Assembly (NCBI GenBank): GCA_964630055.1
Contig: CAZVRA010000002.1
Span: 15,021-79,020 of the forward strand
Length of the DNA: 64,000 nt
Reading direction: 5' to 3'
DNA from: an uncultured Candidatus Saccharibacteria bacterium
GTDB lineage: Bacteria > Patescibacteriota > Saccharimonadia > Saccharimonadales > CAZVRA01
In this document: in pieces, positions 1 through 64,000 of the stretch
How the letters are laid out: each line of letters starts with the position of its first letter
Position numbering within the stretch: position 1 is the stretch's first letter
Notes under the pieces: generated by a model
Seen by the model: only the letters and a program-made list of their open reading frames with translations
What the model was told of the DNA's origin: nothing
Database searches by the model: none
Made by a program: the position numbers and the translations under genes

Positions 1-1056
1 ATGGTGTTTGTGACTATCGGCGCCGGTGGCGGAACAGGTAGCGGTGCCGGGCACGTAATTGCTAAAATTGCCAAGGAAATGGATATATTAGTAGTTGGTT
101 TTGCCACCAAGCCGTTTGCCTTCGAGGGCGAAAAGCGCCGGCGCAATGCCGAACAGGCTATTGAACAACTACGCAGTACAGTAGACACCTTGATTGTTAT
201 TCCTAACGATCGTTTATTACAAACTATAGACCGTCAAACTCCACTTCTGGAAGCGTTTAAGGTGGCCGATGACGTACTAAGACAGGGCGTTCAGGGTATA
301 TCTGACCTTATAACTGTTCACGGTCTTATAAACTTAGACTTTGCCGATGTTAAAACGGTTATGAGCAATGCCGGCTCAGCTCTTATGGGTATTGGTAGGG
401 CTAGCGGTGAAAACAGGGCTGTTCAGGCAGCTCAACAAGCTATCGAATCACCATTACTCGAGGTATCTATAGATGGTGCTCGTGGCATATTGTTCAACGT
501 TATTGGTGGCCATGATATTTCTATGCACGAAATTAACACCGCAGCCGAAACTATTACGGCCGCCGCCGATTCCGATGCAAATATAATATTTGGCGCCACA
601 ATTAACCCAGATCTTGAGGGCGAGATCATTATTACTGTTGTAGCCACTGGTTTTGACGCTTCCTATTTTGCGACCCGCAATCCTGGCCGGCTGGCGGCTA
701 TTCATGACAACATTGGGTCGGCTGGCACGGGTGGTGAACAAGGCGATAGCCAACTATCCTCCGATAAAGCCGAGCTAACAAAATCTTCGTCAGGCTCCGC
801 TGCCGACACCGACAGTGAAGTTCCTAACATAGATATGGACCTGGACCAGAAGCATCAAGAAGGTGGTGAAAACGATTTTCATAACGACCAAGTGCCCAAT
901 ATATGGTCGCTCGATAGCCATAAAGAAGATGATTCTAGTCAGCCGGGCCAATCCGATGACAATAGTTTCTCTAATTCGGTTCAAGAAGACGAGATCGAAA
1001 AGCCTTCATTCTTGCGCCGTCTTAAAAAACGTCGTAACAGGGATGACGATAATTAA
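1..1056 (+). CDS. ftsZ: Cell division GTPase FtsZ (5' end cut by window edge)
   Basis: Tubulin signature GGGTGSGA near the ORF start. FtsZ core ([14 protein letters not shown]), long acidic linker and basic C-terminal peptide [11 protein letters not shown]. Confidence 0.95.
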
Positions 1057-1249
1057 TAACCGCGTTCGTATCTGTAAAATGGCCAAAGACGTGTTAAATA
1101 TTACAGCGTTTTATGGGTTGCAAAGCGCTATGGATAGCGTTAAGATGGTTTGTACAGGCGCTATATATGGTACACCAAATATTGCCTAAATAGGCAGTAA
1201 GCATCATAGTTAGCACCAGTACCTTTTCAAAAAAAGCAGGAGTAGTAGC

Positions 1250-1711
1250 ATGAAATGTGCTCAGTGTAACCAAACAGACACCAAGGTCATAGAATCGCGC
1301 GATGTAGCAGAAGGTCAGGCAGTCCGCCGCCGCCGTTGCTGCACTAAATGCCAACATAGGTTCACGACCTACGAGCGTGTCGAGCATCCACAGCTAATCG
1401 TTATCAAAAACGATGGCACTCGCGAACTATTTAATCGCGACAAGTTGCTGGCCGGTTTGCATAGGGCTTGCCAAAAAACATCCATAACCAGTATGCAGCT
1501 CGAAAAGCTGATTAATGGATTGGAACAAGAGCTTTATGGTTGCCCCGAGACGGAAGTTTCGTCTAACAAAATTGGTCAACTGGTCATGGATCAATTAGCT
1601 TTGCTGGACGAAGTAGCTTATGTGCGTTTTGCCAGTGTCTACAAGCGGTTTAGAAGCATAGCCGGTTTCGAAAAAGAGCTGTCTAGCATTCGTCAACGAA
1701 AGAAGCTGTAG
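1250..1711 (+). CDS. nrdR: Transcriptional repressor NrdR
   Basis: N-terminal zinc ribbon CxxC...CxxC (MKCAQCN...CTKCQHRFTTYERVE) followed by an ATP-cone. Sits directly upstream of a ribonucleotide reductase gene. Confidence 0.95.
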   Translation: MKCAQCNQTDTKVIESRDVAEGQAVRRRRCCTKCQHRFTTYERVEHPQLIVIKNDGTRELFNRDKLLAGLHRACQKTSITSMQLEKLINGLEQELYGCPETEVSSNKIGQLVMDQLALLDEVAYVRFASVYKRFRSIAGFEKELSSIRQRKKL

Positions 1712-1719
1712 AAACTACT

Positions 1720-1770
1720 ACACTAATTTAGTGTTTGGACGTTACCCAATGCCTCGAACTAATATATAGT
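1720..1770. promoter_or_regulatory. Candidate NrdR operator pair overlapping a possible nrdJ promoter
   Basis: 7-1-7 palindrome ACACTAATTTAGTGT at 1720-1734; its ACAC/GTGT arms match the NrdR-box consensus ends. A weaker AT-rich palindrome ACTAATATATAGT lies at 1758-1770 and overlaps a possible -10 TATAGT (1765-1770; -35 TTACCC 1742-1747, 17-nt spacer). Confidence 0.4.
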
Positions 1771-1897
1771 AGTACGTGGTAGTGGGGAGCGAATTTACGT
1801 CGCCAAGGCAAGTGATGCCTAAAATTAAGCATCATGCTGGCGGCGCCAAGCGTTCTAACAAAAATATCAAAATAACCATAATATAAGTGAGGGTAAT

Positions 1898-4798
1898 ATG
1901 GGACAAACAACAATCCTGGGCAGCAGGAGGCTTTTTACTCGGCCGGGTACGCGTGGTTATGACGCGCTCGATTGGGTAAAACGCGATTCAATTATTACTA
2001 ATCCTTTTACGGGCAAGGCGGTTTTCGAGCAGCGCGATGTCGAGTTCCCGGAGGGCTGGTCGGTTAATGCCATTAATATTGTGGCCCAAAAATATTTTTC
2101 TGGTACGCCAGGTACCAAGGAGCGCGAAACCTCACTTCGTGACCTAATTGACCGAGTTGTCGACACTGTTGTTCGGCAAGGTTTGGCCGAGGGTTATTTT
2201 GAGTCCAACGAAGAGGCCGAAGATTACCGTGAGGAGCTAAAGTTTGTGTTGGCTACTCAGCGAGCGGCTTTTAATTCGCCGGTTTGGTTTAATATTGGCG
2301 CCAAAGACCGCGCCCAACAAGCTAGTGCTTGTTTTATTCTGGCGGTCGAAGACACTATGCCAGCTATTCTTAAGTGGTACACCGAAGAAGGTATGATATT
2401 TAAGGGCGGCTCTGGTTCGGGTCTAAACATAAGCACTATTAGGTCGTCGGTTGAACCGCTGGGCAAAAGCGCCGGTACTGCTTCGGGACCTCTAAGCTTT
2501 ATGCGCGGGGCTGACGCTTCGGCAGGCGCTATAAAAAGCGGCGGCAAGACACGCCGTGCTGCCAAAATGGTCATAATGAACGCCGATCACCCCGATGTCG
2601 AAGCTTTTATTTGGTGCAAGGCCATCGAGGAACGCAAAGCTCGCGACCTAAAAGCGGCCGGTTGGGACATGGATCTGGACGGACGCGACTCATTCTCGGT
2701 TCAGTATCAAAATGCTAACAACTCGGTGCGGGTTACCGACAGTTTCATGCAAGCAGTCGAAAAAGATGGCGACTGGGACCTAAAAGCCGTTGCAACCGGT
2801 AAGACAGTCAAAACCATCAAGGCTCGCAAATTGTTTAGGCAATTTGCCGAAGCTGCTTGGGAGTGTGCCGATCCTGGAATGCAGTTCGACACCACCATCA
2901 ATAAGTGGCACACCACCCCCAATGCTGGACGTATTAATGCTTCTAACCCCTGTAGCGAATACATGCATTTGGACAATTCGGCTTGTAACTTGGCATCGAT
3001 CAACCTACTCAAATACCTAAACGATGATGGTAGTTTCGATATTGAATCGTTTAAGCATACAGTTGAATTGATGTTTACGGCTCAGGAAATTTTGGTTGGC
3101 TATAGCGAATATCCAACCGAAAGCATCACCAAAAATGCCAAGGCTTACCGTGAACTTGGTCTAGGTTATGCCAATCTGGGCGCTTTATTAATGGCCCAAG
3201 GATTGCCTTATGATTCCGACGAAGGTCGGGCACAGGCTGCGGCCATTACTTCTATAATGACCGGGCAGGCCTACGCCACTAGTGCCAGGATTGCCCGACG
3301 AGTCGGTCCATTTGCCGGCTTCACCAAAGATCAGGACAACATGCTTAAAGTTTTGCGCATGCACCGCCAAGCAGTGTCGGCTATCGACGCCAGCCTGGTA
3401 TCGGAAGACCTGCTGAGCGCTGCGGCTACCGCTTGGGACGACGCCGTCGAGCTGGGCGAGCTTTACGGGGTACGCAACTCCCAGGCCTCAGTTCTAGCTC
3501 CAACAGGTACTATTGGGCTAATGATGGACTGCGACACTACTGGCATTGAGCCCGATCTTGGCCTAGTCAAACTTAAAAAACTGGTTGGCGGCGGAACAAT
3601 GAGCATAGTCAACCAGACCGTGCCACGAGCTCTCAAAACTTTGGGTTACAGCCAGCCTCAAATTGAGGACATCATATCTTATATAGATATCGAAAAAACT
3701 ATCACTTGTGCACCGCATCTAAAACCAGAACATAACGCAGTTTTTGCTTGCTCTATGGGTGATAACCCTATTCACTACCTTGGTCATGTCAAAATGATGT
3801 CGGCTGTGCAGCCATTTTTGTCCGGCGCTATTAGTAAAACTGTCAACATGCCGGAGTCGGCTACTGTAGAAGAAATTGAACAGCTACACATAGATTCCTG
3901 GAAAATGGGCCTCAAAGCAGTAGCAATTTACCGCGATAACTGTAAAGTGGGTCAGCCGCTTAGTATGGCTAAAAAAGATAGTGCACTTAGCCAAAATGAG
4001 TCCAGCGACAACAGTGCTAAAGACAACCAGCAAAAGGCTCCGGCCGCCGCTTCGGTGACGCAGGGAAATACCACAGATCTAGATGGTAAAATTTTGGTCA
4101 AAGGCACGGTGCGTCGCAAGCTACCACGCGTGCGTCATAGTAGGACCTACCGTTTTGTGGTTGCTGATCTAGAAGGATTCTTTACTGTAGGTGAGTACCA
4201 AGACGGCACTCCGGGTGAGCTATTTGTGACTGTTTCCAAGCAAGGGTCAACGCTAGCTGGTCTAATGGATTCGTTTGCGATTAGCGTTAGTCACGGCTTG
4301 CAATACGGCGTGCCTCTAAAAAGCTACGTCAAAACACTAAGGGGCACCACTTTTGCTCCATCTGGCATAACCGACGACGAAGATATCCGCCGAGCCAGCT
4401 CGGTAATCGACTACATATTCCGTCGCTTGGCTATAGACTATCTTTCGTTCGATGATCGCTTGGAGCTTGGACTGGCATCTATAGATGATATGCCTGCCGA
4501 GCAAACTAGCTTGCTTGAATCATCTGGGGCGGGCGTTAGCTCGAACAATGTTAGTACAGAGCCTAAGTCCGAAAATACCGGGGCAGTATCTAGTGATTTA
4601 TTTGCACCAGCCAGTGAAAAACTAGAGAAAGACCGTGTCGATCAATCTCATACCAGCATCGAAGCTAATTCCGCCGAGCCAGCTGGCCAGTCTAACGACG
4701 ATACGGCACCGCTTTGCTACAACTGTGGTAATCAAACTCAGCGTGCCGGTAGCTGCTATGTCTGTACCTCTTGTGGCTCGACCACTGGCTGCTCTTAG
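1898..4798 (+). CDS. nrdJ: Adenosylcobalamin-dependent ribonucleotide reductase, class II
   Basis: 966 aa. N-terminus and core are typical of class II RNR, including the thiyl-radical Cys context NPCSEY and TGIEPD. A low-complexity linker precedes the C-terminal zinc ribbon CYNCG...CYVCTSCG. Confidence 0.9.
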   Translation: MGQTTILGSRRLFTRPGTRGYDALDWVKRDSIITNPFTGKAVFEQRDVEFPEGWSVNAINIVAQKYFSGTPGTKERETSLRDLIDRVVDTVVRQGLAEGYFESNEEAEDYREELKFVLATQRAAFNSPVWFNIGAKDRAQQASACFILAVEDTMPAILKWYTEEGMIFKGGSGSGLNISTIRSSVEPLGKSAGTASGPLSFMRGADASAGAIKSGGKTRRAAKMVIMNADHPDVEAFIWCKAIEERKARDLKAAGWDMDLDGRDSFSVQYQNANNSVRVTDSFMQAVEKDGDWDLKAVATGKTVKTIKARKLFRQFAEAAWECADPGMQFDTTINKWHTTPNAGRINASNPCSEYMHLDNSACNLASINLLKYLNDDGSFDIESFKHTVELMFTAQEILVGYSEYPTESITKNAKAYRELGLGYANLGALLMAQGLPYDSDEGRAQAAAITSIMTGQAYATSARIARRVGPFAGFTKDQDNMLKVLRMHRQAVSAIDASLVSEDLLSAAATAWDDAVELGELYGVRNSQASVLAPTGTIGLMMDCDTTGIEPDLGLVKLKKLVGGGTMSIVNQTVPRALKTLGYSQPQIEDIISYIDIEKTITCAPHLKPEHNAVFACSMGDNPIHYLGHVKMMSAVQPFLSGAISKTVNMPESATVEEIEQLHIDSWKMGLKAVAIYRDNCKVGQPLSMAKKDSALSQNESSDNSAKDNQQKAPAAASVTQGNTTDLDGKILVKGTVRRKLPRVRHSRTYRFVVADLEGFFTVGEYQDGTPGELFVTVSKQGSTLAGLMDSFAISVSHGLQYGVPLKSYVKTLRGTTFAPSGITDDEDIRRASSVIDYIFRRLAIDYLSFDDRLELGLASIDDMPAEQTSLLESSGAGVSSNNVSTEPKSENTGAVSSDLFAPASEKLEKDRVDQSHTSIEANSAEPAGQSNDDTAPLCYNCGNQTQRAGSCYVCTSCGSTTGCS

Positions 4799-4933
4799 GA
4801 AGCTGCACTTTCGAGCGATTGTAGTAGTCTGTGCTCAAGCGGGCAAATGGAGTCCAATAGACTTCGTTTGCCCGGGCGGGCCGTCCATAAAGCTTAGCCC
4901 CAGATAAGCATATATTTATGCTAAACTATAGAT

Positions 4934-5200
4934 ATGAAAGTGTTTGTGCTCTATCATCCAACATCTCCAGAGGCTCGGTCGGTGGACGAGTTTGTACGTG
5001 AGTTTACGGTACGTACAGCCAAAAAAATCGAGGTACTCAGCCTAGAAACCAGAGAGGGTGCAGACCTTGCTAGGTTATATGACGTCGTTGCTTATCCGGC
5101 TATTGTGGCGGTGCGAGGCGACGGCCAGTTGTTGCGCTTGTGGCAAGGTGCGGTTTTGCCGTTGATTGACGAAGTGTCGTATTACGTATCGGCCGACTAG
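4934..5200 (+). CDS. Small thioredoxin-fold-like protein lacking the CxxC active site
   Basis: 88 aa with a beta-alpha-beta pattern (KVFVLY / ARSVDEFVREF / IEVLSL) and a cis-Pro-like YPAIVAV. The CxxC position reads TSPE and the protein has no cysteines. Confidence 0.45.
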   Translation: MKVFVLYHPTSPEARSVDEFVREFTVRTAKKIEVLSLETREGADLARLYDVVAYPAIVAVRGDGQLLRLWQGAVLPLIDEVSYYVSAD

Positions 5201-5210
5201 CAGCCGATAT

Positions 5211-5240
5211 TTGCATAGATAGCTGAGCCTAATGTATAAT
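5211..5240 (+). promoter_or_regulatory. Sigma70-type promoter for the ileS leader
   Basis: TTGCAT (5211-5216), 18-nt spacer, TATAAT (5235-5240) preceded by TG. Confidence 0.5.
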
Positions 5241-5246
5241 TTGGCC

Positions 5247-5510
5247 TATAGGCGTTTTAGTTTTGCTCAGAAAACTCTTCTGGAACCAAACTAAAGAAGC
5301 GGTTATCACCCGCTAGCCGTAGGCAGAAATGGCTTGGTACTAGCATAGAATCGGGCTTTAGTAGATCCTACCGTGAAGCTGCGTAAAAGCCATAAGTAAG
5401 CGCTAAAAGAATCGTTTAAGGAACACCTCTTTTAGAAATCGGATGGTACCGTCCTGACTGAGCACTAAGCTCACAGGGATTCCGATAACTAAAACAGGTG
5501 TTTTTTATTT
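5247..5510 (+). promoter_or_regulatory. T-box leader (tRNA-sensing riboswitch) of ileS, candidate Ile AUC specifier
   Basis: T-box core AAAUCGGAUGGUACCGUCCUG at 5437-5456, compared with consensus AAnnnGGGUGGUACCGCG. Flanking arms AUCGGA/UCCGAU and UCCUG/CAGGGA leave a UGGUACC bulge (UGGU at 5444-5447). Hairpin GCGG-UUAUCAC-CCGC at 5299-5313 displays AUC at 5305-5307. Located directly upstream of an aminoacyl-tRNA synthetase gene. Confidence 0.7.
5422..5510 (+). terminator. Long intrinsic-terminator-like hairpin ending the ileS leader
   Basis: AACACCTCTTTTAGAAATCGGA (5422-5443) pairs with TCCGATAACTAAAACAGGTGTT (5481-5502) at 19 of 22 positions. It is followed by TTTTTTATTT. Confidence 0.55.
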
Positions 5511-5528
5511 ACAGAAAGGCTGGAAACG

Positions 5529-8500
5529 ATGAGCATGAAGTTTAAGCATGGTACGCGGCGCAGGGCGCTGGAATACGAAAAAGATTGGGCAGAGCGTTGG
5601 AAGCAAGACAAAACCTTTGAAAAATCGGTGGAACAGCGCAGCAAAGACAGCGCCTATGTTTTTTACGACGGCCCACCGTTTATTAGCGGCAGTCCTCATC
5701 ACGGCACGCTGTTGAGCAGCATCATAAAGGACATTATTCCACGCTACCAAACCATGAAAGGCAAGCGTGTTGAGCGTGTCTGGGGCTGGGATTGCCATGG
5801 CTTACCGGCAGAGCGTTTTACAGAGAAAAAACTTGGCATTAATTCTCGCCAGGAAGTCATTGATTACGGTATAGAAAAGTACATTGTGGCTTGCCGCAAC
5901 AACATGGTGCAAACCAGCGGTGAGTGGAACAGCATCATCGACCGGATTGGCCGCTGGGTCGACATGGATAACGCCTACAAAACCATGGACAAAGAATACA
6001 TGGAAAGCGTGTGGTGGGCGTTTAAGGAATTGTACGAAAAGGGCAAAATATACGAAGGCGAAAAAGTGCTAATGTATTGCACGCTCGACGCTACGCCGCT
6101 CAGTAAGGCTGAAGTTACCATGGACGCTGGCGCCTACCAGGACGTCACCGACCCCAGTGTTTTCGTAAAGTTTGAAGTTATGAATGCAAACAATCATAAG
6201 TTTAACTTGAGTATTGAGGATGATTTATTCCTACTAGCTTGGACAACAACCCCATGGACACTGCCTGCTAATATGGCGCTAGCAGTTAGCAAGGATATCG
6301 AGTACTCGCTAGTGCGAACAGGTGGTGATTATATGATTCTTGCGAAGTCACTTTTGGATAAAGTGTTTGTTGATGAAAAAAAGCAACCTATCGAATATGA
6401 AATAATAAAAGATGCTATTCCAGTCTCTGATTTGGTTGGTTTGGCATATGTGCCTCCATTGATGGGTAGGAGACGCATGAATCATAACCCTCAGCGTCCT
6501 GATTTTAATATCAACACATCTAACTACTATAAAGTATTCTTAGCTGATTTCGTAGGCGATGATACAGGTACGGGCATTGTGCATATTGCTCCGGCGTATG
6601 GCGAGGATGACTTTGAACTTGCCATGAAAAATAATATAGCTGTTCTGCATGTGGTTGATGAAAATGGCAATTATATCGAAGGCGATTGGCAGGGCCAAAA
6701 CGTCTGGGAAATAAACAAACAGATCGCCAAAGACCTCAAAGAGCGCGGTGTAGTCTGGAAGATCGATTATATTCGCCATAGCTACCCGCACTGTCATCGT
6801 TGTGGTACTAAGCTGATGTACCGCGCACATCCCAGTTGGTTTATGGATATCGACGGGCAGCGCCAGCAGATGCTAGAAAACAATCAGCCCATCAACTGGT
6901 TCCCGCCATATGTTAAAAACGGCCGGTTTGCTAAGACAATCGAAACCGCTCCAGACTGGAACCTGAGCCGCGACCGTTTTTGGGCGACAGCTATGCCTGT
7001 CTGGAAGACTGAAACTGGCAAGGTAAAAGTAGTTGGTAGCTACGCCGAACTTAAACAACTGAGCGGTAGGGAACTGGACGATTACCACCGACCATGGGTC
7101 GACGACATCACCTTTGAAATCGACGGCGAAACCTACACTCGTATCGATAAGGTCATCGACTGCTGGTTCGAAAGCGGCAGTATGCCGTTCGCGCAGTTCC
7201 ATTATCCGTTCGAAAACAAAGCCAAGTTTGAGGCAAACTTTCCGGGCGACTTTATTGTGGAATACGTCGGTCAGGTGCGCGCCTGGTTTTACTATGTGCA
7301 CGCTGTGAGCACGGCACTATTTGGCACAAATGGCTTCAAAAACGTGATTGTAACCGGCAACGTGGCTGGTAGCGATGGCCGCAAAATGAGTAAAAGCTAC
7401 GGCAATTATACCGACCCAAATGAGCTAATGGATAAGTTTAGTGCCGATTCTTTGCGGTTTTTGCTGGCTTCTAGCCCGCTGCTAAGCGGCGAGGATTTTG
7501 CGCTGCAAGACAAAGAAGTAGGCGACGTGGCACGCAAGCTGAGCATGATTTGGAATATGTACGACTTTTTCACAATGTACGCCGAGGTAGATGACTTCAC
7601 ATTTCCGTACTCTGCGGCGTCATCAGATGCGTTTCTCGTTCACGGTATGTCACATACCGCTCACTCCGATACTCCTGATTCCTTGCATAGCATCGCAAAT
7701 GAGAAGTCATACCAGATAGATGTAGATGTATCCAAGCTAAAAAACCCCTTGGATATTTGGATCGTGTCTCGCTTGCATCAGTTGGTCGCCGAAGTAGAAA
7801 AGCACCTAGACGGCTACAATTTGCCAGATGCCATGAGTCCAATCCTGCCGTTTATCGATGACGCGAGCAACTGGTATGTGCGGCGTAGCCGGCGTCGGTT
7901 CTGGAAGAGCGACCAAACAGACGACAAAAACGATGCCTATAAGACACTGCACTATGTGTTGGTGCGCCTGGCTTATGTTTTGGCGCCGTTCACACCGTTT
8001 TTGGCCGAAGAACTCTACCACAATCTAACGGGCGACAAGCAGTCTATTCACCTAAAAGATTGGCTGCCAGCTGGTAATGTCGATCAATTAGTTACTAGCG
8101 AAATGGAAACCGTCCGCGACTACGTCAACCAAGGGCTCAGCATGCGCGCCAAGACCGGCTTAAAAGTTCGCCAGCCACTGGCCAGCATAACAGTGCCGAG
8201 CCTAGGTCAAAATATCGACTTCGAGTCAATCTTAACAGATGAGTTAAATGTTAAATCGGTAAAAGTTGGCCAGGAAATCGCCATAGACGATCAGCTAACG
8301 CCAGAACTCGAGCGCGAGGGACTAATGCGCGAGGTTATTAGGCACGTCCAGAATGCACGTAAAGAGGCTGGACTTAACATCGATGACCGCATAAAGCTTG
8401 GCTTGGTAGCCGATAATCTTCATCTTGAGCAGGCTATAGCTGACCATAAATCGACCATTAGCAACGAAACTTTAGCCGTCAGTCTAGATAGCGTAAGTGC

Positions 8501-8573
8501 CGGAGGAGCTCTTTTGGAGAAAAAAGTCGAAATAGAGGGTAGTAAACTGGCAATCAGTATTGATAAAGTATAA
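5529..8573 (+). CDS. ileS: Isoleucyl-tRNA synthetase
   Basis: 1014 aa. HIGH-type motif SPHHGT, KMSKS present (GRKMSKSYGNY), CP1 editing insertion (TTTPWTLPAN). Confidence 0.97.
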   Translation: MSMKFKHGTRRRALEYEKDWAERWKQDKTFEKSVEQRSKDSAYVFYDGPPFISGSPHHGTLLSSIIKDIIPRYQTMKGKRVERVWGWDCHGLPAERFTEKKLGINSRQEVIDYGIEKYIVACRNNMVQTSGEWNSIIDRIGRWVDMDNAYKTMDKEYMESVWWAFKELYEKGKIYEGEKVLMYCTLDATPLSKAEVTMDAGAYQDVTDPSVFVKFEVMNANNHKFNLSIEDDLFLLAWTTTPWTLPANMALAVSKDIEYSLVRTGGDYMILAKSLLDKVFVDEKKQPIEYEIIKDAIPVSDLVGLAYVPPLMGRRRMNHNPQRPDFNINTSNYYKVFLADFVGDDTGTGIVHIAPAYGEDDFELAMKNNIAVLHVVDENGNYIEGDWQGQNVWEINKQIAKDLKERGVVWKIDYIRHSYPHCHRCGTKLMYRAHPSWFMDIDGQRQQMLENNQPINWFPPYVKNGRFAKTIETAPDWNLSRDRFWATAMPVWKTETGKVKVVGSYAELKQLSGRELDDYHRPWVDDITFEIDGETYTRIDKVIDCWFESGSMPFAQFHYPFENKAKFEANFPGDFIVEYVGQVRAWFYYVHAVSTALFGTNGFKNVIVTGNVAGSDGRKMSKSYGNYTDPNELMDKFSADSLRFLLASSPLLSGEDFALQDKEVGDVARKLSMIWNMYDFFTMYAEVDDFTFPYSAASSDAFLVHGMSHTAHSDTPDSLHSIANEKSYQIDVDVSKLKNPLDIWIVSRLHQLVAEVEKHLDGYNLPDAMSPILPFIDDASNWYVRRSRRRFWKSDQTDDKNDAYKTLHYVLVRLAYVLAPFTPFLAEELYHNLTGDKQSIHLKDWLPAGNVDQLVTSEMETVRDYVNQGLSMRAKTGLKVRQPLASITVPSLGQNIDFESILTDELNVKSVKVGQEIAIDDQLTPELEREGLMREVIRHVQNARKEAGLNIDDRIKLGLVADNLHLEQAIADHKSTISNETLAVSLDSVSAGGALLEKKVEIEGSKLAISIDKV

Positions 8574-8581
8574 TTACTATT

Positions 8582-9658
8582 ATGCTGGCTCAATCGAACA
8601 AAAAACAAAGATTTTTTATAAGGCGCCTGGACGGTCGGGTCAACGCTGATATTTTTTTACTGGCAGGCATTATGACCATCATGGCTACCAGGTTGTATCT
8701 TGCTGCATCGCATTACCCGCAGCTGGGTGGTCGTAGTTTGCACATAGCTCACATGCTTTGGGGCGGCTTGCTTATGACCAGTGCGCTTGGCATGGGGTTG
8801 CTTTTTTTGGGTCGGCGATTGCAAAAATTAGTGGCTCTTATTGGTGGTATCGGATTCGGCCTATTTATAGATGAACTTGGTAAGTTTATAACTCGCGATC
8901 ACAATTATTTTTTTCGGCCAACAATAGGATTGGTTTATATGATTTTTGTGGTTTTTTATCTGCTGGCTTTAGCTATTACTAGCAATGATTCTTCTACCGA
9001 AAATGGCAACAAGCATAATGCCGACATTTTTTTAGAAGAAATAATTCAAAAGGGCATGAATAAGTCGCATAAGAATAAGATAAAACATCTGCTGAGGCCA
9101 TTAGTGGGTGATGAGTCTGTTGGTATGCTATATAAGCTGGTCGATAGCTTGCCTAATGATGAGGCACCAAAGAGGTTGTCGTTAATTTCGCGAATAAATT
9201 TAGGTTTACAAAATTGGTATGATCGGTTGTACCAGTCACCAAAGGTCGCCAATTGGGCTAGGCTAGTGTTTCTGCTAGGTATGGCTGCCGCCTTTTTTAG
9301 TTTAGATTATGTAAACAGCGTAAGTGACAATTCGCTTTTTTTGCCCAGCGGTGAGCTTGTGCATGAATGGGCTTTTTTTGCCCGCGGGCAGTATATATCA
9401 ACATTTTTCACCGAGGCATTGCTATTAATAGGGTTGATTGTTGTTATAAAAAGCCGCCGCCTTGCACTGCGTTGTCTGTATTTTGCGGCACTTATCAATC
9501 TGTTATTTACTCAGTTTTTTCTGTTCGCCAGATTAAATTTTAAGGCATTGCCAATTTTTGGACTAAACTTATTGGGATTTGGGCTGGTTAAGTTTGCCAT
9601 GTATCAGGAACGTCGGCGAACTGCTAAGGTTAGGGTTGTAGCTTCCCAAAATACCTAA
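8582..9658 (+). CDS. Polytopic membrane protein, unknown function
   Basis: 358 aa. Multiple hydrophobic helices at both ends with a central soluble segment. Contains the motif HIAHMLWGGLLM...GLFIDELGKFIT, which I do not recognise. Confidence 0.55.
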   Translation: MLAQSNKKQRFFIRRLDGRVNADIFLLAGIMTIMATRLYLAASHYPQLGGRSLHIAHMLWGGLLMTSALGMGLLFLGRRLQKLVALIGGIGFGLFIDELGKFITRDHNYFFRPTIGLVYMIFVVFYLLALAITSNDSSTENGNKHNADIFLEEIIQKGMNKSHKNKIKHLLRPLVGDESVGMLYKLVDSLPNDEAPKRLSLISRINLGLQNWYDRLYQSPKVANWARLVFLLGMAAAFFSLDYVNSVSDNSLFLPSGELVHEWAFFARGQYISTFFTEALLLIGLIVVIKSRRLALRCLYFAALINLLFTQFFLFARLNFKALPIFGLNLLGFGLVKFAMYQERRRTAKVRVVASQNT

Positions 9659-9703
9659 CCCACGCTATACTTACAACTATTACTAATGTGAGGTATTGTA
9701 ATT

Positions 9704-10309
9704 ATGGCTAAAAAACAACTAACTCCCGAGCAGGAGGAAACACGAGTTCAGTCTGAGCGAAACAAAAATGCTCATCCAGGTTTTTTCTTGCGAGCAGCTA
9801 CTTGGTTGCTGGCGCGTTTCCCGCTGACAAAGAATAAATATCAAAATTGGACCAGTGGGCGTCGTATTTTGATAGGCTGGCTACTTTGGATAATCTGCTT
9901 GCCGATTATCCCAATCGTGGCCGCAGCAGTTTGGTACTTGCACGACCCCGAAGGCTTCAAGAAAAGTCCCTGGGCCAAGGCATTGGTCGCTTTAATAATA
10001 GTTTGGGCGGGTATGTTTGGCATCGTGGCGACTGAGCCGGCCCAGCTCGATCAGAACGGCAAGTATTCACCAGTACAAACCCAGGCTGATGGCGAAAAAG
10101 GCGATCCTTCTATTAAGCCTCAGGCTACTGCTAGCGAAGCCAGCAAGGCCAAAGTGGCCAAGCAATCAAAAAGTAACCCCAGTGACGGTAAAAAGTTCGA
10201 AAACTGCACAGAGGCCTTTGACAAAGGGGTGTTTAATATCAAGCGATCCGATCCAAGCTATCAGCCATACCTAGATCGCGACAGCGATGGCATAGCTTGC
10301 GAAAAATAG
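9704..10309 (+). CDS. Membrane-anchored protein with C-terminal Excalibur calcium-binding domain
   Basis: Two to three N-terminal TM helices, a low-complexity linker, and the C-terminal motif DRDSDGIACE (Excalibur DxDxDGxxCE). Confidence 0.7.
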   Translation: MAKKQLTPEQEETRVQSERNKNAHPGFFLRAATWLLARFPLTKNKYQNWTSGRRILIGWLLWIICLPIIPIVAAAVWYLHDPEGFKKSPWAKALVALIIVWAGMFGIVATEPAQLDQNGKYSPVQTQADGEKGDPSIKPQATASEASKAKVAKQSKSNPSDGKKFENCTEAFDKGVFNIKRSDPSYQPYLDRDSDGIACEK

Positions 10310-10385
10310 GCATCCAGGCATACTAATACTAGTATTATCCGGCTACAAACTAAATGCTAGCTATGATATTGGGAAGTTGATTGTT

Positions 10386-10414
10386 TTGACAGCAGGCGCT
10401 GGATCTGTTAATAT
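10386..10414 (+). promoter_or_regulatory. Promoter of rplU
   Basis: TTGACA (10386-10391), 17-nt spacer, extended -10 TGtTAATAT (10406-10414). Leaves a leader of about 110 nt containing small hairpins before rplU. Confidence 0.5.
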
Positions 10415-10530
10415 CTATTATTAGTTAGGAACTAACGGCCAAACTTGCAAGATAAACAAAAATCTTAAAAAGTACTGTTCGTTAGGCCACATTCATTCAA
10501 TACAAGTAAATAGGAAGCAAAAAGATTAAT

Positions 10531-10842
10531 ATGAAAAAAGCAGTTATTGCCACGGGCGGCAAACAGTATGTTGTGACCGAAGGCCAGACTTTAGAAATTG
10601 AATTATTAAAAGATGCTGCCGACAAAAAAACGGTCAGCTTTGACGCTTTGTTGGTTATAGACGACAAAGCTACTACTGTTGGTGCACCTATAGTTAAAGA
10701 CGCCACTGTAAAAGCCAAAATTATAGACGAAATACGGGGCGACAAAGTTACTGCTATACGCTATAAAGCCAAAAAACGAGTTCACAAGGTTCGTGGTCAT
10801 CGTCAAAAACTACTCTCTATCCAAATAGAAAAAATTAGCTAG
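10531..10842 (+). CDS. rplU: 50S ribosomal protein L21
   Basis: 103 aa. MKKAVIATGGKQYVVTEG start and KKRVHKVRGHRQ are typical of bL21. Confidence 0.95.
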   Translation: MKKAVIATGGKQYVVTEGQTLEIELLKDAADKKTVSFDALLVIDDKATTVGAPIVKDATVKAKIIDEIRGDKVTAIRYKAKKRVHKVRGHRQKLLSIQIEKIS

Positions 10843-10962
10843 CGAGCCAGCAGTAATCTACCAATATTTGCTGTCAAGTTTGCTCGGTTTACTTGTGTGG
10901 GCGGCCTAAAAATGGTAGCCTAAGACGTAGATTACAAGTGTAAAAGAGGGTAAAACTAAAAC

Positions 10963-11739
10963 GTGGCAGACATTGTAGCTATCCTAAACCAAAAAGGTGG
11001 CGTTGGTAAAACGACCACGGCTATAAATGTAGGAGCTTATTTGGCCAAAAAAGGCCGTCGCGTTTTGGTAGCCGATCTGGATCCTCAGGGTAATGCGACT
11101 AGCGGGCTTGGCATAGATAAGCAGTCACTAGTAGCTACCACTTATGACGTACTATTTAACACTGCCGAGACCGACCGAGTGTTGCAAGCTGCCAACATAG
11201 CGAATTTGTGGGTTTTGCCGACCAATCAGCAGCTGGCTGCCGCAGAGGTGGACTTGGCCAACGAGGACCACCGCGAGTACAGGTTGCGTTCGGCTCTTAC
11301 TAATTTGGACTACGATTATATACTTATAGATTGTCCGCCGGCGCTTAGTCTGCTAACAATAAACGCACTTTGTGCTGCCGATTTTGTGCTAATACCAGTT
11401 CAGACAGAATATTATGCCCTCGAAGGCTTGGGCCAGCTTTTAGATATTATCCAAAGGGTTAGGGGGGGTCTTAATCCCAGCCTAGATTTACTTGGCGTGG
11501 TAGCTACTATGCACGATGGTCGCACTTCTTTATCTGAGCAAGTTACCAGTGAGCTAAAGAAACATTTTGGGGACAAATTCTTTCGGACGATTATACCGCG
11601 CAATGTGCGCTTGGCGGAGGCCCCTAGTTATGGCAAGTCAATTGCCGAGCACGATAAATGGTCGCGCGGCGCTCGAGCTTATAAAAACTTGACCAAAGAA
11701 ATAGAAGCGGCTATAAAACAGCAAAGGAAACAAACATGA
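10963..11739 (+). CDS. parA: ParA/Soj chromosome-partitioning ATPase
   Basis: GTG start. Deviant Walker A NQKGGVGKTTT, plus DCPP and NVRLAEAPSYG motifs. Confidence 0.9.
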   Translation: MADIVAILNQKGGVGKTTTAINVGAYLAKKGRRVLVADLDPQGNATSGLGIDKQSLVATTYDVLFNTAETDRVLQAANIANLWVLPTNQQLAAAEVDLANEDHREYRLRSALTNLDYDYILIDCPPALSLLTINALCAADFVLIPVQTEYYALEGLGQLLDIIQRVRGGLNPSLDLLGVVATMHDGRTSLSEQVTSELKKHFGDKFFRTIIPRNVRLAEAPSYGKSIAEHDKWSRGARAYKNLTKEIEAAIKQQRKQT

Positions 11740-12635
11740 GCACTCAACCAAAATCAAAATCTAGCCCAAAAACAAGTCCTAAAATTGGTCTTGGTAAGGG
11801 CTTTGAGTCGCTTTTGCCTCAAGACTTCGATACGAGCATTTTGGCAAAATCAGGTGAACAAGTTCGCCAAATTGCGCTGTCAAAATTGCTGCCTAACCCA
11901 AACCAGCCTCGCAAGACTTTTGATCAAATAGCGTTGGTTGAACTATCGATATCAATCGAACGACACGGTATTTTGCAGCCCTTAGTCTTGAGCCCTTACG
12001 GCGAAAAGTACTATGTTATTGCTGGTGAACGTCGTTGGCGGGCCGCCGAAATAGCTGGTCTTAAAACAGTGCCAGCTCTGGTGCGTACCACGCGAGAACT
12101 AGAGCGGGTCGAACTAGCCTTGGTCGAGAATATACAGCGGGTTAGCTTGCCGCCGCTAGAGTTAGCTGCCTCAATTGTGTATTTGCAAGAACAATTCAAT
12201 GTTGATATTGGGACAATTGCCGATCAGCTGGGTAAGGCCGAAACTACACTAATCAATATAACTAGGCTGCTAAAGTTGGAGCCGGCTTCGCGTCAGGCAT
12301 TGCAAGAAAAGCGCATCTCCGAAGGACATGCTCGGCAGTTGCTAGCCATAAAAGAGCCAAACGCCCAAAATACTTTTTTGCAGCTCATATTAAAGCACGG
12401 ATGGTCAGTTCGGCAGGCCGAGCGTTATGTCAATGCTCAAAAGAAGCAGGGAATTAGCTCAGTCAAGAAGGCTGTTAACCATGTGCTATCTACGAATAGT
12501 CAGACCGAGAAATTAGGCAAGTACTTAGGTACAAGTGTGACTATCAGGCGTATGGCCAACGGGGGTCGTTTAGAGATTGCCTACCAGAACGAAGAAGATC
12601 TAGAGCGTATTATTAGATCCGTTGCTGGCAAATAA
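11736..12635 (+). CDS. parB: ParB/Spo0J partition protein
   Basis: ATGA overlap with parA. ParB box NPNQPRK and GERRWRAA arginine patch, plus an HTH region. Confidence 0.9.
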   Translation: MSTQPKSKSSPKTSPKIGLGKGFESLLPQDFDTSILAKSGEQVRQIALSKLLPNPNQPRKTFDQIALVELSISIERHGILQPLVLSPYGEKYYVIAGERRWRAAEIAGLKTVPALVRTTRELERVELALVENIQRVSLPPLELAASIVYLQEQFNVDIGTIADQLGKAETTLINITRLLKLEPASRQALQEKRISEGHARQLLAIKEPNAQNTFLQLILKHGWSVRQAERYVNAQKKQGISSVKKAVNHVLSTNSQTEKLGKYLGTSVTIRRMANGGRLEIAYQNEEDLERIIRSVAGK

Positions 12636-12654
12636 TTAAAAACAATTAAGTAGT

Positions 12655-13377
12655 CTAATCGTATTTTTGGGCTTTATTAAATGGCCAAACCCGTAGGCCT
12701 AGTCGGCCTACTAAATCTTTTAAAGGCACTGGTCCAAAAGCTCGAGAATCTAGTGAATTTGGCCGGTTGTCGCCGCAAACAAAAATACTGTCGTTGGGCA
12801 CTACCAAATCGAGTTCACCAGGAGTCGATACAATAACTTTGCCATAAGGTGCGTCGTCTGGCTTAAAGCCATTGGGATGCTGCTTGTTGTAAACAGTCAA
12901 CACATTATTTTTTAACGTAACGCGCTCGCCGGGCAGGGCAATAACTCTTTTAATAAGCTGACGTTTGTTGCTGGTGCCAAATTCATAACCTTCGTCCCGC
13001 GAAAATATAACTATTTCTCCACGATCAGGCAGGTAAGGTCCGCCGATAAAATTACCGAGCGTTTTGGGTAGCTTATAAACAATTAGGCGATCGTGGTTCT
13101 GGAGCGTGGTTTCCATGCTGGGGCCATCTACCTCGTAAGACTGAAAAACAAAAGCAGTTAGCGATAGAGCAATCAACGGCGCAATTAATAAAATTGCTAG
13201 TGTAGAGAATATGCCTCGCTTGTTCTGGGAATTTTGCTCTTCTATAGCATAGGCTTCTTCTGGGTCGGGCGCCAGAGGATTGGTATTTTGGTAGTTATTG
13301 TTTGGATCCATGTCTTTATAATATACTGCACTCCAGCCATTACGACCAAACTTTAAGTGGTAAGTCGCATGCAACAC
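12655..13377 (-). CDS. lepB: Signal peptidase I
   Basis: Catalytic Ser context GPSMETTL, KRVIALPGE box and GDNRPNSLDSR box. The ORF-track start is GTG at 13377. An in-frame ATG at 13311 (MDPNNNY) preceded by TATTAT is a plausible true start. Confidence 0.9.
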   Translation of the reverse strand: MLHATYHLKFGRNGWSAVYYKDMDPNNNYQNTNPLAPDPEEAYAIEEQNSQNKRGIFSTLAILLIAPLIALSLTAFVFQSYEVDGPSMETTLQNHDRLIVYKLPKTLGNFIGGPYLPDRGEIVIFSRDEGYEFGTSNKRQLIKRVIALPGERVTLKNNVLTVYNKQHPNGFKPDDAPYGKVIVSTPGELDLVVPNDSIFVCGDNRPNSLDSRAFGPVPLKDLVGRLGLRVWPFNKAQKYD

Positions 13378-13456
13378 TTTTTTTCAAAGGATTTTTCTAA
13401 GGGTTTTTAGTGCCGAGGCCAAGCGTAAAACTAGTCATGCTAAATCAAGCCAGACC

Positions 13457-13465
13457 TGCTATAAT
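13457..13465 (+). promoter_or_regulatory. Extended -10 element upstream of membrane protein gene
   Basis: TGcTATAAT at 13457-13465, 11 nt before ATG 13477, with GGAG in between. Confidence 0.4.
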
Positions 13466-13476
13466 GTGCGGAGATT

Positions 13477-14226
13477 ATGAAAACAATTGGGGCTAAAATA
13501 AAACCAAAGTCAGGTTTTGCGCATATATTCCATATTTTGCTGACTATTTTAATGCCTATTCTTATATTTGTTTTGGTCAGAATCCGGTTTTTTCAGGTGG
13601 CAGCACTCATAATTTTGCTTAGTAAATGGCGTATGTTTGCAGTTAAGCCGCGGCATTGGCCCGCCAACCTGCGAGCCAACGCCGTAGACCTAATAGTTGG
13701 CTTGTCCTTTTTGATATTTATGATTCACAGCGATTCACAAGCCTGGCAGGGTTTATGGGCGCTGCTTTATGCGGCTTGGCTGCTTTGGCTAAAGCCGCAA
13801 TCGAGTGTTTTTGGCAATACTTTGCAGGCTTTGCTGGGTCAGCTTCTTGGGTTGGTTGCCATGTTTATTATGTGGGGAGGGCAGTCGCCGCTGGTGCTTG
13901 TGTTATTGTCTTGGGCGGTGTGTTACGCTACCGCTCGGCACTTTTTTGCCAACTTCGAAGATTCTATGGTGCGATTTTTATCCTACATTTGGGCTTTTAT
14001 AGCTGCCTCTTTGGCCTGGGTGACTAGCCACTGGTTAATTTTTTATGGTCCAGTTTCGCAGCCAGCATTGCTGCTAACAGTTATCAGCTTTGGCCTGGGC
14101 AGTGCCTACTATCTGCAAAAAGCCGATCGCCTAACTTTGGGTATTCGGCGGCAGATCATGTTTGTTACAATTACGGTTGTGTTGATTATATTGTGGTTTT
14201 CGCAGTGGGGCGACAAAACAGTTTAG
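13477..14226 (+). CDS. Polytopic membrane protein, unknown function
   Basis: 249 aa with about 7 hydrophobic helices. Motif LSKWRMFAVKPRHWPANLRANAVD has no recognisable catalytic signature. Confidence 0.55.
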   Translation: MKTIGAKIKPKSGFAHIFHILLTILMPILIFVLVRIRFFQVAALIILLSKWRMFAVKPRHWPANLRANAVDLIVGLSFLIFMIHSDSQAWQGLWALLYAAWLLWLKPQSSVFGNTLQALLGQLLGLVAMFIMWGGQSPLVLVLLSWAVCYATARHFFANFEDSMVRFLSYIWAFIAASLAWVTSHWLIFYGPVSQPALLLTVISFGLGSAYYLQKADRLTLGIRRQIMFVTITVVLIILWFSQWGDKTV

Positions 14227-14299
14227 TTTTTTTAAGCCTGGCTTAAGCTGATCCATCGAAAATTGTTGTTTACAGAATTAAACATAAGAGGAGGGTAAT

Positions 14300-15469
14300 T
14301 TGACAGATCTAACAGGAGCAAAATTGACAAAACGCCACTGGCGTGTGCCAAGCATAGCGGTTACAATTGCTACTATATTGGTTAGTGCGGCAGCCGGATT
14401 TTTGGGTGGTCATTATGGTGCCAGCCGCCAAAACAACCAATCAATTTCTAACGAATCAAGACAGCAAATTATTAGCAGCGAGAGCCAGCTGATTAGTGAA
14501 ATAGCCAAGGATGTTGGTCCGGCAGTTGTGTCTATTGATGTGATGGGGCAAAGGCAGATGACCATTTTTGGCAGTATGCGCGGTGAGCAGAGTGCAGGCA
14601 CGGGCTTTATTGTTAGTGCCGATGGAGTGATTGTAACAAACAGGCATGTAGTGGCTAGCGCTGGCAGTACGGTTAGCGTGACTTTGGCAGACGGCACCAA
14701 GTTTGACGACGTGACAGTTATCGGCCGGACTAACGAAAACGATTCCCTCGACGTAGCGTTTCTAAAAATAAAAGATACAAAAGGCAAGAAGCTGACGGTA
14801 GCAAAAATGGGTGATTCATCTAAAATGCAGGTTGGCGACAAAGTAGTGGCTATTGGCAATGCGCTTGGTGAGTTTAAAAATACTGTAACCTCGGGAATAA
14901 TTTCTGGTTTTGGTCGCAGCGTTGAGGCTGGAGATAGTAACGGCGGTGGTGCCGAAACTCTGCAAAATCTTTTTCAAACCGATGCTGCCATTAATCAGGG
15001 TAATTCTGGTGGACCGCTAGTCAACGTCAACGGCGAAGTAATCGGTATTAATACAGCTGTTGCCGGCAATGCTCAAAATATAGGTTTTTCGATTCCAATT
15101 AATGATGTTCAGGGCTTGGTAAAGGGTGTGCTCGAAAAGGGAGTGCTGCAGCGTCCCTATTTGGGTGTTCGATACGTTAGCTTAAACGATGACTATGCTT
15201 ATAGATTTAATTTGTCTGTTAAGCGAGGTGCGTATTTGGCGCCGCAGCAGGGAGGTTCGGCTGTAGTTAGCGGCAGCCCGGCCGAAAAAGCCGGTCTACG
15301 CGAAAAAGACATTATTGTAAAAATAGATTCTGTGAATATAGACGAGAACAATAATTTAACTTCGGTTCTTGGTCGTCGCTCTGTTGGCGATTTAGTTAAC
15401 CTGACTATATCCCGGGACGGCAAAGAACAAAAGATCCAGGCCACGCTCGAGGCAGCCCCAGCCAACTAG
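14300..15469 (+). CDS. HtrA/DegP-family trypsin-like serine protease with PDZ domain
   Basis: TTG start preceded by AGGAGG. N-terminal TM anchor, catalytic TNRHV His, DVAFLK Asp and GNSGGPL Ser, plus a C-terminal PDZ (SPAEKAGLREKDII). Confidence 0.9.
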   Translation: MTDLTGAKLTKRHWRVPSIAVTIATILVSAAAGFLGGHYGASRQNNQSISNESRQQIISSESQLISEIAKDVGPAVVSIDVMGQRQMTIFGSMRGEQSAGTGFIVSADGVIVTNRHVVASAGSTVSVTLADGTKFDDVTVIGRTNENDSLDVAFLKIKDTKGKKLTVAKMGDSSKMQVGDKVVAIGNALGEFKNTVTSGIISGFGRSVEAGDSNGGGAETLQNLFQTDAAINQGNSGGPLVNVNGEVIGINTAVAGNAQNIGFSIPINDVQGLVKGVLEKGVLQRPYLGVRYVSLNDDYAYRFNLSVKRGAYLAPQQGGSAVVSGSPAEKAGLREKDIIVKIDSVNIDENNNLTSVLGRRSVGDLVNLTISRDGKEQKIQATLEAAPAN

Positions 15470-15470
15470 C

Positions 15471-16334
15471 CTATGTTTTGACTGAATATGACTGACGTTT
15501 GAGCACAAACAACTGGGCAAGGCCGTGGGCTTGTTCTAATAGCCATCCGTAATTAGCCATTAGTTTAGCTAAATCATCGTGCTGAGAGATAAGTGATTCG
15601 GTTATCATGCTGATGTTTTTGGTCGATCCGCTTCGGTTGGTTTTGGCGAGTTGCTCGAGCAATTCTCGGTAATAGTCCAGGCCGTCGTGTCCACCGTAGA
15701 GCGCTAGTTTAGGCTCTTTTTGAGTGCCTATGGTTGGGTAGTCTGTAGGCACATAAGGTAGATTAGCTAATAAAATGGTGTTGCCACCAAGCTTTAAGCC
15801 ACTGGCTAGGTTGGCTAGAACAAACTCAACCTTTGCCTCCAGTCTGTCGGCGTTTAATTGGGCAACTTTTAAACAATTAGGATCTATGTCGGTGGCCACT
15901 ACGCTAGCTTTGGGCAGCTCTAGCGCGGCCGTAATTGCCAAGCAGCCGCTGCCAGTGCCAATGTCTATTACATGGTCTGGCAATTGTTTAATTAGTAAAT
16001 CAACAATAGCTTCCGATTCGGCGCGCGGTACCAATACATGCCTATTGACCACAAAATCCCTGCCGTAGAATTCCTTACAACCAGTTATATAGGCCAATGG
16101 CCAACCGGCGAGCCTTTTTTTAAGCGCGGCGTCTAGTAGCCGGATCTTATAACTACTTAGCACCATATTGCCGTGCGCCAGCAGCCAAGCTCGGTCTCGT
16201 TGCATTAGATGCTCTACTATTAGCAGGCTGTCTAAACGACTGGTAGCAATATTATTGTTGGCCAAGCTATTGTTTGCACGTCTAAGCCACTGGTCAATAG
16301 TGGCATGGTCGTTGGCTTTAGTTTGTGCTGACAC
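15471..16334 (-). CDS. prmC: Release-factor glutamine N5-methyltransferase PrmC/HemK
   Basis: SAM motif DIGTGSGCLAI. Substrate motif is NLPY (a variant of NPPY). Located immediately downstream of prfA. Confidence 0.85.
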   Translation of the reverse strand: MSAQTKANDHATIDQWLRRANNSLANNNIATSRLDSLLIVEHLMQRDRAWLLAHGNMVLSSYKIRLLDAALKKRLAGWPLAYITGCKEFYGRDFVVNRHVLVPRAESEAIVDLLIKQLPDHVIDIGTGSGCLAITAALELPKASVVATDIDPNCLKVAQLNADRLEAKVEFVLANLASGLKLGGNTILLANLPYVPTDYPTIGTQKEPKLALYGGHDGLDYYRELLEQLAKTNRSGSTKNISMITESLISQHDDLAKLMANYGWLLEQAHGLAQLFVLKRQSYSVKT

Positions 16335-16350
16335 GGGTACGCCTTGCGCT

Positions 16351-17409
16351 TTATTGACTGCTACTGGCTAGTAGTTCATGTTCGGCTGATTGAAGTTTTT
16401 CGATTAGGTCATCGATGTCGCCGGCCAGAGCGCTTGGTATGTTGCTGCGGCTGTACCCAATTCGGTGGTCGGTGATTCGGTCTTGCGGAAAGTTATAGGT
16501 GCGGATTTTTTCGCTACGGTCACCGCTGCCAATTAATTTGCGCCGTGCTTCGCTGAGCTGTTTGGTTTCTTCATCGATTTTGGCTTGCAGCAGGCGGCTG
16601 CGCAAAACGCTCATGGCTTTTAGCTTGTTCTTAATTTGCGATTTTTCGTCCTGGTTAGTGACCACTAGGCCCGTTGGCAGGTGAGTGATGCGCACGGCGC
16701 TGTCGGTGGTGTTTACGCTTTGTCCACCGTGGCCACCGCTGCGAAAAACGTCTATGCGCAGGTCGCTGTCTTTAATTTCTATGTCGGTTTCTTCGGCTTC
16801 GGGCATTACCGAGACGGTTACGGTGCTGGTGTGGATTCGGCCCTGGCTTTCGGTAGCCGGCACGCGCTGGACGCGGTGGACGCCGGCCTCAAATTTAAGC
16901 TGTTTATATGCGTCGCTGCCTCGGACGGCAAAGACTATTTCTTTAAAACCACCGGCTTCGGAAGGGCTTTCGCTGATTAACTCTGGTTTAAAATTATGAG
17001 TCTCGGCCCAGCGAAAATACATGCGGTATAGCTCGCCAGCAAACAAGCTAGCCTCGTCGCCACCGGCAGCGGCTCGGATTTCTATAATAACATCGTGGTC
17101 ATTGTTGGGGTCGCTGGGCGTAAGCAATTCGGTTAATTGGTCGGAAACATCGGCCAGCTCGGCCTTGTTTTGGGATACTTCGGCCGCGGCCAGCTCGGCT
17201 AGCTCTAGGTCTGCGCCAGCCGCCAAATCTTCGGCATCGGCCAACTGTCTGCGTAGGGCTGCTGCACGGTCGAACAAGCCAACAATCTCTTCCAGCTGGC
17301 TTTTGCGTTTGGCTAATTTGGGGTAAGAGGAGGAACTAAATACCGCCGGGTCCTCCAGCTTAACATCAATATTCGCCAGCTCCTGGCGCAGTTCGGCTTC
17401 TTTATTCAT
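16351..17409 (-). CDS. prfA: Peptide chain release factor 1
   Basis: PAT tripeptide ([13 protein letters not shown]) and GGQ motif ([23 protein letters not shown]). Confidence 0.97.
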
Positions 17410-17459
17410 TATTAACAGTTTAGCGCATTTAGGCTAACACCTCAAACTCCAGTAACAAG

Positions 17460-17490
17460 TTGACTTATAGTTAAACTTCATGTTAAACTT
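17460..17490 (+). promoter_or_regulatory. Promoter/operator of the Phd-PIN module
   Basis: TTGACT (17460-17465). Direct repeat GTTAAACTT at 17470-17478 and 17482-17490. -10-like TAAACT (17484-17489) lies 6 nt before ATG 17496. Confidence 0.5.
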
Positions 17491-17495
17491 TAATT

Positions 17496-17765
17496 ATGAC
17501 CACAATAACCGCAGTTGAACTCCGTAAAAACATGGGCGCCATTTTTAAGCGTGTCCAAAATGGCGAAAAAATCGCCGTCACTTACCGGGGCAGCCGACCA
17601 GTTGTGCTCGCTCAAGAGCTGCAAAAAAAGGATACCGCAGCTCAGTCTGGTCTGGACTTGTTGTTGAGCTTGCCGCGCCCAAAAAATAAACTCGATCCGA
17701 GTAAATCTGTAAAAGAGTTGTACCACGAAATTCTTGAACAAAAATATAATTATAATAAAAAATGA
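17496..17765 (+). CDS. Phd/YefM-type antitoxin
   Basis: 89 aa. The N-terminus MTTITAVELRKNMGAIFKRVQNGEKIAVTYRG matches the Phd/YefM pattern. ATGA overlap with the downstream PIN gene. Confidence 0.7.
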   Translation: MTTITAVELRKNMGAIFKRVQNGEKIAVTYRGSRPVVLAQELQKKDTAAQSGLDLLLSLPRPKNKLDPSKSVKELYHEILEQKYNYNKK

Positions 17766-18142
17766 TATTTTTTGATGCTAATGTTGTTATTGAAGCCATG
17801 CTGGTTAGACACAATTCACCAGCAGCAATAGCCAGTATAAAAAGAAGCATGAATGAGGCAGCCATCTCCGCCTTAACAGCTCACCAGATAGTATATTTTG
17901 GCAAGAAGGAGGGACTTAATATAGAATCTATACGAATGTATATTCAGGACTTTAAAATTCTACCATTAACTCAGCAGGATTTTGATTGGTCATATCTATA
18001 CGCACTGGACCAGGACTTTGAGGATGCCTTGCAGCTGGCTGTAGCTATCCGCGGCGGCTGCACGCAGTTTGTAACTCTGGACAAAAAGCTTTACCAAAAC
18101 TACAAAAACTTGCCACAAATTAAGGTAAAGTTAATCGGCTAA
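17762..18142 (+). CDS. PIN-domain toxin (VapC-like)
   Basis: 126 aa. Acidic PIN residues in FFDANV, DFEDALQ and TLDKK. Confidence 0.7.
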   Translation: MIFFDANVVIEAMLVRHNSPAAIASIKRSMNEAAISALTAHQIVYFGKKEGLNIESIRMYIQDFKILPLTQQDFDWSYLYALDQDFEDALQLAVAIRGGCTQFVTLDKKLYQNYKNLPQIKVKLIG

Positions 18143-18163
18143 TCGTCAACTAAACTGTTTGAA

Positions 18164-18541
18164 CTATTTGGCGGTTGGCTTGGCAGTAGGTTTAGCTTTA
18201 GCTTTAGCCGTAGGGGCGCCAATTTTTTGTATATCGGCAGATGGTTTTTTGGCTCGTGGTTTGGCTGCTCGGGCAGTAGCGGCCTGTCGAGCTTTTTTGG
18301 CGGCTTCGGCACGCGCTTTAAACTTATCAACACGTCCTTCGATGTCGATCATCTTTTCCTGTCCGGTAAAGAACGGGTGACTGGCGCTACTAATGTGTAT
18401 TTTGACCAACGGGTACTCGGTGCCATCAACCTTGATTGTTTCTTCGGTGGCGACCGTAGAGCGGGTGATAAAAGTTTGGTCGTTGTTGAGGTCTTGGAAT
18501 ACTACGGGGCGGTAGTTTCCGGGGTGTAGATCTTTTTTCAT
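18164..18541 (-). CDS. rpmE: 50S ribosomal protein L31, type B, with Lys/Ala-rich C-terminal extension
   Basis: [10 protein letters not shown] start and HPFFTG motif, with no CxxC (type B). About 45 aa of extra [14 protein letters not shown]-like tail. Confidence 0.9.
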
Positions 18542-18647
18542 AAAATTTTAATCCTTGGCTAATTAGTTGACCGGTTAGCAATGAGCCGTGCATTGCAGCG
18601 GTTTTTACCGAGCTATTATATCTGTAAAACCCACAAAATGCAACCAG

Positions 18648-18676
18648 TTGAAAATACCGCTTAACAGTGGTACAAT
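18648..18676 (+). promoter_or_regulatory. Promoter of rpsB-tsf
   Basis: TTGAAA (18648-18653), 17-nt spacer, extended -10 TGgTACAAT (18668-18676). Leaves a leader of about 100 nt before rpsB. Confidence 0.55.
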
Positions 18677-18781
18677 GTAGCTACAACTATTTAAGCAGCT
18701 AGCTAAAATAATCCTCCTGCCGCCGCTCGTGTAGAGTGCGGACAGGTAAATTGGCTAGCGAAGAGAAAGGATTTACCAATC

Positions 18782-19546
18782 ATGGCAACAACTGCCAAAA
18801 CAGAGGTGGATATTAAAAAATTACTTGAGGCTGGAGCCCACTTTGGCCACAAAACTAGTCGCTGGCACCCCAAAATGGCGCCTTATATTCATAGCAAACG
18901 CGACGGAACCCATATTATTGACCTAACCAAGACTGTCGAATCTTTGGACCTAGCCCTGGGTTTTATCCAAAAGACTGCCGCCGAAGGCAAGCAAATCCTA
19001 CTAGTTGGAACTAAGCGTCAAGCCAAGGATATTATCAAGTCGGCCGCTGATGCCACTAAAATGCCTTATGTTGCTGAGCGCTGGTTGGGCGGTATGCTGA
19101 CTAATTCTGCCACAATGAATGGCCGCATTAAGCACCTAAAAGACCTAGAACAAAAAATGGATAGCGGTGCTCTAGAGGCCAAGTACAACAAGCTAGAAGT
19201 ACAGCGCTATCAGGAAGAAATCGACCAAATGAATTTCTTGTATGGCGGCATAAAACACCTAAATGGTAAGCCGGGCGCGGTTTTTGTAACTGACGTTTTG
19301 GCCGACGCTAACGCGCTTCGTGAAGCAGCTAAACTGGGTATTAAAACTATCGCTATTGTCGACACAAATGTCGATCCTACCAGCGTTGACTATCCTATTC
19401 CAGCCAACGATGATGCTATTAAAACATTGCAGCTAATTATTGGTTATGTTCAGCAAGCTATAGCCGATGGCCAAGCAGCCGGCGCCAAAAAGCAAGACAA
19501 AACCGAAGCTAACCAAGAATCAGAAGCTAAAAAGGAGGCAAAATAA
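18782..19546 (+). CDS. rpsB: 30S ribosomal protein S2
   Basis: LLEAGAHFGHKTSRWHPKM start is typical of uS2. Followed by tsf. Confidence 0.97.
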   Translation: MATTAKTEVDIKKLLEAGAHFGHKTSRWHPKMAPYIHSKRDGTHIIDLTKTVESLDLALGFIQKTAAEGKQILLVGTKRQAKDIIKSAADATKMPYVAERWLGGMLTNSATMNGRIKHLKDLEQKMDSGALEAKYNKLEVQRYQEEIDQMNFLYGGIKHLNGKPGAVFVTDVLADANALREAAKLGIKTIAIVDTNVDPTSVDYPIPANDDAIKTLQLIIGYVQQAIADGQAAGAKKQDKTEANQESEAKKEAK

Positions 19547-20145
19547 TGGCTGTAAACATTGAAGATGTTAAAAGGTTAAAGAATCTAACAGGTGTTGGTT
19601 TAACTGATGCCAAAAAAGCCCTCGAGGAAGCCAATGGCGAGTTTGACAAAGCGCTAGAGGCTATGCGCAAAAAAGGTCTAACTAAGGCCGAAAAACGTGG
19701 CGAGCGCGAGGCTCGCGCCGGTGTTGTGGGCACTTATAACCACGACGGCCGCATTGGCGTATTGGTAGAAGTCAACTGCGAGACCGATTTTGTGGCTCGT
19801 AACGAAATGTTTACCGACCTGGTAAAAGATTTGGCCATGCATATTGCGGCTAGCGCCCCCGAATTTGTTAGCGCCGACCAAATTCCCGCCAGCGTTACCG
19901 AAAAAGCCAAAGCCGATTTTACCGAAAAAGTCAAAGCCGAAGGCAAGCCCGACAATATGCTGCCACAAATTGTTGACGGCATGATCAAAAAGCATTTTGC
20001 TGAGCGCTGTTTGTTGGATCAGCCATTTGTTAAGAACCCCGACCATACAGTTGGCGAATTTGTAAAAGAGCACATCGCCAAACTGGGTGAGAACATCGTA
20101 GTTCGCCGCATGGCTCGTATCGAGCTCGGTCAAGTTAGCGACTAA
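19546..20145 (+). CDS. tsf: Elongation factor Ts (short form)
   Basis: UBA-like N-terminus VKRLKNLTGVGLTDAKKALEEANGEFDKALEAMRKKG and VEVNCETDFVARN motif. 1-nt overlap with rpsB. Confidence 0.95.
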   Translation: MAVNIEDVKRLKNLTGVGLTDAKKALEEANGEFDKALEAMRKKGLTKAEKRGEREARAGVVGTYNHDGRIGVLVEVNCETDFVARNEMFTDLVKDLAMHIAASAPEFVSADQIPASVTEKAKADFTEKVKAEGKPDNMLPQIVDGMIKKHFAERCLLDQPFVKNPDHTVGEFVKEHIAKLGENIVVRRMARIELGQVSD

Positions 20146-20612
20146 TAATTAAATAATTGAGGCTTATCGGCTAGGTCGTCTGGTGGCTTTGACCAATCGA
20201 TATGCTTTAGAAAGTTTGGCAACAAGTTTATCGAGGCAGGTTTTACGAAGCAGCAGTCGTGAACTTCGCTAGCGCCGTGGCTGGTTTTTTGTATGTCGAT
20301 GTCCAAAAAGTCCTTGGTGTTGGTTACGCTAAAGAAAAATTCTATATAGGGCTGGCTTAAATTGTCTATTTGCTTGTTGAACCGACCAATAAACAGCAGC
20401 TGACCAATGCTGGCTTGCACGCCAGTTTCCTCGAATAATTCGCGGGCCAGGCCATCGGTTAACGATTCGCCATCGTCCAAATGGCCTCCAGGAATGCACC
20501 AATAGTCGTGTATATTGCGGTCTCGGCCAATTAGCTGCTGGGCAAAAAGCTTGCCCTCGCTCACAATTACACCACGGACGGTGACCCGAAACTGCTGTAT
20601 TGCCTCTGACAT
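20142..20612 (-). CDS. NUDIX hydrolase
   Basis: Nudix box GGHLDDGESLTDGLARELFEETGV. Confidence 0.85.
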   Translation of the reverse strand: MSEAIQQFRVTVRGVIVSEGKLFAQQLIGRDRNIHDYWCIPGGHLDDGESLTDGLARELFEETGVQASIGQLLFIGRFNKQIDNLSQPYIEFFFSVTNTKDFLDIDIQKTSHGASEVHDCCFVKPASINLLPNFLKHIDWSKPPDDLADKPQLFNY

Positions 20613-20677
20613 GAGGTCAATTATAGGGGTTTTAATTAATTTTTGCTACAATAGCAGAGTTATCAAGAAAGGACCAT

Positions 20678-21229
20678 ATGGATTTTCAAGTATACGAAGC
20701 CAAGTTTAAGCAGGCGCTAGATCGTTTAGCGGATGAGCTCAAAAAGGTTCGGACTGGGCGAGCGCACGCAAGCATGCTCGATGGTGTAAAAGTCGAAGTT
20801 TACGGTTCATCTATGCCGCTCAATCAGGTGGCCAATGTTACAGCTCCAGAGGCGCAGCTGCTGCAAATTACGCCGTTTGATCCAACCAATATGCAGGCTA
20901 TTGCTAGCGCCATCCGCGACAATCCTAGCCTAGGGCTTAATCCATCTGACGATGGTCGTGTAGTGCGTGTGCCAATTCCGGCTTTGACCGAAGACCGACG
21001 TCGCGAATACGTAAAAGTGGTTGGTGGCAAGCTCGAAGAATGTATGATTGCGCTGCGCAACGTGCGGCATGAAGCAATGGATAAAATTGATGCTGCCAAA
21101 AAGGACAAGACTATTGGCGAGGACGAAGCTAAGCGCCAGGCTCATAACATAGAAGATGCCATGGCAAAGGTCAAGGCTACTGCCGAGGCTAGCGCCAAAG
21201 CTAAAGAGCAAGAAATAATGACCATTTAG
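20678..21229 (+). CDS. frr: Ribosome recycling factor
   Basis: 183 aa with the typical RRF pattern (LKKVRTGRAHASMLDGVKV, IPIPALTEDRRRE). Confidence 0.95.
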   Translation: MDFQVYEAKFKQALDRLADELKKVRTGRAHASMLDGVKVEVYGSSMPLNQVANVTAPEAQLLQITPFDPTNMQAIASAIRDNPSLGLNPSDDGRVVRVPIPALTEDRRREYVKVVGGKLEECMIALRNVRHEAMDKIDAAKKDKTIGEDEAKRQAHNIEDAMAKVKATAEASAKAKEQEIMTI

Positions 21230-21247
21230 CCTAGAGTTAAAACTAGT

Positions 21248-21961
21248 ATGGGTCAAAATGAAAGCAGTAAAACCGACAGCCAAGATCAACTCCCAACGCA
21301 CCTAGGGCTTATTTTGGATGGCAATAGGCGTTGGGCCAAGCAAGAGGGTCTACCTAGCCTAGAAGGCCATAAACGCGGTTACGAAAATCTCAAAACTATT
21401 TGTCGAGCAGCTCTTAACCGTCAAATTAAATATATCAGCGCTTATGCGTTTAGCACTGAGAACTGGAATCGTAGCGCCGAGGAAGTTAGTTATCTTATGA
21501 AGCTGTTGCTTTGGGTGGCCAAAAACGAGGTCAAAGATTTACATAAGGATGGAATAAGGGTGCGTTTTGCCGGAAGCAGGCAGCGCTTGTCGGCCGATAT
21601 ACTAAAAGCCATAGATGCAGCTGAGTTAAAAACAAAAGCTAATAAAAAAGGTACTTTGGTGCTGTGCATTAATTATGGTGGTCACCAAGAAATTGCCGAT
21701 GCTTTTAACGGTATGCAAGCGGCGGGAGTCAAGGCCGCACAGCCGGCTGACATCGAACAATATTTGTATGCAGCCGATGTTCCGCCGATTGATCTGTTAA
21801 TTCGTACTTCTGGCGAGCAAAGACTTAGTAATTTTATGTTATGGCGAGCTGCATATTCGGAGCTGTATTTTAGTCCCAAATTTTGGCCGGCTTTTACTGC
21901 ACAGGACCTAGATATAGCTCTATCAGATTTTATAAATCGGCAGCGCCGTTTCGGCGAATAA
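21248..21961 (+). CDS. uppS: Undecaprenyl-diphosphate synthase (cis-prenyltransferase)
   Basis: GLILDGNRRWA motif, FSTENWNR and RTSGEQRLSNFMLW motifs. Confidence 0.95.
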   Translation: MGQNESSKTDSQDQLPTHLGLILDGNRRWAKQEGLPSLEGHKRGYENLKTICRAALNRQIKYISAYAFSTENWNRSAEEVSYLMKLLLWVAKNEVKDLHKDGIRVRFAGSRQRLSADILKAIDAAELKTKANKKGTLVLCINYGGHQEIADAFNGMQAAGVKAAQPADIEQYLYAADVPPIDLLIRTSGEQRLSNFMLWRAAYSELYFSPKFWPAFTAQDLDIALSDFINRQRRFGE

Positions 21962-22018
21962 TAAACTAAGCGGCGTTGTGAATTAGTAGCTTCGTAGCCC
22001 AATTCTTGTTATTGGATT

Positions 22019-23179
22019 GTGCTTAAACGTTTTGGAATATATAATAATTTTTATATGTCAGTAGTTTTGTTAATTTTGGGTCTAGTACTTTTTGTCGGTT
22101 TAGTTGTGGTGCACGAATTTGGTCACTATTTGGCTGCGCGCCGCGGCGGAGTAGACGTCGAGGAGTTTGGCATAGGCTTTCCGCCGCGCGTTTGGAGCAA
22201 AAAGCTCAAAAATGGCGTGCTGTTTACCTTAAACCTGACGCCGCTTGGTGGGTTTGTGCGCCTAAAAGGCGAGAACGACGATGATACCGCCAAAGGCAGC
22301 TATGGCGCTGCTCGGCTAAGCACCAAAGTCAAAATTATGACGGCTGGTGTAGCGATGAATCTGGCTATAGCTTTCTTGTTGCTGACGGTTTTGGCTTGGG
22401 TTGGCATGCCCAAACTAATCGAAAACCAATATACAGTTGCTAGCGATACCAAAACCAGCCGTAACGCTGTGCTGATTGGCTACATAGAATCTGGCTCTCC
22501 GGCTGATAAGGCCGGCTTAAAGGTCCGTGACCAAATAATTAGTCTTAAGTCCAAAGACAAAGATCTAGCAATAACATCGGCCGAAGATTTGCCAAAAGCA
22601 ACTTCCGAAATGGCAGGGCAGCAAGTAGTTGTAAAAGTTCAGCGCCAGGGTCAGTCATTGGACTTGCCGGTAGGTTTACGTACTGCGGATGAGGCTGCAG
22701 CCAGCAAAAAAACCGATAAACCCAAAGGCTATCTTGGACTTCAGCCGGCCGAATACACACTGCGGCAGTCTACTTGGTCAGCGCCGGTTGTAGCCGGCGG
22801 TCTAATTGGTCAATTTACTTCGGCTACCCTGAAAGGCCTGGGCCATTTGGTTGCAGGAATTTTTAAAGGACATGGTTCGGAGGCGACCAGTCAGGTGGCT
22901 GGTCCAGTCGGCATTTTTATGATCATAAAAGAGGGCAGTTTACTGGGCTATCAATCGGTGCTTATGATAATTGCTATTATATCGTTGACCTTGGCCATTA
23001 TGAATGTGCTGCCCATACCGGCGCTAGACGGCGGGCGATTGTTCGTGACTCTGCTTTTTAGGGCGCTTGGCAAAAAGCTGACAAAAGAGACCGAAAACAC
23101 CATCCACGGTGCCGGATTTTTGCTACTTATGCTTTTATTTGCAGTCATCACTGTCGTGGATATCAAGAGGTTCTTATGA
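22019..23179 (+). CDS. rseP: RIP site-2 metalloprotease RseP
   Basis: HEFGHY zinc motif in the first TM, internal PDZ (SPADKAGLKVRDQII), NVLPIPALDGG motif. The ATG at 22055 (MSVVLLILG) is the more likely start than the GTG at 22019. Confidence 0.85.
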   Translation: MLKRFGIYNNFYMSVVLLILGLVLFVGLVVVHEFGHYLAARRGGVDVEEFGIGFPPRVWSKKLKNGVLFTLNLTPLGGFVRLKGENDDDTAKGSYGAARLSTKVKIMTAGVAMNLAIAFLLLTVLAWVGMPKLIENQYTVASDTKTSRNAVLIGYIESGSPADKAGLKVRDQIISLKSKDKDLAITSAEDLPKATSEMAGQQVVVKVQRQGQSLDLPVGLRTADEAAASKKTDKPKGYLGLQPAEYTLRQSTWSAPVVAGGLIGQFTSATLKGLGHLVAGIFKGHGSEATSQVAGPVGIFMIIKEGSLLGYQSVLMIIAIISLTLAIMNVLPIPALDGGRLFVTLLFRALGKKLTKETENTIHGAGFLLLMLLFAVITVVDIKRFL

Positions 23180-24048
23180 TATTGGCTGCCAACGGGCAGG
23201 AGATCGGTGTTGGTGCATTTGTAATATCAATTTTTGTGTTAACAACTTTATTTGGTTTGGCGGCCTTTCTCAGGCGACCCACTCACAATCTGGACCACGC
23301 TCCGGGCAAGGTTGGTTGGCGACCCTGGGAGTCTATAACCGTAACAGTTGCAATTTTTCTTTTAGGCCAAATGGCTGGCGGTCTTATAGCCTACATTATT
23401 GGTTTGTTGGCTATGGGTAGCCACGAGGCCGCATTAACCTGGCTCGAGAAAGATGCCTTTGGTCAATTCTTGGCCATAGCCATAATCGAAATAATTAGCT
23501 TGCTCATGCTCGGAGGTTTCCTTAAACGGCGGCATAACAAATGGGCCGATATTGGGCTTAAAGACAAACCTAAATGGCGTGATCTAGCTTATATAGCGAT
23601 TGGTTTTGCGGTATATTTTGGCTTACTAATACTTACCACCTCTATTTTAAGCCAGGTATTTAGTGGTCTTGATACTAATCAAAAGCAAGAACTTGGGTTT
23701 GAGTCGGTCAGCGGGCTGCAGCTAATCTGGGTGTTTTTGAGTTTGGTGGTTTGGCCGCCGATTACCGAAGAGCTACTAGTACGTGGTTTTTTGTTTACTG
23801 GCCTTAGACGTTATTGGTCAGCTATTCCGGCCGCCTTGGTAGCTAGCTTACTCTTTGGGGCGGCTCATTTACAGCCAGGTTCCGACAAACCGCTGCTTTG
23901 GGTGGCAGCCATCGATACTTTTGTTTTGTCTTTGGTTTTGATATTTGTAAGAGTTCGAACCGGCAATTTGTGGGCGGCCATGGGCATACACGCCCTCAAG
24001 AACGGAGTCGCTTTTTTGGCATTATTTGTTTTTCATGTAGCCAAATAA
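23176..24048 (+). CDS. CPBP-family intramembrane glutamic endopeptidase
   Basis: Polytopic, with EELLVRGF and FGAAH motifs. ATGA overlap with rseP. Confidence 0.8.
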   Translation: MILAANGQEIGVGAFVISIFVLTTLFGLAAFLRRPTHNLDHAPGKVGWRPWESITVTVAIFLLGQMAGGLIAYIIGLLAMGSHEAALTWLEKDAFGQFLAIAIIEIISLLMLGGFLKRRHNKWADIGLKDKPKWRDLAYIAIGFAVYFGLLILTTSILSQVFSGLDTNQKQELGFESVSGLQLIWVFLSLVVWPPITEELLVRGFLFTGLRRYWSAIPAALVASLLFGAAHLQPGSDKPLLWVAAIDTFVLSLVLIFVRVRTGNLWAAMGIHALKNGVAFLALFVFHVAK

Positions 24049-24183
24049 AAAACAAAGTGATACAGTGTAGCTTGTGAATGTCTTGAGTCAACATAAACCA
24101 GTCGCAATTATTCTGCCGTTCCTTACTTAAGGACGGGGCTTGGCTTTTGCAAAATAACCAGTAAAATAGCAAACAACCACAAA

Positions 24184-24205
24184 CGGCCCCCAGGCCGATT
24201 TTTTT
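24184..24205 (+). terminator. Rho-independent terminator
   Basis: CGGCC-CCCA-GGCCG hairpin followed by an A and 7 T residues. Confidence 0.6.
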
Positions 24206-24244
24206 ATACAGCAGACAGATTTTAACAAATCACAGAAGGAAACC

Positions 24245-26017
24245 ATGAAAAGAAGTCAACTATTTATCAAAACTCGCAAGGAAGTTCCCGCCGATGAGCA
24301 GGCCAAAAATGCTCAACTTTTAATTAGAGCTGGTTATGCGCACAAGCAAATGGCGGGCGCTTATGCTTATTTGCCCCTGGGGCTTAGAGTTTTGGACAAT
24401 ATCAAGCAGATTGTTCGTCAGGAAATGAACGCAGTTGGCGGGCAAGAGGTAGCCATGACGGTGTTGCAGCCAAAAGAGCTGTGGGAGCGCACTGACCGCT
24501 GGGACGACGCAAAGGTAGATAACTGGTTTAAAACCAAACTAGCCAATGGTTCGGAGCTTGGCGTTGGGCTAACGCATGAGGAGCCAATTGTTGATATGCT
24601 GACCGAACATGTCGATTCGCACAAGGATTTGCCACTTAATATTTACCAAATTCAGACTAAGTTCCGCAATGAACTGCGGGCCAAAAGCGGCTTGTTACGT
24701 GGCCGAGAATTTGTCATGAAGGATATGTACAGTTTTGCTCGCAATCAGGCCGAGCACGACCAAATTTATGAGCAGCTGGCCGATGCTTACCATCGTGTTT
24801 ACAGACGGCTTGGCCTGGGCGACATAACTTATAGGGTGAGGGCCGATGGCGGCTATTTTACCGACCGTTTTAGTGACGAATTTCAGACTATTTCCGCCGT
24901 TGGCGAAGACACATTGTTTAAAGTGCCGGGCACCAATAATTACTATAACCAAGAGGTCGCGCCCAGCAAGGCACCAGAAATTAACTCCACAGAAGAGCCA
25001 GCCCCCATGCAAGAAGTGGAGGGCAAGGGGATTATAGGTGTGGCCGAACTAGCCAAGTTCTTAAAAATACCCGTCGATAAAACCACCAAAACCATGCTTT
25101 ACCAGACCGACGACGGCCAGCTAGTGGCAGCGGCTGTGCGCGGTGGCTACGATATAAACGAAATCAAGCTACGCAAAGTTCTGGGCGTTAAAAACCTGCA
25201 ACTGGCCAGTGAAGACGTTGTCCGCAAGGTCACCAATGCCGAAATCGGCTACGCTGGCTTATTAAATTTGCCGGCCGACGTCAAAATTATTGTCGATGAA
25301 TCGTGCGCCAACCGAGTAAACTTCGAAATGGGTGCTAACCGGACCAACTACCACACTATCAACATCAACTGGGGCCGCGACCTACCCGCACCCGAAGAAT
25401 TTTACGATATTAAACAGGCCAAACCCGGCGACCTAGACCCAGAAACTGGCCAAGTTTACGAAACTTGTCGCGCTGTTGAGGTGGGCAATATCTTTCCACT
25501 GGAATCTAAATACACCGATGCACTAGGTCTTTACTACACCGACACCGCCGGCAAAAAGCAGTCAATTATTATGGGCTGTTACGGCATTGGCATTAGCCGC
25601 CTGATTGGCGTTATAGCCGAACATTTTGCCGACGATCGCGGTTTGGTATGGCCGGCAGCCGTAGCACCATTTTTGGTCTATCTAATTAGCATTGGCGACG
25701 GCGAAGACAAAGAAGTAGCCAAACAAGCCCAGAACCTGTATGATAGCCTGGTGGCAAAAGGAATCGGCGTGCTGTGGGACGACCGCAACGAACGCCCGGG
25801 GGCCAAATTTGCCGATGCCGACCTTATGGGCATACCGTACCGAGTGGTCATTAGCGCCAAAACAATTGCTAACGGCCAGGTCGAACTAAAAGAGCGACAA
25901 AGTACCGACCCCCAAAACATAACCGAAGCCGAATTGTTAGACCGCCTAAGCAGCGTAGTTGGTGATTTAAAGAATAGTAATAACCCCCAAGCGGGCCAGA
26001 ACCAAGGTAAGGAGTAG
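24245..26017 (+). CDS. proS: Prolyl-tRNA synthetase (bacterial type with editing insertion)
   Basis: 590 aa with class II motifs (FRNELRAKSGLLRGREFVMKD, GCYGIGISRL). Start MKRSQLFIKTRKE is typical of ProRS. Confidence 0.97.
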   Translation: MKRSQLFIKTRKEVPADEQAKNAQLLIRAGYAHKQMAGAYAYLPLGLRVLDNIKQIVRQEMNAVGGQEVAMTVLQPKELWERTDRWDDAKVDNWFKTKLANGSELGVGLTHEEPIVDMLTEHVDSHKDLPLNIYQIQTKFRNELRAKSGLLRGREFVMKDMYSFARNQAEHDQIYEQLADAYHRVYRRLGLGDITYRVRADGGYFTDRFSDEFQTISAVGEDTLFKVPGTNNYYNQEVAPSKAPEINSTEEPAPMQEVEGKGIIGVAELAKFLKIPVDKTTKTMLYQTDDGQLVAAAVRGGYDINEIKLRKVLGVKNLQLASEDVVRKVTNAEIGYAGLLNLPADVKIIVDESCANRVNFEMGANRTNYHTININWGRDLPAPEEFYDIKQAKPGDLDPETGQVYETCRAVEVGNIFPLESKYTDALGLYYTDTAGKKQSIIMGCYGIGISRLIGVIAEHFADDRGLVWPAAVAPFLVYLISIGDGEDKEVAKQAQNLYDSLVAKGIGVLWDDRNERPGAKFADADLMGIPYRVVISAKTIANGQVELKERQSTDPQNITEAELLDRLSSVVGDLKNSNNPQAGQNQGKE

Positions 26018-26025
26018 GAGTAGTC

Positions 26026-26487
26026 ATGAAAAAGCAATTTTACTTAACCAAAAACGGCGTTGCCGAACTAGAAGCCGAATTAAAAGCCTTAATAAGCGAG
26101 CGTGGCCCAGTGGCCGAGCGAATCAAGGCCGCCCGTGAGTTTGGCGACCTAACCGAAAACGCCGAATACAGCTCGGCCCGAGCCGAGCAAGAAAACCTCG
26201 AAAACCGGGTATCCGAGATCGAGCACATACTACAAAACGTCGAGATCATCACCAAGCCAAAAGGCGACAGCAAAGTTCAGCTAGGCAGCACTGTTAAGCT
26301 CAAGGGCGAAGCTGGCCAGGCCAAAGCCTTTCAGGTGGTCGGCACCGTTGAAGCCGACCCACTAGATGGCAAAATTAGCGACGAATCGCCAATTGGCCAA
26401 GCCCTAATTGGCAAAAAAGTCGGCGACACCGTCGAAATCCAAACCCCTGTCGAAACCGCCTCCTACAAAATAACTAGTATAGAATAG
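26026..26487 (+). CDS. greA: Transcription elongation factor GreA
   Basis: 153 aa. EFGDLTENAEYSSARAEQ coiled-coil tip and a C-terminal FKBP-like domain. Confidence 0.95.
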   Translation: MKKQFYLTKNGVAELEAELKALISERGPVAERIKAAREFGDLTENAEYSSARAEQENLENRVSEIEHILQNVEIITKPKGDSKVQLGSTVKLKGEAGQAKAFQVVGTVEADPLDGKISDESPIGQALIGKKVGDTVEIQTPVETASYKITSIE

Positions 26488-26491
26488 GGTT

Positions 26492-28009
26492 ATGGCGAAT
26501 CTTAAAGAACTGCGTGATGAACGGCTGCGCAAGCTCGATGAGCTGAAGCAGCTTGGGTTCAATGCTTATCCGGCCAAGGCCGAGCGGACTCATATGGCGC
26601 AGGATATTGTTGATCGGTTTAGCGAGCTAGAAGGTCAGCCGGCGACAATTGCTGGGCGGATTGTCGGGATTCGCAAATTTGGCAAACTGGCGTTTATTGT
26701 GCTGCGTGATTATAGCGGTGAGTTGCAGTTGTTTATCAAGGCCGATTCTCTGGCCGCAACCGATAGTCAGGCCGGGATTATTGGTATTGAGCAGCTCAAT
26801 TTGCTCGACACTGGCGATTTTGTCCAGGCTAGCGGCAATATTATCAAGACCAAAACCGGCGAGATTTCGCTCGACACCAACGCGCTGCGGCTGCTGACCA
26901 AGAGCCTACGGCCACTGCCGACCAAGCAAGAAGGCTTCACCAACAAAGAGGAGCGGCTGCGCCGGCGCTATGTCGATATGAATGTCAATCTGGACGTGCG
27001 CGACCGGTTTGTCCGCCGCAGTCACTTTTGGCAAGCGACGCGGGCGTATCTGTTGCAGCAGGGATTTGTCGAAATAAACATCCCGGTGCTGGAACAAACC
27101 GCTGGCGGGGCAGACGCCAATCCGTTTGTGACTCATATGGACGCCCTGGATCAGGACTTTTACCTGCGCATCAGCCACGAATTGCCCCTGAAGCGACTGC
27201 TGGGGGCAGGGTTCGAAAAGGTTTTTGACATTGGCCCGCGCTTTAGGAACGAAAACTACAGCGACGAGCACCTGCCGGAACATGTCGCCATGGAATGGTA
27301 TTGGGCTTATGCCGACTGGAATGACGGCATGCGCCTGACGCAGGACATGGTTTGCTACATTGCCGACAAAACTTGGGGCAAGCGGCAGTTTAGGCTGGCC
27401 AACGGTCAGGAAATAGATTTGGGTACCGATGGCGCGGATTGGCCGCGGATTAGTTTTGTCGAGATAATGCAACAAAAATACGGCCTGGATGTGTTTGATT
27501 GTACGCTCGAGCAGGCGGTGGCGGAGCTGCGCAAGATTGGTGGCGAGGTCGAAAAAATCGACAACCGCTCCCGCGTCCTGGACAAGCTTTGGAAAAAGAT
27601 CCGGGTTGATATCGCCGGACCGGCCTTTTTGGTCGATGTGCCAGCGTTTTTGCAGCCCTTGGCTAAGCTGCAGGCCGCCGACCCCCGGCTGACCGAACAG
27701 TTTAATCTGCTTTTGGGCGGCAGCGAAGCTTGCAAGGCCTACAGCGAACTAAACGATCCGATCGACCAATACAACAGGTTTGTAGCGCAACAACAGATGC
27801 GCGACGCTGGCGACGCCGAAGCAATGATGATGGACATCGACTTTGTCGAAATGTTGGAATACGGCATGCCGCCAGCTTGCGGCTACGGCCACAGCGAACG
27901 ACTGTTTTGGATGCTAGAAGCCGTCACCGCCCGGGAAGGCGTGCCGTTCCCACAGCTCCGCGCCGACACCGACTTGGCGGCCAAAGCGTTCTATACAGAA
28001 TTAGCTTAG
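26492..28009 (+). CDS. lysS: Lysyl-tRNA synthetase, class II
   Basis: 505 aa. OB-fold anticodon domain (GRIVGIRKFGKLAFIVLRD) and class II core (RISHELPLKRL, FRNENYSDEHLPE, GYGHSERL). Composition is visibly more GC-rich than its neighbours. Confidence 0.97.
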   Translation: MANLKELRDERLRKLDELKQLGFNAYPAKAERTHMAQDIVDRFSELEGQPATIAGRIVGIRKFGKLAFIVLRDYSGELQLFIKADSLAATDSQAGIIGIEQLNLLDTGDFVQASGNIIKTKTGEISLDTNALRLLTKSLRPLPTKQEGFTNKEERLRRRYVDMNVNLDVRDRFVRRSHFWQATRAYLLQQGFVEINIPVLEQTAGGADANPFVTHMDALDQDFYLRISHELPLKRLLGAGFEKVFDIGPRFRNENYSDEHLPEHVAMEWYWAYADWNDGMRLTQDMVCYIADKTWGKRQFRLANGQEIDLGTDGADWPRISFVEIMQQKYGLDVFDCTLEQAVAELRKIGGEVEKIDNRSRVLDKLWKKIRVDIAGPAFLVDVPAFLQPLAKLQAADPRLTEQFNLLLGGSEACKAYSELNDPIDQYNRFVAQQQMRDAGDAEAMMMDIDFVEMLEYGMPPACGYGHSERLFWMLEAVTAREGVPFPQLRADTDLAAKAFYTELA

Positions 28010-28033
28010 CAAAAGTAATAGAAGAAGCGGAAA

Positions 28034-28080
28034 TGTAAAGAATTGATATGTAAGTAAAGAATGTGCTATAATTCTTTACA
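28034..28080 (+). promoter_or_regulatory. Promoter/operator of the AbrB-PIN module
   Basis: GTAAAGAAT at 28035-28043 and 28054-28062, plus an inverted copy AATTCTTTACA at 28070-28080 (11-bp inverted repeat with 28034-28044). TTGATA (28043-28048), 18-nt spacer, TATAAT (28067-28072), then ATG at 28080. Confidence 0.55.
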
Positions 28081-28352
28081 TGAGCACAACTAATACAATA
28101 ATTGCCAAAGTTTCTTCAAAAGGTCAGGTGACTATACCCGCAGTTGCTCGTCGTAAGTACGGATTAAGGATAGGTCAACGTATTCAGTTCGACATGACCG
28201 GTGCCCGATTATCTGTCGTGCCAGAAAAGACTAACCAGCAGATTAGAGATTTGCTTAAGTCACAACCAACCCCAAATAAGCTTTCCGATCGCGAAACTGC
28301 TTTGTCGGAACGAGCCACAAAAGCATACAGACGCAAGCTGACAAAATCATGA
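28080..28352 (+). CDS. AbrB/MazE/SpoVT-type antitoxin
   Basis: 90 aa. N-terminal swapped-hairpin pattern AKVSSKGQVTIPAVARRKYGLRIGQRIQF. ATGA overlap with the PIN gene. Confidence 0.7.
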   Translation: MSTTNTIIAKVSSKGQVTIPAVARRKYGLRIGQRIQFDMTGARLSVVPEKTNQQIRDLLKSQPTPNKLSDRETALSERATKAYRRKLTKS

Positions 28353-28723
28353 TAATCGACACCAATATATTGTTGGATTTGTTGGTTCGGGATGGACAAC
28401 GAGGCGTAGATGAACTATTTGATAGCGCCAACAAGATAGTTATAACAGATACAATTTTAGCAGAGGCAGTATATGTTATGATTGGGCCGCAATTCAACTT
28501 TGCTAGGGACGATGTTGTTTCAGCCTTGTGCGCTGTATTAAAAAAGTCCAATGTTAAGCACTCTAGTCATGTAGGCGAGTCTTATTTACAGTTATATGCG
28601 CGCACTAATCTGGACTTGGCGGATTGTTATCTGATTGCGCTTGCGGTCAAAACCAAGCAGCCACTCAAAACGTTTGACCGTGCCATGCAACGCGCCTACC
28701 TGAAACAACTTAATGCTAAGTAA
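28349..28723 (+). CDS. PIN-domain toxin (VapC-like)
   Basis: 124 aa. MIIDTNILLD start, LAEAVYV, DLADCYL and TFDR acidic residues. Confidence 0.75.
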   Translation: MIIDTNILLDLLVRDGQRGVDELFDSANKIVITDTILAEAVYVMIGPQFNFARDDVVSALCAVLKKSNVKHSSHVGESYLQLYARTNLDLADCYLIALAVKTKQPLKTFDRAMQRAYLKQLNAK

Positions 28724-28752
28724 TATTGTCGACTTTGTATTAAAATAAGCAT

Positions 28753-29253
28753 ATGGCTAATTGGCGAGGGCATTTGGCGGGCGGAGTGATTGTGGGCGCG
28801 GCCTATCAGGCGGCGATTATTACAGTGCCACTGGAGCGGTTTGCCGAGCAAGCCGGAGTGCTTGGTAGTTGGCAGGCGCGGGCGGCCGCGGCGGTGATTA
28901 GTCTGCTGTTCGCGCTTTTCCCAGATGTCGATACTAATTCTAAGGCACAAGACTTGTACTACGGCATTGCGTTTCCGCTGGATATTTTGCTGCTTTGGAA
29001 GGGCTATATCCAGGCTGCGGCTTATCTGGGCTTTATTGCGATGCTACCAATAATCGGCAAGCACCGTGGCTGGACGCATAGCAAGTGGGCGATGTTGATC
29101 ATACCGTTGCCGGTTTTGGCGTTGCCGTATTTGTATAATCCCAAAATTTTAGCCGCAGCAGCCGTGTATTATGGCGCTGCAGTGGCAGGGTATTTTAGCC
29201 ACTTGCTTTTTGATGGCTTGATTTGGCGAAGGTTTCGGGTCAAGAATTTCTAA
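28753..29253 (+). CDS. Membrane-bound metal-dependent hydrolase, YdjM/DUF457-like
   Basis: 166 aa, 4-5 TM helices, HRGWTHS motif and a C-terminal SHLLFD. GC-rich like lysS. Confidence 0.55.
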   Translation: MANWRGHLAGGVIVGAAYQAAIITVPLERFAEQAGVLGSWQARAAAAVISLLFALFPDVDTNSKAQDLYYGIAFPLDILLLWKGYIQAAAYLGFIAMLPIIGKHRGWTHSKWAMLIIPLPVLALPYLYNPKILAAAAVYYGAAVAGYFSHLLFDGLIWRRFRVKNF

Positions 29254-29295
29254 ACATTCGTTGCCGGTGGCATATAACTATGACACAATAGAAAC

Positions 29296-31089
29296 ATGAA
29301 AATCGTTCAACGATTGACTTTGGGTTTGGGCGGCCTGTTAGTGGCCGCACTCGGTATCCTGGTCGTTACTCAGCTAGCTTTAGGCCCAAAACTACAAGCC
29401 GCTGGTGTTGACGATTTTAATATAACGCGCTTTGACGTTCAGATGACACTGGGACGCGACGAGGCTAATCATTCCACACTCAAAACTGTCGAAACAATAA
29501 CTGCAAACTTTCCTTTGTCGGATCAAAACCATGGCTTAGAGCGCAAACTGGTTGGGACTTACAACAAGCATACCACTGGTCTTAAAATAGAATCGGTCAC
29601 CGATTCGGCCGGGCAAAACTTGCGCTACAGCGTAATAGGCAAGGATATTTTGCGCATTGGCGACCCTAACAAATATGTTCACGGCGAGCAAACCTATGTC
29701 ATAACCTACTCGCAAAAAGACGTCACAAGATTTTACCAAGACACAGGTAAAGACGAGTTTTATTGGGATGTTATAGGCGTAGAGTGGCGAGTACCAATTT
29801 CTAACATAAACATTTCGCTTACACTCGATGATAAATTGGCCGAAGCCAAGCAGACCGAAGTTCTTTGCTACCAGGGTGCGACTGGTTCTAATCAGCGATG
29901 TGATGTTAGTGGGCAGGCATCTAGTTTTGTCGCCCGTGCTGAATCTTTGGCTTCGCGCCAGGGAATGACTGTTGCTGTAGGTTTTGCCCCCGGTACTTTT
30001 GTAGGCTATCAAAAGAGCCAAGCCGAGAAGCTGCTCGGCAATCTACTGGCGTTCGTCGGTATTAGTAATTTTACTATTGGTCCATTGGCTTTATTGGTAG
30101 GTTTGCCGTTTATGTTTGCGCGAGCAAATAAATTTAAAAAAAGCGATCCGATGGTTCAAAAAATCCAAGCCTTACCAACTATAACCGAGTTTTTGCCGCC
30201 CAAAGACCGAAGTGTACTTGAAAGTTCCGAGGTGCTAAATAATAGTCATAAAGGCAACAAAGTAGCGGCTCAGATAATTGATTGGGCCGTGCGGCATTAT
30301 ATAGAGATTCGTCAAACCGGCCAAAAAAGCCTCTTTAAATCGGCCAAATATGAGTTAAAAATTATTAAAAATTTCGATAGCCTGAGTCCTTATGAGCAGA
30401 CTCTGGCCAACGATATATTCGCCGCTGGGTCATTAATTGCTGGCACAACGGTAAATAGCGAGGATTTTAGTAAATCGGCTACAAAAATTATGAGTTCCCT
30501 AAGTAGTATCGGCAAAGAAATAAAAAATGGGGACTTATACGACCTTAATTTGCCGGCTAAACAGTGGTTTAAAAAAGCCGCAATTGTTATGGCGCTGCTT
30601 GGGGTATTGCTTTTAAATATTCCATTGTTAGTCCTGTCGGCTGCTGGTCTTATAATGATGAGCTTAACCAAATACCCTAGCGGTAAGGGCGAGGAGTTAA
30701 AGCATTATCTTGAGGGTCTAAAGCAATACATTCAGGTGGCCGAAACGGAGCGCCTAAAAATGCTCCAAAGCCCAGAAGGGGCCGAAAAAGTCGGTAGTAT
30801 TAACAACAGCGGTGCTTTAATTAAGCTTTACGAGAGAGTTTTGCCATACGCAGTGCTATTTGGTCAAGAAAAACAATGGAGCCAAGAATTAGGTAAATTA
30901 TACGAAGATGCCGGTGTGCAACCAACTTGGTCGCCGGGCATGACTGCCTTTAATGCTGGTGCTTTTTCGGGTCTGGTTGATGGCGTTTCCAGCACCGTAG
31001 CCAGCAGTTACAGCGCCAGTAGTGGTGGCTCGGGAGGCGGCGGTTTCTCTGGCGGTGGCGGTGGTGGAGGCGGTGGCGGTGGTTGGTAG
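29296..31089 (+). CDS. DUF2207-like membrane protein with poly-Gly C-terminus
   Basis: Signal/TM sequence, extracellular beta-rich N-domain (ITRFDVQMTL...ISNINISLTLD), central TM helices, and the C-terminal tail SSGGSGGGGFSGGGGGGGGGGGW. Confidence 0.7.
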   Translation: MKIVQRLTLGLGGLLVAALGILVVTQLALGPKLQAAGVDDFNITRFDVQMTLGRDEANHSTLKTVETITANFPLSDQNHGLERKLVGTYNKHTTGLKIESVTDSAGQNLRYSVIGKDILRIGDPNKYVHGEQTYVITYSQKDVTRFYQDTGKDEFYWDVIGVEWRVPISNINISLTLDDKLAEAKQTEVLCYQGATGSNQRCDVSGQASSFVARAESLASRQGMTVAVGFAPGTFVGYQKSQAEKLLGNLLAFVGISNFTIGPLALLVGLPFMFARANKFKKSDPMVQKIQALPTITEFLPPKDRSVLESSEVLNNSHKGNKVAAQIIDWAVRHYIEIRQTGQKSLFKSAKYELKIIKNFDSLSPYEQTLANDIFAAGSLIAGTTVNSEDFSKSATKIMSSLSSIGKEIKNGDLYDLNLPAKQWFKKAAIVMALLGVLLLNIPLLVLSAAGLIMMSLTKYPSGKGEELKHYLEGLKQYIQVAETERLKMLQSPEGAEKVGSINNSGALIKLYERVLPYAVLFGQEKQWSQELGKLYEDAGVQPTWSPGMTAFNAGAFSGLVDGVSSTVASSYSASSGGSGGGGFSGGGGGGGGGGGW

Positions 31090-31099
31090 TAAGCCTCCA

Positions 31100-31993
31100 A
31101 TGGCTATAGAGCTTAATAATGTTACTAAAATGTTTGGCAGTTTTGCGGCCCTAAAAAATGTTTCGCTTTGCGTTCAGTCTGGTCACGTACACGGGTTTTT
31201 AGGTCCCAATGGAGCCGGCAAAACGACCACCATAAAAATAATTATGGATTTTTTGCGGCCAACCGCCGGCTCAGTAAAAGTCTTTGGTCAAGATACTCAC
31301 TTAAAAAGTGTTGATATAAAAAAACGAGTTGGCTTTTTGTCTGGGGACCTAGAGCTGTACGATAACTTGAACGGCGAGCAGTACCTAAGATTTATATCAT
31401 CTCTAAGAGGTGGTGGTCGCTCCGTACTATCGCGTCAACGCGATTTATCTAAACAGTTGCAGCCTACCTTGAACCGCAAAATCGGCACTCTGTCGCGCGG
31501 CAACAAACAGAAAATCGCTCTAGTGTCGGCTTTAATGCACGATCCAGATTTGCTGATATTAGATGAGCCTACATCCGGTCTCGATCCGCTAATTCAGCAA
31601 AAGTTCTATGATGCTGTTCGGGCTCATGCCAAGCGAGGCAAAACTGTGTTTATGTCGTCTCATGTTTTAAGCGAAATTCAGCAGGTGTGTGACGTGGTTT
31701 CATTTATGCGCCAGGGAAGTGTAGTCGAAACAGTAGCAATCGACAGCCTACTGAGTCATAGTCAGCACCGAGTGATTATTGTTGCCAAAAAAGGTATGAA
31801 GCTTGGTTTACCGCCACCGAATTTGCAGGTTACGAACTTACATACTACTGACCATACTTTGAATTTTGATGTTACGAAAGTCACACCAGCTTTACTGCGC
31901 TGGATTGCGTCTCAGCCTATAAGCGACGTCACTATAACAGAAGCCAATTTAGACCAAGTCTTTTTGGGCATGTATAAACAGGAAGAAGCCTAA
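31100..31993 (+). CDS. ABC transporter ATP-binding protein (ABC-2 type)
   Basis: Start reassigned to ATG 31100 (MAIELNNV). Walker A GPNGAGKTT, signature LSRGNKQK, Walker B LLILDEPTSGLD. Confidence 0.9.
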   Translation: MAIELNNVTKMFGSFAALKNVSLCVQSGHVHGFLGPNGAGKTTTIKIIMDFLRPTAGSVKVFGQDTHLKSVDIKKRVGFLSGDLELYDNLNGEQYLRFISSLRGGGRSVLSRQRDLSKQLQPTLNRKIGTLSRGNKQKIALVSALMHDPDLLILDEPTSGLDPLIQQKFYDAVRAHAKRGKTVFMSSHVLSEIQQVCDVVSFMRQGSVVETVAIDSLLSHSQHRVIIVAKKGMKLGLPPPNLQVTNLHTTDHTLNFDVTKVTPALLRWIASQPISDVTITEANLDQVFLGMYKQEEA

Positions 31994-32793
31994 TGTTTGA
32001 CTCGATATTGACCAAAACTTTGTATGACAAACGCAATTTTTTGCTTGGCTGGCTAATTGGCGCCGTGGCTCTGCTGGCTTTAACTGCCGCCTTTTTTCCG
32101 ACAATAAAAAACAGTAATATTAACCAATTATTCAAAAGTATCCCACCGGCATTGCAGAATATGGTTGGTAATGTTAACGACTACAACACTTTTAAGGGCT
32201 ACGTCGGCACGGCCGTATTTGGGTTGCGCGCTCAAATGATTTTTATACCACTGGCAATAATTTTGGGTATTTCGCTGGGCCACGCCCCAGAAGCTAGTGG
32301 CAAATTGTATCAATTATTGGCGCAGCCGGTGTCGCGGCGCAGGGTAGCAGTGCAACAGTGGCTGGCTGGCATGGTCATAATATTAACTATAGTCGCGGTA
32401 GTGACTGCCAGCATGGTGCTGGTGGCGGCAGCAATTCATGAGCCTGTGCCATGGGGCGTGTTGGCTCGTCTTGGCATAATGTCGTTTTTGTTTACTTTTA
32501 TGGTGTTTTCTATTACATATGGGCTGGGTATTGGTTTTGGCCGCAAAAGTTTGGCTATTTCGCTGCCAGTTGCTTGGGTCATAGCTAGCTTTTTGATCGA
32601 TTCGCTTGCGCCTGAGCTTAACTGGGTGCGGCACTTAGAAAGTGCTTCTATGCTAACTTATTACCACACTTCATCACTGATACATGGTACAATAAACACC
32701 TGGCATGTGGTTGTTACGGCCGCAGTTTCTGGAGTGAGCTTAATTACTGGAATGATATTTTTTACTAGCCGTGACCTAAGAGAGGAAGATTGA
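31993..32793 (+). CDS. ABC-2 family permease
   Basis: 266 aa, 6 TM helices. Start overlaps the ATPase stop (TAATG). Confidence 0.7.
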   Translation: MFDSILTKTLYDKRNFLLGWLIGAVALLALTAAFFPTIKNSNINQLFKSIPPALQNMVGNVNDYNTFKGYVGTAVFGLRAQMIFIPLAIILGISLGHAPEASGKLYQLLAQPVSRRRVAVQQWLAGMVIILTIVAVVTASMVLVAAAIHEPVPWGVLARLGIMSFLFTFMVFSITYGLGIGFGRKSLAISLPVAWVIASFLIDSLAPELNWVRHLESASMLTYYHTSSLIHGTINTWHVVVTAAVSGVSLITGMIFFTSRDLREED

Positions 32794-32803
32794 CTTAAAT
32801 ATT

Positions 32804-33520
32804 ATGATCAAGGTGCAAGAACTCATTAAGATTTATGGTAAACAGCAGAATTCATTTGCAGCTTTATCGGGGGTGAATTTGGCGGTTGATGATGGCGCCA
32901 CATTGGCAATAGTTGGCAAAAGTGGTTCGGGCAAATCCACGCTAATGCATATAATGAGTGGCCTAGACCACCCAACTAGTGGTACGGTTGTAGTTAACGG
33001 CCAGGATATACATAAATTAAAGTCCAAAAAGTTGGATGCTTTTAGGGCCAAAGAAATGAGCTTTATTTTTCAGGCTTTTTTTGTGGAGCCTAATCAGACG
33101 TGCTATCAAAACGTGGCATTGCCGCTCGAAATTGCCGGCGTTGCTTTGTCTCAAAGAAAAAAGTTGGTCGAGCAGGCACTACACAAAGTTGATTTGGCCG
33201 ATAAAATTGATGCCAAAGCGGTTAATTTGAGTGGTGGTCAAAAGCAACGACTGGCCATAGCCCGAGCGATTGTTAATAAACCAAAACTAATTTTTGCCGA
33301 CGAGCCTACGGGTAATCTCGATAGCACGACAGGCGAGACTATCATCCAGACTCTCTTCGAGCTTAATCGAAAGCTGGGTTCGACCCTAGTGATTGTGACG
33401 CATGACGATGAGTTGGCAAATCGATGCGATGTAGTGGTCAAATTAAAAGACGGTCAAGTAGTGGAAACTATAAATCATAAAAATTTACGGACTAAATCCA
33501 AAATAAGGGGCAAACAATGA
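32804..33520 (+). CDS. ABC transporter ATP-binding protein, MacB/LolD-like
   Basis: Walker A GKSGSGKST, Q-loop, LSGGQKQR, LIFADEPTGNLD. Confidence 0.9.
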   Translation: MIKVQELIKIYGKQQNSFAALSGVNLAVDDGATLAIVGKSGSGKSTLMHIMSGLDHPTSGTVVVNGQDIHKLKSKKLDAFRAKEMSFIFQAFFVEPNQTCYQNVALPLEIAGVALSQRKKLVEQALHKVDLADKIDAKAVNLSGGQKQRLAIARAIVNKPKLIFADEPTGNLDSTTGETIIQTLFELNRKLGSTLVIVTHDDELANRCDVVVKLKDGQVVETINHKNLRTKSKIRGKQ

Positions 33521-34884
33521 AATTAATTGATGTCATGAAGCGGAGCGGACGCAGCATAAAGTCTGCAAAAATGCGCACACTTCTAACTACATTAGCAATT
33601 GCTGTTGGCGCCTTTGCGCTGACATTGACCTTAGCGGCTAGTAACGGCGCGCAGGCTTTTGTCTCCAAGGTCATTAGCGATAATTTTGATCCGGCCGAGT
33701 TAATTGTTGTCAAAGATCAGTCGGCCCTTGGTCGCCGGAGCAATGATCAGCCAATCGAATATGACGATACTTTGGGTATTGACCCAAACAGTGGTGGGAT
33801 ACAGCAGGTCAAACAGCTGACTGCCGATGATCTATCTATGCTCAGGGGCATGCCACAGATAGAAGAGGTAAGGGAAGGTCTAATTTTGAGCATAAAGTAC
33901 ATTACTGGGCCTGCCAACAAAAAGTTTGCCGCTACTGTAACGGCTTTAAACCCAGCCCAGAACCCTGGCATAGCAGCCGGAAGTCTTAATAAACCGCTAA
34001 AAACTGGCACTTTGATTTTGCCCGAGGCTTTTGTTGGCCCGCTTGGATTTGGTTCAAATAATGATGCGGTGGGCAAAAAAGTCCAGCTGGCTGTTCGCAA
34101 GCCCGTCGATACCGAAGCGCTAAAGGCGCAACTGGCTTCTGGCACATTAGACCGGTCTGCTATTGATAAATCAACTCAAGAAAGTACAGTGCTGCAAGAT
34201 TTTACAGTGGCTGCCGTCGCTAAAAAGGCAGTTACTTCTCAGCCAGGAACCGAACTGGCGCTGTATGTTGGCCAGCAGGATGCTAATACATTAAACGATC
34301 TGGCTACCAAGGGTACTAACCAGTATCAAAAGTACACCTATGCTTATGCAAGAGTTAAGGATGGCACCGATCAGACCAAGCTAAATCAGGCGCAAGAGGC
34401 TATTAAATCTAAAGGGTTGAGTAGCCAGAGCGTAAAAGAAACTCAGGCTTTTTTGAACAACATTATTGGGGTGTTGCGGGGTATTGTAGTGGCCTTTGGG
34501 CTGATTGCGATTGTTTCGTCGGTTTTTGGAATAGTCAACACTATGTATATAAGTGTTTTGCAGCGTACGCGCGAAATTGGGCTGATGAAAGCCCTTGGTA
34601 TGCGTAAACGCGATGTTGGTCGTCTTTTCCGTTTTGAAGCCGCATGGATAGGTTTTATAGGTGGTGCGCTTGGTGCTGCCGCTGCTTTTGCCTTGGGCAT
34701 GTCGCTGAACCCCTGGATTACCAAGCAGCTAAAATTAGATGTCGATCAACGACTTTTGATCTTTAATTTTAAGCAAATTTTCTTACTGGTTGGTTTGCTT
34801 TCTGTAATTGCAGTTGTGGCTGGCTGGTTACCTTCGCGCAAGGCCGCCAAGCTAGATCCTATCGAGGCTCTGCGCACCGAATAG
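33517..34884 (+). CDS. FtsX/MacB-type ABC permease with large periplasmic-type domain
   Basis: N-terminal TM, an extracytoplasmic domain of about 280 aa, and the C-terminal FtsX 3-TM bundle (REIGLMKALGMRKRDV). ATGA overlap with the ATPase. Confidence 0.85.
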   Translation: MKLIDVMKRSGRSIKSAKMRTLLTTLAIAVGAFALTLTLAASNGAQAFVSKVISDNFDPAELIVVKDQSALGRRSNDQPIEYDDTLGIDPNSGGIQQVKQLTADDLSMLRGMPQIEEVREGLILSIKYITGPANKKFAATVTALNPAQNPGIAAGSLNKPLKTGTLILPEAFVGPLGFGSNNDAVGKKVQLAVRKPVDTEALKAQLASGTLDRSAIDKSTQESTVLQDFTVAAVAKKAVTSQPGTELALYVGQQDANTLNDLATKGTNQYQKYTYAYARVKDGTDQTKLNQAQEAIKSKGLSSQSVKETQAFLNNIIGVLRGIVVAFGLIAIVSSVFGIVNTMYISVLQRTREIGLMKALGMRKRDVGRLFRFEAAWIGFIGGALGAAAAFALGMSLNPWITKQLKLDVDQRLLIFNFKQIFLLVGLLSVIAVVAGWLPSRKAAKLDPIEALRTE

Positions 34885-34903
34885 CTTGGCCTAGCATATT
34901 TGG

Positions 34904-35596
34904 CTATAGTTGTTTGGCTTCTACGACGTGACGTTTAGCTGTGCTACCGAGTGGTGTGCAGGTATAAAGCGTTAATTTTTTAGGTACCTGGGTGTCTGTG
35001 TCGCGAATATCTACTTGAGTCGGCCAGACATCGCGGGTATTGTAGACTTCGTATTTGTAAACCTTGTCATCCCATTTCACGAACAAAGCATCGCCATTTT
35101 TTAGTTCGGTGAGATGATAAAAATAGCCACCGTTAGTGGCGGTGTACAAAAATCGATGGGCAGCCAACACTAGGTTGCCATTGTCGGCTGGTGCCGATCC
35201 AGCTTCGTGCCAAGCTCCCTGGTTTTTGCCAATTACATAAATATTTTTGCCTTCTATGATTGGCGCATTCACACCTATACTGGGCATAATTAAACGGTTA
35301 CCAGGAGCTGCTAATGGGTCATCTGGTTTGTCGACAGAGACTTTTTGACCCTGACTGGCAGCCTTGTCTAAGGTGTTGGTGGCAATAGTTGGCCGACGAA
35401 CTTTAAAAATCAGGCCAGGGATGTAGGGCCAGGCCAAAATTAACGACCCAATAAGTACCAGCACAAAACTAGCCCAGTATGTTCGTTTTTTTCGGTACCA
35501 AGGTTTAGACCTGTTTTTGTTTATCGGAGTAGAAATAGAGCCGATAGCTGGACGGCCATTGTAAATGAGGTTTTTTTTATTTTTAGAAAAAAGCAT
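34904..35596 (-). CDS. Sortase-family transpeptidase
   Basis: N-terminal TM, catalytic His (LVLAAHR), TLYTCTP Cys motif and a downstream Arg (KRHVV). Confidence 0.85.
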   Translation of the reverse strand: MLFSKNKKNLIYNGRPAIGSISTPINKNRSKPWYRKKRTYWASFVLVLIGSLILAWPYIPGLIFKVRRPTIATNTLDKAASQGQKVSVDKPDDPLAAPGNRLIMPSIGVNAPIIEGKNIYVIGKNQGAWHEAGSAPADNGNLVLAAHRFLYTATNGGYFYHLTELKNGDALFVKWDDKVYKYEVYNTRDVWPTQVDIRDTDTQVPKKLTLYTCTPLGSTAKRHVVEAKQL

Positions 35597-35650
35597 AGGC
35601 GTTTATAAAAGTATAGCTTACTGTACAAAACCTGCCAACTCCTATATATT

Positions 35651-36568
35651 TTGAGTATGACAAAAGCCAATACAACTAAAAAAACTACAACCAAGCCCAA
35701 GCGTTTATCAGTATTTCGATTGGTTAGTCAATTGAACTTGTCGCAATGGTGCTCGGCCATGGCCGCTCTCTTTTTAGTATATGCGGTGGTTTTAGTTCAA
35801 TCGGCTAATCATGCTCAGAGGTCAATTACAACCAGCTTTTTAACCCCCGACAATATAACCCACCAGATTACAGGCCAACCATCTTTTGCAACAGCCTCCA
35901 AGCAGCTTTGGAATTTGAACATGGCTCACTTGGGCGCAGCTTTTTTTGCGGCCATTGGCATTATTTATGTATTGGCGGCTATAATTTGGCGCCGTAACTC
36001 CTCGGTAACAATCTCTGGTAAGAGCCAGCCATTAAGTATTAATCATTTGAGCTGGCTGGATTTTGGCTTTAGCATCGTGGCAATAGCTACCATATTGGCG
36101 CTGATTAATGGAGTGAGCGATTTAAGCGCTTTGGTGATGTTGGCCGCCCTTGGTTTATGTTCTGTTATTTTTGGCCAGCAGTCTAGCGTGGCTGCAAATT
36201 ATCGGTACGATTCGGCAGATAATTATATTTCGTGGGCAAACTGCCTTCGTATTTTGGCTGTGTCGTCTATGGCTCTGCTGTGGCTGGTTGTTGGGGCCAG
36301 CTTGCTTGGAACCTACGTTTTTGGCTTAGCTAAGTTGCCCTTAGCGGTCTATATCTTCATAGCTAGTATTGCGGTGTCGTCTATTGGGTCGTATTTTTAT
36401 CTAATGCACTGTTATAAATCAGGGAAGGATGCCAGCGTGTCTAAGTCGTCTAGTAGAAACGATGTATCTTTGGTAAACGGATGGTATCGGCATCAAAGTG
36501 TCTTTTGGATACTTAGTATAGCTAGCAAAGTTTTGTTGTTCTGGTTACTTTTGGTCGGCAAGTTTTAG
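35651..36568 (+). CDS. Heliorhodopsin-like 7-TM protein (putative retinal protein)
   Basis: Seven hydrophobic helices with a long TM1-TM2 loop. TM3 SWLDFGFS, TM4 GVSDLSALVMLAALG..VIFG, TM6 end YLMHCYKSGK and TM7 SIASKVLLFW resemble heliorhodopsin 48C12 as I remember it, including the Schiff-base Lys (K293 in ORF numbering). The start may be ATG 35657, 6 nt after TATATT. Confidence 0.55.
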   Translation: MSMTKANTTKKTTTKPKRLSVFRLVSQLNLSQWCSAMAALFLVYAVVLVQSANHAQRSITTSFLTPDNITHQITGQPSFATASKQLWNLNMAHLGAAFFAAIGIIYVLAAIIWRRNSSVTISGKSQPLSINHLSWLDFGFSIVAIATILALINGVSDLSALVMLAALGLCSVIFGQQSSVAANYRYDSADNYISWANCLRILAVSSMALLWLVVGASLLGTYVFGLAKLPLAVYIFIASIAVSSIGSYFYLMHCYKSGKDASVSKSSSRNDVSLVNGWYRHQSVFWILSIASKVLLFWLLLVGKF

Positions 36569-36582
36569 TAGGCGAGGATTTT

Positions 36583-37875
36583 TTGACCTACAATAAGCCC
36601 AATCAAGAACTACAAGAGGTACGTATAGATAAGTTAGTTCATGGCGGCCAAGGATTGGGGGTGTTGGCCGATGGTCGTAAGGTTTTTGTTTGGAATGCTC
36701 TACCGAATGAGCTAGTTATGGTGCGTTTATTACGCTCTAGGCGAGATTACGCTGAGGCTGTAGCCGAGCAGATACTGCAAGCGTCTCCTGTACGCCAACA
36801 GCCACGTGACGATGCTTATTTAAGCACCAGTCCTTGGCAAATTATGACCGACAAGGCAGAAATTATCGCCAAGCAGCAGATATTGACCGAATCTCTATCA
36901 AGGTCGGGCATTAAGTTGACAGACGATATACAAGTTATTACGACCGGTCCGACCTGGCACTATAGAAATAAAATGGAATACAGCTTTTGGGCAGACGATA
37001 GTGGCCTGCGGCTGGCCTTGTTTAATCGGGGTAGTCGTGGCAAGCGAGCCATTCAAGGTAGTAGTATAGCAAGACCCGAAATTGACAAAACTGCACAAAA
37101 AATGTGTTCAGCTTTAGAAGCTGCCGGCATTCGTGGTAGTCAGCTAAAAACAGGGTTAATTAGGTGTGATCAAGCGGGTAACGTAGTAGTAGCGTTGTTT
37201 GTAAAGGACCAAAATTTTCCTGATATTGATAGTCTGAAAGGTTTGTGCCAGGGTATTCAGGTTTGCTATTCTACACCCAAAAGTCCGGCCAGTGTTTTGA
37301 CAAAAGTTTTATATACGGATGGTGACATATCTTTGCAGGATGAGGTTTTAGGAAACAAAATAAATTACAATGTGCACTCATTTTTTCAGGTAAATTTACC
37401 AATTTTTGAACTGGCCGTTGGCGAAATCAAGCATTATATTGCCCAGCAAAAGAAGGCCACGCAGAGCAACATGCCGATTATAGATCTTTATAGCGGGGTA
37501 GGTACTATTGGGCTTTGCGTTGGTGCCACCACTCTGGTAGAAAGCTCCTTAGAAAATGTGTTAGTAGCCAAAAATAGTGCGCCCAAAGCTACAACCGTAG
37601 TCCACGCAAGCAGCGAGCAAGCATTGGAGCACATAAGTCCCGACTGCTTGGTGATTGTTGATCCGCCTCGAGCTGGTCTGCACAGTAAGCTAATTAATCA
37701 TCTGTTGGATGTGCGCCCGCTGAGGGTTGTTTATTTGTCATGCAACCCTAGCACACAGGCGCGCGACCTGAGTTTATTGCAGAAATCTTATGAGGTTAAG
37801 CGATTACAGGGTTACAATTTTTTCCCAAAGACGCCGCATATAGAGTCGCTGGCCATGCTAGAATTAATCGCATGA
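36583..37875 (+). CDS. TRAM-domain RNA (uracil-5)-methyltransferase, RlmD/TrmA family
   Basis: TTG start. N-terminal TRAM (IDKLVHGGQGLGVL...VWNALPNELV), FFQVN, DLYSGVGTIG, DPPRAGL and the catalytic Cys context YLSCNPSTQARD. No Fe-S cysteine cluster. Confidence 0.8.
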   Translation: MTYNKPNQELQEVRIDKLVHGGQGLGVLADGRKVFVWNALPNELVMVRLLRSRRDYAEAVAEQILQASPVRQQPRDDAYLSTSPWQIMTDKAEIIAKQQILTESLSRSGIKLTDDIQVITTGPTWHYRNKMEYSFWADDSGLRLALFNRGSRGKRAIQGSSIARPEIDKTAQKMCSALEAAGIRGSQLKTGLIRCDQAGNVVVALFVKDQNFPDIDSLKGLCQGIQVCYSTPKSPASVLTKVLYTDGDISLQDEVLGNKINYNVHSFFQVNLPIFELAVGEIKHYIAQQKKATQSNMPIIDLYSGVGTIGLCVGATTLVESSLENVLVAKNSAPKATTVVHASSEQALEHISPDCLVIVDPPRAGLHSKLINHLLDVRPLRVVYLSCNPSTQARDLSLLQKSYEVKRLQGYNFFPKTPHIESLAMLELIA

Positions 37876-38588
37876 AGTTACATCGCTTTTTTGTAGGAAA
37901 CAGTGTCCAATTAGATAACAAATTGTGGTTGCACGATTCAAGGCTGCTACATCAATGGCTGCGTGTACTGCGTTTTAATGTTGGCCGCGAGGTCGTTTTG
38001 TTTAACGGCCAAGGCCTAGATAAGCTTTATCGTATCAATAAACTGACTGCCGATGAGGCTGGTTTAGAATCTATAACCCAGCTGACTCCCAAGACACCCA
38101 AGCGGGACGTTTATTTACTTTGGAGCCTGATTAAAAAAGATAAAAACGATTGGGTGTTGCAAAAGTGCACCGAGCTAGGAGTAAGCCATTTTTTGCCAAT
38201 TACTAGCGAACGCACCGAAAAAACTGGTTTTGATGTGGAGCGGGCTGAGCGCATCGTAATTGAAGCCGCCGAACAGTGTGGAAGGAGCGACATTCCGCAC
38301 GTCCGGGCGCCTCTACAGCTTCATACGGCCATCACCGAACTCAAACCCAAGCTGCAATTATTGGTTGCCGAGCAATCTAGCGACCAGGCCCAATCGCACC
38401 CTCAACAGCCTGAATTGACCACAGAAGACAAGCCTTCGGTAGGGGTATTTATTGGGCCCGAAGGGGGCTGGACAGAAGCCGAGCTAGAATTTTTTGATCA
38501 CGAGGGCTTAGAGCGACTAAATTTACACAATTTTACACTGCGAGCCGAAACGGCAGCCGTGGCAGCAGTCCATCTTCTGCTATACTAA
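37872..38588 (+). CDS. rsmE: 16S rRNA (uracil1498-N3)-methyltransferase RsmE
   Basis: MKLHRFFV start, a PUA-like N-domain and a SPOUT C-domain (IGPEGGWTEAELEF...LHNFTLRAETAA). Confidence 0.85.
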   Translation: MKLHRFFVGNSVQLDNKLWLHDSRLLHQWLRVLRFNVGREVVLFNGQGLDKLYRINKLTADEAGLESITQLTPKTPKRDVYLLWSLIKKDKNDWVLQKCTELGVSHFLPITSERTEKTGFDVERAERIVIEAAEQCGRSDIPHVRAPLQLHTAITELKPKLQLLVAEQSSDQAQSHPQQPELTTEDKPSVGVFIGPEGGWTEAELEFFDHEGLERLNLHNFTLRAETAAVAAVHLLLY

Positions 38589-38589
38589 A

Positions 38590-39396
38590 ATGATGAGTTA
38601 TATGAGGCAGCGGAGTCGGCCGTACATGCCCGGTCAGGCGGAGCCGTTTAAGGTTAGCCGCAGTAAAATCGAGCTTTTTATTCAGTGCCCGCGCTGTTTT
38701 TGGCTGGATGTACGCCATAAAATTACTCGCCCCAGTAGTCCGCCGTTTAACATCAACAAAACTATCGACGAATTATTTAAAAAAGAGTTCGATACTTACC
38801 GAGCGCAGGGCAAACCTCATCCATTAATGACTAAGTTCAAGGTCAAAGCTTTGCCGTATCAGCATCAAGATCTAGACACCTGGCGGCATAACTTTACAGG
38901 GGTGGTCCACGTACACGAACCAACAAATTTGCACGTATTTGGGGCTGTAGACGATGTTTGGGTTAACCCTAACGATGAACTAATTGTCGTCGACTACAAA
39001 GCGACTGCCAAGGCCAAGCCGGTTACGCAGTTAGGGCCGGTGGGTGGCTGGCAAGATATGTATCGCCGTCAGATGGAGGTCTACCAGTGGCTGCTGCGCG
39101 CCAATGGTTTTGCGGTTAGCGACACTGGCTATTTTGTTTATGCCACCGGCACGCAAGACCGGGCCGGCTTTAACGATGTGGTCGATTTTGAAACCCATGT
39201 TTTTCCGCATCATGGTAACAGCGATTGGGTAGAAAAAACCTTGCACGACATGAAGTCTTGCATGGAGTCTGATGTCATGCCACCAGTTGGCACAGCTGCC
39301 ATGGGCGGCGAGTGCGAGCACTGCGCCTATGCTCGGGCGCGGACCGAACTAACTCTTATCTCACTCCGCAAGAAGTCAAAAGTTGTAGTACAATAG
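38590..39396 (+). CDS. PD-(D/E)XK nuclease, Cas4/RecB-like with four Cys
   Basis: SRSKIELFIQCPRCFW N-terminus, GAVDD...IVVDYK (D...D/ExK), QMEVYQWL (QxxxY) and C-terminal CEHCAY. Confidence 0.65.
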   Translation: MMSYMRQRSRPYMPGQAEPFKVSRSKIELFIQCPRCFWLDVRHKITRPSSPPFNINKTIDELFKKEFDTYRAQGKPHPLMTKFKVKALPYQHQDLDTWRHNFTGVVHVHEPTNLHVFGAVDDVWVNPNDELIVVDYKATAKAKPVTQLGPVGGWQDMYRRQMEVYQWLLRANGFAVSDTGYFVYATGTQDRAGFNDVVDFETHVFPHHGNSDWVEKTLHDMKSCMESDVMPPVGTAAMGGECEHCAYARARTELTLISLRKKSKVVVQ

Positions 39397-39400
39397 AACC

Positions 39401-40645
39401 ATGATAGATATCCAGTTTGTACGAGACAATCCGGGGGTTGTCAAAACAAAAAGCGCCCAAAAAGGCTACAATATTGACGTCGATGGGTTTCTGCAACTAG
39501 ACGGTCAGCGGCGTCAGCTTTTGCAACAGGTCGAGGCGCTGCGCGGCCAGCGCAACGATATTTCGGCCCAAATGAAGGACGGGCAGCCTAATCCTGACTT
39601 AATCGAGCAGGGCAAGCGGCTCAAAACCAAGCTAACCACGCAAGAAGAGCGTTTACAAAAAGTTGATGAGCAGTTCGAGGCGGCCTTAAAAACAATTCCT
39701 AATATGACGGCCGATGACGTTCCGGTGGGCGATGAGTCAAAAAGCGTGCAAGTGGCGGCTTTTGGTAATCAAACAACTGGCGCCAAGGACCATCAGGAAC
39801 TGGCCACTAAACGTGGTTGGCTAGATTTTGAGCGCGGCGCAAAAGTAGCTGGTAGCAAATTTTATTTTCTAAAAGGTGATCTGGCTTTGCTCGAAAACGC
39901 CCTCACTCAATACGCATTAAATTTTATGCTGCAAAAAGGCTTTACCTACATGACTGTACCGCACATGGTCAATGCCCGTACTGCCACCGGCGCTGGTTTT
40001 GCGCCGCGCAGCAGCGACCAGTCCGACGAATACTTTATAGAAGGCGAGGACCTCAGCTTAATCGCCACTGCCGAGATGCCGCTAACCGGCTACCATGCAG
40101 ACGAAATTATTAACGAGTCCGACATGCCGCTGCTTTATGTCGGCTATAGCCCATGTTACCGCAAAGAAGCAGGCACATACGGCAAACACACACGCGGTCT
40201 GTTCCGGGTTCATCAGTTTAACAAACTAGAAATGTACGCTTTTACCGTGTCCGAGCAAAGCACTGCCATGCTAGAAAAAATTCGGGCCATAGAAGAGGAG
40301 CTTTGGCAGAGCCTACAAATACCGTATCAAGTTATAAATATTGCTTCGGGCGACCTAGGCGCACCGGCGGCCAAAAAATATGACCTAGAATATTGGTCAC
40401 CAGTAGATGGTTCTTACCGAGAATTAACTAGCTGCTCCAATTGCACCGATTTCCAGACGCGCAATCTTAACATACGTGTTCGCCGCCAAGACGGCAATAT
40501 CGAACTGGCCCATTCGCTTAATGGAACAGTTGTAGCCCTGGCGCGTTCTTTGGTGGCTTTGCTTGAGCATTATCAAAATGCCGATGGCACAATTCGTGTG
40601 CCCAAGGTACTGCAACCGTATATGCAAAATAAGGAGGTAATATGA
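39401..40645 (+). CDS. serS: Seryl-tRNA synthetase
   Basis: 414 aa. N-terminal coiled-coil arm and class II core (CYRKEAGTYGKHTRGLFRVHQFNKLE, TSCSNCTDFQ). Confidence 0.97.
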   Translation: MIDIQFVRDNPGVVKTKSAQKGYNIDVDGFLQLDGQRRQLLQQVEALRGQRNDISAQMKDGQPNPDLIEQGKRLKTKLTTQEERLQKVDEQFEAALKTIPNMTADDVPVGDESKSVQVAAFGNQTTGAKDHQELATKRGWLDFERGAKVAGSKFYFLKGDLALLENALTQYALNFMLQKGFTYMTVPHMVNARTATGAGFAPRSSDQSDEYFIEGEDLSLIATAEMPLTGYHADEIINESDMPLLYVGYSPCYRKEAGTYGKHTRGLFRVHQFNKLEMYAFTVSEQSTAMLEKIRAIEEELWQSLQIPYQVINIASGDLGAPAAKKYDLEYWSPVDGSYRELTSCSNCTDFQTRNLNIRVRRQDGNIELAHSLNGTVVALARSLVALLEHYQNADGTIRVPKVLQPYMQNKEVI

Positions 40646-41007
40646 TAAAAAAACTACAACTACAAGGTGTGCATTTTGACCTGGACGATGATTTGCGAAA
40701 ATACGTTAAACGTAAAATTGGCCGGCTGGATTTGTATATGCCGCTGCATGCCCGCAAGTCGGTTAGTGCCTTAGTAACTCTTAAGGAACACAAAACCAAG
40801 ACCAAAGACGAACGCATCTGCGAAGTAATCTTGTATTTGCCACACGAAACTATTAACACCAAAGAGGCCAACATTAATATGTACGCCGCCATTGATGTAG
40901 CCGAGGCGACGCTTAAGAATCGTCTCAAAAAGTACAAAGATACGCACAGCAGCCACGGCCTAAAACGCCGAGTGCTTGCAAAACTCAAGACATTTGCTGG
41001 CAATTGA
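40642..41007 (+). CDS. hpf: Ribosome hibernation factor HPF/RaiA (short form)
   Basis: 121 aa. DDLRKYVKRKIGRLD and NMYAAIDVAEATLKNRLKKYK are characteristic. ATGA overlap with serS. Confidence 0.8.
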   Translation: MIKKLQLQGVHFDLDDDLRKYVKRKIGRLDLYMPLHARKSVSALVTLKEHKTKTKDERICEVILYLPHETINTKEANINMYAAIDVAEATLKNRLKKYKDTHSSHGLKRRVLAKLKTFAGN

Positions 41008-41182
41008 GTTTTTGGTATGCAAAGGTGTCCAGAAGGGCGCTTAATAAGTGTTGGTAAAAATACGTCACTATTTAACCACTTTTGTAACTAAAATAAGGTA
41101 CAATAATGTCAGCAAATGTATGCAAGACTTAGAGTGTGGGCTGTCTTGCTAGAGCAAATAACAACTGGAGCATAATTGGTCT

Positions 41183-43804
41183 ATGAAAAAATCATTAAAA
41201 AGAGTTTTGGGAGACCCACAGGTCAAAACACTTAAGCGCCTAAAAAAACGAGTTCGCGATATCAACGCTTTGGCCGATAAATACGCCAAACTGAATGACA
41301 CTCAACTAAAAAAACAGACTGATGAATTAAAAAAACGGCTAACTAAGCGAACCTCATTAGATAAGGCACTCGATGCCATTTTGCCGGACGCTTTTGCTGT
41401 GGTCCGCGAAGCAGCTACCCGTACGCTTGGCCAGCGTCATTTCGATGTTCAGCTAATTGGTGGCATGGCGCTGCACGAAGGCATGGTGGCCGAAATGAAA
41501 ACTGGCGAAGGCAAAACTTTGGTGGCAACCTTGCCAGTGTACCTCAATAGCTTGTCTGGCATGGGCGTTCACGTAGTGACCGTCAACGATTATTTGGCCC
41601 AACGCGACGCTGGCTGGATGGGCCAGATATACACTTTTTTGGGCCTGTCGGTAGGGGTTATTATTGCCGACGAATCTTACATTTATGATGCCGATTTTAC
41701 CAATAAAAAACATAACGACCCGCGGCTGGTGCACCTAAAACCGTGCACCAGGCAAGAGGCCTACGCCGCCGACATCACCTACGGCACTAACAACGAATTT
41801 GGGTTTGATTATTTGCGCGACAACATGGTCCGAGAAGTTGACCAGCTCCGCCAGCGCGACTTAAATTTTGCTATCGTCGACGAGGTGGACTCGATTTTAA
41901 TCGACGAAGCTCGCACACCGCTGATTATTTCGGCGCCGGCCACTACTAGCGGTTCGGCTTACGGGCAATTTGCGCGTTTGGCGCGTCAGCTTAAACTCGA
42001 AGATTACGAAGTCGACGAAAAAAAGCGGGCTGTATCTTTAACCGAGGAAGGCGTTGACCATATAGAAAAGTTGCTTGGCATAGACAACCTGTACGGTAAC
42101 GACCACATCCGCGACATTTATCACCTGGACCAAGCCATTAAAGCGCAGTTACTTTTTAAGCGCGACAAAGATTACGTTGTTACTGCCGATGGCGAAGTGG
42201 TGATTGTCGACGAGTTTACCGGCCGTCTGCTAAAGGGCCGCCGCTACAACGAAGGGCTCCATCAGGCAATAGAAGCCAAAGAGGGCGTCGAGGTGCAGGA
42301 AGAGTCCATGACACTGGCGACAATTAGTTTTCAGAATTATTTCCGCTTGTACAACAAACTTTCGGGCATGACCGGTACCGCTTCTACCGAGGCCGAAGAA
42401 TTTCACCAAGTTTATAGTCTGGAGGTTCTAGAGATACCGTCTAACCGACCGCTGGCTCGCGTCGATAGGCCCGATAGAATTTACAAGACCGAGCAGGGCA
42501 AGTTCAAAGCTATCGCCAAGGAAGTCCGTCAGCTTCATATTAAGGGCCAGCCGGTTTTGATTGGTACTGTCTCGATAGAAAAAAATGAGCTGCTCAGCTC
42601 GATGTTAACTAAGCTGGGCGTGCCGCATCAGGTGTTAAACGCAAAAAATAACGAAAAAGAGGCTGCCATTGTTGCCAAAGCCGGTCAAGCTGGTGCTGTG
42701 ACTCTGGCCACCAACATAGCTGGGCGTGGTACCGACATTGTGCTAGACGAGGATGTCAAAAAGTTGGGCGGTTTGTTTGTGCTTGGTAGTGAGCGGCACG
42801 AATCCCGTCGCATAGACAACCAGCTGCGGGGCCGTTCTGGGCGGCAGGGCGACCCGGGTGTGACTCAGTTTTTTGTTAGCACCGAAGACGACCTAATGCG
42901 AATTTTTGGCGGCGAACGAATTGCCGCCGTCATGGACCGGATGCGAGTTGATGACGAAACGCCTATAGAAAACCGAATAATTAGCAAAAGTTTAGAATCG
43001 GCCCAAGAAAAAGTCGAGGGTCACAACTTTGATAGTCGAAAAAGTGTGGTCCAATACGATGATGTCATGAATCGTCATCGAAAAGCCACTTATTCTATGC
43101 GCCGTGACATCTTGACCCAGCCAGATATCAGTAAACGAATCAAAGCACTAATAAAAGAGCAGGCTGCGGTCTTAGCAGCTTCACCACTAGCCGCTACCGA
43201 TCAGTTCGAGGCCATGGTTAGCGACCTGTTTCCTTTTAGTGACCAAACCATGGACCAGCTGTTTGATACTTCGGTTGATAAATTCAAAACCAAATTGCAA
43301 GGTTCGGCACTAGATTTGTATCAGGAGCGCGAAAAAATGTTTGGTGCCGACGTAATGCGCAAAGTAGAGCGAGACATTTACTTGCAGCTGCTCGACAACC
43401 TATGGATGCAGCATCTCGAAAACATGGACCATTTGCGCGAAGGCATACATTGGTCTGGTGTTGGTCAGAGAGATCCACTGGTCGAATATCGCCGTCAGGG
43501 TCAGCATATGTTCGAAACCATGCAGGCGACACTGGGCCACAACTTGGTACAGGCATTATTTAGTGCTCAGCCGGTCGATGATTTGGAGCGACCCATCGAG
43601 ACCGAATTAACCCGTGCAGCTAGGCAGTCAGTCGATAACTCCGATAAAATTATTGAAGCCGAAGAATTCCACGAAGAAGATTTTATTGTTCCCGCCGGCT
43701 CCTCCGTACGGGCTGGCAGCAAAAAGCATACCGCTGTTTCGGACCGCAAAAAGGCTCGCAAGGCAGAGCGTCAGAGACGGAAGAAAGGGAAGCGAAAAAA
43801 CTGA
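41183..43804 (+). CDS. secA: Preprotein translocase ATPase SecA
   Basis: 873 aa. MKTGEGKTLVATLP, DEVDSILIDEARTPLIIS and TNIAGRGTDI motifs. Basic C-terminal tail without a zinc finger. Confidence 0.98.
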   Translation: MKKSLKRVLGDPQVKTLKRLKKRVRDINALADKYAKLNDTQLKKQTDELKKRLTKRTSLDKALDAILPDAFAVVREAATRTLGQRHFDVQLIGGMALHEGMVAEMKTGEGKTLVATLPVYLNSLSGMGVHVVTVNDYLAQRDAGWMGQIYTFLGLSVGVIIADESYIYDADFTNKKHNDPRLVHLKPCTRQEAYAADITYGTNNEFGFDYLRDNMVREVDQLRQRDLNFAIVDEVDSILIDEARTPLIISAPATTSGSAYGQFARLARQLKLEDYEVDEKKRAVSLTEEGVDHIEKLLGIDNLYGNDHIRDIYHLDQAIKAQLLFKRDKDYVVTADGEVVIVDEFTGRLLKGRRYNEGLHQAIEAKEGVEVQEESMTLATISFQNYFRLYNKLSGMTGTASTEAEEFHQVYSLEVLEIPSNRPLARVDRPDRIYKTEQGKFKAIAKEVRQLHIKGQPVLIGTVSIEKNELLSSMLTKLGVPHQVLNAKNNEKEAAIVAKAGQAGAVTLATNIAGRGTDIVLDEDVKKLGGLFVLGSERHESRRIDNQLRGRSGRQGDPGVTQFFVSTEDDLMRIFGGERIAAVMDRMRVDDETPIENRIISKSLESAQEKVEGHNFDSRKSVVQYDDVMNRHRKATYSMRRDILTQPDISKRIKALIKEQAAVLAASPLAATDQFEAMVSDLFPFSDQTMDQLFDTSVDKFKTKLQGSALDLYQEREKMFGADVMRKVERDIYLQLLDNLWMQHLENMDHLREGIHWSGVGQRDPLVEYRRQGQHMFETMQATLGHNLVQALFSAQPVDDLERPIETELTRAARQSVDNSDKIIEAEEFHEEDFIVPAGSSVRAGSKKHTAVSDRKKARKAERQRRKKGKRKN

Positions 43805-45087
43805 AACACACAGTTCACGAGGTTAATCTTGGTAATGGCGCCAAGGGGCTACTTATTCATGTGCCCGGGGCCAGTGTAATGTCGTTTGAGCTTAACTTTA
43901 GGGCTGGCGACTATTTGGCAACGCGCGACAAATGGGAGACACCGCATCTAATGGAGCACGTCCTGTTGGGCGCCAATCAGCTTTTACCAAAAGCTCGTGA
44001 TTTTCAGGCCGAATTCGAAAAAAATGGCGCATATTCCAACGCCTCTACAGGTCCATACGACGTTATCTATGAAGCAGAATGTGCCGATTTTGAATGGGAC
44101 AGAATCTTAGGATTATTACTGGTCGCAATTACTAAGCCATTGTTTTTGGACGAAGAATTTGCGGCCGAATTTGGCAACGTGCGCGAAGAACTGACGGCTC
44201 GGTCCAATAATCATTTTCGTTATTTAAGCTTATCGCTGCGCGAAAAATATGGCTTTAGCGTTTTGACCGATCAAGAGCGGTTAAAGCTTATGGACAATGT
44301 CACCGTCGACGATGTTAAGCAACATTATCAGGCCACACATACCAGTAGTAACTTGCGTTTTGTTATCGCTGGCAATTTGCCAATAACGCGACGCAAAACT
44401 ATCTCCAAAGTGCTAGAAAATATAGAGTTGCCGGCTGGAGACGGCCGCTATGAACTACCTAATGAGCGGCCTAGGTCTTTGGGTGCGCCACTTTACCTCA
44501 ATAACGAAACTGTCGAAAACCTATATTTTTATATCGATACTTTCGCTCAGCGTAGCCTAAGTGAGGCAGAGCACGATAGCCTTATGTTAATCAATTCTAT
44601 GTTAACCGAAACGCTATATTCCAAAATACTTGGAACGGCCAGAGAACAAGGATTACTGTATCATTTAAATTCTGGCATTGGGCAGTCTAAGCGTAGTACT
44701 AACTGGTGGTTTGGAACCCAGGTTATGCCTATGAACGCCGGAGCACTGTTTGGCATTATTGTTAACGAAATGTCTACAGTTTTTAAAGGCGACCTAGCTC
44801 CCAGCGACATAATAGCGGCTAAGCAATATGCTTTAGGTAAGCATCAGCAAAGTGGGCAAACCGTTAGCGGTACAGCCGCTGGTTATAGCAACCGCTATTT
44901 TTTTGACGAGCATATCGATGATTACTACAAAATCCCTCAACGCATAGATGCCATAACCAAAGAGGGTATTATTGATTCATCTAAAGCTATGTTTAGCGAT
45001 CGAACTTGGGGTCTTGGTGTGCTGGGTAACTGTGGCCAACCATTTACTTTGCAGCTTTTTGACCAAATTACGCCACTTTGGCAGTAG
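43801..45087 (+). CDS. M16 (pitrilysin-family) zinc peptidase; start codon uncertain
   Basis: HLMEH (HxxEH) zinc motif. The conserved M16 N-terminal strand (HEVNLGNGAKGLLIHVPGASV) is in frame upstream of the first canonical start (GTG 43861). The only start-like codon there is CTG 43801, which overlaps the secA TGA. Confidence 0.75.
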   Translation: MKHTVHEVNLGNGAKGLLIHVPGASVMSFELNFRAGDYLATRDKWETPHLMEHVLLGANQLLPKARDFQAEFEKNGAYSNASTGPYDVIYEAECADFEWDRILGLLLVAITKPLFLDEEFAAEFGNVREELTARSNNHFRYLSLSLREKYGFSVLTDQERLKLMDNVTVDDVKQHYQATHTSSNLRFVIAGNLPITRRKTISKVLENIELPAGDGRYELPNERPRSLGAPLYLNNETVENLYFYIDTFAQRSLSEAEHDSLMLINSMLTETLYSKILGTAREQGLLYHLNSGIGQSKRSTNWWFGTQVMPMNAGALFGIIVNEMSTVFKGDLAPSDIIAAKQYALGKHQQSGQTVSGTAAGYSNRYFFDEHIDDYYKIPQRIDAITKEGIIDSSKAMFSDRTWGLGVLGNCGQPFTLQLFDQITPLWQ

Positions 45088-45140
45088 CCCGGCTGCGTCA
45101 TCGCAACTGTTTAGCGTATACTAAATAAGCGAGTCAAACA

Positions 45141-46223
45141 ATGGAACAATTAAGCCAAAAATTCAAGAAAATCCAAGACGAAATCATCCAGGCTGCTAGC
45201 GTTATGAATTTAGATCAGCTAATGGCGGAGCGCGCCAAACTACAAAAACTTAGTCAGCAACCAGATTTTTGGCAAGACAACAAAGCGGCCCAAGAAGTGA
45301 TGCAGAAATTATCAACACTAGACAAGCGACTTGAACCCTGGGAGTCTATTAGGCGCGATACCGAAGACGCTATTTTGCTTAGCAGTGAAAATGACCCAGC
45401 ACTCCAGGAAGAGTTGCAGCAACAACTAACCACAATTGGCCAGCACTTAGACCGACTAAAACAGGATTTACGCTATAGCGGACCATATGACGACTATGAC
45501 GCCATTATAACTTTAACCGCTGGGGCTGGTGGAACCGACGCTCAAGATTGGACACAAATTTTGTTCAGAATGTATAGCCGTTGGGCCGAGTCAAACAACT
45601 ATAATTTAACAGAGTTAGAACACGCTGTTGGCGAAGAAGCCGGGCTCAAACGGGTCACCTTTGAGGTGTCTGGTAACTTGGCATACGGCAAACTCCGCGG
45701 TGAGCACGGCGTGCACCGGCTGGTGCGCCTTAGCCCCTTTAATAGCGACAATTTACGGCAGACTAGCTTTGCAAAAGTCGATGTCCTGCCCAAAATTATT
45801 AACGATCAAGAGCTAGCCATAGATCCCAAGGATATACGGGTTGATGTTTATCGAGCCGGCGGTCACGGCGGCCAGTCGGTTAATACTACCGATTCGGCTG
45901 TACGCGTAACTCATTTGCCGACAGGTATTACGGCGGCCATTCAAAACGAGCGTTCACAGTTACAAAATAAAGAGCTGGCATTAACTATTTTGCGATCACG
46001 TTTAGCTCAGTTGCAACAAGAACAGCATCAAGAAAAACTAGCCGAGATAAAAGGTCCTAACGAACAAGCAGCGTGGGGAAATCAGATCCGCAGCTACGTA
46101 CTACACCCCTATAAGCAGGTTAAAGATTTGAGGTCCAAGTACGAAACTTCTGATGCTGCTGGTGTGCTCGACGGTAACTTGCAGCCATTTATAGAGTCAT
46201 ACTTAGACCAAGCCAAAAACTAA
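45141..46223 (+). CDS. prfB: Peptide chain release factor 2 (single uninterrupted ORF)
   Basis: SPF tripeptide (VRLSPFNS) and GGQ ([23 protein letters not shown]). No internal in-frame TGA or frameshift site. Confidence 0.95.
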   Translation: MEQLSQKFKKIQDEIIQAASVMNLDQLMAERAKLQKLSQQPDFWQDNKAAQEVMQKLSTLDKRLEPWESIRRDTEDAILLSSENDPALQEELQQQLTTIGQHLDRLKQDLRYSGPYDDYDAIITLTAGAGGTDAQDWTQILFRMYSRWAESNNYNLTELEHAVGEEAGLKRVTFEVSGNLAYGKLRGEHGVHRLVRLSPFNSDNLRQTSFAKVDVLPKIINDQELAIDPKDIRVDVYRAGGHGGQSVNTTDSAVRVTHLPTGITAAIQNERSQLQNKELALTILRSRLAQLQQEQHQEKLAEIKGPNEQAAWGNQIRSYVLHPYKQVKDLRSKYETSDAAGVLDGNLQPFIESYLDQAKN

Positions 46224-46263
46224 CCAATTAGTCGGCCGGGCGGTTATGCTTTTGATCTAGTTT

Positions 46264-46272
46264 TGGTATAAT
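46264..46272 (+). promoter_or_regulatory. Extended -10 promoter element of ftsEX
   Basis: TGgTATAAT at 46264-46272, 8 nt before ATG 46281, with no Shine-Dalgarno sequence in between. Confidence 0.45.
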
Positions 46273-46280
46273 GTGTCTAT

Positions 46281-46964
46281 ATGATCTTGTTGGACAGGGT
46301 AACCAAAAGTTATAGTAGGGGCGCTGGCGCTGCTTTAGATCGCATTAATTTGCACGTTGATTCTAAGGAGTTCGTCATAATTGTTGGCGCCAGTGGCGCT
46401 GGAAAATCGACTTTACTCAAACTGCTGACACGCGAGGAAAAGCCTAGCTCGGGCAAAATAATAGTTGGTGGCATAGACTACGAAACTCTAAAAGACCGCG
46501 AGATACCGCTGCTACGCCGTAAAATCGGAGTAGTTTTTCAGGATTTTAAGCTGCTTCCCAATAAAAATGTTTTCGAAAATGTGGCTTTTGCTTTAGAAAT
46601 TGTTGGTTTGTCTAATCACGAAATTCGCCACACTGTGCCGCGGGTGTTAGATATTGTTGGTTTGCGCGGTAAAGAAAAGCGTATGCCACTGGAACTTTCT
46701 GGTGGTGAACGGCAGCGAGTAGCTATTGCTAGAGCAATTGTTCGCCAGCCGCGCATCTTGATTGCCGACGAGCCAACCGGCAATCTAGACCCCAAACATG
46801 CTTGGGACGTTATTAGAGTACTCGAAAAAATAAATCGTTTCGGAACGACTGTCATTTTAACCACTCACAACCAAGAAATAGTCAACAAACTGCGTCGCCG
46901 GGTCATTACCATTCAGGATGGCAAAGTTGTTAGCGATCGAGCAGGGGCGGTTTATAAATCATGA
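46281..46964 (+). CDS. ftsE: Cell division ABC ATPase FtsE
   Basis: Walker A GASGAGKST, LSGGERQR, ILIADEPTGNLD. Followed by ftsX with an ATGA overlap. Confidence 0.92.
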   Translation: MILLDRVTKSYSRGAGAALDRINLHVDSKEFVIIVGASGAGKSTLLKLLTREEKPSSGKIIVGGIDYETLKDREIPLLRRKIGVVFQDFKLLPNKNVFENVAFALEIVGLSNHEIRHTVPRVLDIVGLRGKEKRMPLELSGGERQRVAIARAIVRQPRILIADEPTGNLDPKHAWDVIRVLEKINRFGTTVILTTHNQEIVNKLRRRVITIQDGKVVSDRAGAVYKS

Positions 46965-47905
46965 AGCGCAAACTAATTACACTGCGCCGGATCATTAGAA
47001 CCGGACTGCTAAACTTTGTGCGTAATGCCTGGCTTGGCATTGCAGCGATTGCCGTTATGGTTATAACACTTACAATCGTGCTGTTTTTGGTTATCGCCAA
47101 CGCCACATTTAGTAGCACAATTAGCCAAATTACCGACCGCATTGGCGTGTCGATGTACCTAAAAGACAGCGTTACCATTAAGCAGCGCGAGCAGCTTATT
47201 AACCAAGTCAGGGCATTAGATACCGTTAAGTCGGTTCGTTATATTTCCAAAGACGAGGCGCTAGAAGCTTACAAAAAACAGAATGCCAAAAATACAGATT
47301 TGTTGACGGCTATTTCTCAGACCGACAACCCGCTGCCGGCAAGTTTAGATATAAAACCTAATAATCCCAATAAAATAGACAGTATTAGGCAATTTTTGGA
47401 ACAAAAAGACATAAAAGACTTGCAGTCCGATGAGCCTTCGTACTCAGGAGACCGCAAGGAAGCCATCGATAAAATTACTCGTGCCACCAACTTTTTCCGC
47501 GAGGCCGGACTGGCTGGTATTGTAGTTTTTGCCATAATCTCTATGTTAATTATTTTCAATACCATCCAGATGGCTATTTTTAACAGGCGCGATGAGCTAA
47601 CTATCATGCGCTTACTAGGCGCTAGTACTAATTTTATTCGGGGGCCGTTTATTGTAGAGAGCATCCTTTATGGTTTGCTGTCTGGCATTATATCTATAGT
47701 CCTGATTCATACGTTGTTTGTGGTGTCATCATCGGCGCTCGAGGCCAGCAGTTTGGGTATTTTAGACATCAATTATGCCAATCAATATTTTGCCAGACAC
47801 TATTGGCGACTCTTGGGTATTCAGCTAGCTATAGGCATATTAATTGGGGCGGTGTCGTCGTTTATTGCTACTCGTCGCTACTTAAAATTCAAAGCACCCC
47901 GCTAA
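46961..47905 (+). CDS. ftsX: Cell division permease-like protein FtsX
   Basis: TM1, extracellular domain (VKSVRYISKDEALE) and the C-terminal FtsX TM bundle (RRDELTIMRLLGAS). Confidence 0.9.
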   Translation: MKRKLITLRRIIRTGLLNFVRNAWLGIAAIAVMVITLTIVLFLVIANATFSSTISQITDRIGVSMYLKDSVTIKQREQLINQVRALDTVKSVRYISKDEALEAYKKQNAKNTDLLTAISQTDNPLPASLDIKPNNPNKIDSIRQFLEQKDIKDLQSDEPSYSGDRKEAIDKITRATNFFREAGLAGIVVFAIISMLIIFNTIQMAIFNRRDELTIMRLLGASTNFIRGPFIVESILYGLLSGIISIVLIHTLFVVSSSALEASSLGILDINYANQYFARHYWRLLGIQLAIGILIGAVSSFIATRRYLKFKAPR

Positions 47906-47941
47906 ACTTGCGTTGCCTACGGCAATGGTTTATTATAGTAG

Positions 47942-49111
47942 GTGCTTATGCTCAAAAATAGACAGTACCAAATAAATATTCTTTCAATAATTAACTGCAG
48001 CCGGCGGGTCGTTGTTGTATTGTCACTGAGCTTAATGTTGATATGTGCGGCATCCATCAGAGGTGGATCTAATATTGCCAGAGCTGAGTCGGTCCAAGAC
48101 CAGATTAACGCTTTGCAAGCGCAGAATTCGCAATATCGCGACACGCTATCGAGGCTCCAAAACGAGGCTACCAGCTACGAAGATGCTATAAAAAAACTCC
48201 AGGCCTCTATTGATGCCTTGCAAATTCAGATTACCGCTAACACCAACGAACAAGATCGCTTGCAAAAAGAAATAACTGCTGCCGAGCAAGAACTAGATAA
48301 GCAAAAAAGGGTTTTGGGCGAAAATATCAAGGCCATGTATATGGATGGCCAGGTTTCTACTCTCGAAATGTTGGCTAGCAGCAAAGATCTGACCGAATTT
48401 GTCGACAAAGAGCAGTATCGAAGTTCTGTAAAAGACAAAATTGTGACAACACTCGATAAAATTAATGCTCTAAAGCATGAACTTATGGAAAAAAAGCAGG
48501 GTGTCGAGGCTTTGCTAAAGCAGCAAGAATTGCAACAGTCGCAGCTGGCCGACAGTCGGTCTCAGCAAGGTCAATTATTGACCTATAATCAAGGACAGCA
48601 AGCTGACTTTAATCAAAAAACCCGAGATAATCAGAGCAAAATCGATGCCCTGATTGCCTCTCAGCGAAGGGCCAACTTTAACCCGGACGGTGGTTATTAT
48701 TTCTTGCGGTTTTCTGGGGCAGCGCGTGGCTTTGATCCCGGAGCCTACCCTTATCGCAATGCTGGTTTTGGCATGAGCCCGGGTCCTGGCTGTGTCGATA
48801 ACGATGGACCAGACCCTTGGGGCTATTGTACTCGCCAGTGTGTATCTTATGCTGCTTGGGCGGTCTTGGCATCTGGTAGATCAGCACCATTTGGCTACGG
48901 TAATGCTCGTGACTGGGTGGCGGCCGCTTACGCCCGCGGAGTGACAGTTTCGCGTACACCACAAGCTGGCGATGTAGCCATAAGCACGGCCGGTTATTGG
49001 GGCCACGCTATGTACGTCGAAAGCGTCTCTGCGTCGGCCGGTACTTTTAATACTTCCGAGTACAATACCTACTTGGACGGCCGGTTAACTTACCAAACTC
49101 GACGCTACTAG
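47942..49111 (+). CDS. PcsB-like secreted peptidoglycan hydrolase (coiled-coil + CHAP domain)
   Basis: Signal peptide and about 200 aa of heptad-rich coiled coil. C-terminal CHAP domain with Cys (GYCTRQCVSYAAW) and His (GHAMYVESV). Confidence 0.8.
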   Translation: MLMLKNRQYQINILSIINCSRRVVVVLSLSLMLICAASIRGGSNIARAESVQDQINALQAQNSQYRDTLSRLQNEATSYEDAIKKLQASIDALQIQITANTNEQDRLQKEITAAEQELDKQKRVLGENIKAMYMDGQVSTLEMLASSKDLTEFVDKEQYRSSVKDKIVTTLDKINALKHELMEKKQGVEALLKQQELQQSQLADSRSQQGQLLTYNQGQQADFNQKTRDNQSKIDALIASQRRANFNPDGGYYFLRFSGAARGFDPGAYPYRNAGFGMSPGPGCVDNDGPDPWGYCTRQCVSYAAWAVLASGRSAPFGYGNARDWVAAAYARGVTVSRTPQAGDVAISTAGYWGHAMYVESVSASAGTFNTSEYNTYLDGRLTYQTRRY

Positions 49112-49221
49112 TTGTTCAATTAGCCATTAAATTGATGGCCACAAAGCCTTTTAGGCTGTACAATTAATAGTGATTTGTGCCCAAAAATTGCGGCCAAAAT
49201 AAAACAGGAGGGGTGCAGTAG

Positions 49222-50433
49222 ATGAGTGATAACGACAAAATTTCGTCAGGCAAAGGTTCGGCAAGAAGCGGTAAAAATCCGCTATTTACGATGTTGCTGG
49301 TGGTTCTTATTTTTGCTGCCGGCTGGTCGGTAGGAGGCGGCAAGTTGCAGCTAGGAAACCTCAAAAGCCAAAACAGCCAATTGGCATCAAACCTAGATTA
49401 TTCGACAGTAGAAAAAGTCTACGACACCCTAAAAGCAGATTTTGATGGCGAGCTCGATACCCAAAAATTACTTGACGGCGTAAAAACCGGCTTAGCCAAG
49501 GCCAGCGGTGACCCTTACACCGAATACATGCCGGCCGAAGAAGCCAAAGCCTTTGGCGAGCAGCTAGACGGCACGTTTAGTGGTATTGGGGCCGAATTGG
49601 GCAAGGCGACCGATAACAAGACTGTTATTATTGTGGCACCAATTGCTGGTTTCCCGGCCGAGAAAGCCGGCCTGCGTCCAAAGGACGCTATTGTTCAGAT
49701 CAACGATCAGAATGCATACGACATGACTCTTAGCGAGGCTGTAGCCAAAATTCGTGGCCCAGTTGGCAGCAAGGTCAAGTTAAAAATTGTCCGCGATGGC
49801 CAGCCGCTGGACTTTGAGATAGCTCGCGACACCATTACCATACCAAGTGTTACTACCAAGACACTGGATGGCGGCATTCTTCAGATTATTGTTTCTCGTT
49901 ACGGCAAAGATACCACTGAACTGGTTCAGCAAGCCGCCAAGCAGGCAAAGCAGAGTGGAGTTAAGGGCGTAATTTTGGATCTACGGGGTAACCCTGGCGG
50001 TGAGCTAGATGCGGCAGTTGGAGTTTCTAGTATTTGGCTTAAAAACAAAACCGTACTGCGCGAAAAGCGCGGCTCTACCGTCATTAAGACCTATCAATCA
50101 ACTGGCGATCCAATATTAGAGGGCATGCCAACAGTTGTACTTATAAACGAAGGTAGCGCCAGCGCCAGCGAAATAACTGCTGGTGCCCTGCGAGACAATC
50201 AGGCGGCAACACTCATGGGAGTCAAAAGTTTTGGTAAGGGTAGCGTGCAAGAGGTCAACAAATTACCTGGAGGCGGAATACTAAAAGTAACCATAGCCCG
50301 TTGGTATACGCCAAACGATAAAAATATCGACAAATCAGGCCTAGAGCCAGATCAAAAAGTAGAACGAACTGACGAAGACATAAAAAACCAGCGTGATCCG
50401 CAGCTCGAAGCCGCCGCAGCCAAATTACGCTAA
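49222..50433 (+). CDS. S41 C-terminal processing peptidase (Ctp/Prc-like) with PDZ
   Basis: N-terminal TM, PDZ (FPAEKAGLRPKDAIVQIN), LDLRGNPGG, catalytic Ser (NEGSASASEI) and Lys (FGKGSVQ). Confidence 0.9.
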   Translation: MSDNDKISSGKGSARSGKNPLFTMLLVVLIFAAGWSVGGGKLQLGNLKSQNSQLASNLDYSTVEKVYDTLKADFDGELDTQKLLDGVKTGLAKASGDPYTEYMPAEEAKAFGEQLDGTFSGIGAELGKATDNKTVIIVAPIAGFPAEKAGLRPKDAIVQINDQNAYDMTLSEAVAKIRGPVGSKVKLKIVRDGQPLDFEIARDTITIPSVTTKTLDGGILQIIVSRYGKDTTELVQQAAKQAKQSGVKGVILDLRGNPGGELDAAVGVSSIWLKNKTVLREKRGSTVIKTYQSTGDPILEGMPTVVLINEGSASASEITAGALRDNQAATLMGVKSFGKGSVQEVNKLPGGGILKVTIARWYTPNDKNIDKSGLEPDQKVERTDEDIKNQRDPQLEAAAAKLR

Positions 50434-50510
50434 AAACCCTCATTAATTGTACTGTTAGTTTGCTGATTTAACCCAATATCTGCTACAATAATTAGCCATA
50501 AGGAGGCGTT

Positions 50511-52124
50511 GTGGCGAAGAAGCCAATTAAGTATGTGTTTGTAACTGGTGGTGTTCTTTCCGGACTCGGCAAGGGCATAACGGCCGCCTCAATTGGCAAC
50601 ACACTCAAAGCTCGTGGTCTAAAAGTCAACGCCCAAAAGTTAGATCCATACCTCAACGTCGACGCCGGCACGCTTAACCCTGCCGAGCACGGCGAATGTT
50701 TTGTGACTCATGATGGAGCCGAAACAGACCTAGATCTAGGCCATTACGAACGCTTTTTGGACATCGAACTAAGTAGCAACAGCTCTGTTATGAGCGGTAA
50801 AATAATCAGCAAGCTGATTGCCGACGAGCGGGCTGGTAAATTTTTGGGCAAAACGGTCCAGGTAGTGCCGCATTTAACCAATGCCATTCAGGAAGAAATC
50901 AAAAAAGCCGCTCAGGGTTTTGATGTACATATTGTCGAAATTGGCGGCACAGTGGGCGACTACGAAAGCCCGGCCTTTTTTGAAGCCATTCGCGAACTGG
51001 GCATAGCCAATGGTCGAGAAAACGCCATATATGTTCATGTTGTATACCTACCGTATTTATCGACCAGTAAGGAAATAAAAACTAAACCTGCCCAAAATGC
51101 TACTCGCGATTTACGCAGTTTAGGTATTATGCCAGACGTTTTGGTGGCTCGCAGCGAAGTTGCGGACACCAGCAACATACGGAAAAAGCTAAGTGCTTTT
51201 TGTGGCGTACCGCCCGAGGGTATTGCAGTTTTGCCTAACGCACGCACAGTCTACGAGGTGCCATTGACATTAGAATCACAAGGGATAGATAGCTACATTG
51301 TCAAAAAACTTGGCGTTGGCAGTCGACGTGCCAAGTCGCGGGCTTGGCACAAGATGGTCGACAAAATATTGAGCCCAGTTGACCGTAAATACACAGTCGG
51401 TGTAGTGGCCAAATATATGGATAACCAAGATACTTATATGTCGGTTTTCGAGGCGCTGCGAGCTGCCGGGTGGGCTGCCGAAGCAGAGCTGAACATTCGT
51501 TGGATAGATGCCGAAAAAATTGAAAAAACAAATGACCTGGACCAGATATTTAATTCGGTTGACGGAATTGTTATACCCGGTGGCTTTGGTAACCGTGGCG
51601 TTGCAGGCAAAATAGCCGCTGCCCAGTGGGCATTAAAAAATAAGCTACCATATTTGGGTTTGTGTTTAGGCCTTCAGGTAGCTGTGGTGGCGGCCGCGCG
51701 CAACAGTGGCCTGACGCTGGCTAACTCCAAAGAATGTCAACCAGATGGTCGAACTTTGGTTATTAGCACCATGGACGATCAAAAGGGCAAAGAGAATACC
51801 GGGGGCACAATGCGCCTAGGCAATTATCCTTGTCGTCTGCAAAAAGGTAGTTTAGCGCACAAACTGTACAAAAAAAATGACATCACGGAGCGACATCGAC
51901 ATCGTTATGAGTGCAACAACCAATACCGGGATCGCTACCAGGATTGGGGTATCGTGGCTTCTGGCACCTCCCCAGATGGCAAGCTGGTCGAAATGATCGA
52001 GGCCATTGACCATCCATTTTTTATCGCCAGTCAGTTTCATCCTGAATTTCGATCGCGTCCTAATCGGCCTCATCCAATGTTTAAGGGATTTGTCGATAGT
52101 TTGGTCCAAAAAAATCATCAATAA
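50511..52124 (+). CDS. pyrG: CTP synthase
   Basis: GTG start preceded by AAGGAGG. KYVFVTGGVLSGLGKGI motif, GATase Cys (GLCLGLQ) and HRHRYE motif. Confidence 0.97.
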   Translation: MAKKPIKYVFVTGGVLSGLGKGITAASIGNTLKARGLKVNAQKLDPYLNVDAGTLNPAEHGECFVTHDGAETDLDLGHYERFLDIELSSNSSVMSGKIISKLIADERAGKFLGKTVQVVPHLTNAIQEEIKKAAQGFDVHIVEIGGTVGDYESPAFFEAIRELGIANGRENAIYVHVVYLPYLSTSKEIKTKPAQNATRDLRSLGIMPDVLVARSEVADTSNIRKKLSAFCGVPPEGIAVLPNARTVYEVPLTLESQGIDSYIVKKLGVGSRRAKSRAWHKMVDKILSPVDRKYTVGVVAKYMDNQDTYMSVFEALRAAGWAAEAELNIRWIDAEKIEKTNDLDQIFNSVDGIVIPGGFGNRGVAGKIAAAQWALKNKLPYLGLCLGLQVAVVAAARNSGLTLANSKECQPDGRTLVISTMDDQKGKENTGGTMRLGNYPCRLQKGSLAHKLYKKNDITERHRHRYECNNQYRDRYQDWGIVASGTSPDGKLVEMIEAIDHPFFIASQFHPEFRSRPNRPHPMFKGFVDSLVQKNHQ

Positions 52125-52157
52125 TATAATTTATTGGCGTATAACTAGTAATTTTAT

Positions 52158-52186
52158 TTGCAAAAACAATAGTTTTACAGTAGCAT
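52158..52186 (+). promoter_or_regulatory. Promoter of the receiver gene (leaderless geometry)
   Basis: TTGCAA (52158-52163), 17-nt spacer, TAGCAT (52181-52186), with ATG 52194 lying 7 nt downstream. Confidence 0.45.
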
Positions 52187-52193
52187 TATCATT

Positions 52194-52595
52194 ATGAGCG
52201 ATTCACTACCACCAACCAGCAACCAACAAAAAATCTTATTAGTCGAGGACGACGACGCCTTAGCTAGTGTTTATCAAACGCGTTTGCAGGCGGAGGGCCT
52301 GGACGTCAAGCGAGTCCCTAACGGCGAAGATGCCTTAGCGGCGGCATTACAGTATCACCCAGATTTAATTATTTTAGATGTTATGATGCCAAAGGTTAGT
52401 GGTTTTGATGTGCTAGATATTTTACGCAACACCCCAGAGACAACCAATATAAAAGTTGTCATGCTAACAGCTCTTAGCCAGGATAACGACAAGGAACGAG
52501 CCAAAACTCTTGGTGCCGACGACTATTTGGTAAAAAGCCAAGTGGTCATTGCAGATGTAGTAGATCGTATCAAGCACCATCTTGCCCAAAAATAA
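52194..52595 (+). CDS. Stand-alone CheY-like response regulator receiver
   Basis: 133 aa with canonical residues: LLVEDDD, IILDVMMP (phospho-Asp), MLTAL (Thr), YLVKS (Lys). No output domain. Confidence 0.85.
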   Translation: MSDSLPPTSNQQKILLVEDDDALASVYQTRLQAEGLDVKRVPNGEDALAAALQYHPDLIILDVMMPKVSGFDVLDILRNTPETTNIKVVMLTALSQDNDKERAKTLGADDYLVKSQVVIADVVDRIKHHLAQK

Positions 52596-52659
52596 AAATA
52601 GACCAATAACATAGGCCATTAGGGCCCAACTAAAATAATAAAAACAAAAAGATAAGCAG

Positions 52660-54039
52660 ATGCCAGTATCAACAGTTGATTCACCGCCATTGCAGCCTCA
52701 GGATTATGAATATGGTGCTGAGGCTGTTTTGCCACCCAGAGTTTTAAAGCCAGGCGAATTATTGGTATCCGCTGGCGAACAAGTTTTTTTATCTCCCTTT
52801 GATCGTTTGCAGTATGATTCAGGCGAGCCAGCACTTTGTACTTCTATTGGTCTGTCTCCTAAAAAGGATGGCAGTGGTCGGTGCGAAGTCGAGCTGTTAG
52901 TTTTGGATGTTGGTTTCGGGCCTAAAAAAGAGGGTGCGACCGAGCACGACTTAGATGGCTATGGCCACAAGCAACGTTTTGAACATCAATACGCGCTAGT
53001 GCGTCGTACCCGAGACGATAAGGGTAGACCAGTCAACTATTTGGTAGAATTTGACGCTGATCAGGAAATAGATTTGAGCCGGCATGGTGATTTTGCTGAA
53101 GCCCTTGGTTACGACGATAATAAATACATATCACGCCAGAACCATGCTAAGTTTTCTATAAACAAGGCTGGTGTAATTACACTTAGCCAAGCTGATGGCA
53201 AAAATCCAACCCTAGTCAGGGGCCTTCGTCAGAACCTTGACGCTGATCAGGACGATGGCCAATCGGCTTTTGACTACACAAAGAACATTGCTGATTATGT
53301 TAGTAATGCCAACCAGTCCAAGCAGCTTAATAAATCGGAAAATACCTATGGCGGTCGCCCGATTATTTCTAGAGATAAAGCCATAAACCAAGGAGTCTAT
53401 CCAGTGGGCGGCACGGATGGCGAAGCGCTGGTGGTGGACGATAAAAAATATGGTGAAGTTTACCAGACAGTCTGGCAAGAGTTAGGGTCGCGGCTTGAGC
53501 GAATAAAATCGAGTCGAGTGACAGTTGGCGCACTTCAGCGCTTGGTCAGGAGCCGGGGCGGTGCTAACGAGACAATGCCAGTTCCGACTTCATCTAGCGA
53601 TTCGATAAAATGGTCACTAGAGCAGGTATTTGATACGGTTCTTGATTTTATGGAGTACGATGCAGAAAAAGTTAATGATTTTAATCAACAGCAGGGAATT
53701 AATTATCATAAAATTGAGTTGACCGCCTATATTAAAGAGGGGGTTGGGGTGTGCCGCCATCAGGCACTGTTGGCCGCCTACTTAGTCGAACGATTGGTAC
53801 GGGATGGTCATTCAGTACTGGCGGGTGGCAGGGTGTCTATAGACAGAAATGTCAAGAGGGAAGTCGACGGCAAGGGCTACGGGCATGCCTGGGCCAGATA
53901 TATGGCGCCAAACGGCGAGGTTTTTATAATCGATCCGGCCCAAAAATTTGTTGGTACTCTAGCGGAATCGGTAAAAGATCAAAAAACATGGGATTATCGT
54001 CGAACCACTGATTTGATCAGACAATGTCCAAGAGAATAG
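52660..54039 (+). CDS. Cytoplasmic protein with C-terminal transglutaminase-like (Cys-His-Asp) core
   Basis: 459 aa with no signal peptide or TM. C-terminal GVCRHQALLAAYLVERL...GYGHAWARY...FIIDPA fits the transglutaminase-core pattern G-C..A.L...L...HAW....DP. A mid-region segment YISRQNHAKFSINKAGVITLSQADGKNPTLV is weakly FHA-like. Confidence 0.5.
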   Translation: MPVSTVDSPPLQPQDYEYGAEAVLPPRVLKPGELLVSAGEQVFLSPFDRLQYDSGEPALCTSIGLSPKKDGSGRCEVELLVLDVGFGPKKEGATEHDLDGYGHKQRFEHQYALVRRTRDDKGRPVNYLVEFDADQEIDLSRHGDFAEALGYDDNKYISRQNHAKFSINKAGVITLSQADGKNPTLVRGLRQNLDADQDDGQSAFDYTKNIADYVSNANQSKQLNKSENTYGGRPIISRDKAINQGVYPVGGTDGEALVVDDKKYGEVYQTVWQELGSRLERIKSSRVTVGALQRLVRSRGGANETMPVPTSSSDSIKWSLEQVFDTVLDFMEYDAEKVNDFNQQQGINYHKIELTAYIKEGVGVCRHQALLAAYLVERLVRDGHSVLAGGRVSIDRNVKREVDGKGYGHAWARYMAPNGEVFIIDPAQKFVGTLAESVKDQKTWDYRRTTDLIRQCPRE

Positions 54040-54065
54040 ACTGTACAGCTTAATGCCGGTGTATT

Positions 54066-54338
54066 TTATTCGACTGTTACTTCGGTGCGGGGGGCGCTTT
54101 TGCCAGTAAATAATTTGACGCGGCGGGTTTTGAACCCAACTATGCCATCTTTGGCAGCATGAATTGTGAAATTTCGGCTAATAACAGTGCCAGCCCCGGC
54201 ACGCTTAGTCATACCAACTTGGCGTACAATAACTTGGCCGGTTTTGACTTTTTGGCCGCCAAAAACTTTAACCCCTAGGCGCTGGCCAGGGCTGTCGTGG
54301 ATGTTCTTGCTAGAACCGCCTGCTTTGACATGTGACAT
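54066..54338 (-). CDS. rpmA: 50S ribosomal protein L27
   Basis: MSHVKAGGSSKN start and GVKVFGGQ are typical of bL27. Confidence 0.95.
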   Translation of the reverse strand: MSHVKAGGSSKNIHDSPGQRLGVKVFGGQKVKTGQVIVRQVGMTKRAGAGTVISRNFTIHAAKDGIVGFKTRRVKLFTGKSAPRTEVTVE

Positions 54339-54345
54339 ATAAACT

Positions 54346-55608
54346 CTACTTTCTGGTTAATACTACTAGTTCACGGGCTACTTGTTGGCCGGGGCGGTGA
54401 TAAATTAACTCCTCACTGCTAGCGTGAACAAATTCTCTACGAGTATACCCTAATTTCTCGAGAGAATCAAGCGTTTTAAGACGCAAAAAACCGTGCTCAG
54501 TCTTCCAGGCTGGCACAGCTAAACACAGCCTAAAGCCAGGATTTGTTTGATGAGCCACATTTTGCAGAAATTTTTTATGTATTTGATGCACATCTTCCAT
54601 AACGCCTCGCAGCACATTTAATTGAGGCGTGCTAGAAAAGGGTCGTCCTAAGTACGTTTCGCAGGCAATAAAGTTGGGCTCAGGGCTCCAGTTATGAGAA
54701 GTGGCGTCGGCTTGTTCCAGCTGTGGTATTTTGCTCACTTGGTGCAGTTTTGAAGTTTGCTGACCTGTCTGCGGACCGTTATCGATGAGCCAGGCCATAT
54801 TTCGGCTAGCATAATCTACCATTCTAGGATCCAGGTCGGATCCATAGGCTCCAAAACCCATCAACATGGCTTCTTGCAGAATGACGCCCGTGCCACAAAA
54901 AGGATCGAGGATTACGTCGTTAGACGAAGGCGGGGTTGCACCGACCGACAAATTAACAATTATTTGAGCCAATTTTGGAGGCAACATGCCAACTTGGGAG
55001 TCACGTGCCGGCCTGGCCTGGTCACGAGCAGCATAGGCAGTAATATTTTGTTCAAATATGGTTTGGGCAATAATAATCTGGGGACCATCTCTGGCCACTA
55101 CAATTTCGGCACCTAAATTGGTGGTCAGCTGATTGTGCAATATTTGAGCACTGCCAAGTGTCACATCAGTATTAGGCACTATACGGACCGAGCGGTCATT
55201 TTGCCGCAGTGTTTTTTTGAGCTCCATGCCTAGGTGTGTTAATTGCCGAGATGTGACGTCTAGTTCGTAGGCGCTTAACCCAAGCTTAATTTTGCCTGGA
55301 GGCAATTTTAACAAATAGCTCGGCAGGTGATTTAACAGATGTTTTTCTATTTGACTCCAATTATAAATTGGCAAAGTATCAATAATTTTGGCTATTTTAG
55401 GACAGCCACCAAGCCGACTGGCTATATTTACAAGCGCGTCATTATCTAGCTGCGTATTTATTACAACCATTTTTTGGCCAACTGGGTGTAGGGAATCGGC
55501 GCCGAGTAAACTTTCTAGCTCGGCCAGAGCCAGAGCTGGCTGCCGACCCAGTATTGACAAAAAGCTATTAGTCTTAGCCGATTGATTGGTTTTGTTGTCG
55601 CTACTCAT
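54346..55608 (-). CDS. Trm11/RlmL-like SAM-dependent RNA methyltransferase with N-terminal THUMP-like region
   Basis: MLPPKLAQIIVNL, motif I DPFCGTGVILQEA and motif II YGSDLD. At the expected motif IV (DPPYG) position the sequence reads CETYLG. Confidence 0.55.
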   Translation of the reverse strand: MSSDNKTNQSAKTNSFLSILGRQPALALAELESLLGADSLHPVGQKMVVINTQLDNDALVNIASRLGGCPKIAKIIDTLPIYNWSQIEKHLLNHLPSYLLKLPPGKIKLGLSAYELDVTSRQLTHLGMELKKTLRQNDRSVRIVPNTDVTLGSAQILHNQLTTNLGAEIVVARDGPQIIIAQTIFEQNITAYAARDQARPARDSQVGMLPPKLAQIIVNLSVGATPPSSNDVILDPFCGTGVILQEAMLMGFGAYGSDLDPRMVDYASRNMAWLIDNGPQTGQQTSKLHQVSKIPQLEQADATSHNWSPEPNFIACETYLGRPFSSTPQLNVLRGVMEDVHQIHKKFLQNVAHQTNPGFRLCLAVPAWKTEHGFLRLKTLDSLEKLGYTRREFVHASSEELIYHRPGQQVARELVVLTRK

Positions 55609-55657
55609 CAGATACAGTATAGCGATAAGAAGCTAATTAGGATATAGTGTAGTAATA

Positions 55658-56752
55658 ATGAGCCGAAAGTTTAGGTCTAATTGGAAGATTATTTTAAACG
55701 CTGTAACTTTTATTGGCTTGTTCGCGATTATTTATGTGGCACGCCACCAAATTATAGATAGCATACATGCAGCGCGTGGCATAAGATGGTGGCTTTTGCT
55801 GCTTATTCCTGTCTGGCAGGCGCTTAATTACCACTGTTATGCTAAGGCTTATCAAGAAATGTTTTCTATTTTGGGCACACGTTTAAAATATCGATTTCTA
55901 TATAAAATTTCGTTGGAATTAAACTGTGTGAATCTAATTTTACCTAGTGGCGGAGTGTCCGGCTTCTCTTATTTTGGTTTGCGCCTTAAGGACAAAAAAA
56001 TTAGTGGTGCTCAAGCTACTTTAGTGCAGCTGATGCGCTTTATTTTGCTGTTTATATCGTTTCAGTTTGTATTGTTTTTTGCACTAATAATATTGAGTTT
56101 TAGCGGCCGAGTAAACCGGCTGGTTCTTTTGAGCGCTGGTTCTTTGTCGACATTAATTGCTGTTGGCACCTTGATTGTCGGTTATATAATTGGTAGTCGC
56201 GAGCGTATTCACGCTTTCTTTGGGTTTATTACTCGGGTTCTTAATCGCTTGATACACATTTTTAGGCGTAAGCACCCCGAGACAATTAATATAGCCCATG
56301 CTCAAGATGCCTTCGAGGCATTAAATAATAACTATTCGGTTTTTCGCTCAAACTTATGGGCACTAAAGTCGCCGTTTCTGTGGCTGCTGGGTGCCAATAT
56401 GACCGAGATGGTCACTCTCTACACTGTCTATGTGGCGTTCGGCCATTGGGTCAACCCCGGGGCGGTGATTCTGGCTTATGCAGTGGCTAACTTTGCTGGT
56501 TTTATCTCGGTACTGCCAGCCGGAGTAGGCGTTTACGAAACGCTCATGACTGCCATATTGGCTGTTGGTGGTATAGAGCCGGCAGTCAGCCTGCCGGTAA
56601 CAGTTATGTATCGTATATTTAGTATGATTACGCAAATCGCGCCCGGCTACTACCTATACCATAAGCATCTTAGTGGCGGCGATGACCCAAACGAGGACGT
56701 AATAGAAGAAATGAGTGATCGCCCTGGCAAACAAATCGGTAAGAAAACCTAA
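55658..56752 (+). CDS. Flippase-like / lysyl-phosphatidylglycerol-synthase-TM-like membrane protein (UPF0104-type)
   Basis: 364 aa, about 8 TM helices. N-terminal basic stretch then IILNAVTFIGLFAIIYV. The overall pattern resembles the LPG_synthase_TM family; called from memory. Confidence 0.5.
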   Translation: MSRKFRSNWKIILNAVTFIGLFAIIYVARHQIIDSIHAARGIRWWLLLLIPVWQALNYHCYAKAYQEMFSILGTRLKYRFLYKISLELNCVNLILPSGGVSGFSYFGLRLKDKKISGAQATLVQLMRFILLFISFQFVLFFALIILSFSGRVNRLVLLSAGSLSTLIAVGTLIVGYIIGSRERIHAFFGFITRVLNRLIHIFRRKHPETINIAHAQDAFEALNNNYSVFRSNLWALKSPFLWLLGANMTEMVTLYTVYVAFGHWVNPGAVILAYAVANFAGFISVLPAGVGVYETLMTAILAVGGIEPAVSLPVTVMYRIFSMITQIAPGYYLYHKHLSGGDDPNEDVIEEMSDRPGKQIGKKT

Positions 56753-56755
56753 AGT

Positions 56756-57883
56756 ATGTCTGCCGAAACAACGCCGACCGAAGTAATTTTTGGAGTTAGT
56801 GATTTTGTTGCTGCCCTAAATCAAACACTAGATTACGCCTATGGCCGGGTGTGCATAAAGGGGGAGATAGCTAATTTTAGAATCAGCAAAAATCGTTGGG
56901 TATACTTTAGTCTCAAAGATGAATCTTCCAGCGTAGCTTTTTTTGGTAGCATTTACCAAATGTCTATGCCGCTAGGCGACGGCATGCTAGTGCGGGTATG
57001 GGGCATGCCGCGTCTTCATAATCTTTATGGGTTTTCGGTGAGTTTTCAGCAAGTCCAGCCGATTGGTCAGGGCTCAATTAAAAAGTCTATGCTGCTGCTT
57101 AAGGCCAAACTAGAGGCCGAAGGTTTATTTGATGTATCGCGCAAAAGGCAGTTGCCTTGGGCGCCCAAAAGGATTGCGCTTATTACCTCTGCTAACTCGG
57201 CCGCCTATGCCGACTTTATAAAAATATTACAACAGCGCTGGGGAGGTGTAGAGGTGGGGCTGTACGACGTCCAGGTACAGGGCGAGGCCGCCATAGATCA
57301 AATTACTGCTGCACTAGCTGCTTGTAATTCGGCAGCCGAGCTGGCCGAAGTAGTAATTATGGTGCGAGGTGGTGGTAGTGCCGACGATCTGGCCGTGTTT
57401 AGCTGTGAACCGATAGTGCGTGCCGTAGCTAGTAGCCGTATACCGACTTTGGTGGCAATTGGTCACGAGATTGACACCAGCCTGGCCGAACTAGCGGCCG
57501 ATGTTAAGGCTAGCACACCGAGTAACGCTGCTGAGCTGCTTGTGCCAGACAAAAAGCACGAATTACAGGCGCTACAAAATGCCAAACGCAGCCTTGATTC
57601 ATCACTAGCTAGCCCTTTGTCTCAGCTGAATAATTGGCTATCTTTAGTAAAAAAACAGTTTAACCATTTTTTATTGACCAGCGCCGAGGCAACAGCTACG
57701 GCTTTAGGGCAGCGGGCCTCTCTTTTAAAAGCCCTGGATCCAGAGGCGCCCCTAAAACGCGGCTATGGGTTGGTGCGTTGGCACAAAACTGGCAAAATAC
57801 TCAAATCAGTTTCGGGCGTGGAGCCGGGTTCTAATGTAGATATACAGTTGGTCGATGGAATATTAAATACTAGGGTACAATAA
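56756..57883 (+). CDS. xseA: Exodeoxyribonuclease VII large subunit
   Basis: N-terminal OB fold (VSDFVAALNQTL...VCIKGEIANF), ITSANSAAYADF and VRGGGSADDL motifs. Confidence 0.9.
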   Translation: MSAETTPTEVIFGVSDFVAALNQTLDYAYGRVCIKGEIANFRISKNRWVYFSLKDESSSVAFFGSIYQMSMPLGDGMLVRVWGMPRLHNLYGFSVSFQQVQPIGQGSIKKSMLLLKAKLEAEGLFDVSRKRQLPWAPKRIALITSANSAAYADFIKILQQRWGGVEVGLYDVQVQGEAAIDQITAALAACNSAAELAEVVIMVRGGGSADDLAVFSCEPIVRAVASSRIPTLVAIGHEIDTSLAELAADVKASTPSNAAELLVPDKKHELQALQNAKRSLDSSLASPLSQLNNWLSLVKKQFNHFLLTSAEATATALGQRASLLKALDPEAPLKRGYGLVRWHKTGKILKSVSGVEPGSNVDIQLVDGILNTRVQ

Positions 57884-57888
57884 ATAGC

Positions 57889-58110
57889 ATGACTAAAATG
57901 ACCAAACCAAAAACTAGCAGCAGTCAATCAATTGATTATACCGCGCTCAAGACAGAGCTAGATAATCTGCTGCAAGCATTACAATCGGGCGAGTTAGAAT
58001 TAGACGAAGCCATAGCTACTCATAAACGCGGACAAGACATAATCAACCAGCTCGAAGCTTACCTTAAAACCGCTCAAAATAAGATAAAAAAGGTTGTATC
58101 GGCTAGCTAG
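57889..58110 (+). CDS. xseB: Exodeoxyribonuclease VII small subunit
   Basis: 73 aa helical protein (LDNLLQALQSGELELDEAIATHKRGQDIINQLEAYL) directly after xseA. Confidence 0.8.
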   Translation: MTKMTKPKTSSSQSIDYTALKTELDNLLQALQSGELELDEAIATHKRGQDIINQLEAYLKTAQNKIKKVVSAS

Positions 58111-58130
58111 CCCGTGCTACCATAACCATT

Positions 58131-58778
58131 ATGAATGGGCGTAGTAATATAAGCACGATTTTAGCTGGTGTATTTGGTTGCTTATTTTTGGTCGCTGCTG
58201 GCTTTGGTGTCTGGGCTTTTATGGGTCGTCAAGATTATAAGAATAATGTTGACCAAAAAATCACTGCTGCCATTGCTGTGGCTCAGCAACAGACTAGCGA
58301 CAAGAAAGATGCCGAATTCTTGGAGCGCGAAAAAACTCCCTTTAGAATATACGGCGGGCCTTCTGCTTATGGTAGCGTATCTATAACTTACCCAAAAACT
58401 TGGAGCGCCTATGTTGATGAAACGGGCAAGAGCAGCTTACCTGTCGATGGTTATTTTAACCCCGCGACTGTTCCTGGAATACAAAGCGGATCTAACTTTG
58501 CTATTCGTTTGCAAGTTATCAATCAACAGTATGCTCAAGAAATCCGTAGTCTAGACTCTGGCATAAAAGCTGGCAAGTCCAAGGCTAGTCCGTATGTGCC
58601 GCCCAAAGTGTCCACAGTAACAGGCATAAGAGTTGACGGCGAGGTGACACCCAACAAAAAGGGGTCAATGGTCATTTTGCCAATGTGCGATAAAACTCTA
58701 AAGGTTTGGGCTGAGTCTGATCGGTTTGTTGGTGATCTCGACAAAATTATATTGCCAAATCTTGTTTTTGTTCCCTAA
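58131..58778 (+). CDS. Membrane-anchored extracytoplasmic protein, unknown function
   Basis: 215 aa with a single N-terminal TM and then a soluble beta-rich domain. No recognisable motif. Confidence 0.5.
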   Translation: MNGRSNISTILAGVFGCLFLVAAGFGVWAFMGRQDYKNNVDQKITAAIAVAQQQTSDKKDAEFLEREKTPFRIYGGPSAYGSVSITYPKTWSAYVDETGKSSLPVDGYFNPATVPGIQSGSNFAIRLQVINQQYAQEIRSLDSGIKAGKSKASPYVPPKVSTVTGIRVDGEVTPNKKGSMVILPMCDKTLKVWAESDRFVGDLDKIILPNLVFVP

Positions 58779-58927
58779 AGTTTTTAATCCGATTAGTTAT
58801 GTGCGGCTATATTTTTCTAGCATAAGCATTTTGTGTGCATAATTAGCAAATTCATTGCCCAATTTAGTACCAAGTAGTATACTATCTTATAGATAAGGGG
58901 CGATTAAGGGGCAGGGTCGGAAAAAAT

Positions 58928-59710
58928 ATGGCAGGGCAGCAGAACCAAGAAATTGAACAAAAAAAGTGTTCTGATCTGGCTCTTCATAATGCTATTATTT
59001 TGACTGCCGAAGAGCTAAAAATACCCCTGTTACAAATTAGCCATCAAGCAGAGCTGGGACATCAAGTGATACCTCACGAGACTCTCCAGATTATAAAATC
59101 TACAGCATCTCAATCACTAGAAGAATTAGACGATCTGCTAGACGCTCTTAGACTGCAGCAATCAATTTTGCAAGATGGATTAGTGCCAGTATCGGCAGGG
59201 GCAGCTTTGCAGGATGTAGCTCATGATCTATGGCCTCTCATGCAAGATAGCAACTCGCAGATAGAGCTAACAGGCACTATTCAGCAGCCAATTTTGGCGC
59301 ATCCAAAGGCACTCCGGCTGGCTTTAAAAAGTTTGGGCAGAGAACTCATCAATTCTACCAACAATTATGGAGCGCATGGCTCACCGCAGACTCCAAGGCA
59401 GAGCAATGTTTTTCGGCTAGCGGCCCATAAAAGCCGTTGGGGAATTGTCATGGGCATGTACGTGTCATCGAGTGCTAATACAAATAACGCGAGCACTTCA
59501 TTAAACACCAAAACACTTCGTCAAGCCTATGGCTCGAGCATGCAGAGCAGATGGCCGTTTAGGCAAATTGCGCCCAGCGGCGGTGCTGGCATAATGGTGG
59601 CAAACAGCCTTTTTGGTGCCATGCAAACTTCGGTGCATGTGTCTCGATTCCGGCGGCAAACCGGTTTTGCTGCTACGCTATCTCCCAGTCATCAATTAAG
59701 CCTAGTTTAG
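58928..59710 (+). CDS. Degenerate histidine-kinase-like protein (DHp + decayed HATPase), soluble
   Basis: AEELKIPLLQISHQAEL aligns with the H-box SHELRTPLTAILGYAEL, with the phospho-His position occupied by Glu28. N-box-like LRLALKSLGRELINST and G2-like SGGAGIMVANSLFGAM are present, but no DxGxG G1 box. Confidence 0.45.
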   Translation: MAGQQNQEIEQKKCSDLALHNAIILTAEELKIPLLQISHQAELGHQVIPHETLQIIKSTASQSLEELDDLLDALRLQQSILQDGLVPVSAGAALQDVAHDLWPLMQDSNSQIELTGTIQQPILAHPKALRLALKSLGRELINSTNNYGAHGSPQTPRQSNVFRLAAHKSRWGIVMGMYVSSSANTNNASTSLNTKTLRQAYGSSMQSRWPFRQIAPSGGAGIMVANSLFGAMQTSVHVSRFRRQTGFAATLSPSHQLSLV

Positions 59711-59731
59711 CTATTTTGGGGCATTATACGA

Positions 59732-60130
59732 ATGAATATAATAGTTATCGAGCCTCATAAAACCATCCGACAGGCTTGTGTGTTGGCGCTTGAACGACGC
59801 GGCCACCAAGTTGCTGCCACAGAAAGTGCTCAAAGTGCCATTACAAGCATAGATAGCAATTTACCAGATTGCATAGTGCTAGAGCTGCTTTTGCCGACCC
59901 ATAATGGCATAGAGTTTCTGTACGAATTACGGTCTTATGTAGATTGGCAGTCGGTGCCGGTAGTTATTTACTCGTTGGTGCCGGAAAATATTATGCACAA
60001 TCGGGTAATTGCCTCATTTATGGGCGAGGTGTTTTATTTGTATAAACCCAAAACCTCGCTGGCTCAGCTTGTCCAGACCGTAGAAGATACCGCCCAAAAG
60101 ACTAGTAGCAAAAGTAGCAGCGGCCAATAA
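59732..60130 (+). CDS. Atypical receiver domain lacking the phospho-acceptor Asp
   Basis: 132 aa. Receiver fold retained (VVIYSLV Ser, YLYKP Lys), but the acidic pocket reads IEPH instead of EDD and the acceptor site reads VLELLLP (Glu51) instead of LD. Confidence 0.6.
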   Translation: MNIIVIEPHKTIRQACVLALERRGHQVAATESAQSAITSIDSNLPDCIVLELLLPTHNGIEFLYELRSYVDWQSVPVVIYSLVPENIMHNRVIASFMGEVFYLYKPKTSLAQLVQTVEDTAQKTSSKSSSGQ

Positions 60131-60141
60131 TTTAAATTTTT

Positions 60142-60834
60142 ATGAAGTATATAACCACACCGGCAATAATATTGGCTCGGACTAATTGTGGCGAAGCCGA
60201 CCGCATACTGACGGTTATTACCCCTAGTAACGGCAAGCTCAGAATCTACGCCAAAGGCGTCCGAAAATTAAAAAGCAAACTGGCTGCAGGGTTAGAGCTT
60301 TTAAGCATCAGCTCTTTGACTTTACTAAGAGGCAAAAGTGACTTACTAACAATAACTTCATCAAAATTAGATCATCATTTTGTAAATATTGTCGGTAACC
60401 TTGCACGGACTACTTTGGCCTACGAGGCGATCAAATTGGTTAATCGTAACACCGAAGATGTTGTGGAGCAGGAATATTTTGATTTGTTACACAATTTACT
60501 TAAATCTTTAGACGATACTTCAAATTCGACCGATATAATTTGGCTGTGGTTTTGCTGTCGTTTATTGGTAATATCGGGCCACGGCCTTAATCTTAGAACC
60601 GACACAGAGGGCAGATCTTTAGATTCTGATGCCCGATATAATCTAAGTTACGCCGACATGACTCTAGAATTATACCCAGAAGGTCTATTAGATGCCGACG
60701 ATATAAAAGTTTTGCGTCTAGCTAGTGCTTGTGATCAGCCATCTGTTTTGGGCAGGGTAAGTATTGCATCAGAGCGGGTAAAAAACTTATCGGCTCTACT
60801 AGACAATATTACTCGCAGCACCCTTCGGTCGTAA
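60142..60834 (+). CDS. recO: DNA repair protein RecO
   Basis: 230 aa. N-terminal OB fold pattern TPAIILARTNCGEADRILTVITPSNGKLRIYAKGVRK. Confidence 0.85.
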   Translation: MKYITTPAIILARTNCGEADRILTVITPSNGKLRIYAKGVRKLKSKLAAGLELLSISSLTLLRGKSDLLTITSSKLDHHFVNIVGNLARTTLAYEAIKLVNRNTEDVVEQEYFDLLHNLLKSLDDTSNSTDIIWLWFCCRLLVISGHGLNLRTDTEGRSLDSDARYNLSYADMTLELYPEGLLDADDIKVLRLASACDQPSVLGRVSIASERVKNLSALLDNITRSTLRS

Positions 60835-60859
60835 TTATAATTGTGTTATACTACCCCTT

Positions 60860-62206
60860 ATGGACGACATAATAAGTTTATGCAAACGCCGGGGATTTGT
60901 TTACCCAGGTAGCGACATTTATGGCGGCGAAGCCGGTCTTTATGATTTTGGCCCGTACGGTGTAGAGCTGCTAAACAACATTAAAAAATCTTGGTGGCGG
61001 CGCAATGTCTACCAAAAAGAAAATTACGTTGGCTTAGACAGCGCCATGTTCAAAAATCCTAAAGTTTGGGAGGCAAGTGGCCATGTTGGTGGTTTTTCCG
61101 ATCCTCTGGCCGAATGCAAGGAGTGCCAGACTCGTATCCGGGTCGACAAAGAATTAGCCAGCGTAGGTGTTAAGGCCGACGAAAAAATGCCGGAGGACGA
61201 GCTCAACCAACTTTTTGACACTAACCGCCCCAAAATAAAATGCCCAAATTGCGGCCAGCAAAATTTTGGCCCAGTTAAATCCTTTAACTTGCTGGTGCGC
61301 TCCAACCTGGGCGACTTTACCGGCGCCGACGAACGACCAGTTTATTTGCCGGGCGAAGCTTGCCAGGGCATTTACCTAAATTTTAATAACATTGTCGATT
61401 CTACACGCATGAAGGTTCCTTTTGGGGTGGCGCAAATTGGCAAAGCTTTTCGTAACGAAATCAGCCCGCGCAATTTTTTGTTTCGTACCAGAGAGTTCGA
61501 ACAGGCCGACACCCAGTATTTTATTCGCCCCGGTCAAAACGACGAGGCTTACAAAGCAATTAAGCAGGATCGCTGGCAATGGTACGTAGACGACCTAGGC
61601 ATTAACCAGGATAACCTGCGCTGGAGCCAGCACGACAATCTAGTTTTTTATGCCAAAGACGCTTGGGACATAGAGTATAATTTCCCAAGCTATGGCTTTG
61701 ACGAGGTCGAAGGCATACACGACCGGACCGATTACGACCTTAGTCAACACATGAAGTTTTCGGGCACTAATCTAGAATACTTTGACCCGCAAACCAATCA
61801 AAAATATATACCCTGGGTAATCGAAACTTCTATGGGCATGGGCCGAATTTTCTTGGCCGTTTTGTGCGATGCCTACACGGTCGAGGATATGGGCGATGGC
61901 CAAAAACGTACATTACTCAAGCTCAAAGCCGATCTGGCGCCTGTTCGCTACGCTATTTTTCCGCTGCTTAAAAACAAGCCAGAACTGGTAGCTAAGGCTA
62001 GGGAGGTCTATGCCCAGCTAAGTCAACGCTACGTCTGCGAATGGGACGACAACGGCAATATCGGCAAGCGCTATCGCCGCCAGGACGAAATCGGCACCCC
62101 AGAGTGCATCGTCATTGACTTCCAGACACTAGAAGACGGTACAGTAACGGTCCGCGACCGCGACACAACCGAGCAGAAGCGCCAAAAAATAGAAGACTTA
62201 ACCTAA
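60860..62206 (+). CDS. glyQS: Glycyl-tRNA synthetase (dimeric alpha2 type)
   Basis: 448 aa. CKRRGFVYPGSDIYGG start, FRNEISPR motif 2 and a C-terminal anticodon-binding domain. Confidence 0.97.
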   Translation: MDDIISLCKRRGFVYPGSDIYGGEAGLYDFGPYGVELLNNIKKSWWRRNVYQKENYVGLDSAMFKNPKVWEASGHVGGFSDPLAECKECQTRIRVDKELASVGVKADEKMPEDELNQLFDTNRPKIKCPNCGQQNFGPVKSFNLLVRSNLGDFTGADERPVYLPGEACQGIYLNFNNIVDSTRMKVPFGVAQIGKAFRNEISPRNFLFRTREFEQADTQYFIRPGQNDEAYKAIKQDRWQWYVDDLGINQDNLRWSQHDNLVFYAKDAWDIEYNFPSYGFDEVEGIHDRTDYDLSQHMKFSGTNLEYFDPQTNQKYIPWVIETSMGMGRIFLAVLCDAYTVEDMGDGQKRTLLKLKADLAPVRYAIFPLLKNKPELVAKAREVYAQLSQRYVCEWDDNGNIGKRYRRQDEIGTPECIVIDFQTLEDGTVTVRDRDTTEQKRQKIEDLT

Positions 62207-62223
62207 TAAATATAAACACACTA

Positions 62224-62252
62224 TTGACAAAAAAGCATAAGTAGTGTAGAGT
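62224..62252 (+). promoter_or_regulatory. Promoter with leaderless geometry
   Basis: TTGACA (62224-62229), 17-nt spacer, TAGAGT (62247-62252), with ATG 62260 lying 7 nt downstream. Confidence 0.5.
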
Positions 62253-62259
62253 GTTGATC

Positions 62260-62646
62260 ATGAACGATCAAAATCAAAATCCAAAAAATCAAAGTTTTAT
62301 AGACCTAAACACTAGCAATCCTAGCGAGCAAATCCATCAATTAGCGTCACAGGCTGAGTCTATTGCTCAGCCCGAAGCAGCCGAACAGGCAGAAATACAG
62401 CGGCAAATGACCGATGTCACCGTCAATAGCAGTGGTGATGATTTAACTCGTTCGCTTGAGCGCCAGCGTCCTGCCCAAGATGATGAACCTGGTTTTGACA
62501 CCAGCGTTGATCGGTCGCTAAATACACCCAACCATGACGAAATTTTTAACAAGCAGCGTGGCAATCAAACTGCCGTGGCGGCTGGTCACATAGTTAATTA
62601 CGCTCTAAGGCCAGATGCCGATCCGGCTGAACGCCCAAAACAATAA
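62260..62646 (+). CDS. Hypothetical low-complexity (Q/N/D/E-rich) protein
   Basis: Open frame. Start moved to ATG 62260 because of the promoter geometry. No TM helices and no motifs. Confidence 0.4.
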   Translation: MNDQNQNPKNQSFIDLNTSNPSEQIHQLASQAESIAQPEAAEQAEIQRQMTDVTVNSSGDDLTRSLERQRPAQDDEPGFDTSVDRSLNTPNHDEIFNKQRGNQTAVAAGHIVNYALRPDADPAERPKQ

Positions 62647-62704
62647 ACAAAAATATATAGTGCTTATGGTTGCAGCTAGAGTGTATATGGTGTAGTGTGC
62701 ATTT

Positions 62705-63406
62705 ATGTTTAAAGAAAGAGACGATTTTGGCCAAGCTAATGAATACATTACATCCGATTGGGCCGTAAATAATTTCGTGGATTTTTCTCTAAGCCCGGCA
62801 ATTGACTTTTTAGCTGGAGACGAGGGCTTTGCTGGCACAGCACCAATTGGTGAATTTTTTGAACTAAGACGCACTTGGTCTCAGGCGGGCGAGTCACTAG
62901 AAGTTAGCGCATCTATCGAGGACGGTATTGATCCAGAAGACTCCGATGACTTTGAATATAAAATACCCGGGCGCTATTTGTACATCACGATTGCCCTAGG
63001 AGAAATTTGTACCGGAGATTTATCTGATGCACTAATCAAGCAAGCTGTCGAAACTATGGAAGGCGAAATGCGGAGTAGTGGCGACGGTACTCTAGATAGA
63101 GTCTTTTTAACCGACGAGGTAAAGGCTTGGTCGCTTAAACAATATTATTTTTCGACTCATCCAGAAGAAACATTTGACTGTTATCCAAAATTCATTGTTC
63201 AAGATTCGCTAGCTAACGAAATTTGGTGTGATACAGATTGCGCCGAATACGACTACTCAGATAACCAAACCGATATGAATTATATTTTTGAGGAGTTAAC
63301 GGGCTCACTTGTTATGCCGACTAATGTTGATTTACAAAGAATAACACGTGCTTTAATTGAGGTCGGCGTGCCGGACTTTTTGCTGGATTGGCAATCCAGA
63401 ACGTAG
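62705..63406 (+). CDS. Hypothetical strongly acidic cytoplasmic protein
   Basis: 233 aa, visibly D/E-rich, with no TM helices and no motif I can name. Confidence 0.45.
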   Translation: MFKERDDFGQANEYITSDWAVNNFVDFSLSPAIDFLAGDEGFAGTAPIGEFFELRRTWSQAGESLEVSASIEDGIDPEDSDDFEYKIPGRYLYITIALGEICTGDLSDALIKQAVETMEGEMRSSGDGTLDRVFLTDEVKAWSLKQYYFSTHPEETFDCYPKFIVQDSLANEIWCDTDCAEYDYSDNQTDMNYIFEELTGSLVMPTNVDLQRITRALIEVGVPDFLLDWQSRT

Positions 63407-63501
63407 CCTATAAAACAACTGTTTATGCGCCGCCGTGGTGATATAATACGCTCAACAGTCAACATCAACACTAGATATAAATACCAGGCAAAGGAGAATT
63501 G

Positions 63502-64000
63502 ATGGACGAAAAAACAGCGGTCGAGCTGGCCGACAAAGACAGTGCGCGCGGCGATGATGATGTTTTTTTGTGGGCCAATAACCTGGTTCCTCTAAAAGAG
63601 GACGCCCAAATTGACCTATTTTTGTTTAACAAAAACGGTGTTGTTTACCGCCCCAATGTCAGCAAAGATTTGCAGGGTCAATTGCCAGCCATGATGTTGG
63701 ACGGCTTGCTAGAATATGTGCTCAGTGGCGCTGCAGAAGGTTTGGTTGTTCGCGAGTTCGAGGAAGCCGAAGACGAGGGTAATGTTTTGCAACGCACCGA
63801 ACTTAGCAACGTCACGCGGGCTGTGGAGCTTTTAAATTGGCTAACTCATCAAGAGGCCGAAATAGAGCAATTCGTAGAAGAGGAGCACGATATCAAACGG
63901 GTTAGGGGTGTGGTGGCTCGTTGTAGCCATAGCGAACTATCAAAGCCATTTTACGTAATAAAATATGTACCCAGCAGCCACATTGTTAAAGGCACCAAAA
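63502..64000 (+). CDS. Hypothetical protein, 3' end cut by window edge
   Basis: Not in the ORF track. ATG 63502 is preceded by AAGGAG (63491-63496) and an extended -10 TGaTATAAT (63439-63447). Reading by eye finds no stop through 64000 (MDEKTAVELADKD...FYVIKYVPSSHIVKGTK). Confidence 0.5.
   Translation, partial: MDEKTAVELADKDSARGDDDVFLWANNLVPLKEDAQIDLFLFNKNGVVYRPNVSKDLQGQLPAMMLDGLLEYVLSGAAEGLVVREFEEAEDEGNVLQRTELSNVTRAVELLNWLTHQEAEIEQFVEEEHDIKRVRGVVARCSHSELSKPFYVIKYVPSSHIVKGTK

Follow-up and report, generated by a model that had tools for sequence, protein, structure and literature searches.

A predicted T-box leader of ileS in Saccharibacteria with its putative tRNA 3′-end-binding module nested inside a proposed terminator helix

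The sensing of one structured RNA by another has its model case in T-box riboswitches. Several of their described features are pertinent to the leader dealt with here. The discriminator contains the motif 5′-RRRxG-Stem III-AA-3′ (defined in PMC7583486), and leaders with an ultrashort Stem I form a class of their own (bioRxiv 10.1101/2023.02.28.530422), with whose definition the Stem I of the present leader agrees. According to the literature the 3′-aminoacyl group is screened sterically, the primary sieve being a G-U wobble at the base of helix A2. In the established coupling of tRNA charge to expression, stacking of the tRNA stabilises helix A1 and an aminoacyl group shears it; in the current structural model it is this stacking on A1 that decides between ON and OFF.

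Saccharibacteria are ultra-small episymbionts within the Candidate Phyla Radiation. The window analysed, a 64,000-nt stretch of DNA from one such uncultured bacterium with positions counted from its first letter, holds a leader 5′ of ileS in which the parts of a T-box discriminator appear to be enclosed by, rather than re-used in, an intrinsic terminator. Our main reading, to which we give a probability of about 0.7, is that this is a tRNA-Ile-sensing T-box controlling ileS by transcription attenuation through a nested expression platform.

The ileS leader and its decoding domain

The gap upstream of ileS extends from 5201 to 5528 and has the length of 328 nt that an earlier note, made from the sequence alone, had given it. 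The ORF that follows (5529-8573) is ileS (TIGR00392 match, 814 bits) and encodes a type-2 IleRS. Features of the locus are collected in Table 1. What had been called a good promoter does have both boxes and an 18-nt spacer, and its TATAAT is a perfect −10; ‘good’ is generous for a weak −35 in which TTGCAT agrees with TTGACA at only 3 of 6 positions, and for this reason a promoter scan did not list the pair. To the eye, −10-like boxes are visible 5′ of Stem I in many relatives (alignment A1).

Table 1. Features of the ileS leader, in window coordinates
Feature	Position	Strand	Details
Putative sigma-70-type promoter	5211..5240	+	TTGCAT 5211-5216, 18-nt spacer, TATAAT 5235-5240; read from sequence
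Ultrashort Stem I	5298..5314	+	AGCGG/CCGCU stem, 7-nt terminal loop UUAUCAC
Stem II	5319..5371	+	Lower helix 5319-5323 with 5367-5371; Rfam alignment, RNAalifold consensus, pair counts
Stem IIA and IIB pseudoknot	5372..5391	+	IIA: CGU 5372-5374 with GCG 5381-5383
Purine string AAGCG (‘RRRxG’)	5398..5402	+	5′ of Stem III; A, G, G invariant in 67 sequences
Stem III, ON-state helix	5403..5435	+	5′ arm CUAAAAGA 5403-5410, 17-nt loop, 3′ arm UCUUUUAG 5428-5435
Lower terminator stem, 5′ strand	5418..5435	+	3′ part of Stem III loop plus Stem III 3′ arm; MFE fold
AA linker	5436..5437	+	Invariant; joins Stem III to A1; columns G32, A33 and A34 of alignment A4 invariant
Putative tRNA 3′-end-binding module A1/bulge/A2	5438..5486	+	In both ON and OFF MFE folds
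Lower terminator stem, 3′ strand	5489..5506	+	CUAAAACAGGUG then U's; near-copy of Stem III 5′ arm
U-tract of predicted intrinsic terminator	5501..5510	+	UUUUUUAUUU; T columns at least 90 % conserved
SD-like AAAGG and ileS start codon	5515..5531	+	AAAGG 5515-5519, ATG 5529-5531; both outside terminator helix

The scan with the Rfam T-box model that had been proposed earlier did yield a match, at a score far under that used for annotation. In a permissive scan the leader matches RF00230 over the whole model (positions 1-219, E = 9e-05), with 29.2 bits as against a gathering score of 93, and a score of 29 bits against 93 counts against T-box identity. At the gathering score there were no T-box matches in the window or in 20 relatives scanned, and it is because scores fall below that threshold that this T-box class goes unannotated. 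In the Rfam alignment 87 model positions are cut down to 30 nt; the long Stem I with its distal elbow-binding platform of interdigitated T-loops is absent, Stem I being a hairpin of 4-5 bp. The Rfam match, the position directly 5′ of ileS and the Ile codon AUC in the Stem I loop bear out the original proposal of a T-box leader, and support assigning 5298-5510, on sequence grounds, as the tRNA-Ile T-box leader of ileS in this Saccharibacteria (TM7/Patescibacteria) genome. A covariance model, R1, finds a single T-box copy in the window.

Comparison was with related Saccharibacteria ileS loci, 78 of 80 of which carry a T-box element with the nested arrangement, and the IleRS proteins encoded with the compared leaders are only 61-72 % identical to that of the window. 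A regular expression for the T-box core missed 10 of these loci, and covariance model R1 regained 8 of the 10, two of them as partial matches at sequence ends. Plain MAFFT alignment, in which the Stem III 5′ arm fell into inconsistent registers between subgroups, was replaced by alignment A4 (anchored, ungapped excerpts); the discriminator counts below refer to the 67 sequences of the latter where so stated.

The Stem I hairpin, GCGG-UUAUCAC-CCGC at 5299-5313, displays the triplet AUC at 5305-5307, followed by the purine A5308. This specifier had been put forward tentatively, and conservation settles the matter: the loop triplet is AUC in 69 of 70 related leaders, with an A next to it in 63. 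Stem I is 100 % paired among the relatives' leaders, with double changes at all four of the four pairs, and the likeness to the actinobacterial ultrashort Stem I that had been remarked on fits the published definition of that class. Stem II, whose lower and upper helices are 97 % and 92 % paired, has the strands of an S-turn, CAGAAA at 5324-5329 (family consensus GAAGAA) and AGUAGA at 5360-5365. Stem IIA is 95 % paired, and the IIB pseudoknot, in which GCU 5378-5380 pairs with AGC 5388-5390, has compensatory changes at three pairs; a fourth candidate IIB pair found no support in the pair counts. Taken jointly, Stems I, II, IIA and IIB are 90.8 % paired, as against 33-40 % in slid controls.

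The discriminator and the enclosing helix

The T-box core, AAATCGGATGGTACCGTCCTG, occupies 5436-5456, a start one nucleotide before the 5437 given for it in the earlier note, where its presence had been correctly recognised. Within the module A1 pairs AUCGGA 5438-5443 with UCCGAU 5481-5486, the bulge UGGUACC (5444-5450) lies between A1 and A2, and A2 pairs GUCCU 5451-5455 with AGGGAU 5476-5480, with G5451-U5480 as its base pair. The A1 arms and the bulge are those originally described; the A2 helix, described as UCCUG/CAGGGA, is present in a slightly different register (5451-5455 with 5476-5480). Pairing reaches 100 % in A1, where 4 of 6 pairs covary, and 95 % in A2. All 67 aligned sequences have GAUGG-ACC unchanged, while in a few other loci, found by the covariance model only, AAC or AUC replaces ACC; the bulge variants UGGA, in L007, L034 (CP011211.1), L035 and L073, and UGGC, in L049, also occur among relatives. 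Neither the window nor loci L001-L060 have a tRNA-Ile gene with which the variable bulge position might be matched to a discriminator base. The basal pair of A2 in the 67 leaders is G-U (34), A-U (15), U-A (14) or G-C (1), and in 3 of them no pair is formed there. An apical hairpin, 5459-5463 with 5469-5473, is specific to the window.

Upstream of this module CTAAAAGA (5403-5410) and TCTTTTAG (5428-5435) are perfectly complementary, forming an 8-nt inverted repeat. The earlier note had seen in the upstream CUAAAAGA the competing partner of the terminator strand, and the proposal stands up well, the segment being covarying as well as perfectly complementary to the Stem III 3′ arm. Over nine positions Stem III is 91.5 % paired, with double changes at 8 of 9 pairs, as against 35-57 % pairing in slid controls, and its C...G closing pair (C5403-G5435 in the window) is invariant. 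The loop is 17 nt in the window versus 4 nt in relatives. Judged from the aligned sequences, the upstream partner is the 5′ arm of a canonical Stem III and not an ad hoc anti-terminator; flanked as it is by the conserved RRRxG...AA purines, it would therefore be part of the tRNA 3′-end sensor itself.

The 3′ arm of Stem III has a second partner. Pairing of 5422-5443 with 5481-5502 is Watson-Crick at 19 of 22 positions, with TTTTTTATTT at 5501-5510, just as had been reported from first inspection. The lower stem that encloses A1 and A2 comprises 14-16 bp followed by a U-run, and the 3′ strands of A1 and A2 are not re-used. In the OFF fold AA 5436-5437 and AA 5487-5488 face each other as the two sides of a 2x2 internal loop. 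Over 16 positions in 70 sequences the pairs of the lower stem are 92.4 % canonical, and pairing in the OFF structure as a whole is 94.5 %, with double changes at 23 of 27 pairs (slid controls 40-57 %; none of 500 shuffles reached the observed values). The RNAalifold consensus is the OFF structure, with compensatory changes at 19 of 21 pairs. The strand 5418-5435 is common to both competing helices; together with the 5′ arm of Stem III and the 3′ strand of the terminator it covaries three ways, one position being GCG in 28 sequences and ATA in 23. The covariation check in related ileS leaders that had been suggested at the outset thus comes out positive for Stem III and the nested stem alike, and the embedding of the T-box bulge in a terminator hairpin is a conserved, covarying arrangement among relatives. 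One relative, L067, is without a convincing lower stem or U-run. To a simple terminator scan the entire A1/A2 module counts as ‘loop’, which is longer than 8 nt, and the element was therefore passed over; the lower stem is AU-rich. That scan's only match, the Stem I hairpin on the minus strand, is an artefact.

The hairpin 5418-5506 has a folding energy of −36.5 kcal/mol, as against −17.3 ± 3.1 for shuffles (z = −6.3). In all 69 of 69 leaders the OFF fold is the more stable of the two (median −9.8 kcal/mol). The lower stem takes its 5′ strand from the Stem III loop and 3′ arm, and hence only one of the two helices, Stem III (ON) or the lower stem (OFF), can form at a time, as the alternative pairing suggested earlier implied; both folds were computed. 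For nascent transcripts of the window the ON fold with Stem III is the MFE up to 5496, and the OFF fold wins from 5500. In these computed folds both states contain A1, the bulge and A2, and the exchanged helix is Stem III.

Whether the helix and U-run are a terminator at all may be asked, as translational control is what has been described for ultrashort Stem I leaders, every one of which regulates ileS. By analogy with that actinobacterial type, the leader would control ribosome access, and pairing of AUCGUUU 5411-5417 to AAACGAU 5524-5530 across the start codon is available in the window. As a conserved feature the latter pairing was rejected: relatives, whose Stem III loop has 4 nt, lack it, and it is thus confined to the window. 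Against translational control the SD-like motif lies, across the family, at least 8 nt (median 14 nt) 3′ of the U-run start and outside the conserved helix, a run of 4-7 U's directly follows the end of the stem in 67 of the 70 leaders parsed, and at some 23 loci another ORF separates the T-box from ileS. We consider a translational switch unlikely.

A second alternative keeps attenuation and restores the rule in T-box reviews, with which it would agree: the true terminator would dismantle A1 and A2, and the nested helix would be an incidental extension. In the window the A2 5′ strand CCUG could indeed pair with CAGG 5495-5498. However, the 3′ halves of A1 and A2 with the downstream strand give a median of −4.1 kcal/mol versus −15.6 for the lower stem alone, too weak for a hidden canonical terminator; the nested stem covaries at 16 positions, and between the A1 3′ arm and the U-run there is only the nested 3′ strand. 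That the canonical exchange operates here is accordingly very improbable.

A proposed role for Stem III in coupling

With attenuation through the nested terminator as the preferred reading, we infer from the structures above that tRNA is bound, its charge sensed and transcription terminated, and that coupling works by protecting Stem III. The decoding domain, in which AUC-A in the Stem I loop acts with the S-turn of Stem II and with IIA/B, would capture the anticodon of tRNA-Ile(GAU), and the discriminator (RRRxG-Stem III-AA-A1/UGGUACC/A2) would read the tRNA 3′ end. During transcription Stem III and A1/A2 would fold first. The 3′ end of an uncharged tRNA-Ile would then pair with UGGU, and the purines flanking Stem III would dock; with Stem III so locked, the emerging 3′ strand could not displace its 5′ arm before the polymerase leaves the U-tract, and read-through would result. 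With charged tRNA, or none, Stem III would stay undocked and be open to invasion from its A1-adjacent end, upon which the more stable long hairpin would form and transcription would stop.

As described, the established coupling by stacking on A1 cannot operate in a nested leader. In its place, a charged tRNA is known to leave the linker flexible, with Stem III moving away from the antisequestrator (PMC12647780), and it is by extrapolation from this Mycobacterium work that the charge-state signal may be taken to reach Stem III. The more specific proposal, that A1-bulge-A2 is pre-formed and the same in ON and OFF, that uncharged tRNA acts only by latching Stem III and its purines, and that this holds throughout the phylum Saccharibacteria, seems to us to have slightly better than even odds. 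If it is right, stabilisation of A1 is dispensable as an output, and discriminators can be wired to an expression platform via either helix. It would also mean that an elbow-less ultrashort Stem I is combined with a co-transcriptional decision. According to review, fast capture of tRNA by transcriptional T-boxes generally depends on the elbow platform that a long Stem I provides, and the lack of such a platform in the nested leader counts against the transcriptional reading; conversely, the nested variant suggests that a co-transcriptional decision may be possible even where Stem I makes no elbow contact, a contact regarded as necessary for speed.

Two further alternatives concern what, if anything, the tRNA does. 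The genomes are small and reduced, the Rfam score is under threshold and the G-U sieve at the A2 base is not conserved, all of which would suit a hairpin that serves as a stabilising element or as an attenuator, constitutive or leaky, its T-box parts being a relic in which tRNA sensing has been lost. Yet at 61-72 % IleRS identity the specifier, S-turn, pseudoknot, RRRxG/AA and UGGNACC are invariant or covarying, which across leaders so diverged therefore points to purifying selection on every tRNA-contacting element, and Stem III covaries though a plain terminator has no need of it. A relic is thus quite unlikely. In the other, the logic is inverted: given that A1 belongs to the terminator and gains stability, as is known, from a stacked tRNA, a tRNA on the bulge would stabilise A1 together with the enclosing terminator, and uncharged tRNA would repress. 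Repression of ileS under uncharged tRNA-Ile is physiologically senseless, and this reading is scarcely credible.

Relation to described T-boxes and expression platforms

If the attenuation reading holds, T-box regulation is extended to Saccharibacteria, and threshold-based Rfam annotation misses a whole nested class. No mention of T-boxes in Saccharibacteria, Patescibacteria, Candidate Phyla Radiation or TM7 was found in the literature searched, and in the part of the T-box literature consulted no paper describes a nested T-box/terminator arrangement. Of the atypical ileS leaders of Actinobacteria, the 2015 account by Sherwood reportedly has ‘many’, though not all, predicted to be translational, and ultrashort leaders with terminators may therefore have been mentioned before. 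The nested variant would be a natural separation in which the contributions of A1 stacking and of a Stem III latch can be tested apart, and its layout gives a compact template on which tRNA-responsive terminators could be engineered.

With the ultrashort Stem I ileS T-boxes of Actinobacteria (Mycobacterium smegmatis, M. tuberculosis, Nocardia farcinica) the leader shares AUC in the terminal loop of a short, elbow-less Stem I. Also shared are the Stem II S-turn, IIA/B, the purine linker, Stem III, A1/bulge/A2, the regulated gene ileS and the predicted ligand tRNA-Ile. The actinobacterial class is described as translational, with a sequestrator formed from the rearranged antisequestrator, whereas here an intrinsic terminator is predicted and the SD is free. 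Differences extend to A1/A2, kept here in the predicted OFF fold while Stem III is exchanged, and to the host, a member of the Saccharibacteria.

What is shared with canonical RF00230 T-boxes, such as those of Bacillus subtilis glyQS and tyrS, is predicted attenuation with a terminator stabler than the tRNA-stabilised fold, together with a 7-nt bulge whose UGGN 5′ edge adjoins A1, and RRRxG-Stem III-AA. In the canonical case the terminator draws its 5′ strand from the 3′ strands of A1 and A2, and the outcome depends on whether A1 is stabilised; here the predicted terminator encloses A1 and A2 and has Stem III as its competitor. The long canonical Stem I with its distal platform is matched here by a hairpin of 4-5 bp.

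A different type of parallel is with strand-invasion expression platforms (reviewed in PMC10907184), where too a 3′ duplicate strand displaces an upstream helix unless ligand locks the fold. The helix displaced here would be the accessory Stem III rather than the one that pairs with the ligand, and the ligand-pairing module would become the apical part of the terminator.

The ileS leader and its identity as a T-box

By its family matches (see table), the ORF after the leader gap is an isoleucyl-tRNA synthetase (IleRS) and a type-2 enzyme, its best solved relatives being 8c8v and 1ile (~620-650 bits), with the type-1 enzyme 1ffy at 271 bits. The 88-aa and 358-aa ORFs match no family in Pfam or NCBIfam, and window 1-64000 yields no Rfam family at gathering score and no tRNA or tmRNA gene. 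The earlier note had taken the leader for a T-box, and a permissive leader scan does place the Rfam T-box family, RF00230, at 5293-5487 (model positions 1-219), at 29.2 bits (E = 9e-05) against a gathering score of 93; the alignment deletes most of Stem I and sets CUAAAAG/CUUUUAG as Stem III. None of 20 relatives scanned reaches the gathering threshold.

It is comparative data across related ileS loci that settle the T-box question. An IleRS protein scan, restricted to one genome per species, gives 80 loci, almost all labelled Saccharibacteria, Saccharimonadia or Saccharimonadales, with 61-72 % identity to the window IleRS. The core TTRGAAnnnnGAUGGUACC stands upstream of ileS in most, and a covariance-model search brings the number of loci with the element to 78; of the two others, one comes without upstream DNA and one with 544 nt only. 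Each sensor module of a T-box can be recognised and is under selection: the element has the specifier, the S-turn, the pseudoknot, RRRxG/AA and the bulge, while it lacks a long Stem I (as does the accepted ultrashort subclass), a score at the Rfam threshold and the canonical terminator topology. The element is filed as a T-box and, judged by sequence, is predicted to work like one.

Strings quoted in the earlier note all occur in the window, apart from three corrections. The 21-nt T-box core is present and starts at 5436, not 5437; the A2 helix exists, in the register GUCCU (5451-5455) with AGGGAU (5476-5480); and the TTGCAT hexamer of the proposed promoter is there, at three of six matches to the -35 consensus, which is why a promoter scan is silent on this site.

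A different type of arrangement is seen in ~23 loci (L001, L002, L004, L009-L011, L015-L017, L021, L022, L025, L031, L033, L034, L038, L047, L049, L050, L055, L056, L073 and L080), where 300-1250 nt, including a variable small ORF, separate the T-box from the downstream ileS. From N-terminal sequences only, these ORFs resemble CYTH-like, GNAT-like and Tag-glycosylase-like proteins, or acidic proteins of 60-75 aa. There, ileS would come second in a T-box-controlled unit.

Features of the ileS locus (window coordinates) and pairing support for the leader helices
Feature	Position	Description	Paired	Double changes	Slid controls	Shuffles
Class II (B12-dependent) ribonucleotide reductase	1898-4798	TSCPD domain				
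88-aa ORF	4934-5200	between ribonucleotide reductase and leader gap				
Leader gap	5201-5528	328 nt; 88-aa ORF on one side, 1014-aa ORF on the other				
Stem I	5298-5314	AGCGG-UUAUCAC-CCGCU; specifier AUC 5305-5307	100 %	4/4 pairs		
Stem II, lower		flanks S-turn strands GAAGAA/AGUAGA	97 %			
Stem II, upper			92 %			
Stem IIA			95 %			
IIB pseudoknot		4th candidate pair unsupported		compensatory, 3 pairs		
Decoding domain, whole			90.8 %		33-40 %	0/500
Stem III (ON)		partner is 5' arm after RRRxG	91.9 % over 9 positions (Python count)			
Stem III, alignment A4			91.5 %	8/9 pairs		
Whole ON structure					35-57 %	0/500
Lower stem (OFF)		partner strand begins 2 nt past A1 3' arm, continues into U-tract	92.4 % over 16 positions, 70 sequences (Python count)			
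Whole OFF structure, alignment A4			94.5 %	23/27 pairs	40-57 %	0/500
ileS ORF	5529-8573	1014 aa; Pfam tRNA-synt_1, Anticodon_1, DUF5915; NCBIfam TIGR00392, 814 bits				
358-aa ORF	8582-9658	downstream of ileS				

The decoding domain

The hairpin GAGYGG-YUAUCAN-CCRCGA displays the loop triplet AUC in 69 of 70 leaders, and in 63 the next base is A (decoding-domain pair counts in the table come from 54 leaders aligned with MAFFT). The specifier, previously put forward as tentative, and the likeness to the actinobacterial ultrashort Stem I class are both supported, since the conserved decoding domain fits the definition of that class.

At the base of Stem I most relatives have a K-turn/GA-like motif, GAC-GUU-UGA-GUGG...CCAC-GA-GUC (e.g. 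in loci L005:1250-1285, L008:1290-1335 and L021:1080-1125), and a subgroup has a small covarying hairpin inserted there (such as UUCGCU-UUGC-AGCGAA or UCUGU...ACAGA), perhaps forming a k-junction. In the window (5270-5316) the inserted hairpin is at ~5277-5299, and the GA motif is not evident because the 3' side reads CCGCUAG and not CCRCGA. A simple scan reports a single terminator-like site in the region, minus-strand 5298-5314; this is the Stem I specifier hairpin plus a T-rich run, a pattern-scan artefact.

A discriminator nested in the predicted terminator

The predicted terminator encloses A1, the bulge and A2. The hairpin 5418-5506 is the MFE fold at -36.5 kcal/mol (shuffles -17.3 +/- 3.1; z = -6.3), the pairing of 5422-5443 with 5481-5502 holds at exactly 19 of 22 positions as claimed, and TTTTTTATTT is exactly at 5501-5510. 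With every leader parsed from fixed anchors, A1 is paired at 6/6 positions in all parsed leaders, and the columns AAGnG, the Stem III closing pair C...G, AA and GAUGG-ACC are invariant. Only 34 of 67 leaders have G-U as the basal pair of A2.

One strand, the Stem III loop with its 3' arm, is contested by two helices, Stem III and the lower stem, which are mutually exclusive and both covary (table; A4 is an anchored, ungapped excerpt alignment). The observation of the earlier note is confirmed and its interpretation supported. The three strands covary jointly; at one position, for instance, the triplet is GCG in 28 sequences, ATA in 23. From an ordinary MAFFT alignment RNAalifold arrives at the nested fold unaided, compensatory changes supporting 19 of 21 pairs. 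Thermodynamically the terminator is the default, the OFF fold being more stable than ON in 69/69 leaders (median -9.8 kcal/mol), and Stem III folds first during RNA synthesis: for nascent window RNA the Stem III plus A1/A2 fold is the MFE for ends up to 5496, the terminator from 5500 on. The lower stem is AU-rich; in 67 of 70 leaders a run of 4-7 U follows the stem end without a break.

Other readings, of a translational switch, a hidden canonical terminator, a relic element or inverted logic, are rather unlikely even jointly. The Shine-Dalgarno-like motif is outside the helix, at least 8 nt (median 14 nt) downstream of the start of the U-run, and a canonical terminator made from the A1/A2 3' strands reaches a median of -4.1 kcal/mol versus -15.6 for the lower stem of the nested fold by itself. 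Locus L067 (973-1070) is the only relative whose discriminator is intact while its lower stem is weak and its U-run missing; its small hairpin GUAUC-GAAAGGA-GAUAC contains the Shine-Dalgarno motif, and this leader might be a translational derivative.

In the window, AUCGUUU (5411-5417), within an unusually long Stem III loop of 17 nt, could pair without mismatch with AAACGAU (5524-5530) across the ileS start codon, which would lengthen the OFF hairpin by 7 bp. This complementarity is not conserved, the loop being 4 nt in relatives, and is probably chance. Lineage-specific hairpin insertions reach ~55 nt in the Stem III loop (L012, L055, L064, L070) and ~60 nt in the A2 loop (L061, L077), and the window A2 has an extra 5-bp apical hairpin (5459-5473); the helices flanking the loop insertions stay paired. 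Natural bulge variation occurs at two places, N, which would pair with the tRNA discriminator base (UGGA in L007, L034, L035 and L073; UGGC in L049), and the ACC part (UGGUAAC in L017, L028 and L069; UGGUAUC in L018). tRNA genes, sought for a comparison of tRNA-Ile discriminator bases with these variants, are absent from the window and from L001-L060.

Proposed switching and relation to known systems

With the 3' end of uncharged tRNA-Ile on UGGU, the purine string of Stem III would dock and lock Stem III against invasion by the emerging 3' strand, which nearly copies the Stem III 5' arm, until RNA polymerase clears the U-tract. Without the lock, the 3' strand would invade from the A1-proximal end, lengthen A1 downward and complete the terminator. 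In the published coupling A1 is stabilised by tRNA stacking, the aminoacyl group helps to shear it, and the A1/A2 3' strands turn into the 5' strand of the terminator; this A1 coupling cannot apply here, because A1 is common to both folds. Charged tRNA is described as giving a looser linker, with Stem III shifted off the antisequestrator (PMC12647780). The elbow contact, thought important for fast co-transcriptional tRNA capture, is absent from this leader.

A literature search pairing T-box with Saccharibacteria, Patescibacteria, Candidate Phyla Radiation or TM7 yielded no report; its coverage is incomplete and an earlier mention is possible. Class I leaders in TBDB derive from Rfam and similar sources, and the TBDB class II model was run on Actinobacteria only. 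Among known elements, the ultrashort ileS T-boxes of Actinobacteria come closest. Of the atypical ileS leaders in that phylum, Sherwood in 2015 reportedly predicted many, not all, to be translational. The ultrashort class is described as translational, its known members all regulating ileS (bioRxiv 10.1101/2023.02.28.530422). The present leaders appear to be T-boxes of a known kind and new in their predicted terminator topology: in contrast to the actinobacterial class, the output is a predicted terminator with the Shine-Dalgarno motif free, a different helix is exchanged and the phylum is different.

Follow-up and report, generated by a model that had tools for sequence, protein, structure and literature searches.

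The locus described here raises the question of whether a seven-helix membrane protein of a Saccharimonadales (Saccharibacteria/TM7) bacterium, with a lysine in its last helix, is a heliorhodopsin (HeR) and whether it still works with retinal. It lies in a stretch of 64,000 nucleotides that was analyzed as a whole and is called the window below. The open reading frame extends on the + strand from a TTG codon at 35651 to a TAG codon at 36566-36568 and encodes 305 amino acids; these coordinates and this length had been given in a first-pass annotation and match the open reading frame list and the translation. An in-frame ATG at 35657 yields a 303-residue product that is 100% identical to a protein (P0001) in the public NCBI annotation and, since this product is already annotated, the ATG was taken as the likelier start. 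The coding sequence of the HeR-family protein (35657..36568, + strand) is supported by the open reading frame list, P0001, the PF18761 match and hhalign, and the TTG start adds two residues. Residue numbers follow the TTG start, as in the first-pass annotation, and equal P0001 numbers plus two. A promoter-like site with a weak consensus match (TGTACA-17-TATATT; 35622..35650, + strand) ends 6 nt upstream of the ATG. Three promoter-like sites were found near the gene, 4.0 being expected, and the site at 35622..35650 alone is non-significant; if used, it would imply a leader that is very short or absent. All helices and residues located below are on the + strand.

Membership in the heliorhodopsin family

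The Pfam heliorhodopsin profile PF18761 matched the protein with 44.2 bits, above its gathering cutoff of 26.7 (E 1.9e-11). This local match spans only profile positions 1-194 of 242 and ends at the long TM6-TM7 loop, and the full length was reached with hhalign. Against a profile of 51 lysine-bearing relatives, from which the window protein was left out, hhalign aligned residues 21-301 (99.8%, E 1e-29) and placed Lys293, inside TM7, on the invariant lysine of these relatives. The HeR equivalog model NCBIfam NF038020, for which passing the cutoff denotes the same function as the characterized HeRs, gave 32.5 bits, below its cutoff of 100. A phmmer search of PDB sequences with the single protein returned no match, so that a family profile was required to reach the solved HeR structures; the profile of relatives found the TaHeR chain with E 4e-74 and the 48C12 chain with E 8e-59. 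TM7 alone (the C-terminal 49 residues) matched the family profile in the expected register and weakly, with 2.5 bits, a score that was reached by 37 of 2000 composition-preserving shuffles; the register of TM7 was accordingly taken from the alignments over the full length and from the model of the structure. The first-pass annotation had compared the protein with segments of 48C12, and these segments were correct. The 48C12 sequence used in the analysis matches PDB entry 6su3 over all 256 residues, with no mismatch shown; the pairings D137/E107, G154/G124, D157/D127, S289/S237, K293/K241 and W298/W246 were reproduced by MAFFT and hhalign.

An AF2 model (pLDDT 87.4, pTM 0.85) shows seven helices and a beta-hairpin. 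When this model, which was itself derived from aligned HeR relatives and whose fold match is to be read with that in mind, was compared with the PDB by Foldseek, ranks 1-10 were all HeRs, the best being TaHeR (6is6; E 2e-7, TM-score 0.82), and 48C12 (6su3) was matched with a TM-score of 0.75. Structure prediction had been proposed as a check of the assignment, and the solved HeRs are indeed the best-matching fold, with type-1 rhodopsins fitting worse. The seven hydrophobic helices and the unusually long TM1-TM2 loop that had been noticed at the outset are present. This AB loop comprises 40 residues and is predicted to form an extracellular beta-hairpin (35816..35920; DSSP strands 54-64 and 77-88, pLDDT 94-98), a loop that forms a beta-sheet in HeRs (Kovalev 2020), and its conserved Pro40 is replaced by Ser58. 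If the N-terminus is inside, the loops of the model hold 11 Lys and Arg residues inside and 3 outside, and the N-terminal tail has 7 Lys and Arg and no acidic residue. This charge distribution fits the predicted inverted topology with the N-terminus inside, which is the orientation that the first-pass annotation had suggested checking.

Seven transmembrane helices with a lysine in TM7 would also describe a type-1 rhodopsin ion pump, and type-1 proton pumps (SacR) are known in other Saccharibacteria (PMC9296517). That the window protein is such a pump is extremely improbable. PF01036 (Bac_rhodopsin) did not match even at E <= 10, type-1 structures fit the model worse (E of at least 8.6e-3 and TM-score of at most 0.67) than HeRs do, TM7 carries SxxxK and not DxxxK, the charges indicate an N-terminus inside, and the beta-hairpin of the AB loop is a feature of the solved HeRs. 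A type-1 microbial rhodopsin was ruled out by Pfam, fold match, motif and predicted topology. The SacR rhodopsins (Jaffe 2022, PMC9296517) share the host phylum and likely the same dependence on outside retinal with the window protein, but they are proton pumps that belong to another rhodopsin family and are oriented the other way in the membrane. Pfam, fold, topology and the alignment of Lys293 all agree with the original proposal of a heliorhodopsin-like protein whose TM7 carries the Schiff-base lysine, and the window gene is confirmed to encode a genuine, though unusually divergent, protein of this family of light-sensing membrane proteins.

Residues of the retinal site

As the alignments show, the window protein retains the residues by which solved HeRs hold the protonated Schiff base directly, namely Lys293 (K241), Asp137 (E107, as Asp), Ser289 (S237), Ser141 (S111) and Trp135 (W105). 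Lys293 (36527-36529) and Ser289 (36515-36517) were placed by the alignments and the translation in TM7 (36464..36562; alignments and AF2 model), where the SxxxK motif reads SIASK and where Trp298 corresponds to W246 and Gln282 stands at E230. The counterion region is TM3 (36035..36106), in which the alignments equate Asn131 with N101, Trp135 with W105 and Ser141 with S111 and place Phe138 at Y108, Ser134 (36050-36052) at the replaced R104 and Asp137 (36059-36061) at E107. The codons that had been claimed for Asp137 (GAT) and Lys293 (AAA) are those found in the translation. With respect to the counterion, Asp137 at E107 and Ser141 at S111 are present and S76 is Ile102. An aspartate occupies the E107 column in 15 of the 144 sequences of the set. 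The E108D mutant of TaHeR has a structure (PDB 7clj). Among the 144 relatives, an acidic residue in the E107 column was found in 45 of the 55 that hold a lysine in the K241 column, compared with 26 of the 89 lysine-less ones, and the pairing of Lys and Asp seen in the window protein is common to 12 relatives.

Outside these contacts, little of the family pattern remains. Of 21 positions conserved in the family, only 5 are kept in the window protein, and this number is the lowest among the 144 relatives. Direct Schiff-base contacts are kept at 4 of 5 positions, as against 3 of 17 other family-conserved positions, a difference with a hypergeometric p of ~0.02 if the exchange of Glu for Asp is counted as kept and of ~0.10 if it is not. 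The charged lysine in mid-membrane persists despite a drift of the sequence to 24-30% identity. The residues of the polar Schiff-base cavity are described as strongly conserved throughout the HeRs (Kovalev 2020), and from H23, H80, N16, Y92, N101, Y108, E230 and R104 only N101 is kept (Asn131). In TM1 (P0001 residues 28-48; 35738..35800, AF2 model and alignment), Phe41 stands at H23 and Cys34 at N16; in TM2 (35921..36010, alignment and AF2 model), Tyr106 stands at H80 and Ile102 at S76, and Phe98 corresponds to F72. The remaining cavity replacements are Ser117 for Y92, Phe138 for Y108, Gln282 for E230 and Ser134 for R104. The first-pass annotation had reported both 48C12 histidines as replaced, by Arg and Tyr; the alignment bears out the loss of both and the tyrosine (Tyr106 at His80), but His23 is replaced by Phe41 and the claimed Arg is wrong.

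The cytoplasmic cluster R104-E149-E230-Y226 has been converted to Ser134, Ser179, Gln282 and Trp278, with Trp135 (W105) alone kept. In none of the other sequences among the 144 relatives are R104, E149 and E230 all missing, and the window protein is without both histidines as well. In 48C12, mutants of E149 and E230 are unstable and E230Q was degraded under illumination (PMC7049168). Both of these mutation-sensitive positions are non-acidic in the window protein. TM4 (36122..36199, alignment and AF2 model) carries Ser179 at E149 and is directly preceded by Gly154 (G124) and Asp157 (D127). In TM5 (36221..36322, alignment and AF2 model), Pro172, which forms the pi-bulge of helix E, is replaced by Leu210, and the adjoining W173 is kept as Trp211. 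Small residues replace larger ones near the beta-ionone ring (M141 by Ser, F206 by Ser and N138 by Gly), and the structural residues G154, W135, W211 and W298 are retained. TM6 (36341..36436, alignment and AF2 model) is followed by a loop that is ~13 residues longer than that of 48C12. The early remark that the photochemistry could differ was right in that residues are changed, but it understated the extent of divergence because eight further lost residues that it had missed (R104, E149, E230, N16, Y92, Y226, P40 and P172) are near-invariant in the family.

Compared with 48C12 (6su3, 6su4, 6uh3) and TaHeR (6is6), the window protein thus belongs to the same family by HMM and has the same fold (TM-score 0.75-0.82), with the N-terminus predicted inside, a beta-hairpin in the AB loop, the TM7 lysine in SxxxK and an acidic TM3 counterion flanked by W105 and S111, and it keeps N101, G124, D127, W173 and W246. 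It differs from them in being only 14-17% identical in structural alignments, in its Asp counterion in place of Glu, in the exchanges at H23 (Phe), H80 (Tyr) and R104/E149/E230/Y226 (Ser/Ser/Gln/Trp), and in the replacement of all of N16, Y92, S76, Q213, Q216, P40, P172 and Y179.

Locus, orthology and sequence drift

The HeR gene is flanked by a divergently oriented sortase gene (34904..35596, - strand; PF04203), which is also the HeR neighbor in the loci L007 and L020, and by a gene for a TrmA-like RNA uracil-5-methyltransferase (36583..37875, + strand; identified by Pfam and by synteny with L020, L025, L057, L058 and L061) that starts 15 nt past the HeR stop. The latter heads a conserved downstream block of trmA-like, rsmE, PD-(D/E)XK nuclease and serS genes. 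The order ABC, FtsX, sortase, HeR, TrmA, RsmE, PDDEXK, SerRS, S30AE is common to the Saccharibacteria loci L007, L020, L025, L057, L058 and L061. In related genomes the same locus holds either canonical HeRs (fully canonical in L020, L031 and L007) or lysine-less derivatives, and many related genomes have no HeR gene at all. By its position the window gene is orthologous to the canonical Saccharibacteria HeRs, lying between the sortase gene and the trmA-like/rsmE/nuclease/serS block. The gene context described in the first-pass annotation, with the divergent sortase gene and, upstream, two pairs of genes for ABC exporters, was found by Pfam. Its suggestion that the exporters might hint at function did not hold: ABC-FtsX is a fixed serS neighbor in ~30 related genomes that have no HeR, so that the neighborhood carries no specific signal and nothing supports a functional connection with the exporters.

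The protein has drifted much further than its surroundings. Its identity to the positional orthologues is 24-30%, compared with 46-79% for the neighboring genes. Canonical HeR pairs are ~70% identical at a SerRS identity of 67%; between these HeRs and the window protein the identity is 26-29%. No relative above ~34% identity was found among 1.84 billion representative proteins, which makes the window protein a singleton, and scans of genome and metagenome contigs with the single protein detected no close relative. Horizontal acquisition was ruled out since GC content and codon use are the same as in the neighboring genes and the locus is orthologous.

A fast-drifting gene could be a decaying remnant that is under relaxed selection and on its way to loss, with Lys, Asp and Ser as chance survivors. 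The low identity to orthologues relative to flanking genes and to canonical HeR pairs at equal SerRS distance would be expected of such a remnant, as would the fewest family-conserved residues among the 144 relatives, the singleton status and the absence of the gene from many related genomes. Against this stand the intact frame of 303 codons, the hydrophobic character of all seven helices and their confident modelling, the high pLDDT of the hairpin, the retention of G154, W135, W211 and W298, and the native codon use. In addition, reduced Saccharibacteria genomes tend to drop dead genes and not to keep them as intact open reading frames. Decay is consequently considered quite unlikely.

Retinal supply and proposed role

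The reading that we favor as the most likely, and hold to be probable, is that of a highly divergent HeR, orthologous to the canonical Saccharibacteria HeRs, which acts as a photoreceptor on scavenged retinal with altered photochemistry. All-trans retinal would still be bound covalently at Lys293. It would be scavenged from outside, given that no synthesis genes were seen in the window and that Saccharibacteria are reported to be without them. A Pfam search of the open reading frames of the 64-kb window for carotenoid and retinal-synthesis families and for a second rhodopsin found none, in line with the earlier statement that the window has no retinal-synthesis genes. Type-1 rhodopsins of Saccharibacteria have been shown to bind retinal provided from outside within 30 s, and the same study states that other organisms which likewise have no retinal synthesis pathway make use of heliorhodopsin (Jaffe 2022, PMC9296517). 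In view of very small genomes and the reported reliance on outside retinal, a HeR that is retained is presumably useful to Saccharibacteria.

The protein may function as a slow photoreceptor in which a conformational change signals to a partner protein, with no ion pumping. The HeR functions described in the literature surveyed comprise a few cases of partner regulation and one viral proton transporter; one report describes regulation of glutamine synthetase by a HeR (PMC9529153), and the ABC transporter OmrDE is another regulated partner (PMC11109279). The photochemistry would be expected to depart from that of canonical HeRs. With the polar cavity replaced and R104-E149-E230-Y226 lost, the Schiff-base proton could not be passed to the water/histidine cluster in the way described for canonical HeRs. 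Of the residues left, Asp137 would be the most likely to accept the proton, or else a deprotonated intermediate would not form at all.

The canonical Saccharimonadia HeRs (L020, L031, L007) come from the same phylum, occupy the same position upstream of trmA-like and serS and share SxxxK, but they keep H23, H80, R104, E107, E149, E230, S237 and K241. SLVAK, SLIAK and SFVAK are reported as the commonest forms of the motif, as compared with SIASK in the window protein, and 80 occurrences of HeRs in Saccharimonadia have been published (Chiriac 2022, PMC9166423). Given this earlier publication, the window HeR is a variant of something known, and the gene taken alone adds a divergent protein to a family previously reported from the phylum and is no new kind of system.

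The main rival to the photoreceptor reading is a HeR scaffold without need for retinal, which would have a light-independent membrane role (structural, lipid-handling or partner-binding) and in which Lys293 would be a relic or serve another use. By alignment, the lysine is absent in 89 of the 144 closest relatives (62%; 65% in an alignment-free count anchored on E-x10-X-x4-W), and within Saccharibacteria it has been lost in 7 of 13 positional orthologues, from which it is evident that the HeR scaffold works without retinal in this lineage. The lysine-less proteins still hold R104, E149, E230 and W105, which argues that they are maintained genes. Light-independent activity is also described for a type-1 rhodopsin in one report (PMC10730872), and in the window protein itself most of the polar network linked to the Schiff base is gone and residues at the ring end of the pocket are altered. 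When lysine-bearing and lysine-less relatives were separated by a naive log-odds discriminant, whose leave-one-out accuracy was only 0.70-0.77, the window protein received a pocket score of +0.7, which falls between the group means of +2.3 (lysine-bearing) and -4.6 (lysine-less). However, the seven lysine-less orthologues (P0002/L001, L057, L021, L038, L047, L065 and L072), which share locus, family and a similar divergence from canonical HeRs, have lost K241 and often E107 and keep R104, W105, E149 and E230. In the window protein this pattern is reversed: it has lost exactly what these relatives conserve and kept what they lost, and is therefore not simply a HeR of the lysine-less type. Lys, Asp and SxxxK are the signature of the lysine-bearing subset, and a buried lysine without function is costly to keep. 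A retinal-independent role is accordingly regarded as possible, though doubtful.

Heliorhodopsins without the lysine were not found described in the literature searched, and Bulzu 2021 makes no mention of the lysine. It may tentatively be suggested, as an idea that we rate somewhat below even the retinal-independent role, that the HeRs at this one orthologous locus of Saccharibacteria form three natural separation-of-function classes: canonical proteins, lysine-less proteins with R104/E149/E230, and the window protein. The second class would imply that the scaffold has a core function independent of light. The third, so far unique, keeps the Schiff-base lysine, the counterion and SxxxK, with the whole polar cavity and cluster replaced. 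Such a natural mutant series at one locus (chromophore site without cavity, cavity without chromophore site, and both) could reveal on which part of the fold the function depends, and the window protein together with its lysine-less orthologues would allow one to ask which half carries the general function of HeRs. If the window protein binds retinal, it would represent a HeR with a largely dry Schiff-base surrounding, and with a new proton-transfer scheme or none.

Family, fold and start of the heliorhodopsin gene

The first-pass annotation had read a 7-TM ORF as heliorhodopsin (HeR)-like. The ORF list and translation verified this frame, which runs from TTG 35651 to TAG 36566-36568 (305 codons). 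The in-frame ATG 35657 is the likelier start, because its 303-aa product is identical to the public NCBI protein P0001; residue numbers used here count from TTG 35651 and equal P0001 numbers plus 2. In a scan whose overall yield of promoter-like hexamers was not above chance level, TGTACA-17-TATATT was found at 35622-35650, 6 nt upstream of this ATG, so the HeR mRNA would be leaderless or nearly so.

The window protein passed the Pfam Heliorhodopsin profile PF18761 (44.2 bits, gathering score 26.7) with a local match ending at profile position 194 of 242, short of TM7, and fell below the cutoff of the stricter NCBIfam HeR equivalog (32.5 bits versus 100). Exhaustive phmmer searching of 1.84 billion representative proteins yielded 169 matches at E <= 1e-3. 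The best non-self match (E 1e-16) was 32% identical, which makes the protein a singleton on a long branch. A profile of its relatives matched the PDB chains of the reference HeRs TaHeR (E 4e-74) and 48C12 (E 8e-59). When aligned by hhalign to a profile of 51 lysine-bearing relatives built without it, the window protein matched over residues 21-301 (99.8% probability, E 1e-29); TM7 lay inside this alignment and Lys293 fell on the invariant lysine, as had been proposed. TM7 by itself was only weakly significant (2.5 bits; 37 of 2000 shuffles scored as high).

An AlphaFold2 model built using the relatives' alignment consists of seven helices (pLDDT 87.4, pTM 0.85), and the long TM1-TM2 loop noted earlier spans 40 residues and contains a confidently modelled beta-hairpin. 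All ten of the best ten Foldseek PDB matches were heliorhodopsins, including 6is6 (E 2e-7, TM-score 0.82) and 6su3 (TM-score 0.75), and the first type-1 rhodopsins appeared at E 8.6e-3. The loops carry 11 Lys and Arg residues inside and 3 outside, which fits the inverted, N-terminus-inside orientation of HeRs. A type-1 pump was rejected on the basis of these Foldseek values and the predicted orientation.

Residues kept and lost at the Schiff base

Residues were paired with 48C12 in an L-INS-i alignment of the window protein with 143 relatives. The match of the 48C12 sequence used to PDB 6su3 covered 256 of 256 residues and showed no mismatch, and the 48C12 segments quoted in the first-pass annotation were correct, as were its codons for Asp137 (GAT 36059-36061) and Lys293 (AAA 36527-36529). 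Its pairings of Asp137 with E107, Gly154 with G124, Asp157 with D127, Ser289 with S237, Lys293 with K241 and Trp298 with W246 were all reproduced. Both histidines of the 48C12 Schiff-base region are replaced as it had claimed, His80 by Tyr106 as stated, but His23 pairs with Phe41 and not with Arg.

According to Kovalev et al. (2020, PMC7049168), high conservation across all HeRs extends to the residues that hold the Schiff base (S237, E107, S111, S76), the polar cavity of the Schiff base (H23, H80, N101, Y108, N16, E230, R104, Y92), the E149, Q216, Y226, W105 and Q213 region, and P40, P172, D127 and Y179. Only five of these 21 positions (N101, W105, S111, S237, D127) are retained, the lowest count among 144 sequences (median 13); K241 is also kept and E107 is changed conservatively to Asp. 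The window protein alone lacks R104, E149 and E230 together, all three of which are present in 127 of the 144. Its identity to positional orthologues is 24-30%, while the flanking proteins reach 63-70% (SerRS), 60-79% (nuclease) and 46-56% (TrmA-like), and canonical HeR pairs at similar SerRS distance are 70% identical. Retention is concentrated at direct Schiff-base contacts (4/5 versus 3/17 elsewhere; hypergeometric p ~0.02 with Asp counted as kept, ~0.10 without). That the gene, whose GC content and codon use are native, is decaying is improbable in our judgement.

Lysine is missing from the K241 column in 89 of the 144 sequences and, when counted without alignment from an E-x10-X-x4-W anchor, from 75 of 116 relatives; A, Q, L, V, T or I stands in its place. 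Seven of 13 syntenic Saccharibacteria orthologues are lysine-less, encoded at L001 1631-2494 (P0002, with Leu), L057 4191-5060, L021 621-1577, L038 1702-2706, L047 1672-2700, L065 2309-3364 and L072 1477-2289; further examples include P0003, P0004, P0006, P0009 and others. As R104, W105, E149 and E230 are retained in these proteins, their sequences suggest a maintained, retinal-independent function. The window protein might likewise be a retinal-independent scaffold resembling them, a reading we regard as unlikely but worth weighing. The E107 column is acidic in 45 of the 55 sequences that have the lysine versus 26 of the 89 that lack it, so the Lys-plus-Asp state of the window protein fits the lysine-bearing subset. 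A cruder discriminant computed over the whole pocket placed the window protein between the two groups. Another positional orthologue (L015 374-1330) has Arg at the Schiff-base column and Asp at the counterion column.

The best-supported reading, which we consider reasonably probable, is that of a HeR-type photoreceptor. Scavenged all-trans retinal would be bound at Lys293, with Asp137 as counterion and the Schiff base stabilised by Ser289 and Ser141, and the light signal may be passed to a partner protein through a conformational change. Precedents for such signalling are the HeR-OmrDE case (PMC11109279) and the HeR-glutamine synthetase case (PMC9529153). For 48C12, a water-filled polar cavity was put forward as the acceptor of the Schiff-base proton (PMC7049168). 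Proton transfer in the window protein would be altered, because mostly non-polar or non-ionisable residues replace this cavity. The analysis establishes the family, fold, predicted topology, orthology and residue states, while retinal binding, a changed photocycle and signalling are inferred. Against a photoreceptor stand the instability of the 48C12 E149 and E230 mutants (PMC7049168) and the exchange of several residues near the beta-ionone ring for small ones in the alignment.

HeRs of CPR bacteria have been published, 80 of them in Saccharimonadia (Chiriac et al. 2022, PMC9166423), where SLVAK, SLIAK and SFVAK are the commonest motifs. The public entry of the window protein is already annotated with the Pfam HeR family, and dependence on external retinal was published for type-1 rhodopsins of Saccharibacteria (PMC9296517). 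The novelty lies in the variant, which has kept the Schiff-base core and lost the polar cavity and Arg/Glu cluster. The lysine-less majority among its relatives is possibly also a new observation, as no description of such proteins was found in the literature searched.

Conserved locus and other genes of the window

The window SerRS shares 61-71% identity with its counterparts in 80 species-representative genomes, almost all of which are labelled Saccharibacteria or Saccharimonadales. The arrangement ABC, FtsX, minus-strand sortase, HeR, trmA-like, rsmE, PD-(D/E)XK nuclease, serS, S30AE is common to the related loci L007, L020, L025, L057, L058 and L061, and partly to L001, which makes the window gene a positional orthologue of Saccharibacteria HeRs. 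HeR-like genes occur upstream of serS in 13 of 80 loci. At about 30 loci, where no HeR is present, ABC-FtsX directly adjoins serS, and the ABC exporters are therefore fixed neighbours of the region rather than HeR-specific partners. Comparison upstream of serS (L002-L081; window 34904-39396) revealed a whole-block presence/absence polymorphism: the block of (sortase), HeR, trmA-like, rsmE and PD-(D/E)XK nuclease separates FtsX from serS in some Saccharibacteria and is entirely missing in about 30 other loci. A record labelled 'Acidobacteriota bacterium' (L060, JBLMYZ010000010.1) carries the Saccharibacteria-type ABC, FtsX, serS, S30AE arrangement and a SerRS 64% identical to that of the window; mis-binning of a Saccharibacteria contig is the probable explanation.

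The remaining window ORFs encode housekeeping functions of the kind usual in a reduced genome, and two PIN-domain (toxin-like) genes (17762-18142, 28349-28723) lie amid these genes. Two stand-alone response-regulator receiver genes were found (52194-52595, 59732-60130), and the scan of window ORFs yielded no histidine kinase. After the first receiver gene comes a 459-aa ORF (52660-54039) without a Pfam match at E <= 1e-4, one of seven sizeable ORFs without a Pfam family; the others, at E <= 0.01, are 8582-9658, 13477-14226, 58131-58778, 58928-59710, 62251-62646 and 62705-63406. At 1250-4798, an NrdR repressor gene precedes a class II (B12-dependent) ribonucleotide reductase with a TSCPD domain.
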